Source: Rudaea sp.
Lineage (GTDB): Bacteria; Pseudomonadota; Gammaproteobacteria; Xanthomonadales; Rhodanobacteraceae
Direction of reading: 5' to 3'
DNA length: 38,150 nt
NCBI GenBank assembly: GCA_036271355.1
Contig: DATBAU010000143.1
Location: forward strand, 1-38,150
The notes below the pieces were generated by a model, which saw nothing but the letters and a program-made list of their open reading frames with translations, had not been told where the DNA came from and searched no databases. Position numbers and translations under genes: made by a program. This document shows, in pieces, positions 1 through 38,150 of this stretch; position 1 is the stretch's first letter, and each line of letters opens with the position of its first letter.

Positions 1-26
1 TTGACGCATTTGCTAGCATCCGTGCA

Positions 27-1859
27 ATGGATTCGCGCGCGTTGCACGTTCTCAATTCGGTTTTCGGTTACGCGGCGTTCCGCGGCGAGCAGCAGGCGAT
101 CATCGAGCACGTCGCGCGCGGCGGCGATGCGCTCGTGCTGATGCCGACCGGCGGCGGCAAATCGCTGTGTTATCAGATTCCGTCGCTGCTGCGCGAAGGC
201 ATCGGCATCGTCGTCTCGCCGCTGATCGCGCTGATGCAGGATCAGGTCGCCGCGCTGCGGCAGCTCGGCATCGAAGCGGCGTTTCTCAATTCCAGTCTCG
301 ATGCCATGGCGCAGCGTGATGTCGAGCGCCGCATGTTGGCGGGCGAACTGAAACTGTTGTATGTCGCGCCGGAACGTTTGCTGACCGAGCGTTTTCTCGA
401 TCAGATGTCGCGCATGCCGCTCGCGCTGTTTGCCATCGACGAGGCGCATTGCGTGTCGCAGTGGGGCCACGATTTCCGGCCGGAATACCGACAGCTGACG
501 ATCCTGCACGAGCGCTTTCCCGATATTCCGCGCATCGCGTTGACGGCGACGGCCGATGCGCCGACGCGGCGCGAGATCGTCGAGCATCTCAAGTTGGATG
601 ATGCGCGGCAGTTCGTTTCGAGCTTCGACCGGCCGAACATTCGGTATCGCGTCATCGAGAAGGACAACGCGCGACGGCAGCTCGCCGAGTTTCTCGAAGC
701 GCACGCGGGACAATCCGGGATCGTCTATTGCCAGTCGCGCAAGAAAGTGGAAGACACCGCCGGCTGGCTGGTCGAACAGGGTATCGCCGCGCTGCCGTAT
801 CACGCGGGCATGGATGCGGCGTCGCGCACGGCGAATCAGCAGCGCTTCCAGCGCGATGAGGGCATCGTCATGGTCGCCACCGTCGCGTTCGGCATGGGCA
901 TCGACAAACCCGATGTGCGTTTCGTCGCGCATCTGGATTTGCCGAAAAGTCTGGAAAGCTATTATCAGGAAACCGGACGCGCGGGACGCGACGGTCTGAG
1001 CGCCGACGCGTGGATGTGCTACGGACTCGGCGACGTCATCGCCATTCATCAGTTCATCGCGCAATCCGAGTCGGGCGAAGAGCGCAAACGGGTGGAGCGC
1101 GCCAAACTCGACGCGCTGCTCGGCTACGCCGAAACCACCGGTTGTCGGCGCAAACGTCTGCTCGCTTATTTCGGCGAAACACTTGGCGCGCCGTGCGGAA
1201 ATTGCGACAACTGTCTGGAGCCGACCACCGCCATCGACGGCACCGTATTCGCGCAGAAAGCGCTGTCGTGCGTGTATCGCAGCGGTCAGCGTTTTGGCGT
1301 GAAGCATCTCGTCGCCATCCTGCGCGGCGAGGACGACGAGCGCGTACGGTCGCTCGGCCACGACCGGTTGAGCGTCTTCGGCGTCGGCAAGGAATTGGAC
1401 GAGCGGCAATGGCGCAGTGTGTTTCGTCAGTTAGTCGCCGCTGGTCTGCTTGCGACGGATGATGAAGGTTACGGCGTGCTGAGTCTTGCGCCGGCGAGCA
1501 AACCGATCCTGCGCGGCGAAGGCACGATCAGCCTGCGCAAACCGGCCGAGAAAAAAGAACGCCGTCGCAAAACGCCGCGTGGCGATACGGCGAAGCCGTC
1601 GCTCGACATCGCGCCGCACGAGACGCATCGCTGGGATCAGCTGCGCGCGACACGCGCACGCCTCGCGCGCGAGCAAAGTGTGCCGGCGTATGTGATCTTT
1701 CACGATGCGACGTTGCTTCAGATGCTGCGCGATAGGCCGCAGACGGCGGATGCGATGGTTAAGATCAGTGGTGTCGGCGCAGCGAAGCTGGCGAAGTACG
1801 GCGAGGCGTTTTTGCAGGTGCTGCGGAGAACGGCGAACGGACCCGCCGTCGCCGATTAG
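27..1859 (+). CDS. recQ: ATP-dependent DNA helicase RecQ
   Basis: MPTGGGKS Walker [26 protein letters not shown], Zn-binding CRR...CGNCDNC, RQC and C-terminal HRDC ([12 protein letters not shown]). Confidence 0.97.
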
Positions 1860-4492
1860 TCGAATCCGTTCTCGAATACGCGGTCGTTCGGGATCAGGAC
1901 GAAATTGACGATGTGCGGTTGCGTCGCGCCTGCGTTCACGTTGACCGGCGTTCCTCCCGACAGCGGGCATTTCTGGTCGTAGGCAGTTCCGTTCGGGCAC
2001 GAAATTCCGGAATAGATTTGATCGGTATAACCGCCACCCGCCTCGGTCGCGAGGTAATACGACGAACCGACGGGCGCGGAAACCATGTAGAAACCATTTT
2101 GGTCGGTGCCGGCGCCGGATACATAGCTGCGGTCGATGGAAGAAAATAGGTCGACGACGGCCCCGCTCACCGGTGTGCCGTGGTCATCGACGATGCGGCC
2201 AACCACCGCATCGAGTCGCGTCACCTGGAAATCCACATCCGTTGCCGAGACGCCAGTCCCGAGAACGATCGGCGTGCCCGTTGTGGCTACGCACGTCGAG
2301 CAGTCGATGCCTTGCCAGATCTGGCTGATGTAAGTGCCATAGTAGTTCGGCGTGGCGACGGCGTAGTACGTGCCCGGCGCAACATCGGTGATGACGTAAT
2401 TGCCGTCCGCATCGGACGCGGCATAGCCGATAACGGTTCCCGTGCCGTCATAGATGGTCGTCGTTATGGATGCCGGAATATCGCTGCCGGCGCCGGCGCG
2501 GATTCCGGCGTGTCCGCCGATACGGGACGAGGCATTCAACGCGAAGTCGAACGACGGCACCGTCTGCTCACCCGCCACGACAGTGAGCAACGTGGCGCCC
2601 GCTATGTTGCAGTTCGCGCTGGAATAATAATTTGTCGCTTCGCAAATGATGCCGCTATAAACCTGATCGACATGGTCGCTGCTCTGGGCCCACACGAAAT
2701 ACTGACCCGCAGGGACGTTTGGGATACCGTAATTGCCAAGGCCATCCGTGACCGAGTTCAGGTTCGAATAACCGGACATGCTCGGCGGCTGCGTGTTGAG
2801 GAAGACTTGCACGTTTCGCAACGGCGCGCCCGTCGTCGCGTCGGTGATGTGGCCACTCAGCGTCGGAAAATAGTCCAGGACAAAATCCGCCTCGATGCTT
2901 TGGCCCACGGAAGTAAACGTGAACGCCGTGGCTTCGGACAGTTCGGCAACACAATTCGAAATGCAATCGTGAGCGGGATAAAGCTGAGAGAAGACGGTGT
3001 TGCCGCTGGCATAGATATAGTAGGTACCTGTGCCGATGGACCCGGCGGTGTAGTTGCCGTAATTATCGGTTCCGCCATAGGCGACGTTGTTTCCATTTTT
3101 ATCGAGGACGATCAGACTGACGGAACTTAACGGCTGGCCATCGCTGCCCGTCACTTTTCCGGTAAATGACGATAGTCGCGGGAGCCGGAAGTCCACATCG
3201 GTCACATCTTGCGAAGCAACGATGACTACGTTTGCCGCCAATGCGTTGCATTGCGATTGCGACGGACCGGCACAAGGAACGTTGTCGTACAACTGCGACC
3301 CATAACCCTGCGCGAAGGCTTGGATCACGTACGAACCCGGCGGCAGGGTGGTAAAGACGAAATGCCCCGCGGTGTCGGTATTGACGGAGGTTACTCCCTG
3401 ACCGTTCGGCATCAGCAGCGAAACCGAGCTTTGACTCAACGGAGTATTGTCCGTTGCGCGCACCTCCCCGGAGATTTTCTGTCCCGTGCTGAGCGAAAAG
3501 TTGATGTTCGAAACGGAACCGGTTGCGGTAACGGTGACCGTGTGCGCCTGGCTCAAATCGCATTCGGAGCTGTAATAGTAAATTCCATACGGACAGTTGC
3601 CCGTTGGATAAAGCTGGGTTATGTACGATTGCGCGCTGGCGACGACATAGTACGTGCCCGCCTGGGGAGCCGTCGCAGAGTAGTTGCCGTTCTGATCGGC
3701 ATAGCCGTATGCCGAGTAACCGTAGGTTGTCGAATATAAAGTGATGTAGGCGTTCGCGACGGGCGCGTTCGTCTTAATGTCTTTCACCGATCCGTTGACG
3801 GAGCCGGGTGCGACAGTGGCGTTGAGCATGACAATTCCAGAAACGCCCGAGTTCGCCAAATGCACAAACAGCGTTTGCGATGGAGCATTGACGGCGACGA
3901 CATCGGCATCGAGTCCAAGGCCATCGTCGTTGCTCGCGATGGATTGCGCGCCCGCTTCGCATCCAGCGAAAACCTCAAGTGACGGGTCCGGTCCGGCAGA
4001 TGTGGTGCGAAAGCGCAGATTCGCAGCGTCGACTCCCGACATGAAAAACCATGCATCGGACGACGTCTGTAACGCCAGTTGCACAGGATGGTCGGGCGAG
4101 ATTCCCAACGCATTGGCGCAATTTGCGCCGTGCGTTGCGGAAACCGATTCGAGATCGATTTGGGAACGTGGTAGTGAACCGGGAACCAAAGCCGGCGCTA
4201 ACGAATAGGCGATGTCGAACTTCAATTTTTCGAATCGCATGGCGATCGCCGTGAATTTACGAACGACGGTCTGGTCGGTTTCGGCAGCGATCGATGCGCG
4301 CGTGAGCGACAGCCGATGCTCCAGATCCGACATTTCAACCGAGGACGGCGTCGTGCCGTGATCGAATTGATCGGCGGCATGCGCGATTTGCGCACCCAAC
4401 GACCGAACGGCGTCGACTGTAACGGCGGATTCGGCGGCTACTTGAGCGCATGCCGCGAGCAGCGCCAGTAACGTGAAAATTCGTACGGCCAT
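1856..4492 (-). CDS. Secreted protein: PPC-like N-terminal domain + six carboxypeptidase-regulatory-like beta-sandwich repeats, C-terminal DRVFENGFD motif
   Basis: Signal peptide [20 protein letters not shown] from ATG 4492; repeats G-x-V-x-D...G-x-P...TD-x-x-G-x-Y...G-x-Y-Y-V; stop overlaps recQ stop (TTAG). Confidence 0.8.
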
Positions 4493-4749
4493 CGGTTTTC
4501 CCCAAAATATCGCGCTGCATGCCGCAACGATCGAATCGCGCAATTCTACCAGTGACCCGAACCCATCGGCGTGTGAACGAACTGGATCGTCTCGACATAC
4601 CGTTATCGATCAAGGACAATGCAGTGTCAGCCAGATCGCCCGCGGAAACGGGCTAAAGGCGTCTCAATCCTATCGGAAGACAAGGCCGCTCCAGGCCGCT
4701 TTAACGACCTGCTGTCAAAATTGCTGATGTCAATATTGTTGCAGCCCAC

Positions 4750-5475
4750 ATGATGACGGGGATCCGCGTGTCCGACTGGACTATTCTCTGTGACTTCGAT
4801 GGCACCGCCGCCCTCGACGACACAACCGACACTTTGCTCGAAACGTTTGGCCGCGACGGCTGGGAAGCGCTGGAAGCGGAATGGCGCGCCGGCAAAATCG
4901 GCTCGCGCGAATGCATGGCCGGCCAAGTCGCCTTGCTCGACATGGACCGCACGCAGCTCGATGCGCATCTGGCCGCGCGCAAACTCGATGCGTCGTTCGC
5001 GGAGTTCGTCGCGCTGACGCGAGAGCTCGGCATGCACGTCGAAATCCTGAGCGACGGTTTGGATTACGCGATCCATAAAATCCTCGCGCGCTACGCATTG
5101 GATGGTTTGCCCGTTACGTCCAACAAGCTTGATGTGGTTGAAGACCGTCGCTGGAAATTGACGTTTCCGAATGCAAGCACGGAATGCCGCGTCGCCAGCG
5201 GCACGTGCAAGTGCGCGTGCTCGGTGAATGCGCGCGCCGCCGGTAAACGCGTGTTGCTGATCGGCGACGGCGCGTCGGATTTTTGCGTCGCGCGCGTCGC
5301 CGACTTCGTTTTCGCGAAAGGCAAATTGATCGCGCATTGCATCGCCAACAACATCGCGCACGCGCCGATCACGGATTTTTCCGACGTCATCGCGCTGATC
5401 CCTTCGCTCATCGCAGGCCAATTGAGCGGCCGCGAACAACCTATTCATTCGCAGGATATCGTTTCTCATGCGTGA
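4750..5475 (+). CDS. MtnX-like HAD-IB family phosphatase (start may be GTG 4768)
   Basis: CDFDGT motif I, LSDG motif II, CKC, IGDGASD motif IV, ADFVFAK. Confidence 0.88.
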   Translation: MMTGIRVSDWTILCDFDGTAALDDTTDTLLETFGRDGWEALEAEWRAGKIGSRECMAGQVALLDMDRTQLDAHLAARKLDASFAEFVALTRELGMHVEILSDGLDYAIHKILARYALDGLPVTSNKLDVVEDRRWKLTFPNASTECRVASGTCKCACSVNARAAGKRVLLIGDGASDFCVARVADFVFAKGKLIAHCIANNIAHAPITDFSDVIALIPSLIAGQLSGREQPIHSQDIVSHA

Positions 5476-6883
5476 AGCTGCAGTGCCGGTAAGGCCGGTG
5501 TTTTCCAGCGTCGATCGCGACGTGGATCTGCTCGCCGACGAAGCCAAATATTGTTCGTTCGGCGATACGGTGCATTACTCCGATCCGCCGAAAATTTTTG
5601 ACCGTTGCGACGGCAGTTACCTGTACGACGGCAACGGCACGCCGTTCCTCGATCTGCAGATGTGGTATTCGGCCGTCAATTTCGGCTATGCCAACAAACG
5701 CCTCAATGATGTGCTGAAACATCAGATCGACACCTTGCCGCAAGTCGCCAGTCAATATCTCCACCCGACCAAGATCGAGCTGGCGAAAGTGGTCGCGCAA
5801 GACGCGAAGAAGAAATGGGGCCTCGACGGCCGCGTGCATTTCAATGTGGGTGGTTCGCAGTCGGTCGAAGATTCCATGAAGATCGTGCGCAACGCGAGCA
5901 ACGGCAAAAGCCTGATGTTCGCGTTCGAAGGCGGCTATCACGGCCGCACGCTGGGCGCGTCGGCGATCACGTCGTCGTATCGCTACCGGCGCCGCTACGG
6001 TCATTTCGATCGCGCACAGTTCGTCGAATTTCCGTATCACTTCCGCGGGCCGAAAGGCATGTCGAAGGAAGAGTACGGCGAACTCTGCGTGGCGAAATTC
6101 GAGCGCCTGTTCGAGACCGAATACAACGGCGTGTGGGATCCGAAAGTCGGCCAGTGCGAATACGCGGCGTTTTATGTCGAACCGATCCAGGGCACGGGCG
6201 GTTATGTCATTCCGCCGCCGAATTTCTTCACGGGCTTAAAGCGCGTACTCGATAAATACGGCATCTTGCTTGTCGTCGACGAAATCCAGATGGGATTTTT
6301 CCGCACCGGCAAATTGTGGTCGATCGAACATTTCGGCGTAAAACCCGATGTGTTGGTGTTCGGCAAGGCGCTGACGAACGGCCTGAATCCGCTCGCCGGC
6401 ATTTGGGCGCGGGAAGAACTGATCAACCCGAAAGTTTTTCCGCCTGGATCGACGCATTCGACATTCGCATCCAATCCGCTCGGCACGGCGGTCGGACTCG
6501 AAACGATGAAGATGCTCGCCGAAACCGACTACGAAGCGATGGTGATGGCGAAGGGCGAACGTTTCCTTGAAGGCCTTCGCGAACTGCAGAAAAAGCACAA
6601 GGAAATCGGCGATGTCGATGGATTGGGTTTAGCGTTGCGTGCGGAAATTTGCGAAGCCGACGGGTTCACGCCGAACAAGAAATTGCTCGACAAGATGTGC
6701 GACATCGGCCTGGCCGGCGAACTCGACCACGGCGGCAAGAAAATCGGCTTGGTGCTCGATGTCGGCGGCTACTACAAGAACGTGATCACGCTGGCGCCGT
6801 CGCTGCACATCAGCAACGACGAAATCGATCTGGGATTGAAGCTGATCGATCAGCTTCTGACGAAGGCGAAAAAACTCGCCTGA
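5468..6883 (+). CDS. Class III PLP-dependent aminotransferase
   Basis: YHGRT, VEPIQGTGG, DEIQMGFFRTG, FGKALTNG (PLP lysine), HSTFASNP; start overlaps the end of the phosphatase gene. Confidence 0.92.
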   Translation: MREAAVPVRPVFSSVDRDVDLLADEAKYCSFGDTVHYSDPPKIFDRCDGSYLYDGNGTPFLDLQMWYSAVNFGYANKRLNDVLKHQIDTLPQVASQYLHPTKIELAKVVAQDAKKKWGLDGRVHFNVGGSQSVEDSMKIVRNASNGKSLMFAFEGGYHGRTLGASAITSSYRYRRRYGHFDRAQFVEFPYHFRGPKGMSKEEYGELCVAKFERLFETEYNGVWDPKVGQCEYAAFYVEPIQGTGGYVIPPPNFFTGLKRVLDKYGILLVVDEIQMGFFRTGKLWSIEHFGVKPDVLVFGKALTNGLNPLAGIWAREELINPKVFPPGSTHSTFASNPLGTAVGLETMKMLAETDYEAMVMAKGERFLEGLRELQKKHKEIGDVDGLGLALRAEICEADGFTPNKKLLDKMCDIGLAGELDHGGKKIGLVLDVGGYYKNVITLAPSLHISNDEIDLGLKLIDQLLTKAKKLA

Positions 6884-6900
6884 CAAGGACCCCACTAATT

Positions 6901-7125
6901 TGTCATTCCAGCGAGGAGCTCCACAACAGCGAAGCTGGTCAAGCTGGAATCCAGCTTTGATTTAAGGAAAGCCAGAGCTTTCACTCGCCTGCGGCGAGTG
7001 AGTCACTTTCTTTGCTGCGTGCAAAGGAAGTAAGCAAAGAAAGCACGTTTGTTCTTCACGAACGGTGTGTTCGCCGAAGCCACATCCCTGTACCTGCGTC
7101 GAACGGCGCACTTCCTGTGCGCCGT
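6901..7125. repeat. Composite REP/MITE-like palindromic intergenic element
   Basis: ATTCCAGC(6905-6912)/GCTGGAAT(6943-6950); TCACTCGCC-TGC-GGCGAGTGA (6981-7001); CTTTCTTTGCT(7006-7016)/AGCAAAGAAAG(7033-7043); ACGGCGCAC-TTCCT-GTGCGCCGT (7103-7125); lies between convergent genes. Confidence 0.7.
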
Positions 7126-7156
7126 ATGCGTCGCAGTGGATTTGGATTAAAGCGAT

Positions 7157-8035
7157 TCAATTCCAGGTGAGAATGCGGTCGGCGATCGTCTGCGTACGGC
7201 CGCCGACCCACACCTCGCCGCCGGCGTCGATGCGCAGCGTGATCGATGCATCGTGTCCCATCTCACGGCCCTGGCTCACGCGAAAGCCGCGTGCGAGTGT
7301 GCCGCCCGGTTCGCACATGGCGATCCACGTTGCGATCAAGCCGTTCGCCGCGCCTGACGCCGGATCTTCGACGATGCCGACGCCCGCCGGAAATGCGCGA
7401 ACGACCAGTTGATAGTCGGCATTCGCGCAGCGCGCGAACACGCACAGGCCCATGCAATTGTCGAGCTTCGCCAGCGCACCGATGGCGGCGTGATCCGGTT
7501 GCCACGAACGTACCGATTCCTCATCCGCGAATTCCGCGACCCACCAGCGCCGTCCGCCTTCGATGAGCGCGGGCGGCAGGCCGCCCATGCGCCGATCGCC
7601 GAGGGCCGCGTTCAACGCGGTGCGACTGGCGGCAGAGTCGGCAACCTTTTTTGCACTCGGCGCCTGGATGAGAAGTTCGCGCGACTCGCTTTTTCCTTCG
7701 ACGCGAATCGGAAGCAAGCCGGCGCCGCATTGCTGAATCAGAGTTCCATCGCGGGCCGCAGCGAACCCCGTATTGAGCGCCGCGTGCGCGCTGCCGATGC
7801 TCGGATGTCCGGCGAACGGAATTTCCTGGGTGGGTGTAAAAATGCGCAAACGATAATTTGCGGCATCGTTTTCCGGCGGCAGGAGAAATGTCGTTTCGAC
7901 AAGATTCGTCCACGCCGCGAAGCGCTGCATTTCCGAGCCGCTCCAGCCGCGCGCATCGACGACGACGCCCAGCGGATTGCCGCCGCCCGGTGTGGCCGGA
8001 AAAACGTCGAGCTGCAAATAATGGAAAGTCGGCAT
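7157..8035 (-). CDS. PhzF family isomerase/epimerase
   Basis: QLDVF...GGNPLGVV, NLVETTF, RIFTPTQEIPFAGHP, EDPASGAANG, SQGREMG. Confidence 0.92.
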   Translation of the reverse strand: MPTFHYLQLDVFPATPGGGNPLGVVVDARGWSGSEMQRFAAWTNLVETTFLLPPENDAANYRLRIFTPTQEIPFAGHPSIGSAHAALNTGFAAARDGTLIQQCGAGLLPIRVEGKSESRELLIQAPSAKKVADSAASRTALNAALGDRRMGGLPPALIEGGRRWWVAEFADEESVRSWQPDHAAIGALAKLDNCMGLCVFARCANADYQLVVRAFPAGVGIVEDPASGAANGLIATWIAMCEPGGTLARGFRVSQGREMGHDASITLRIDAGGEVWVGGRTQTIADRILTWN

Positions 8036-8101
8036 GCGACGAAGACCGAGGCGAGGCGGATCGAAAACGATGGATGATAGCGTTTTCGACGAACGAAAAA
8101 G

Positions 8102-9316
8102 TCAGTCGAAACGTTTCAATGCGATGACGGCATTCAATCCGCCGAACGCAAACGAGTTGGACAATACGGCGCGGACTTTTTTCTCGCGCGCGACGTTCGG
8201 CACGCAGTCGAGATCGCACGCGGGATCCGGATCGATGAAATTGGCCGTGGGCGGGATCACGCCGTCGCGCAGTGCGCCGATGGCGGCAACCAGTTCGATG
8301 GCACCCGCCGCGCCGAGTGCATGGCCGTGCATGGATTTCGTCGACGATACGGCGAGCGTATTCGCGTGCTCGCCGAACACGCGGCGAATCGCTTTGGATT
8401 CGGTCGGATCGTTCGCGGGCGTACCGGTGCCGTGCGCATTGATGTAGCCGATGTCGCCGGCGTCGAGCCGTGCGTCGCGCAACGCGCTGGCGAGCGCTCG
8501 GGCCGCGCCGGTTTCGGACGGCAGCACGATGTCGCCCGCGTCGGCCGACATGCCGCTGCCGGCGAACTCGGCGAGAATCGTCGCACCGCGCTGGCGAGCG
8601 TGTTCGTATTCTTCGAGCACGAAAATCCCGGCGCCTTCGCCGAGTACCATGCCGCGCCGCTGCTTGCAGAATGGACGGCATGTGTCGTCGGCCGTCACGC
8701 GCACGGCTTCCCAGGCTTTTATTGTCGGCACGGTGATGCAGGCTTCTGTTCCGCCCGTCACGGCAAAATCCACTTTTCCACTTCGCACCATGTCGAACGC
8801 CTGTGCCATCGCGTGATTCGCCGAGGCGCACGCGCTCACGACGGCGAACGACGGTCCGGTCAATTTGTATTCCATCGTGATCTGGCAGGCCGGCGCGTTC
8901 GCCATGAGGCGCACGATGGTCAGCGGATGCACGCGCGGATTCCTGTCGCCGTAAAATCGCTGCGACTGTTCGTTGTGCGTGTTCTCGCCGCCGATGCCGG
9001 TGCCGACGATGCAGGCGGTGCGTTCGCCGATTTCCGACTCGGTGAATGCCAAACCGGATTGCGCGACGGCTTCGCGCGCGGCAATCAGCGCGAATTGCGA
9101 AACGCGGTCGAGCAGGATCAATCGTTTCGAATCGAAATGCTTCGACGGATCGTAGCCGCGCACTTCCGCGGCGATTTTCACGTTCAGCAGATCCGTGGGA
9201 ATATTCGCGATGGGACCGATGCCGGAGCGGCCTTCGCACATCGCGCGCCACTGTTCGCCGGCGTCGTGGCCGAGCGAACTGATGCTGCCCATGCCCGTGA
9301 TCGCGACGCGTCGCAT
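8102..9316 (-). CDS. Beta-ketoacyl-ACP synthase II family, NodE-like
   Basis: SACASANHA (catalytic Cys), NAHGTGT, SSTKSMHGHALGAAG, SNSFAFGGLN; segments KAWEAVRV..DTCRPF, D-A-x-DIV-x-PS and PDPACDLD resemble rhizobial NodE. Confidence 0.9.
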   Translation of the reverse strand: MRRVAITGMGSISSLGHDAGEQWRAMCEGRSGIGPIANIPTDLLNVKIAAEVRGYDPSKHFDSKRLILLDRVSQFALIAAREAVAQSGLAFTESEIGERTACIVGTGIGGENTHNEQSQRFYGDRNPRVHPLTIVRLMANAPACQITMEYKLTGPSFAVVSACASANHAMAQAFDMVRSGKVDFAVTGGTEACITVPTIKAWEAVRVTADDTCRPFCKQRRGMVLGEGAGIFVLEEYEHARQRGATILAEFAGSGMSADAGDIVLPSETGAARALASALRDARLDAGDIGYINAHGTGTPANDPTESKAIRRVFGEHANTLAVSSTKSMHGHALGAAGAIELVAAIGALRDGVIPPTANFIDPDPACDLDCVPNVAREKKVRAVLSNSFAFGGLNAVIALKRFD

Positions 9317-9340
9317 TGTGTTTCCGCCAAGTCGTGAGGA

Positions 9341-9604
9341 TCAGGCCGGCGGGGACGCGGCCTGTTTTTCCGCGAGGAGTTTTTCGACGGCGTCGACGAG
9401 ACCTTTCACGGATTCCGTGTCGAAATTCGGATCGCGGTCGGGCAACGTTATTTTGTAGTGGTCTTCGATCTCGAAAATGATCTGCACCGCGTCGAGCGAT
9501 TGGATTTCCAGATCTTTCAATGTCGACTCGGGCGTGATCCTGGCGATATCGATGCCGGCTTCCTTGGAAATGATGCTGAAGACGGTGTCCTGAACACTAC
9601 TCAT
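9341..9604 (-). CDS. Acyl carrier protein (paralog dedicated to the adjacent ketosynthase)
   Basis: ITPESTLKDLEIQSLDAVQIIFEIED ACP signature with Ppant Ser; GGAG-type RBS upstream; directly upstream of KS. Confidence 0.88.
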   Translation of the reverse strand: MSSVQDTVFSIISKEAGIDIARITPESTLKDLEIQSLDAVQIIFEIEDHYKITLPDRDPNFDTESVKGLVDAVEKLLAEKQAASPPA

Positions 9605-9649
9605 GAAGTTCTCCGCGACTCGTCGCTTAAGGATATCGGATGGCTAAGG

Positions 9650-10075
9650 TTACCGCGAGCCGGGCCGCGCGGTCGATGGAGGCACGTTGTGAGCGGCATC
9701 CGGGTTGGAGTCGGCGCCGAGCATGAAGATGCCTACCAGAATGATCAATGAACCCATGACTTGCATTGCGCCGACACGTTCGCCGAACAGCAGCCATGAC
9801 GAACACATCACGGCAACGAATACGATCGCGCTGGTGGCGAACGCGGAAGACAACGTCGACCGACGCAGGATCGTGAGCCACGCGAGGAATGCGCCGATGT
9901 AGCAGGCGATCGCAACCCAAAGCCATCCTGTCGTCAGCGCGCGCAAAAACGCATCGGGCGAGAAGTCGAAAGGACCTGTCGCCCGTCCCGCCATTTTCAG
10001 CGAAATCTGGCAAATCGTCTCGCACGTCAGCAATAGCAGCCAGGCCATCCAGGTGCGTGCTGCGATAACCGCCAT
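9650..10075 (-). CDS. EamA/SMR-like small membrane transporter (ArnE/ArnF-like)
   Basis: Four hydrophobic helices, ETICQISLK, LSSAFA, LLFGERV; start at 10075 or 10081. Confidence 0.8.
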   Translation of the reverse strand: MAVIAARTWMAWLLLLTCETICQISLKMAGRATGPFDFSPDAFLRALTTGWLWVAIACYIGAFLAWLTILRRSTLSSAFATSAIVFVAVMCSSWLLFGERVGAMQVMGSLIILVGIFMLGADSNPDAAHNVPPSTARPGSR

Positions 10076-10080
10076 TCCCA

Positions 10081-10941
10081 TCAATCGACAGCGATGACAA
10101 CTCGCGATTGTTCGGGCATGTGCACGAAACGCGTGGCGGCGACTTCATTGAAGAAGCGCGCCGAGCGCTCGATCACCTGATCGCGTTCCTGATCCACGGT
10201 GATCATGTGGTAGCTGTTTTCCAGCAGCACGGTTTCGACCGGTCCGCCGATGCCGCGCACGATCGTGCGTACGTTCTTCAGGCTGGCCACGTCATCGTCG
10301 ACGGCGTGCACGACGAGACTCGGCGTGCGGATGCTGCGCAACTGCTGGCGCACGCGAAACGAGAGGCGATAAAACTCCGCCAGCGACGGCCACGGGTTGC
10401 CGGGCAATCCCGCCGCGGCACTGTCGCCGCTGAGCATGCTGCCGGCGATGCGGTTGCGGATGCGTTCGTCCTTGATGCCGTACGGAAAGCATTCGTAGAA
10501 TTTTTTCTTGTGGCCGAAGCCGAGCGCGGTGACGAGCGGCAACAGGAACGACAGTTTGCCGAGCCACGGAATGGTCCAGCCGTCGTAGACGAACGTGGTG
10601 CCGTACAGGCCGAGGCCGTCGACTTCATCCGGACGATCGGCGGCGAGCTTCAGCGCGAGCAACGCGCCCATCGACAAGCCGGCGACGAACATGTGGTCCA
10701 CGTCCTTGCGCAGCCGGTCGGCGGCTTCGCAAACGCTGCGGTACCAGTCGTGCCAGCCGGTTTTGAGCAGATCGCCTTCGTCGCCGCAATGGCCGGCGAG
10801 CTGCATGGCATAGACGGTGAAACCGGCCTTGTTGAGCCCCTTGGCGACAAAGCGCATTTCGGTCGGGGTGCCGGTCAGGCCGTGAATCAGCAACACGCCG
10901 GATCTGCCGCCGGGCATGTAGTAATCGGTCGCTTTGATCAT
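10081..10941 (-). CDS. Alpha/beta hydrolase (Est30/YvaK-like carboxylesterase/lipase)
   Basis: LLIHGLTGTP oxyanion motif, GLSMG nucleophile elbow, DDVAS Asp, SYHMIT His. Confidence 0.9.
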   Translation of the reverse strand: MIKATDYYMPGGRSGVLLIHGLTGTPTEMRFVAKGLNKAGFTVYAMQLAGHCGDEGDLLKTGWHDWYRSVCEAADRLRKDVDHMFVAGLSMGALLALKLAADRPDEVDGLGLYGTTFVYDGWTIPWLGKLSFLLPLVTALGFGHKKKFYECFPYGIKDERIRNRIAGSMLSGDSAAAGLPGNPWPSLAEFYRLSFRVRQQLRSIRTPSLVVHAVDDDVASLKNVRTIVRGIGGPVETVLLENSYHMITVDQERDQVIERSARFFNEVAATRFVHMPEQSRVVIAVD

Positions 10942-10986
10942 CAGGGCAATAAAGAATGCTTAGCTTCCCGGTATTTTGCCCCAGGC

Positions 10987-11015
10987 ACGGTATGAATACC
11001 TAAAATTACGTTAAG
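10987..11015 (-). promoter_or_regulatory. Candidate PmrA/BasR-like direct-repeat box with downstream -10-like hexamer
   Basis: Minus strand reads CTTAAC-GTAAT-TTTAGG-TATTCA-TACCGT in an AT-rich gap upstream of the esterase; imperfect match to YTTAAK-N5-YTTAAK. Confidence 0.35.
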
Positions 11016-11024
11016 GAACGTTGC

Positions 11025-11366
11025 TCAAGGCGCGCAAATGAGGGCCACGCCGAGCGCGATGGCGGCGGTTGCGATCCAGCGGCGCGTCGAGATGTGCTCG
11101 TGCAGGATGAACCGGCTGGCCACCACGACGCCGCAATACGACAGCGCCATGAAGGGATAGGCGAAGCTCAGCGGCGTCATGCTCAACACCGCGAACCAGA
11201 TCGTGAATTCCACGACATAGATGAGCACGCCGGCCACGATCCAGCGCGAGCCGAGCGCGGCGAGCAATCCCGACGATTCGCGCGTGTCGTCGACGCCGAG
11301 CTTGAAGCAGGTTTGGCCGGCGACGTCGCACGCCACGGTGCCGAGCAGCAGCGCGAACATCAACAT
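11025..11366 (-). CDS. EamA/SMR-like small membrane transporter (ArnE/ArnF-like)
   Basis: MLMFALLLGTVACDVAGQTCFK...PLSFAYPFMALSY...ILHEHIS; 113 aa; start overlaps the stop of the arginase-like gene; it is the C-terminal part of track ORF 11025..12206. Confidence 0.85.
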   Translation of the reverse strand: MLMFALLLGTVACDVAGQTCFKLGVDDTRESSGLLAALGSRWIVAGVLIYVVEFTIWFAVLSMTPLSFAYPFMALSYCGVVVASRFILHEHISTRRWIATAAIALGVALICAP

Positions 11367-12277
11367 GGGTGCGACGCCTTTTCGATCGCCGCGAGCAAGG
11401 CGATATTGACGCGCTCGTTCTGCGCTAGAAATTCGGTATTGCTCGGACGCCGCGGCTGATCCATCCGCGATTCCCATCGCTTGAGCAGATTCGCGTGCTC
11501 GATCGACGAAAATTCGCCGCAGATATCCGCGCCCACGATGCGCTTGTGCGCGCCGATCACGCCGATCGCACTCAGTACCTGCGCCAGCGGCATCTGTCCT
11601 TGATCCCAATTCGTCAGCGCTTCGGATTCGGGCAACACGTCCTTGTCGATACTGAACCAGATGGCGTCGGTGCGGATCAGCGAAGGAATGCTTGCGAGAA
11701 TTCCGTCGAAATCGTCGGCGAGATTGCGCCAGATCACGAAGCCTTCGTCGTAACGATGTCCCGCTCCGTCGGGGATCGGGTGATAAAGACGCGACGGCGC
11801 GTGCTTCCACGGAAACAGCACGAGTTTCCCCGACGCGAGCGCGGGAATGTTGCCGCCTTTCAATCCGGGCTTGACCAGATCGTCGCTGCACGGCCCGAGT
11901 GTGATCATACGATCGACGTGCGGCAACGACAGCGCACAATTCACCCACGATCCGCAATGCCAGCGCGGCGCGACACGCACCCAGTCGGGATGGTTGTCGA
12001 AGTGGATGATCGTGATCGGTTCGCGCGCTTGTTCCATCAGCAACGCGGCGAGATGATGGAAATCGCCGGAGCCGAGCATGTGAATCGTCGGTTCCGCGTC
12101 GGTCTCGCGAAGGCGCTCGCGCGCGGCGCGCACGGTGCGATCGCGACTCCACAGTCGCAGGCGCGGGCCGAGGTCGCGCAGATCGGTCGACGTCACCGAA
12201 CTCCACGGCGCGGCCGCGCGCAATGCAGGCAGTTGTGGCGGAAGGGAGCCGTCGAGATCGAGAAGCGTGAGGCGCAT
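11360..12277 (-). CDS. Arginase/ureohydrolase-fold metallohydrolase
   Basis: GSGDFHH, HFDNHPD, FSIDKDVL, TNWDQG, GADICGE match the ureohydrolase metal-ligand pattern. Confidence 0.82.
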   Translation of the reverse strand: MRLTLLDLDGSLPPQLPALRAAAPWSSVTSTDLRDLGPRLRLWSRDRTVRAARERLRETDAEPTIHMLGSGDFHHLAALLMEQAREPITIIHFDNHPDWVRVAPRWHCGSWVNCALSLPHVDRMITLGPCSDDLVKPGLKGGNIPALASGKLVLFPWKHAPSRLYHPIPDGAGHRYDEGFVIWRNLADDFDGILASIPSLIRTDAIWFSIDKDVLPESEALTNWDQGQMPLAQVLSAIGVIGAHKRIVGADICGEFSSIEHANLLKRWESRMDQPRRPSNTEFLAQNERVNIALLAAIEKASHPC

Positions 12278-12344
12278 CCGCGCGATGATAGACAAAAGCG
12301 CGCGGCGTGCGGTTTTTCAGGCTCCGTCTTTACAGAACCCGTGC

Positions 12345-12830
12345 TCAGGCGAATCGAGCGAACTTCCGCAACGCGAGCGCGATGGTCGGACCGATCACCA
12401 GCACGTGCATCGCAAAATCCGCCCACATGCCGACCACGGACGGCTTCGTCGGCGGCACGTTCGACAGCGGCAACACGACCAGATGCATGAACGCGTAGAT
12501 ACACACGCCATAGATCGCACCGCATAGAAGCGCGTTGTTGCGCATCCAGCGCACGCGCGTGAGCGCAACGAAATACAACGCCGCGGCGACAAGTAGGATT
12601 CCGTAATGCGAAACGAAGCCCAATGCGGCCGACGCCGCGCCGCCGTCGAAGGACGCGCGGCCGAGCCATCCGGACGCGATGAACTGCATCACGCGTTCGG
12701 GCGACACGCCGGACCGCAGTCCGTTGAACGTGCACGCGAAGATCATGTCGAACGACGCCGCGATCACGCCCGCGAGCAGGATCGCCAGCGCGTTGCGCGA
12801 TGCGGATGACGATTGCGTCATCGCGCTCAT
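12345..12830 (-). CDS. Hypothetical four-TM membrane protein
   Basis: Hydrophobic helices, QFIASGWLG...GFVSHY...FMHLVVLPLS; ATGA overlap with the upstream gene. Confidence 0.7.
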   Translation of the reverse strand: MSAMTQSSSASRNALAILLAGVIAASFDMIFACTFNGLRSGVSPERVMQFIASGWLGRASFDGGAASAALGFVSHYGILLVAAALYFVALTRVRWMRNNALLCGAIYGVCIYAFMHLVVLPLSNVPPTKPSVVGMWADFAMHVLVIGPTIALALRKFARFA

Positions 12831-13552
12831 TGCGCGGTCATCGCGCATTGATTGAGCGGAAGCCGAACGACCTGCGACACGTGTCCGCTCGCTTCATCCT
12901 GCACGAACGCGACGACGCTGCTCTTCGACAGATCGGTTCCGCGCGGAACGTTCAGATCGGTTTGCACATCGGTTTTATCGAACGGACCGTCGAACGCGCG
13001 CACGACCTGATCGTGCGCGAGTTGCCGTCCTTTGTTTTCGCCGGCGCGAACCGACGTGCTTAAACCATTTTCAGTCAGCGCGACGAAGATTTTCTGTCCG
13101 CCGAGATCGCCTGCGACGATGTGCGTTTTGACTTTGTTGCCGGGCACGGCATCGATCGTGAGCGTCGGTGCGGCGGTCGCGGCCGCGCTCGGCGGATCGC
13201 CTCCCGGCCAGTTGTGCCAGAGTTCGCCGTCGACCCACACCTGCGGCGTGTAGAACTGGCCTTTGTTGAAACGGCGCGAGAGTTTTTCCTGCCGCTGCGT
13301 GTACGACTTGCTGTCGAATGGATCGCGCCAGCCGCCGTTGTCCCAGTAGTCGACGTGGAATTCGAGGCCGACCTCGTCGGGTTTATCGACAAGCTTGCTC
13401 ATCCACTTTTCCGCCGGCGGGCACGAGCTGCATCCCTCGCTCGTGTAAAGCTCGACGAGATGCGGCCGATCCGCGCCGCTTTGCGCGGTGCACGCGGCGT
13501 GCGCGGGCAATGTGGCGAGCATGGTCAGCGCGGTAATGGCGATCTTGTGCAT
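12827..13552 (-). CDS. DUF1223 secreted thioredoxin-like protein
   Basis: Signal peptide, VELYTSEGCSSCPPA, FHVDYWD..GWRDPF, YTPQ, V.AGENKG; GGGAGG RBS. Confidence 0.9.
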   Translation of the reverse strand: MHKIAITALTMLATLPAHAACTAQSGADRPHLVELYTSEGCSSCPPAEKWMSKLVDKPDEVGLEFHVDYWDNGGWRDPFDSKSYTQRQEKLSRRFNKGQFYTPQVWVDGELWHNWPGGDPPSAAATAAPTLTIDAVPGNKVKTHIVAGDLGGQKIFVALTENGLSTSVRAGENKGRQLAHDQVVRAFDGPFDKTDVQTDLNVPRGTDLSKSSVVAFVQDEASGHVSQVVRLPLNQCAMTAQ

Positions 13553-13625
13553 GGAAATTCCTCCCGACGGGTCGCACAACATGTCCGGACGACGAGGGTC
13601 GAGCGATCGTCGCATGACTGATGAC

Positions 13626-13946
13626 CTAGCGGAAATTGCGCAGCTCGATCGCGTTTTCCACGCCCATCACGCCGCGCGTCTCGCGCGCGATGTCCTCAAC
13701 CAGCCGGCGCTGCGGGTCGGTGTCGACCATGCCGTGCAGATACACGACGCCGTTGATGCTCTGCACATCGATGGTCCAGTCCGTCAATTCGTCGTGGCGA
13801 TCGATTTCGGCCTTGATGTTCGCGGTGATTTCCGCGTCGCTCACGCAACCGATGCCCGAGCAGGGCTTCGACGGTTCTTCCATGCAGCCGCCCGCGAAGA
13901 CGCCGAAGGCGAGGGTCAGTGCCGCGCAAAACGTCCAACTCTTCAT
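13626..13946 (-). CDS. BON domain lipoprotein
   Basis: Lipobox-like FAGGC; SDAEITANIK...IDVQSINGVVYLHG...GVMGVENAI. Confidence 0.88.
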   Translation of the reverse strand: MKSWTFCAALTLAFGVFAGGCMEEPSKPCSGIGCVSDAEITANIKAEIDRHDELTDWTIDVQSINGVVYLHGMVDTDPQRRLVEDIARETRGVMGVENAIELRNFR

Positions 13947-14056
13947 TACATTTCTCCGTGGTTCCGGCTCAACTATATCGCGCGCGAGTGAATACGGCGT
14001 TTCAACGTGCGATGCAGGATTTACCTTATTGGCAGGCTGAAGTCATTTGCCTATGA

Positions 14057-14098
14057 TCTGTAGCTACAGACGTCTATTTTTCGACGACGTCTTTTTCG
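14057..14098. promoter_or_regulatory. Perfect 14-bp palindrome plus direct repeats; candidate operator
   Basis: TCTGTAGCTACAGA (14057-14070), then GACGTC(TA)TTTTTCG twice (14069-14083, 14086-14098), between divergent BON and adhesin genes. Confidence 0.4.
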
Positions 14099-14118
14099 GT
14101 CGACCAATTTAGGGGTGG

Positions 14119-17100
14119 GTGATGGTTGGGAAGTTGCGTGCGCGTGCGTGCAGGATCGTTGTGGCGTTCAAGAATGCACGCTTCGATCGAATGATGTCGC
14201 GAAGTTTCGCGTTGATCGGTTTGCTGATGGTTGCGCATGCGGCATCCGCGCAACAGGTCCAGGTCAATAAATCATTCAACCCGGCCAGCGTCACGCTGGG
14301 CGCGACATCGGTCGTCACCGTGACGTTGCAAAACACGTCGACGACATCGGCAGCGACCATCTCCGGTTTCACCGACGACATCGCCTCGATGGGTGGCTCC
14401 GCGCAGTTGCTCGGCACACCGACGCCGACCACGACATGCACCGGCGGCACGCCGACTGTCAGCGGCACGGCGATCGTGATGAGCAACGGCGTCATTCCGA
14501 TCGCGCCGAATGCGTCCACGCCGGGCTCGTGCACGATTACCTTCAGCGTGCGCACGCTCAAGACCGGCAACGGCTTCAACACGATTCGCGCCAGCGACGT
14601 GGTCACATCGAACGGCTCGCCAAGTTCGGACGTGACGCAAACGCTCACCGTTCAAGCCGCGAACATCACGACGGCATCGGGACCGGTGCAGACCGTCCTG
14701 ACCGGGGACACGGCGACCGTCACGTACACGCTGACGAACACGACACCGGTGACCTTGACCAACGTGACGTTTCCGATCACGTCGAATGCGACGTCGGCTT
14801 ACACGGTCTCGGGAACCGGTGTGGGCGCCACCTGCGGCGGAACGGCTACGTTGCCGGCACCGGGTGGCACGACCGGCACGACGACGTTCTCCGGCATCAC
14901 GATTCCGGCAAGCGGCGCGTGCACGGTGACGTTGCAGGTGACGACGCCGACCGTCGAAACGGTGAACTTCACGCTCGTCGCCAACGCCATCGCCGACGAT
15001 CAGGGCGCGACGAATTCCACCGGAACGTCGGGACAGGCCAAGTTCGTCAACGGACAACCGAACGTCTCCAAAGCATTCAATCCCACCTCGGTGCAGCCGG
15101 GCAGCACATCGACGGTGACACTGAAAATCCAGAACGTGCTGACCGATCAGGCGCTCAACGCGCTGGCCGATTCCGATCCGTTGCCCGCAGGATTTATCGT
15201 CGATGCAGCCGCGCCGACACAAACCGGCTGCGGCGGTGCGACGTTGGGTGGCGCAGGAACGGGAACGTTTACGATTTCCGGCGCGACCATCGCCGTTGGC
15301 GCAACGTGCACGATCACGTTCGTGGTCGACATACCGCTCGCTCAGGCACCCGCCACCTACACGAACACGGTTCCGAAAGGTAATTTGACGGCGACCAGCG
15401 ATACCGGCGCCGCGATCCCGGGCGCCGCGCAAAATGCGACTGCAAATCTCATCGTCACCGCTCCCGGCGGCGGTGTCGCCGCGACCAAGGCGGCCGCGCC
15501 GACATCGGCCGGCATCAACACGCCGATTTTGATCACGCTCACATTCGCGAGTCAGGGCAACGCTGCGTTCACTGCCGGACAGTTCACCGACGCGCTGCCG
15601 CAGACGCCAGTCGTGATGGAACAATTTTTCGACGGAGCCGCGCACGCACCGACGACGACCGGATGCGGTGGCGCGGCGATGATAAGTGCCGTGGACGGCG
15701 CGACCAGCGTCACGGGGTCCGGTCTCACCATCGCGGCGGGTGGAAGCTGCGTGGTCAAGTTCTACGTCTTCTTCCCGAACGTGACCGGCCCGAGTCGTGT
15801 CGACGCGAACACGTTGACCGGCATCAGCTTTACCAACAGCCTCAACAATCCGGTGACACCGACCTCGAACAGCGTGAACATCACCGAGCTGCCGACGTTC
15901 ACCGTCACCAATTACGTCGCATCCGCAAGCGGCCTGACCAATCAGCCGCTGACGGTATCCGCGACCGTCAACGTGCCGACCGGACAGAGCGATACGAACG
16001 CGTCGATCACGATTCCACTTAATTCCGTCACGCCCGCCAGCGTTGAGTTGGCGCCGACGCCGAATTTCACGTTCGCCAATTGTCCTGCCGGCGTCGACGC
16101 GACATCCGTCACGCCGGCCGCGAACGGCCAATCGTTCAGCGTCGTACTCGGCACCATCAACCAGACGTGCACCATCGGTTATGACGTGATCGATATCGGC
16201 AGTGTCGCGGGCACATTCACGCCGGGAAATCCGAGTTACAAGGGTGATCTGACCGGCCAGACGTCGGTGTCTTTCACCGGCACGAACAACGTCACGTTCA
16301 CGGCGCCGGTACCGATCGGCGTCAGCAAGTCGTTCACGCCGAACCAGATCCAGGCGGGTGGCGTGGCCACCGCGAAGATCGCGCTCGTCGTCCCGCGCGC
16401 GGGAACGCTGGCCGTGACGGAAGCCGAAGGTGTCGCGTTCACGGACAACCTGCCGACGAACCTCGTGTTCTCGCCGACGCCGAACGTCACGTTCACCGGC
16501 TGTCAGCAAACGGCGCAGCCTGCACCGAGCTTCGTGATCACGGGGACATCGATTGCGTTCTCCAATATTTCGCTGATTACCAACGGCACCACGCAGACGA
16601 CGTGCATCGTCGCCTTCGACGTGACATCGAACGCCGTCGGCGCGCCGCTCAACCAGATTCCCGCGGGTGCGGTGACTTCAACCGCCGGCGCAGGCGCGAC
16701 CAACACGCAGACCGCGAAAGCGTCGCTCACCGTGGCCGCTGGCCTCGGTGTGCAGAAGACGTTCGTCAACGCGAGCTTCCCAATCGGCGGCACCGACTAC
16801 ATTCGACTGCTCGTCACCAACACGGCGACGCCGTCGCCACTGACCGGCGGTTCGCTCGCGGACAACATGCCGACGAGTCTCGTGCTGGCCAGTCTCACGG
16901 AAGGTCCGTCGCAAGCGGGCGATCCGCCGTTGTGCGGCGGATCAATCAGTGGCTCGTTGGGTTCGAGCAACTACGTGCTCAACGGATTGAGCATCGGCGG
17001 ATATATCGGCGGTGTGGCCGGCCAGTGCGTGGTCTATGTCCTCGTCACGTCCTCGCCGACGGCGGTACCTGCGACGGTAGCGAACACCATCGCTTCCGGC

Positions 17101-19608
17101 GGACTGAACATCGGCGGATTCGGCAATCAGAATCCCGCGACCGGAACCGTCACGCTCACGGCCGCGCCAGCGGTCGATTTGAGCAAGGCATTCTCCGCGA
17201 CGACCATCGCGCCGAATGGCATATCGACGTTGACGATCACCGTCACGAACGCCGCGTCGGGTGCCGCGGCACTCACCGGCCTTGCATTGAGCGACACGCT
17301 TCCGACTGGCGTCACGATCGCCAATCCGTCCGGTGCAGGAACGACGTGCGGCGCTGGCACCGTTACGGCGACGAGCGGCACATCCTCCGTTTCGCTCACC
17401 GGCGGCAGTGTCGCCGCCGGCGCGAACTGCGCCATCACCGTTTCGGTGACCGCGTCGACGCCCGGAACGTACACGAACACGATTCCCGCGAATTCGGTCA
17501 CCTCGACACAAGGCGCGTCGAACCCGACGCCGGCGACCGCAAGCTTGCTCGTCGCACCGCCCGTCACCATCGGCAAGACATTCCTGCCGACGGCAGTCAC
17601 GGCGAGCGAAAGTTCCGTGCTCACCATCGTGATCACCAACACGACGGCTGGTTCGGTGGCGCTCAGCGGAATGACGCTGACCGACAACCTGCCGGGCGGC
17701 ATCACCGTTGCGTCAACGCCGAACGCATCGACGACATGCGGAGCGGGCGCAGTTGCCGCGACGTCGGGCACCGCGATCGTGATGTTGAACAACGGCAGCG
17801 TGGGCGCAGGAGCGAGCTGTGCGATCACCGTATCGGTCACCGGCACGGTCGCCGGCGGCTACACCAACACGATTCCCGCCAGCGCACTGACCGACACGCA
17901 AGGCGTGACGAACGCAACGCCCGCGACGGCGAACCTCAGCATAAACACGGCGGTGGCGATCACGAAAGCGTTCTCGCCGACATCGATTCCATCGGGCGGT
18001 ACATCGACACTGACCATCATGATTCCGAACACCGCCGCCGGTTCGGTCGCGCTGAGCGGAATGACGTTGACCGACACGTTGCCGAGCGGCGTCACGGTCG
18101 CCTCGACGCCGACCGCATCCACCACGTGCGGCGGCGGAACGGTTGTTGCGACTGGCGGCACCGTCACGCTCAGCAGCGGCAGCGTCGCCGCGGGCGGCAC
18201 ATGTTCGATCACGGTGCCAGTGACGGCGACCGCGACGAACACGTACACCAACACGATCCCGCCGAACTCGCTCACCGACACGCAGAACGTCACCAACACG
18301 ACGCCTGCGACCGCCAACCTGACGGTCACGGCGCCTGTGGGAATCACCAAGGCGTTCTCGCCGACATCGATTCCCTCGGGCGGAACGTCGACGCTGACGA
18401 TCACCATTCCCAACACCGCAACCGGTTCGGTCGCGCTGAGCGGAATGATGTTGACCGACACGTTGCCCAGTGGCGTTACCGTCGCGTCGACGCCGACCGC
18501 GTCGACCACGTGCGGCGCCGGAACGGTTGCGGCGAGTGGCGGCACCGTCACGCTCAGCGGCGGCAGTGTCGCCGCGGGCGGCACATGTTCGATCACGGTG
18601 CCGGTAACGGCAACGGCGACGAACACGTACACCAACACGATTCCGGCCAACGCGCTGACCGATACGCAAAACGTAACGAACACCGCGCCGACGACGGCCG
18701 ATCTCACGATCACCGCGCCGCTCGGAATCACCAAGGCGTTCTCGCCGACGTCGATCAGTTCGGGGAACACCTCGACGCTGACGATCACCATTCCGAACAC
18801 GGATTCGGGTGCCATCGCACTGAGTGGAATGGCGTTGAGCGATCAGTTGCCCGCCGGCGTGACGGTCGCATCGACACCGAATGCATCGACGACGTGCGGC
18901 GGCGGAACAGTCACGGCCACGGGCGGCGACACGACGGTCGCGCTGAGTGGCGGCAGTCTCGCAGCGGACGCATCGTGCACCATCGTCGTGTCGGTGACCG
19001 GCACGGCGAGTGGCATGTACACCAACACGATTCCGGCCAACGCGCTGACCGATACGCAAAACGTCACCAACATCGCGCCGACGACAGCGGACCTGACGAT
19101 CAGCACGCCGTCGGTGATCTCGAAGTCGTTCTCGCCGCCGACGTTCAGCACCGGCAGCACGTCGACGCTGACGATCAACATCCCGAACACCGCGGTCGGC
19201 GCGGTCGCGCTGACCAACATGGCGCTGACCGACAACTTGCCGAGCGGACTTTCGGTCGCGAGCACGCCGAACGCATCCACGACGTGTGGAGGATCGGTCT
19301 CGGCAACGTCGGGCGCGACGAGCGTGACGCTTACCGGCGGAAGCCTTGCGGCGAATGCGACGTGCAACATCGTTGTCTCGGTCACCGCGCAATCGACCGG
19401 CAGTTACACGAACGTGATCCCGGCCGGCGCGCTCACCGATACGCAAGGCGTGACGAATACGTCCGTCGCGACGGCGGTGGTTTCAGTGACGCCGCGCGCC
19501 ACCAATACGACACCTGTGCCGATGCCGCGCTGGATGCTGATCGCGCTCGTCGCTTTGATGATCGCAACGACGTCGGCGGCCGTTCGCCGCCGCCGCCGTT
19601 CGCAGTAA
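14119..19608 (+). CDS. Large Thr/Ser/Gly-rich surface adhesin with 13 DUF11/DUF7933-like Ig-like repeats and an IPTL-CTERM-like tail (start may be 14191)
   Basis: Signal peptide ...LLMVAHAASA-QQ; repeats K-[AS]-F-x-P...L-T-D-x-L-P...TTCG...C-x-I-T-V...Y-T-N-T-I; tail PVPMPRWML-hydrophobic-RRRRR. Confidence 0.88.
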   Translation: MMVGKLRARACRIVVAFKNARFDRMMSRSFALIGLLMVAHAASAQQVQVNKSFNPASVTLGATSVVTVTLQNTSTTSAATISGFTDDIASMGGSAQLLGTPTPTTTCTGGTPTVSGTAIVMSNGVIPIAPNASTPGSCTITFSVRTLKTGNGFNTIRASDVVTSNGSPSSDVTQTLTVQAANITTASGPVQTVLTGDTATVTYTLTNTTPVTLTNVTFPITSNATSAYTVSGTGVGATCGGTATLPAPGGTTGTTTFSGITIPASGACTVTLQVTTPTVETVNFTLVANAIADDQGATNSTGTSGQAKFVNGQPNVSKAFNPTSVQPGSTSTVTLKIQNVLTDQALNALADSDPLPAGFIVDAAAPTQTGCGGATLGGAGTGTFTISGATIAVGATCTITFVVDIPLAQAPATYTNTVPKGNLTATSDTGAAIPGAAQNATANLIVTAPGGGVAATKAAAPTSAGINTPILITLTFASQGNAAFTAGQFTDALPQTPVVMEQFFDGAAHAPTTTGCGGAAMISAVDGATSVTGSGLTIAAGGSCVVKFYVFFPNVTGPSRVDANTLTGISFTNSLNNPVTPTSNSVNITELPTFTVTNYVASASGLTNQPLTVSATVNVPTGQSDTNASITIPLNSVTPASVELAPTPNFTFANCPAGVDATSVTPAANGQSFSVVLGTINQTCTIGYDVIDIGSVAGTFTPGNPSYKGDLTGQTSVSFTGTNNVTFTAPVPIGVSKSFTPNQIQAGGVATAKIALVVPRAGTLAVTEAEGVAFTDNLPTNLVFSPTPNVTFTGCQQTAQPAPSFVITGTSIAFSNISLITNGTTQTTCIVAFDVTSNAVGAPLNQIPAGAVTSTAGAGATNTQTAKASLTVAAGLGVQKTFVNASFPIGGTDYIRLLVTNTATPSPLTGGSLADNMPTSLVLASLTEGPSQAGDPPLCGGSISGSLGSSNYVLNGLSIGGYIGGVAGQCVVYVLVTSSPTAVPATVANTIASGGLNIGGFGNQNPATGTVTLTAAPAVDLSKAFSATTIAPNGISTLTITVTNAASGAAALTGLALSDTLPTGVTIANPSGAGTTCGAGTVTATSGTSSVSLTGGSVAAGANCAITVSVTASTPGTYTNTIPANSVTSTQGASNPTPATASLLVAPPVTIGKTFLPTAVTASESSVLTIVITNTTAGSVALSGMTLTDNLPGGITVASTPNASTTCGAGAVAATSGTAIVMLNNGSVGAGASCAITVSVTGTVAGGYTNTIPASALTDTQGVTNATPATANLSINTAVAITKAFSPTSIPSGGTSTLTIMIPNTAAGSVALSGMTLTDTLPSGVTVASTPTASTTCGGGTVVATGGTVTLSSGSVAAGGTCSITVPVTATATNTYTNTIPPNSLTDTQNVTNTTPATANLTVTAPVGITKAFSPTSIPSGGTSTLTITIPNTATGSVALSGMMLTDTLPSGVTVASTPTASTTCGAGTVAASGGTVTLSGGSVAAGGTCSITVPVTATATNTYTNTIPANALTDTQNVTNTAPTTADLTITAPLGITKAFSPTSISSGNTSTLTITIPNTDSGAIALSGMALSDQLPAGVTVASTPNASTTCGGGTVTATGGDTTVALSGGSLAADASCTIVVSVTGTASGMYTNTIPANALTDTQNVTNIAPTTADLTISTPSVISKSFSPPTFSTGSTSTLTINIPNTAVGAVALTNMALTDNLPSGLSVASTPNASTTCGGSVSATSGATSVTLTGGSLAANATCNIVVSVTAQSTGSYTNVIPAGALTDTQGVTNTSVATAVVSVTPRATNTTPVPMPRWMLIALVALMIATTSAAVRRRRRSQ
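17179..19490 (+). repeat. Six tandem coding repeats in the adhesin (384-390 bp period)
   Basis: Unit starts at 17179, 17569, 17959, 18343, 18727, 19117; 48-bp exact identity between 18627-18674 and 19017-19064. Confidence 0.9.
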
Positions 19609-19617
19609 TCGATGTCC

Positions 19618-19638
19618 GGCTGACGCATCGCGTCAGCC
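19618..19638 (+). terminator. Hairpin directly after the adhesin stop
   Basis: GGCTGACGC-ATC-GCGTCAGCC; no U-tract, so terminator function is uncertain. Confidence 0.35.
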
Positions 19639-19739
19639 CCGACGCCGCAGGCCGCGCGCGATCGCATCGACGCGGCCACATTCATGGGTGATCGGCTGGA
19701 CACGCTCATTGCTGTGTCCCCTGCAAGGGGAGATCAGCC

Positions 19740-20009
19740 GTGAAGCCGAATCCGCATTTTCCGAATGCCCGCGCACTCGCGGGCAACGCCGACGCCGCCG
19801 AAACCGTGTCGCGCCGCATGGCGCGCGAAGTCATGTTTTCCGTCGTCGATACGCTCGTCACCGAAACCGGCGCGAGCCGCCCGCGCATCGTCAAGGTGCT
19901 CAAGCAGGAAGCCCTCGACGCCAATCATCCCGACAAACTCGAACTCATCTTCGATCTGATCGCAGCGCTCGAACTCGGCACCGACAGCGCGTTCCTGCGC
20001 ACGCGCTGA
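19740..20009 (+). CDS. Hypothetical 89-aa protein
   Basis: AAGGGGAG RBS before GTG; genome-typical codon use; amphipathic helical sequence. Confidence 0.6.
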   Translation: MKPNPHFPNARALAGNADAAETVSRRMAREVMFSVVDTLVTETGASRPRIVKVLKQEALDANHPDKLELIFDLIAALELGTDSAFLRTR

Positions 20010-20321
20010 AACTGCTGCAAACCGTGACAAAGCGGCGTTTCATGTCACGCGGCGAAATGGCGGTGTTTCGCAGCCGCAAATCATCCTTCTCGCGTGCGCC
20101 GTCGCCGGTGTATTCCGGCGTCCCATTAGCCGCGCATCCCCGGCACCGCGCCCGACATCGGCGCATACGAAATCAATCCGGGCATCATTTTTTTTTGACG
20201 GACTCCAGACGAAGCATGTCAGATTTTTCTGATGCCGCCGCGCAACCGGGGGTCCGACCGCTCGGTTGCGTTGAGATATCCTCACGCATCGACGTTGTTT
20301 CATCGCTTGGCGATCCGACCG

Positions 20322-20957
20322 ATGCCTCTGCAAAACCGCGTGACGCCGTTTGGCGACATCATCGCCATTCCGCAACGCGGAATGTTCACGGGCAATCGCG
20401 GAATCATCCACGATCCCGCGACCAAGACACTACTTCGCAAACGCTGGTCGAGCAAAGCATGGATCGTTTGCACGTGCAGCTACAAGAATCGTCGCCGCGA
20501 TGTGATGGCTGCGCGGAGCTGGACCGAACTGTTCTTCCTCGACGAAGCCATCGCACTCGCCGCCGGGCATCGCCCGTGTTTTGCGTGTCGCCGCGAATCC
20601 GCCGAAGCATTCCGCGCAGCGTGGAATGCAGCGAAAGGAACCCGCGATGCGAAAGTGCCGGAGATCGATCGGACGCTGCACCATGAACGCCTTCAGAACG
20701 GACGCAAGCAAATTCATGCGTTGCAGACGCGTCTCGACGAACTTCCTGACGGCGCGGTCGTCGCCAGCGGCGACGATGCGTATACGATCGCGCACGGACT
20801 TGCTTTCCGCTGGACGACCGGCCATTACGCGCCGCCGCGAAAATTGAAAAGCGTCGACGGTGTGCTCACACCACCTTCGACGTTGCAAGCGATGCGCGCC
20901 GGCTATCGGCCTATCTTGCATCCGGATATCGACGTAGCGTTTCCGAATTCCGCCTGA
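20322..20957 (+). CDS. Conserved hypothetical protein with an Ada-like Cys metal-binding motif
   Basis: MPLQNRVTPFG...GNRGIIH...WIVC...ELFFLDEAIALAAGHRPCFACRR. Confidence 0.8.
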   Translation: MPLQNRVTPFGDIIAIPQRGMFTGNRGIIHDPATKTLLRKRWSSKAWIVCTCSYKNRRRDVMAARSWTELFFLDEAIALAAGHRPCFACRRESAEAFRAAWNAAKGTRDAKVPEIDRTLHHERLQNGRKQIHALQTRLDELPDGAVVASGDDAYTIAHGLAFRWTTGHYAPPRKLKSVDGVLTPPSTLQAMRAGYRPILHPDIDVAFPNSA

Positions 20958-21032
20958 GGCGTCGCGCCATCGCTGCTCAGCGAACGTTTCGCAACGGCAT
21001 GCTAAAAACACGGTGAACGGACTGGAGTAGTT

Positions 21033-21212
21033 ATGGACGACAAATCAAACAAAACCAAGAAGCCTTCAAATCGCGATCTCGATCGGCCGCCCGCGAAGCC
21101 GGGACCTCGCAATGGCCTCGGCCGTCAGCCGACCAGCACGGGAGAAGGCAATTCGGCCGGAAGCAACGCGGGCCTCGACGCCAACGATAAGACGAAGACG
21201 CCGAATCCTTGA
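21033..21212 (+). CDS. Small hydrophilic protein (59 aa, below the ORF-track cutoff)
   Basis: GGAG RBS then ATG; MDDKSNKTKKPSNRDLDRPPAKPGPRNGLGRQPTSTGEGNSAGSNAGLDANDKTKTPNP*. Confidence 0.5.
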   Translation: MDDKSNKTKKPSNRDLDRPPAKPGPRNGLGRQPTSTGEGNSAGSNAGLDANDKTKTPNP

Positions 21213-21267
21213 ACGAACTCTTGGATCGCAGCAAATCGTGCAAGCGTGGAAGAGTTGCTAAAAAATA

Positions 21268-21343
21268 TGGTGGCCAGGGACGGAATCGAACCGCCGACAC
21301 GGGGATTTTCAATCCCCTGCTCTACCAACTGAGCTACCTGGCC
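21268..21343 (-). tRNA. tRNA-Phe (GAA)
   Basis: GGCCAGGTAGCTCAGTTGGTAGAGCAGGGGATTGAAAATCCCCGTGTCGGCGGTTCGATTCCGTCCCTGGCCACCA; 76 nt, anticodon GAA, encoded CCA. Confidence 0.98.
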
Positions 21344-21387
21344 GGAAATCTTTGGGCGGCGCCGAATGGGCCGCTTGAGGGGCGCGT

Positions 21388-21416
21388 ATTACAACGGCTG
21401 GCGCTGAATTCGTCAA
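21388..21416 (-). promoter_or_regulatory. Sigma70 promoter of tRNA-Phe
   Basis: TTGACG-17 bp-TGTAAT followed by GC-rich discriminator ACGCGCCCC. Confidence 0.6.
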
Positions 21417-21481
21417 GTAATAGGATGCGTGCTTCGGCGGTCTGGGGCTAAGCTACATCACGAACGTCAAGGAGGCAGGCC

Positions 21482-21887
21482 ATGAATTCGATTCGAATGA
21501 AAGTGATCGCTCCGCTCGTGCTCGCGATTTGCGCAACCAATGCGTTGGCCGATTCGGTGCAACACCAGGCCGACGAACTCGCGCGGTTCCGCAGTTTCGC
21601 GGGCGCGCCTGTATGAATTCAATCTTGTAAATATTTTTCAGACGCAAATCGTCGGCGACGCCCAAGTCGTCGTCTGGCCGACGATCAACAGCGCATATCT
21701 GCTGACCGTCGATCAACCGTGCAACAACCTCGCGTTCGCGCACGGCTTCGCGGTGACGCAGGAGCAGTCGATGCGGGTCAGCAAGCATTTCGATTCGGTC
21801 ACGTTCGGCGGACAACGCTGCCGCATCACGGAAATCCGGCCGGTCGATTACAAAGCCATGCTGAAAGCGGGCAAGGCGTCTGGCTAG
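21482..21887 (+). pseudogene. DUF6491-like secreted protein, frameshifted near 21613
   Basis: AAGGAGG RBS; MNSIRMKVIAPLVLAICATNALA...FAGAPV hits TGA at 21614; the +1 frame continues EFNL...AYLLTVDQPCNNL.FA...FDSV...CRITEIRPVD. Confidence 0.7.
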
Positions 21888-21891
21888 ACGA

Positions 21892-22164
21892 TCACGCGTC
21901 CGGCGGCACGTAACCTTGCGGGGCGGCGGAGCCTTCGCCGAACAGGAATTTCTCCATTTCGCCTTCGAGGAATTTGCGTGCTTTCGGATCGAGCGGAGAA
22001 AGACGGTTCTCGTTGATGAGCATGGTCTGATGGGCGAGCCATTGCGACCACGCTTCCTTCGAGACGTGGTCGTAGATGCGCTTTCCCAACTCGCCGGGAT
22101 ACGGTGCGAAGGCGAGTCCTTCGGCTTCGCGCTGAAGTCGCGCGCAAAATACATTTCTGCTCAT
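21892..22164 (-). CDS. yggX: Fe(II)-trafficking / oxidative damage protection protein YggX
   Basis: MSRNVFC..L.REAEGL...[29 protein letters not shown]; follows mutY. Confidence 0.95.
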
Positions 22165-23234
22165 CGAATTTCTGCTCGTCGGTTTTCTTTCGCGAATGCT
22201 TCGATCAGTTTACGCACCGGCGCGGGCAAACCGAGTTGCGCGGCTTCCTCAGGCAATAACCAGCGGCTTTCGGAAACGTCGGCGATGCGCGCAACGCGTT
22301 CGACATCGCACGCGATCGGCGAGATGTCCAGTTTGTAATGACTGAAGGTGTGCGTGAAGCAGGGGAGGTGGCGAAACGCGATGTCGTCTTTGCGTTGTGT
22401 TGCGATCGTCGCGATGCTCGATTTCGCGGATTCGATATCCGCTGCTTCCGGCAAGCTCCACAACTGCGCCCACACGCCGACCGATGGTCGACGTTGCAAC
22501 AGCAATCGTCCCGAACCATCGTGAACGATCAGCATCATCGTCGCGCGAGTCGGCAACGCGCGCGACGGTTTCGATTCGGGCAACTGCGCCGTCAATCCTT
22601 CGATGTTCGCGACGCAACTGCTCGCGAGCGGACATCGCGGACAGCGCGGACGCGAACGTACGCAAACCGTCGCGCCGAGATCCATGATCGCCTGCGTGTA
22701 GTCCACCACGCGTTCGTGCGGCGTGTGCGAATCGGCGAATTCCCATAATTTTTTTTGAACCGATGTCGAACCGGACCATCCGCGCACGCCGTGATAGCGC
22801 GACAACACACGCTTCACATTTCCGTCGAGTATCGGAAATCGCAGTCCGTGCGCTTGCGCAAGAATCGCTCCGGCCGTCGAGCGACCAATCCCGGGCAAGT
22901 CGGCCAGCGCTTCGAATTCGCGCGGCAAATCACCGCCATGATGTTCGACGCAGATGACAGCGGCTTTATGCAGATTTCGCGCGCGGCTGTAATAACCCAA
23001 GCCCGACCACGCGGCGAGCACATCGTCGATCGGCGACGCCGCGAGTTCGGCGATCGATGCGAACTTTTCCACAGAGCGCAAAAAGTACGGAATGACCGTC
23101 GCGACCTGCGTCTGCTGCAGCATGATTTCGGACAGCCAGACGCGATACGGCGTGCGCGGCGTTTGCCATGGCAGATCGTGGCGGCCATGTCGGTCGAACC
23201 AGACGAGCAGGCGGCCGGCGAAATCGTCAGGCAT
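22161..23234 (-). CDS. mutY: A/G-specific adenine glycosylase MutY
   Basis: [50 protein letters not shown]-x6-C-x2-C-x5-C cluster. Confidence 0.96.
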
Positions 23235-24228
23235 TGCCGAGTGAGGCGGGAAGCAATCCATCGACGAACGCAGCGGCATCGAACTCGCGCAAGTCGTCGG
23301 CGGTTTCGCCCAAACCGACGAAGCGGATCGGCACGCCGAATTCTTTCGCCAGCGCGAACACGACGCCGCCTTTCGCGGTGCCATCGAGTTTGGTAACGAC
23401 GAGTCCGGTGACACCGATCGCGGCGAGGAATTGTTTGGTCTGATTGATCGCGTTCTGGCCGGTCGTGCCGTCGAGCACGAGCAGCGCTTCGTGCGGCGCG
23501 TTGGGATCGAGCTTGGCGAGCACGCGACGGATCTTGCTCAACTCGTCCATCAATCCGGCTTGTGTGTGCAGTCGGCCGGCGGTGTCGGCGATGAGGATGT
23601 CGGCGTTGCGCGACATCGCCGATTGCAACGCATCGAAAATCACGCTCGCCGAATCCGCGCCCGCACCTTGCGCGATAACCGGCACGTTGTTTCGATCGCC
23701 CCATGTTTTGAGCTGTTCCATCGCCGCGGCGCGGAACGTATCGCCGGCTGCGAGCAGCACGTTTTTGCCGTGATTCTGGAAATAGCGCGCGAGCTTGCCG
23801 ATCGTCGTTGTCTTGCCGACGCCGTTGACGCCGACCATCAGAATGACGAATGGATTCGCGCTGTCGGTCTGCAGCGGCACCGCCACCGGACGCAAGATTG
23901 CGAGCAGTTGTTCGCGCAGCGCGTTGAGCAGGTCGTCGGGAAACGTGAACTCACGTTTGCGCATGCGAGCGCGCAGGTTCTCGACGATTTCGGTAGTCGC
24001 CGCTATGCCGACGTCCGCGCCGATCAGCACCGTTTCGAGATCGTCGAGCAGTGATTCGTCGTCGAGTTTCGAATGGCGCGCAAAAAGATCGCGCACGTCG
24101 CGATTGAAAATACTTTTCTGGAAACGTCCGCGCCACGCCGGTTTCGGCGTCGCCTCCGGTTCTTCGATTTTCGGCGGATCGGAGGAGGGCGCATCCTCGC
24201 CCGGTTTTTTCTTCCAGAACTTGAGCAT
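23227..24228 (-). CDS. ftsY: Signal recognition particle receptor FtsY (short N-terminal region)
   Basis: GVNGVGKTTTIGK, AGDTFRAAA, DTAGRLH, TKLDGTAKGG. Confidence 0.96.
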   Translation of the reverse strand: MLKFWKKKPGEDAPSSDPPKIEEPEATPKPAWRGRFQKSIFNRDVRDLFARHSKLDDESLLDDLETVLIGADVGIAATTEIVENLRARMRKREFTFPDDLLNALREQLLAILRPVAVPLQTDSANPFVILMVGVNGVGKTTTIGKLARYFQNHGKNVLLAAGDTFRAAAMEQLKTWGDRNNVPVIAQGAGADSASVIFDALQSAMSRNADILIADTAGRLHTQAGLMDELSKIRRVLAKLDPNAPHEALLVLDGTTGQNAINQTKQFLAAIGVTGLVVTKLDGTAKGGVVFALAKEFGVPIRFVGLGETADDLREFDAAAFVDGLLPASLGNA

Positions 24229-24282
24229 CGCAAACGCAGATGAAAGACAATGCGCGCATGCTACCACTCGCCGACCACAATC

Positions 24283-25435
<1,153 letters not shown>

Positions 25436-25460
25436 ATTCAACGTCGAAAAAGGTGACAAA

Positions 25461-27977
<2,517 letters not shown>

Positions 27978-27978
27978 C

Positions 27979-28842
27979 GTGAAACTTTGGTCGATTCTCG
28001 GCAATTCGCAAAAGCTCGACGGCGGCGCGATGTTCGGCAATGCGCCGAAAGCATTGTGGTCGAAGTGGCTCGCGCCGGACGAAAACAATTGCGTTCCACT
28101 CGCCTGCCGCGCACTGCTCGTCGACGATCTCGACGGCAAAACCGTGCTGTTCGAAACCGGCATCGGCGCATTCTTCGAGCCGAAACTGCGCGAGCGTTAT
28201 GGCGTGATGGAAGATCGGCACATCCTGCTCGATTCGCTGAAATCGGCTGGCTTCTCGCACGAAGACATCGACGTGGTCGTCATCTCGCATCTTCATTTCG
28301 ATCACGCCGGCGGATTGCTGGCGGAATGGAAACCCGATGCGGCGCCGTCGCTGCTGTTTCCAACTGCCACGTTCGTCGTCGGCAAAACCGCATTCGAGCG
28401 CGCATTGCATCCGCATCCACGTGATCGCGCGTCGTTCATTCCGGAACTGCCGGCGTTGCTGGAGCAGACCGGACGTCTCGAGCTCGTCGACGGCGAATTT
28501 TCCAAAACGCTCGGCCAATCCGTGCGCTTTTCCTTCAGCGACGGACATACGCCGGGATTGATGCTCGCCGAAATCGTGATGCCGAAAGGCGGCGTCGTAT
28601 TTTGCGCCGATCTGATTCCAGGCCGTCCGTGGGTGCATCTGCCGGTGACGATGGGCTACGACCGCGCGCCGGAAATCCTCATCGACGAAAAACGCGAATT
28701 CCTCGACGACAAACTCGCGCGCGGCGTGCGTCTGTTCTTCACGCATGACGTCGACTGCGCGATGGCGCGCGTGAAACGCGACGACAAAGGCCGCTATTCG
28801 ACCACCGACGAAAACGGCGAACTGACGGGAATGGCAGCCTGA
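27979..28842 (+). CDS. Metallo-beta-lactamase fold hydrolase (YtnP-like)
   Basis: [31 protein letters not shown]. Confidence 0.9.
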
Positions 28843-28843
28843 T

Positions 28844-29530
28844 ATGGCGAAGCGTGCACGGAAGCGTAACCCATCGTTCGTGATCGGCCTCGCGCTGCTG
28901 TTTTTCTTCGGCGTAGTCGTTTGGTACGGCGTCACGCAACTGGGCTGGCGGCTCAAGGAGCACGCGGAAGCGCCGGTAGCGACCGTTCCGCAAACGCCGG
29001 TCGATCCAGCCAGCGAAGGCAAGCGCGTAACGGTCAGCGGCAAACTCGCCACGCCGGCGGCGGTGCACGATCCCGAGCTCGGCCTCAGCGTCGACGCGAT
29101 TGTACTTTTGCGCAATGTGGAAATGTATCAATGGCGCGAGCAGTGCGCCGGATCGGACTGCACCTACGACACTGCGTGGTCGGCCACGCCGATCGACTCC
29201 TCGAAATTCCGCGCGCCCGCAGGGCATGAGAATCCACGTTTCCCGTTTACCGCAGCGCGTTTTGCGACGGGCCCGGTGCGCATCGCCGGCTACGTCGTCG
29301 ATCCGGATCTGATCGCCGAACAAGTGCAGCCCGAGAAATATCCGACGCACGTCGCGAATCTGCCGCCGAATCTCGCCGTCAATTTCCACGATTCCGACGG
29401 CGACCTCGTCACCGCCGACGACGTGAACCATCCCAAGGTCGGCGCGCTGCGCGTAAGCTACCGAATTATTCCCACGCGCACGGCCAGTCTCACTGGCGTG
29501 CAGCACGGGCAGCGATTGAGCGTGAACTGA
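28844..29530 (+). CDS. TMEM43 (DUF1625)-like protein
   Basis: N-terminal TM; EGKRVTVSG, DPELGL, LLRNVEMYQWRE, W....IDSSKF....GHENP, PKVGALRVSY. Confidence 0.8.
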   Translation: MAKRARKRNPSFVIGLALLFFFGVVVWYGVTQLGWRLKEHAEAPVATVPQTPVDPASEGKRVTVSGKLATPAAVHDPELGLSVDAIVLLRNVEMYQWREQCAGSDCTYDTAWSATPIDSSKFRAPAGHENPRFPFTAARFATGPVRIAGYVVDPDLIAEQVQPEKYPTHVANLPPNLAVNFHDSDGDLVTADDVNHPKVGALRVSYRIIPTRTASLTGVQHGQRLSVN

Positions 29531-29540
29531 TGGGGGAGCG

Positions 29541-29945
29541 ATGAAAATTACGGGACTTTATGCGGCGCTGATGGCGCTTCTTGTCGTGGTGCTGGCGTTG
29601 CGCGTGGTGATGTTCCGGCGCAGCGCGCGCATCGGTCTGGGTGACGGCAACAATCCGGATTTGCTGAAACGCATCCGCGTGCACGGCAATGCCGTCGAAT
29701 ACGTTCCGTTCTATCTGTTGCTGATGCTCATCCTCGAGCTCAACCAGACCGCGCCGATCCTGATCCATGCATTCGGCATCGTTCTCGTCGTTGCGCGCCT
29801 GATGCATGCGTGGGGCGTGTCGCGGCACAGCGGCATCACCGCCGGCCGCGCGCTCGGCGCGGGTTTGACAGTGCTGATGATGGTGCTGATGGCGCTGCTG
29901 CTGCTCTGGCAGTTCTTCGCGATGGCGATTATTTCGGCGCGGTGA
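29541..29945 (+). CDS. MAPEG family membrane protein (YecN-like)
   Basis: ITGLYAA, GLGDG, IRVHGNAVEYVP, ARLMHAWG. Confidence 0.9.
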   Translation: MKITGLYAALMALLVVVLALRVVMFRRSARIGLGDGNNPDLLKRIRVHGNAVEYVPFYLLLMLILELNQTAPILIHAFGIVLVVARLMHAWGVSRHSGITAGRALGAGLTVLMMVLMALLLLWQFFAMAIISAR

Positions 29946-30483
29946 ACAGCACGTCGGCGTGATCGAGAAAATATAGTCCGGCGAACAGTTTCGGATCGAT
30001 CGAATAACCCTCGCGCGATTTCTGCAACAACCACGCGGCCGCGTCGTCGCGCGGGATTTCGTGGACCACGATATCTTCCGTCGCATCTCCACCGCCTGCG
30101 TTCACACGCGTGAGTCCGTGCGCGCGGACGAAGGCGATGATCTCGTTGCTCATGCCCGCCGATGACGGACCGGCCATGAGGAATTCCACGCGCTCGGCGC
30201 GATAGCCGGTTTCCTCGACGAGCTCGCGCTTCGCCGCGGCGACGGCCGATTCGCTCGCGCTGCCGGCGATGTCGCCGACGAGACCGGCGGGCATTTCGAT
30301 CGTCTTGGCTTTGACCGCTTCGCGCCATTGCTCGACGAACACGATGCGGTTCTGCGGCGTCATCGCGACGATGATCACACCGCCGCTCGGATTGGTGCGT
30401 TCGGCGTATTCCCAGCGGCCGCGCTTCATCAGGCGCAGCCAGCGTCCTTCGTAGAGTGTTTCGGTGTTTTCGGTTCCTGACAT
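29929..30483 (-). CDS. NUDIX hydrolase (ADP-ribose pyrophosphatase-like)
   Basis: EMPAGLVGD...AAKRELVEETGY Nudix box. Confidence 0.9.
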   Translation of the reverse strand: MSGTENTETLYEGRWLRLMKRGRWEYAERTNPSGGVIIVAMTPQNRIVFVEQWREAVKAKTIEMPAGLVGDIAGSASESAVAAAKRELVEETGYRAERVEFLMAGPSSAGMSNEIIAFVRAHGLTRVNAGGGDATEDIVVHEIPRDDAAAWLLQKSREGYSIDPKLFAGLYFLDHADVLFTAPK

Positions 30484-30634
30484 GCTCGTTTCCGTGTTCG
30501 TCGCGCCGATCGGGGAAATCGGCGATAATACTGGGCTCGGCGCGCTGTGCCGCCGCGCGGTCCGTCGCACGCCGCCGAACTTCACCGGCGCGGCACGGTC
30601 ACACTTCGTTCAATCAATCATCATGGATTCGGGC

Positions 30635-32110
30635 ATGAAAACTCAATCGTGGATGTTCGCCGCTGCGTTGATGGCGGCGTCCAGCGTTCAAGCGGAACCG
30701 GCCAAGAAACCGGCGGCCGGCCCGTCGGCGCCCGTCGCGCAGCGCGCCGAATCGTTGACGCAGGATCAGATCGAGCAATCGCACGACGTCGCAGCGCTGT
30801 CGCGCCTCGCCCAGCTTTATTCGCAGCAGAACGACTACGAACGCCTGTCGTGGGTGCTCAAGCGCGTGAGCGAACTGATGCCGAATTCGGGCGAGATCAA
30901 ACTGCAACTCGCGCTCGTTTATGCCAAGCAGAACAACAAGTCGGGCGCGTACGACACGCTGATGCACATGCAGATGCAGGGTTTCGGCTACGACATCTCG
31001 AAGGATCCGCGCTTCGAGCCGATCCACGGCAATAAGGTGTGGGATTATCTCGTCGCCAACCTCAACGTGAATTCGAAATCGTTCGGCGAGGGCAAAGTCG
31101 CATTCGAACTACCGAAATCCGACAACCTGATGAACGCGCTCGCGTGGGATCCCAAGCGCAAGTCGTTGCTGATCGGCAGCGAGCGCGATGGATCGATCCA
31201 TCTGCTCAGCGAAAAAGGCAAGCTCACCGATTTCATCGCGGCCGGTTCCAATCCCAGTCTGTGGGGCGTGGACGCGCTCGGCGTCGACAGTGCGCATGAC
31301 AAACTGTACGTCGCGACGTCGGCTTCGTCGAAGTTCGCGAAGTTCTCCGCCGACAACGCCAACAAGGCCGCATTGCTCGAGTTCGATCTGTCGTCGGGCA
31401 AGTTCGTGAAGAAATACACGCCGGCGCAGGACATCCCGCGCACGTTCACCGACATCGCGGTGAGCGAGAACGGCATGGCCTTCGTCGCCGACGGTGCGCA
31501 TCACGAAGTGTTCAAGCTCGAAGGCGACGCGCTCAAACCGGTCGTGACGAATTCCAAACTCACGGCGATCAGCGCGATCGCCATTAGCACGAACGGACGC
31601 GTGCTCTACATCGCAGACTACGCGCTCGGCATTTTCGGTTTCGATCTGGCCAAAGGCGAAGCGTTCGAGCCGGCATACAACGTCGACCAACTCGTGCTCG
31701 GCGGAATCACCGACATGCATTTTTACGACGGCACGCTCATCATCACCGAAGACGGCATGGTGCCGAAACGCGTGATGCGCCTCGGTCTGTCGCCGGATGG
31801 CCGTTCCATCAAGTCCGCCATGCCGCTCGATGTGGCGAGCCAGGATTTCATCGCGCTCGGCGACGGCGCGATCGCCGGCGACAGGCTGTACTTCATCACC
31901 AACAAACAGGATTCGCTGTACGACCGCAACGGCGTGCTCACCGATCCAACGCAGGCGGAAGGCGAAGCGGTGTTCGCGAGCAACCTGCGCTTCGCGTGGG
32001 GACAATCGGGCGCGATGGCGGCGCCGATTCCGATCAAGCAGGGCGATCCGTCGATGCTAAAGGAAGGGCCCGGCTTTCACACCACGCCGCCCGAGCAGAA
32101 AACTCACTGA
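30635..32110 (+). CDS. Secreted protein: TPR-like N-terminus + SMP-30/gluconolactonase-like beta-propeller
   Basis: Signal peptide MKTQSWMFAAALMAASSVQA; helical TPR-like segment; blades ALAWD, KLYVA, FTDIAV, IAISTNGRVLYIADY. Confidence 0.72.
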   Translation: MKTQSWMFAAALMAASSVQAEPAKKPAAGPSAPVAQRAESLTQDQIEQSHDVAALSRLAQLYSQQNDYERLSWVLKRVSELMPNSGEIKLQLALVYAKQNNKSGAYDTLMHMQMQGFGYDISKDPRFEPIHGNKVWDYLVANLNVNSKSFGEGKVAFELPKSDNLMNALAWDPKRKSLLIGSERDGSIHLLSEKGKLTDFIAAGSNPSLWGVDALGVDSAHDKLYVATSASSKFAKFSADNANKAALLEFDLSSGKFVKKYTPAQDIPRTFTDIAVSENGMAFVADGAHHEVFKLEGDALKPVVTNSKLTAISAIAISTNGRVLYIADYALGIFGFDLAKGEAFEPAYNVDQLVLGGITDMHFYDGTLIITEDGMVPKRVMRLGLSPDGRSIKSAMPLDVASQDFIALGDGAIAGDRLYFITNKQDSLYDRNGVLTDPTQAEGEAVFASNLRFAWGQSGAMAAPIPIKQGDPSMLKEGPGFHTTPPEQKTH

Positions 32111-32997
32111 GTTACCGCGAAGCCGCGCAGTCGGCTTCGCGTGAGCGGTCCGAAGCGAAGTTTTTCGATCAGGTCGTCGATCGCGGAAAGATCCGGTGTT
32201 CCGCGCGACATACCATCGGCGTGCGGCGGCACCGGCGCATCGAGCGCAATCGCGCTCAACATGCGAGACAGCAACGCTTGTTCGCGGTGTTCCTTTAGCC
32301 GCAGATAAATCTGGCCCGCGCCGCGGAAACGCAGGTACGGAACTTCTTCCACGCGGCGCAGCAGTTCGTCGAGCGAACCGAAATGCGCGAGCAATATCGC
32401 TGCCGTCTTCGCGCCGATGCCGGGCACGCCGGGAATGTTGTCGACGGCGTCGCCCGTGAGCGCGAGGAAATCGACGACCTGATCCGGACGCACACCGAGA
32501 CGCTGCTTCACGCCGTCGACGTTCCAGCGCAGGTCGCGTCCGAAATCCCATTGTTCGTCGTGCACTTCGATGAGCTGGCCGAAATCCTTGTCAGCGGAAA
32601 TCACGACGGAACGAAAACCGTGTTTGCGCATGCCGATCATCGCGCTGCCGATCAGATCGTCGGCTTCGTAATGCTCGTGCGAAAGAACGCACAAGCCGAG
32701 TGCGGCAGAGACTTGTTTGCAATAGGCGAACTGCCGGCGCAATTCATCCGGCGGCAATTCGCGGTTGGCTTTGTAGTCGGGATAGATTGTGTTGCGAAAC
32801 GAACTGGTCAGCGATTCGTCGAACGCGACCGCGACATGCGTCGGCTTCGCGCGTTCGAGGAAGTCGCACAGGAATCGCGCGAATCCATACACCGCGTTGA
32901 CCGGCGCGCCTTCGTGATCGTGAAACGTCGGCGGCACGGCGTGCCACGAACGGAACACGTAAAGGCTCGCGTCGATCAGGTACAACGTCTGGTTCAT
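32104..32997 (-). CDS. 5'-3' exonuclease / flap endonuclease family protein
   Basis: YLIDASLYVFR, AVAFD, FRNTIYPDYKANR, YEADDLIG, SADKD, ALTGDAVDNIPGVPGIGAKTA. Confidence 0.93.
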   Translation of the reverse strand: MNQTLYLIDASLYVFRSWHAVPPTFHDHEGAPVNAVYGFARFLCDFLERAKPTHVAVAFDESLTSSFRNTIYPDYKANRELPPDELRRQFAYCKQVSAALGLCVLSHEHYEADDLIGSAMIGMRKHGFRSVVISADKDFGQLIEVHDEQWDFGRDLRWNVDGVKQRLGVRPDQVVDFLALTGDAVDNIPGVPGIGAKTAAILLAHFGSLDELLRRVEEVPYLRFRGAGQIYLRLKEHREQALLSRMLSAIALDAPVPPHADGMSRGTPDLSAIDDLIEKLRFGPLTRSRLRGFAVTQ

Positions 32998-33002
32998 GAC
33001 GG

Positions 33003-33593
33003 CTACGGTTTCCACTCGCCGACGACATCCGCGAGCAACGGCCGCGTGCGTTCCGGTGGGCGTTCGCGCGGCGTGCCGATGTGCATGAATCCGACGATTC
33101 GTTCGTCGTCTTTCAGTCCGAACAGCGCGCCCGCTTTCGGCTCGTACGCGGCCCAGCCGGTGAGCCATTGGCCGGAAAGTCCAAGCGATTGCGCGCCGAT
33201 CAACAAACTGTACGCGACGCATCCGGCCGACAGGATCTGCTCCTGCGCCGGCACTTTCTTGTGATGCCCGTCGACGACCGCGATGACCACGATCATCAGC
33301 GGCGACGCGGCCAATCGCGCGCGATCCTTTTCGAGCTTCGCCGGCGCCACATCCGGATCGACTTCAGCATGCAGTTTGGCCAGCGCCTCCCCGAGTTTCA
33401 GGCGCGCGTCGTCGCGCACCAGCAGCAGCCGCCAAGGCGTGAGCTTGCCGTGATCGGGCACGCGGACGGCGGCGCTCAGCAATCGATCGAGCTGTTCGGC
33501 CGTGGGTCCCGGCTCGCCCAGTTGCAGCGCCGGCGCGGAAATACGCTCGTTCAGCGCCGCGAGCGGATCGGCGTAAAGAGGTTGCATCGTCAT
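33003..33593 (-). CDS. Nitroreductase family protein (YdjA-like)
   Basis: AVRVPDHGKLTPWR, EQILSAG, QWLTGW, IVGFMHIGT. Confidence 0.92.
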   Translation of the reverse strand: MTMQPLYADPLAALNERISAPALQLGEPGPTAEQLDRLLSAAVRVPDHGKLTPWRLLLVRDDARLKLGEALAKLHAEVDPDVAPAKLEKDRARLAASPLMIVVIAVVDGHHKKVPAQEQILSAGCVAYSLLIGAQSLGLSGQWLTGWAAYEPKAGALFGLKDDERIVGFMHIGTPRERPPERTRPLLADVVGEWKP

Positions 33594-33678
33594 CTGTGCA
33601 TACTAGCGGTGGCGCGAAAGCTCGGCTAGCATCGACGGCTCGCGTGGGATCACATAGCGTTCAACCTGGGAGGGGAGG

Positions 33679-34812
33679 ATGGCGACGACCGTAGGCGTGG
33701 TACGCGAGAGCGTGCCCGGGGAGCGCCGTGTAGCGCTGACTCCCGACGTAGCGAAAAAGATCAAGGCGAAAGGCGCCGACATCGTGATCGAAAACGGCGC
33801 GGGCAACACCGCCAGTTTTCCCGATGCCACGTTCAAGGATGTTTCGACGGCGAGTGCGCGCGATGTGCTCTCGCGCAGCGACGTGCTGCTGAAAGTGCAA
33901 CCGCCGACGCTCGACGAAATCGGCGCATTGCGCGAAGGCACCGTCGTGATCGGCTATCTCGCGCCGCATCAGTCGCCCGAGCGCACGAAGGCGTTACGCG
34001 ATCGAAAGATCACGTCGTTCGCCATGGAACTGCTCCCGCGCACGACGCGCGCGCAAGCGATGGACGTGTTGTCCTCGCAAGCGAACATCGCCGGCTACAA
34101 AGCCGTGCTGATTGCTGCGGAAGCGAGTCCGAAATTCTTCCCGATGCTCACGACGGCTGCCGGAACGATTCGTCCGAGCAAAGTATTGATCGTCGGCGCG
34201 GGCGTTGCGGGATTGCAGGCCATCGCAACCGCGCGCCGACTCGGCGGACAAGTCGAAGGCTTCGACGTGCGTCCGGAAACGGCGGAACAGATTCGTTCGC
34301 TCGGCGCGAAATTCCTCGACCTCGGCGTCAGCGCAGCCGGTAGTGGCGGTTATGCGCGTGAACTCACGGCAGAAGAACGTGCGCAGCAACAGACTGCGCT
34401 CGCCGAACATCTGAAAGGCATCGACGTCATCGTCACCACGGCGGCGGTTCCAGGCCGCGCTGCGCCGAAAATCATCAGCCGCGCGATGGTCGACGGCATG
34501 AAGCCGGGATCGGTGATCGTCGATATCGCCGCGGAAACCGGTGGCAACTGCGAGTACACCGAAGCGGGCAAAACGATCACGACGCCGAACGGCGTCACGG
34601 TGATCGGTCCGGTGAATCTGCCGGCCACCACGCCGATCAACGCGAGCGAACTGTACGCGAAGAATTTGTATAACTTCCTTGAGCTGAGCCTGAAAGACGG
34701 CGCGATGAATCTCGACTGGACCGACGAACTGATCGCCAAGACGTGCCTCACGCATGCAGGCGAAATCAAGCACGAGCCGACGAAGAAACTGGTGGAAGGA
34801 GCGCAGCCATGA
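33679..34812 (+). CDS. pntA: NAD(P) transhydrogenase alpha subunit, part 1 (PntAA)
   Basis: ERRVALTP, RAQAMDVLSSQ, TAAGTIRP, GAGVAGLQAI, GGNCE. Confidence 0.95.
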   Translation: MATTVGVVRESVPGERRVALTPDVAKKIKAKGADIVIENGAGNTASFPDATFKDVSTASARDVLSRSDVLLKVQPPTLDEIGALREGTVVIGYLAPHQSPERTKALRDRKITSFAMELLPRTTRAQAMDVLSSQANIAGYKAVLIAAEASPKFFPMLTTAAGTIRPSKVLIVGAGVAGLQAIATARRLGGQVEGFDVRPETAEQIRSLGAKFLDLGVSAAGSGGYARELTAEERAQQQTALAEHLKGIDVIVTTAAVPGRAAPKIISRAMVDGMKPGSVIVDIAAETGGNCEYTEAGKTITTPNGVTVIGPVNLPATTPINASELYAKNLYNFLELSLKDGAMNLDWTDELIAKTCLTHAGEIKHEPTKKLVEGAQP

Positions 34813-35120
34813 TCGACGGATTTCTCGCACTTTATCTGTTCATGCTCGCCGCCTTCACCGGGCACGAGATCATCTCGCGCGTGCCGGTGATTCTGCATAC
34901 GCCGTTGATGTCGGGCTCGAATTTCGTGCACGGCATCGTGCTCGTCGGCGCGATGATCGCGCTCGGCGAAGCGACCACGCATCTGCAGCAGATCATCGGT
35001 TTCATCGGTGTGTTCCTCGGCGCCGGCAACGCGGCCGGTGGTTACGTCGTCACCGAACGCATGCTCGAGATGTTCAAGTCGAGCAAGAAGCCCGGCTCCG
35101 ATAAGCAGGGAGCGAAATGA
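34809..35120 (+). CDS. NAD(P) transhydrogenase alpha subunit, part 2 (PntAB)
   Basis: VPVILHTPLMSGSNFVHG, GGYVVTERMLEMF; ATGA overlap. Confidence 0.93.
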   Translation: MIDGFLALYLFMLAAFTGHEIISRVPVILHTPLMSGSNFVHGIVLVGAMIALGEATTHLQQIIGFIGVFLGAGNAAGGYVVTERMLEMFKSSKKPGSDKQGAK

Positions 35121-36553
35121 TGAGTACCGACTACATCGTTTCCATCCTGATCCAGGCGAGTTACTTCATCGCCGCGGTGCTGCTCATCATGGGCATCAAG
35201 CGGATGTCGTCGCCCGTCACCGCGCGCTCCGGCATTCAATGGGCGGGCGTGGGTGTGCTCGTCGCGGTCGTCGCCACGTTCTTCCACGGCGCGGGCAACG
35301 GCCATGTATTCATCGAGAACGCCGCGCTGATTTTCATCGCGATCGCCATCAGTACGGCGGCGGCGTGGTACAGCGGCAAGAAAGTCGCGATGACCGACAT
35401 GCCGCAGATGGTCGCGCTGTACAACGGCATGGGCGGAGGTTCGGCGGCGGCGATTGGCGCGAGCGCGCTGCTCGGTGCCGCGTTCTCCGCGTCGCCGGAA
35501 ACCGCGTTGACCGAAACGCAAAAAGTGCTCGCCGTGATCGGTGCGTTGATCGGCGCGATTTCGTTCACGGGTTCGCTGATCGCATTCGCGAAACTGCAAG
35601 GCCTGATGGACAGAACGTTTCGTTTCAGCGGCCAGAAGATCGTCAACGGCGTCTGTTTTCTGCTGGCGGTGATCGCCGGCGCGGTTGTCGTCATGCATAT
35701 GTATCCGCACGCGATCGTTCTGTTCTTCGTGTTCGCGCTGCTGTTCGGCATTTTGATGACGCTCCCGATTGGCGGTGCCGACATGCCCGTCGTCATTTCG
35801 CTATACAACGCGTTCACCGGCCTCGCCGTCGGTTTCGAAGGTTATGTGCAAGGCAACGTCGCCCTGATCATTGCCGGTACCGTCGTCGGTGCGGCGGGTA
35901 CATTGCTCACGCGTTTGATGGCCAAGGCGATGAATCGCTCGATCAGCAACGTGCTGTTCTCGAACTTCGGCAGCGGTGGCGGAACGGCGCAGGAAATCAA
36001 AGGTTCGCTCAAGCCGATCGAGGCCGACGACGCAGCATCGCTGCTCTACATGGCCGAGAAAATCATCATCGTCCCCGGCTATGGCATGGCCGTCGCGCAA
36101 GCGCAGCACAAGATCTGGGAACTATCGAAAGATCTCATCAAGCGCGAGAAGGATGTGAAGTTCGCGATCCATCCCGTCGCGGGCCGAATGCCTGGCCACA
36201 TGAACGTGCTGCTCGCCGAAGCCGGCGTGCCGTACGACCTCATCACCGACATGGACGACATCAATCCGGAGTTCCCGAATTGCGACGTCGCCATCGTCAT
36301 CGGCGCGAACGACGTCGTGAATCCGGTGGCCAAGACCGACAAGTCATCGCCGATCTACGGCATGCCGATCCTTGATGTCGCCAAGGCGAAACAGGTGATC
36401 GTGATCAAGCGCGGCAAGGGAACCGGTTTCGCCGGCATCGAAAACGCGCTGTTCTATCAGGACAACTGCCGCATGCTCTACGCCGACGGCCAGGAAGCCG
36501 CGACGAAACTCATCGGCGGTCTCAAGGCGATGGACGGCGGCGGCGGTCACTAA
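35117..36553 (+). CDS. pntB: NAD(P) transhydrogenase beta subunit
   Basis: MPQMVALYNG, IGGADMPVVISL, VPGYGMAVAQAQH, HPVAGRMPGHMNVLLAEA, GANDVVNP. Confidence 0.97.
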   Translation: MMSTDYIVSILIQASYFIAAVLLIMGIKRMSSPVTARSGIQWAGVGVLVAVVATFFHGAGNGHVFIENAALIFIAIAISTAAAWYSGKKVAMTDMPQMVALYNGMGGGSAAAIGASALLGAAFSASPETALTETQKVLAVIGALIGAISFTGSLIAFAKLQGLMDRTFRFSGQKIVNGVCFLLAVIAGAVVVMHMYPHAIVLFFVFALLFGILMTLPIGGADMPVVISLYNAFTGLAVGFEGYVQGNVALIIAGTVVGAAGTLLTRLMAKAMNRSISNVLFSNFGSGGGTAQEIKGSLKPIEADDAASLLYMAEKIIIVPGYGMAVAQAQHKIWELSKDLIKREKDVKFAIHPVAGRMPGHMNVLLAEAGVPYDLITDMDDINPEFPNCDVAIVIGANDVVNPVAKTDKSSPIYGMPILDVAKAKQVIVIKRGKGTGFAGIENALFYQDNCRMLYADGQEAATKLIGGLKAMDGGGGH

Positions 36554-36560
36554 CGCCGCG

Positions 36561-36878
36561 ATGTTGTTCCTTTACAAGACGGCCCGCGGCGAATTTCATC
36601 GCCGCGCCGTCGATCTTCTCGAAGATAGCGGCATCGAAACGCATACGAAGAAGCTGGAAGGTTCGTCCTTACGGCCTTTTTTCCGCAGCGTGGAATACGA
36701 CATTTACGTCTGCAACGATCAGGACTTCGATCGCGCAAAACAATTGCTGATCGGGATCGGCGCGGACAATCCGCCGCCGGTTCAGTTGCCCGACCACTTC
36801 ACGACGACGTTGATGATCGTCGGCGCGCTGGCGTGTCTTATGGTCGGCCTCTATTTTTTCGACGGCGATTTCCACTGA
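36561..36878 (+). CDS. DUF2007-like small protein with a C-terminal TM helix
   Basis: DLLEDSGIE...IYV...DFDRAKQLL, then a hydrophobic tail. Confidence 0.6.
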   Translation: MLFLYKTARGEFHRRAVDLLEDSGIETHTKKLEGSSLRPFFRSVEYDIYVCNDQDFDRAKQLLIGIGADNPPPVQLPDHFTTTLMIVGALACLMVGLYFFDGDFH

Positions 36879-37297
36879 GCCGCAATCGCCGCGACGACGC
36901 AAGCAACTAGCGCGAAACCGATTCCCCAACCGCTGACGCTGTCGCGCGCGATGCGCCACGCATACGGCAAATCCATGCGGAACAACGTGTCGCGCAACGG
37001 AAACCCGAGCAGGTTCGCCATGCGCACCGCCGAAAACAGATACTGCGCGTAGACGAATGCGATCAGCGTCGCGAACACCGCCGCAATTGCGCCGCGGCGA
37101 TCCGTGTAACCCTGCCAGCGCATCGACAGTCCGATGACGAACGCGAACGCGATCAGGACAATCGTCGTTTCGCTATCGATGAAAATCGAAAGCAGACACC
37201 ACAACGCGCCGGCCGCGAGGCCGCTCAACAACGTGGCGGCGACGAGCATCGTGATGCTGCCGCGTTTGATCGGTGCCGAACCGTTTTCGATGGCCAT
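36851..37297 (-). CDS. Hypothetical membrane protein
   Basis: Four hydrophobic helices; GLAAGALW...LLGFPLRDTL. Confidence 0.65.
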   Translation of the reverse strand: MAIENGSAPIKRGSITMLVAATLLSGLAAGALWCLLSIFIDSETTIVLIAFAFVIGLSMRWQGYTDRRGAIAAVFATLIAFVYAQYLFSAVRMANLLGFPLRDTLFRMDLPYAWRIARDSVSGWGIGFALVACVVAAIAAQWKSPSKK

Positions 37298-37342
37298 GCG
37301 ACATTTTCGCACGTCGCCACGTTTCGCGTGATCGAACGTCCG

Positions 37343-37993
37343 CTACGTGGACGCGCCGAGCAATCTCTGCACAGAAGGTGGCAGCGGCAAATCGCAATCG
37401 TCCGACGGAATCGGCGTGCCGTAGACGGTGCGCATCGGCACGAGTCCGGCCCAATGCGGCAGCGTGAGATCGGCTTTGTCGTCCTTTACGCCCATATCGC
37501 GAATCTTCGCGGTGATGTCCTCGATCTGGAACTTCAGCACCGACGTCGCCGCGAGTTCGTTGCGGTCCGGCGCGCGTGATTCCGCCGACCGGCCGGGCAG
37601 CATTGCCTCGACGAAATGCGCGAGCGCGGCGATTTTCTCATCCGCATCCTCGATCACGTGCGCCTTGCCGAAGGCGACCACCGACCGATAATTCACCGAA
37701 TGATGAAAATGCGACCGCGCGAGCACCAGCGCATCGGCGATCGTCACCGTCACGCACGCGTCGATTCCGCTGCCGACGTCCTGCTGCAAACGGCTGGCGA
37801 TCGAACCGTGCAGGATCAGCGCATCGCCGCGCCGCACGTACAACATCGGGATGACGAAAGGCTGACCTCCGGCGCTGAAGCCGACATGCGCGAGCCACGC
37901 CGCATCGAGAATTCCGTATGCGGTCTCGTGGTCGTAATGCGCGCGTTCCTTGATGCGCTGGACGTGATGGCGCTCTTTCGGTTTCTTCGGCAT
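37343..37993 (-). CDS. Pyridoxamine 5'-phosphate oxidase-like flavin-binding protein (NimA-like)
   Basis: ERAHYD, AHVGF, PFVIP, LHGS, LVLARSHFHHSVNYRSVV, WAG. Confidence 0.9.
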   Translation of the reverse strand: MPKKPKERHHVQRIKERAHYDHETAYGILDAAWLAHVGFSAGGQPFVIPMLYVRRGDALILHGSIASRLQQDVGSGIDACVTVTIADALVLARSHFHHSVNYRSVVAFGKAHVIEDADEKIAALAHFVEAMLPGRSAESRAPDRNELAATSVLKFQIEDITAKIRDMGVKDDKADLTLPHWAGLVPMRTVYGTPIPSDDCDLPLPPSVQRLLGAST

Positions 37994-38039
37994 CGCTCGC
38001 TCGCAAACGGGACTTGACGCGAGCAGACTAGAGCCGCAA

Positions 38040-38061
38040 ATTGGCCGCCGCGAGAGCCAGT
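38040..38061. promoter_or_regulatory. Candidate MocR/GabR-type operator
   Basis: Imperfect inverted repeat ATTGGC-N10-GCCAGT between the divergent PNPOx-like gene and a GntR-like start. Confidence 0.35.
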
Positions 38062-38085
38062 TTCCATGGAATTTTAGGAGCCGCC

Positions 38086-38150
38086 TTGTTTCTCCAGCTC
38101 GACGATCAAGGACCGCGCTATCTGCAACTGTCGCGCGCGCTCAAGCAAGC
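38086..38150 (+). CDS. 5' end of a probable GntR/MocR-family regulator (runs off the window)
   Basis: AGGAG RBS, TTG start, MFLQLDDQGPRYLQLSRALKQ resembles the GntR wHTH N-terminus; only 21 codons visible. Confidence 0.5.
   Translation, partial: MFLQLDDQGPRYLQLSRALKQ

Follow-up and report, generated by a model that had tools for sequence, protein, structure and literature searches.

Aminoacyl-phosphatidylglycerols, arginyl-phosphatidylglycerol included, are made from charged tRNA, according to the part of PMC11631085 that deals with them, and NodE makes alpha,beta-unsaturated acyl chains, as given in the relevant section of PMC3557214. Together with the Arn, Fem/Sbb17, ornithine-lipid and rhizobitoxine systems, these are the described counterparts of the gene cluster considered here, which lies on contig DATBAU010000143.1 of Rudaea sp. 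(assembly GCA_036271355.1; the window, meaning the whole analysed stretch of 38,150 nucleotides). An earlier note had proposed that two convergent blocks of genes make, process and export an aminated head group. The explanation we arrive at, with a probability of roughly 55%, is an amine-lipid cassette with arginine and ornithine chemistry and flipping of the product, seen on a contig that combines two species. The cassette is conserved, widespread and apparently unstudied in bacteria, and a search of the open-access literature found no description of the cluster or its product.

Results

All nine reading frames of the earlier note, with the families assigned to them, turned out to be real, by profile matches and, for the arginase-like protein, by predicted fold (Table 1). 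The coupling of phosphatase and aminotransferase is visible in the 8 nt that their reading frames share. The phosphatase scores 92 bits against TIGR01489 (cut-off 81.55). Methionine salvage was considered and rejected: the MtnX equivalog gives 83-97 bits versus 292-303, and mtnB (TIGR03328) was not found in the bin holding the window (G000, 90% complete). The esterase is closest to a Bacillus monoacylglycerol lipase (4lhe, E 5.8e-30), and an atlas search with it returned generic names only. Against the ArnE and ArnF families the two EamA proteins score 23-42 bits, far under the cut-offs of 92 and 99. The sole match in an Rfam scan of the window was a tRNA at 21271-21343, and a promoter scan found 2 where 2.2 were expected.

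Table 1. Features of the cluster; A and B denote the two populations to which the halves of the contig are assigned, and counts are out of 80 aminotransferase loci.
Feature	Position	Strand	Remarks
MtnX-like HAD-IB phosphatase	4750..5475	+	core gene, population A; motifs DFDGT, K154, GDGxSD; 79/80 loci
Class-III PLP enzyme (aminotransferase)	5468..6883	+	PF00202; own tight family
Palindromic intergenic repeat, ~170 bp	6967..7146		marks left half as G005-type DNA
PhzF-family isomerase	7157..8035	-	lineage-specific passenger
NodE-like ketosynthase (KS)	8102..9316	-	C163/H295/H332; optional acyl-chain module
Dedicated acyl carrier protein (ACP)	9341..9604	-	optional acyl-chain module with KS
Small EamA membrane protein, ArnF-like	9650..10084	-	under family cut-off; 38/80 loci
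Monoacylglycerol-lipase-like alpha/beta hydrolase (esterase)	10081..10941	-	S90/D217/H245; 63/80 loci; here a mosaic of two alleles
Inferred chimeric joint	10454..10512		population A left, population B right; allele switch, depth, loose contig ends
Small EamA membrane protein, ArnE-like	11025..11366	-	under family cut-off; population B; 34/80 loci
Ureohydrolase-fold metallohydrolase (arginase-like)	11360..12277	-	population B; GSGDFHH, DNHPD, HCGSW, DKD conserved

Co-occurrence was assessed over 80 loci carrying the aminotransferase. Recurring neighbour families, namely clusters seen in at least 4 of the 80, came from all-against-all BLAST of 1,293 ORFs that a codon filter had selected from 6,911; because this filter picked some shadow frames, presence counts were taken from tblastn. 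The plus and minus blocks occur together more often than chance allows: at least one minus-block gene is found at 73 loci, in many gene orders and across Alpha-, Beta- and Gammaproteobacteria and Desulfovibrio, whereas the comparison gene recQ, a neighbour in the window, is found at only 9. The co-occurrence across genera on which the earlier note had staked its proposal is thus borne out. HAD and esterase are present together at 62 loci, KS and ACP at 33, EamA at 38, a desaturase at 10 and HlyD at 21, the HlyD/FtsX/TolC genes ranging over 15-21. Lipid-handling neighbours recur, desaturase and cyclopropane synthase among them, and two-component systems are also found; no PlsC/OlsA-type acyltransferase, which might complete a diacyl lipid, is among the families recurring in at least 4 loci. 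On Agrobacterium and Rhizobium plasmids some loci form one operon together with TolC/ABC, a desaturase or a cyclopropane synthase, and a Bartonella plasmid carries aminotransferase, GNAT and ureohydrolase with no HAD, esterase or EamA gene within 8 kb. PhzF, which had been counted as part of the pathway, was rejected as a member, being present at only 4 of 80 loci (three Rudaea and one close relative). The aminotransferase family comprises more than 5,500 protein clusters, and its culturable carriers include Agrobacterium, Rhizobium, Xanthomonas, Lysobacter and Pseudomonas.

The earlier note had put forward co-occurrence of an acyltransferase or GNAT as a check, and a GNAT, of FemAB type, does belong to the system: it is present at 34 of 80 loci and on another contig of the bin (C260), outside the window, as a free protein of 375 aa. 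Its families are PF13480/PF04339, the C260 homolog having the same Pfam families as the GNAT of L012, and 22 aligned members (361-414 aa) are soluble and have no fused membrane flippase domain. The model of this GNAT (L012, pLDDT 89) folds like tRNA-dependent amino-acid transferases, a likeness that the earlier note did not see, with Z scores of 21.7 for FemA, 21.5 for FemX, 20.4 for Sbb17 and 20.3 for FemXWv. L-PGS (18.4) and MprF (18.0) follow, the best other tandem GNATs reaching at most 17.9; L-PGS and MprF tie with CoA-type tandem GNATs (17.2-17.9), and the fold does not fix the function. Searching PDB sequences with the GNAT profile gave insignificant matches only, the best relevant one being 9wqw (E 0.23).

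Neither Pfam nor NCBIfam matches the arginase-like protein, and a search of PDB sequences at E 10 returned nothing for it. Its model has the ureohydrolase fold (Z 23.3, rmsd 2.8, 240 aligned), scoring Z 23 against proclavaminate amidinohydrolase, agmatinase and arginase; a deacetylase reading is disfavoured at Z 12. The putative binuclear metal ligands H80/H81, D100, H102, D104, D217 and D219 are invariant in 25 sequences. What is more, the gene always comes with the GNAT (32/32 loci and 14/14 further genomes, 46/46 in all), and two GNAT-ureohydrolase fusions exist. Neither gene is present in 26 of 48 genomes tested, most of these being incomplete MAGs. It is because of the ureohydrolase partner only that arginine is taken as the candidate substrate of the GNAT.

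On balance, we favour an amine-bearing membrane lipid as what the cluster makes and exports. Against it stand the missing acyltransferase, the Bartonella plasmid, the genomes with neither GNAT nor ureohydrolase and the low ArnE/ArnF scores of the EamA proteins. In this reading, the intermediate aminated by the class-III enzyme would be a keto-phosphate or a keto-acyl compound, the HAD enzyme would take the phosphate off, the monoacylglycerol-lipase-like enzyme may add or remove an acyl chain, and the NodE/NodF-like KS/ACP pair, where present, would provide a special acyl chain. The amino acid that the Fem/MprF-fold GNAT would transfer from tRNA is likely arginine; removal of urea from its guanidino group by the ureohydrolase would leave an ornithyl group, which tRNA could not deliver directly. 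The two small EamA proteins may then flip the product over the inner membrane, an ABC-HlyD-TolC exporter being added in some genomes. That arginine is added from tRNA and trimmed to ornithine is a tentative part of this proposal. More speculative still is the complete route, a tRNA-dependent way to an ornithyl lipid that would use neither OlsB nor MprF and would combine an atypical class-III enzyme building an amino-alcohol or beta-amino-acyl lipid, a free-standing Arg-tRNA transferase of Fem fold, the dedicated ureohydrolase and, after it, ArnE/F-like flipping.

Rather than a membrane lipid, the same genes might make a small molecule that leaves the cell through the EamA pair and ABC-HlyD-TolC and serves as an antibiotic or signal; it could be an N-acyl amino alcohol or an aminoacylated amphiphile. 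The best Foldseek matches of the GNAT are Sbb17 and Sba18, which use tRNA in making streptothricin-type antibiotics, the ureohydrolase is matched best by the proclavaminate amidinohydrolase of clavulanate synthesis, the HlyD/FtsX/TolC genes recur, and the KS resembles NodE, which serves a secreted signal. However, most loci lack a TolC exporter, genes for a desaturase, a cyclopropane synthase and two-component systems lie nearby, and an aminotransferase that is 68-95% identical over four classes would better suit a role in the envelope than a variable natural product. We therefore regard a secreted product as unlikely, if still the most serious of the alternatives.

The PLP enzyme deserves closer consideration. 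Its match to PF00202 is strong (E 3e-74), K300, D271 and Q274 are invariant, R160 is kept and the Arg patch at 172-176 is invariant. The Glu/Arg switch of GABA/ornithine:2-oxoglutarate aminotransferases, described in the part of PMC13327489 that concerns it (reference positions E235/R413 in OAT and E211/R398 in GabT), is replaced by Thr at both residues: Thr243 in 80/80 and Thr441 in 79/80 loci, with one gap. The enzyme is thus not a plain GABA or ornithine catabolic one; had it been, the proposal of the earlier note would have fallen by its own terms. No longer fused forms were found among 7,997 candidates, which is weak evidence, and no clear fusions in the 150 best representatives; a plasmid search at E 1e-60 gave no match below 60% identity. 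Missing both switch residues, the enzyme could be a racemase or phospho-lyase, the cassette then editing or recycling lipids or amino acids (for instance through a D-amino acid or head-group release). In line with this, the alanine/serine racemase 9wqz ties as its best PDB match (E 1.5e-55), and the enzyme reaches 194 bits against the PbfA ammonia-lyase model. That said, all NCBIfam matches lie far under cut-off, the racemase has at the position of invariant Thr243 an Asp that presumably has a role there, and the phosphatase partner suits amination of a phosphorylated ketone. Altogether, we consider this improbable.

Finally, it could not be confirmed that the nine genes sit in one organism. 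We are highly confident that DNA of two co-occurring Rudaea-like species meets on this contig within the esterase gene, at about 10454-10512, a joint that the earlier note did not see, because the alleles switch, the depth steps and contig ends hang loose. In particular, the window from 5751 to about 10550 is ~99% identical to the genome of another species (G005), against a background of 76%, and the palindromic repeat has ~30 copies in G005 and elsewhere in G000 only 6 weak partial matches. G005 has no match to window positions 1-5800, so the left end of the tract is placed by depth alone. Informative sites in the esterase change allele between gene nt 428 and 488. Among the four runs compared, median depth left and right of the joint is 6.8/16.9 in X1, 9.2/0.9 in X3 and 0.3/3.0 in X4; X2, at 3.1/3.3, has no step, which counts against a clean chimera. 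In X1, contigs of depth 15 carry the C260 letters (18/18 differences by count) and run on into C260, 10 bases from where the GNAT begins. Nor is C260 identical to the right half of the window: 13 sites within 10513-10797 set the two apart, which again counts against a clean chimera. At none of the 80 related loci is the arginase-like gene present with the GNAT absent, and the GNAT is likely missing from this contig because the joint falls in the middle of the cluster. Population A, on the left and of G005 type, would have just the core genes, the KS/ACP module and the EamA pair, with no GNAT and no arginase-like gene; population B, on the right and the majority of the bin, would have the full set, running on into C260 with the GNAT.

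Could the contig instead represent a real chromosome shaped by recombination, its left part replaced by a G005-type tract, with the GNAT lost and an orphan ureohydrolase left behind? The switch sits within a conserved gene, as expected from homologous recombination, the X2 depth is equal on both sides, and two zero-difference contigs meet at 10483-10512. However, across X1, X3 and X4 the two halves change in depth independently of each other and in opposing directions, the sole contig bridging the switch among those listed has C260-type letters, and a further syntenic set running from recQ to the esterase lies on C222/C273/C260 of the bin. We consider recombination quite improbable, and true lateral transfer as origin was set aside on the contig letters at the switch and the depth in the runs. 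Least of all do we believe that a GABA/ornithine transaminase, an arginase and an esterase are ordinary catabolic genes adjacent by chance, for although automatic annotation does name the PLP enzyme 4-aminobutyrate aminotransferase, Thr replaces the Glu/Arg pair (the switch as treated in PMC13327489), the linkage is kept in many gene orders, GNAT-ureohydrolase fusions exist and the co-occurrence data already contradict it.

Discussion

If the amine-lipid reading is true, Gram-negative bacteria would have a new way to put positive charge on their membranes, with a bearing on how they tolerate acid and cationic peptides and on the unidentified aminolipids that soil bacteria are often reported to contain. 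The natural split into loci with the core only, core plus acyl module, or the full set provides ready comparisons. The gene combination of the window itself is likely an assembly artefact and hence unsuitable as a reference gene set.

How does the cassette compare with known systems? With rhizobitoxine RtxA the likeness lies in the proposed chemistry only, amination of a triose phosphate followed by dephosphorylation (in the pertinent part of PMC3222319). Namely, the first gene of the rtx-like operon of P. phymatum, an RtxA homolog by gene order, encodes a class V enzyme (PF00266) with no significant match to ours (E 0.11). Because the rtx-operon aminotransferase tested is of this unrelated class, the serinol analogy drawn by the earlier note has no basis in homology, and RtxA homology was rejected. 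The Arn (L-Ara4N) system shares with the cassette a small EamA pair resembling ArnE/ArnF, and a DegT-family enzyme is found at 16 of 80 loci; however, the metallohydrolase here is a ureohydrolase and not an ArnD-type deformylase, and neither ArnA, ArnC, ArnD, ArnT nor a glycosyltransferase is among the families in at least 4 of the 80 loci. PMT_2 genes are present elsewhere in the bin.

As in NodE/NodF, a ketosynthase, here 51% identical to R. tropici NodE, stands beside an ACP (order ACP-KS), but the ACP matches NodF weakly (29%, E 0.07), the module is present at only 33 of 80 loci, and no nod genes are found in the window or recurring at the 80 loci. The product of OlsB/OlsA/OlsF would likewise be an ornithine-bearing lipid, whereas the GNAT of the cassette belongs to PF13480/PF04339 and not to PF13444, which we take to be the family of OlsB; separate PF13444 genes lie in the bin on C280 and C151. 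In structure, the GNAT is closest to Fem/Sbb17-type transferases (Z 20.3-21.7), but they are only 13-20% identical to it, and genes for peptidoglycan or streptothricin are not among the recurring neighbours. To our knowledge, neither the ureohydrolase nor the class-III PLP enzyme, the HAD or the KS/ACP belongs to MprF systems. MprF/aaPGS enzymes (L-PGS, A-PGS) resemble the cassette in their tandem-GNAT fold (Z 18.0-18.4), flippase-like partner and alpha/beta hydrolase, and the cassette differs from them in having its GNAT as a free-standing protein, separate from any MprF membrane domain.

Conservation of the cluster

The system underlying these genes is real and widespread, but the exact combination seen in the window is likely artefactual, produced where two species were joined. 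The ORF check and family searches bear out all nine genes of the earlier note, both in position and in family. The HAD and aminotransferase genes overlap by 8 nt, and the esterase and the arginase-like gene each overlap an EamA gene. Catalytic residues are kept in the HAD protein (DFDGT, K154, GDG) and the PLP enzyme (K300), and are complete in the esterase (triad S90-D217-H245) and KS (C163-H295-H332). The bin of the window is 90% complete with 2.9% contamination; the nearest named relatives, among the best 80 of 549 confirmed aminotransferase loci, are Rudaea MAGs at 94-95%. In three loci (L001, L003, L004) and genome G008, a desaturase occupies the place of the 895-aa protein that lies between recQ and the cluster.

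Features, coordinates (window unless stated) and loci with such a gene among the best 80 of 549
Feature	Coordinates	Strand	Loci of 80
HAD-IB	4750-5475	+	79
Class-III aminotransferase	5468-6883	+	
PhzF	7157-8035	-	4
KS; ACP	8102-9316; 9341-9604	-	33 (both)
EamA, two genes	9650-10084; 11025-11366	-	38
Esterase	10081-10941	-	63
Arginase-like	11360-12277	-	32
recQ			9
FemAB-like GNAT	no copy in window		34
HlyD	no copy in window		21
FtsX permease	no copy in window		21
DegT-family PLP enzyme	no copy in window; L081 17158-18411		16
TolC	no copy in window		15
Desaturase	no copy in window		10
Cyclopropane synthase	no copy in window		7
895-aa protein, five carboxypeptidase-regulatory-like repeats	1856-4543		
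Palindromic repeat, ~170 bp	6967-7146		
1,829-aa protein, ten DUF7933 and several DUF11 repeats	14119-19608		
332-aa ORF following it, no Pfam match	19688-20686		
Bartonella sp. plasmid trio	L084 7950-11422		

Co-occurrence was counted in those best 80 of 549 loci, a sample skewed to close relatives, in which kin are not independent. They cover Lysobacterales, Nevskia, Pseudomonas, Azonexus, Azoarcus, Caldimonas, Bosea, Phenylobacterium, Rhizorhabdus and Desulfovibrio, and gene order varies widely among them; in named strains, the cluster forms one or two operons adjoining two-component systems or exporters. The two blocks do co-occur in other genomes, as the earlier proposal required: at least one minus-block gene is present in 73 of the 80 loci, and in 38 of the 40 with 8 kb on both flanks; PhzF, at its low count, drops out as a part. 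A core of PLP enzyme, HAD and lipase-like enzyme occurs together in 62/80. That said, HAD and esterase are not always linked to the rest: namely, the Bartonella trio is a minimal aminotransferase-GNAT-ureohydrolase set opposite an MBOAT acyltransferase gene, with no HAD, esterase or EamA nearby. The DegT genes mostly adjoin the EamA pair. The cassette is also seen in Desulfovibrio MAGs (L073, L074), where the ureohydrolase match of L074 (genome G072) is interrupted by one TGA.

The GNAT, whose recurrence the earlier note had thought worth following, is a recurring partner, found also on contig C260 of the same bin, G000. In particular, it is present in 32 of 32 loci with the arginase-like gene. 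Among 48 other genomes behind the 80 loci, mostly incomplete MAGs, 14 carry the arginase-like gene elsewhere, all 14 with GNAT, while eight have GNAT alone (some with weaker scores) and 26 neither. Moreover, two metagenomic proteins, P0001 and P0002 (666 and 701 aa), are GNAT-ureohydrolase fusions. Judging from these sequences, the two are a pair, and the sole exception in these loci and genomes is the window, with a ureohydrolase and no GNAT.

A likely chimeric contig

Because the window alone breaks this pairing, the integrity of its contig was examined, and the contig is most likely a chimera of two species. The same bin carries recQ, the carboxypeptidase-regulatory-domain gene and the cluster a second time, in synteny, on C222, C273 and C260 (L095, L094, L093), at 78-84% nucleotide identity; on C260, the esterase and EamA genes are separated by an intact GNAT gene. 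This copy is likely the left half that properly belongs to the bin, and further mixing is suggested by several other contig pairs there, at 76-83%. In 200-base blocks, window 5751-10550 is 92.5-100% identical to the related genome G005, mostly 98-100%, and then falls to 85% and 74%, the background between G000 and G005 being ~76%. In G005 (93% complete), neither ureohydrolase nor GNAT of this type was found. Informative sites of the esterase are C260-like to nt 428 and G005-like from ~nt 488. The palindromic repeat that separates the convergent operons (no Rfam match; fold z -4.0 over 6884-7156) has ~30 copies at 83-95% in G005, against six matches, all weak and partial, in the rest of G000.

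Contigs of four soil runs were aligned to window 1-20000, and median depths, a rough measure when taken from contigs, were compared between bins 2002-10005 and 11340-20000, leaving out two recQ bins, bin 1335-2001 and two bins at the joint. Left/right medians were 6.8/16.9 in X1, which may be the source sample, 9.2/0.9 in X3 and 0.3/3.0 in X4, so that the step reverses direction from run to run. Among the contigs listed, an X1 contig of depth 14.6 covering 10271-11403 has 28 letters unlike the window, where C260 predicts 29 below 10512, and an overlapping one of depth 15.4 has 18, matching the C260 prediction; its loose end is identical to C260 1727-1756, and the GNAT gene starts ten bases away. 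Therefore, the population on the right has the order ureohydrolase-EamA-esterase-GNAT also seen in L003 and G008, and that on the left resembles G005 and G017 in lacking GNAT and ureohydrolase alike. Against a clean chimera speak X2, which has no step (3.1/3.3), and 13 differing sites in the esterase 5' half between C260 (L093 1887-2443 region) and window 10513-10797. The 3' half of the C260 esterase matches the dominant population of X1; C260 could be a mosaic in its own right, or stem from a third strain.

Proposed pathway and known systems

The PLP enzymes form a tight family (full-length members at least 64%, next relatives at most 43%, among the matches listed). An alignment with GabT of E. 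coli and with archaeal homologs shows that the enzyme keeps the substrate arginine R160 and has Thr at both positions of the glutamate/arginine switch known from ornithine aminotransferase (PMC13327489). Since Thr replaces both residues, its sequence argues that it is not the plain GABA/ornithine catabolic enzyme that would have undone the earlier proposal. R172, R174, R175, R176, D431 and K437 are also invariant, and the arginine patch may bind phosphate or ACP. The suggested analogy with serinol formation in rhizobitoxine synthesis (RtxA chemistry, PMC3222319) has no footing in homology: the enzyme is not RtxA, since in the rtx-like operon of P. phymatum (PMC5789663), whose genes were matched by order with locus tags differing, the leading gene is class V.

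As for the other enzymes, the nearest match of the esterase is a Bacillus monoacylglycerol lipase, and KS shares 51% identity with the NodE encoded in the nodA2-hsnT-nodFE cluster of R. tropici (PMC3557214). The arginase-like model (pLDDT 92.9; alignment A1, the window protein with 24 of 30 clustered ORFs) gives Z 18-23 to ureohydrolases versus 10-12 to deacetylases. For the GNAT model (pLDDT 89.4; alignment A2, built from 22 of 27 ORFs with the L012 sequence first), the top-ranked matches are aminoacyl-tRNA-dependent transferases.

We infer a modular pathway, in which the core would make an amine-bearing acylated acceptor and an optional KS/ACP pair would supply a special acyl chain. An optional GNAT/ureohydrolase pair would aminoacylate the acceptor from tRNA and then trim the guanidino group, in the simplest case arginyl to ornithyl, which fits a ureohydrolase never found without GNAT; the EamA pair would move the product. 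The closest folds include antibiotic-pathway enzymes too, which makes a secreted molecule a plausible alternative. The product's identity we infer from the cluster, whose lipase-like enzyme, KS/ACP pair, desaturase, cyclopropane synthase and flippase-like proteins favour a lipid.

The system apparently lacks earlier characterisation and is easy to test. The literature searched (titles and abstract beginnings of open-access papers) contained no description of the cluster, and the words "aminotransferase" and "serinol" do not occur in the searched text of a review from 2024 on aminolipids in bacteria (PMC11631085). The cluster falls outside the RtxA, MtnX and GABA/ornithine transaminase families. 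It likewise belongs to neither MprF/aaPGS nor Arn, although its proposed aminoacylation would resemble the former and its flipping the latter.
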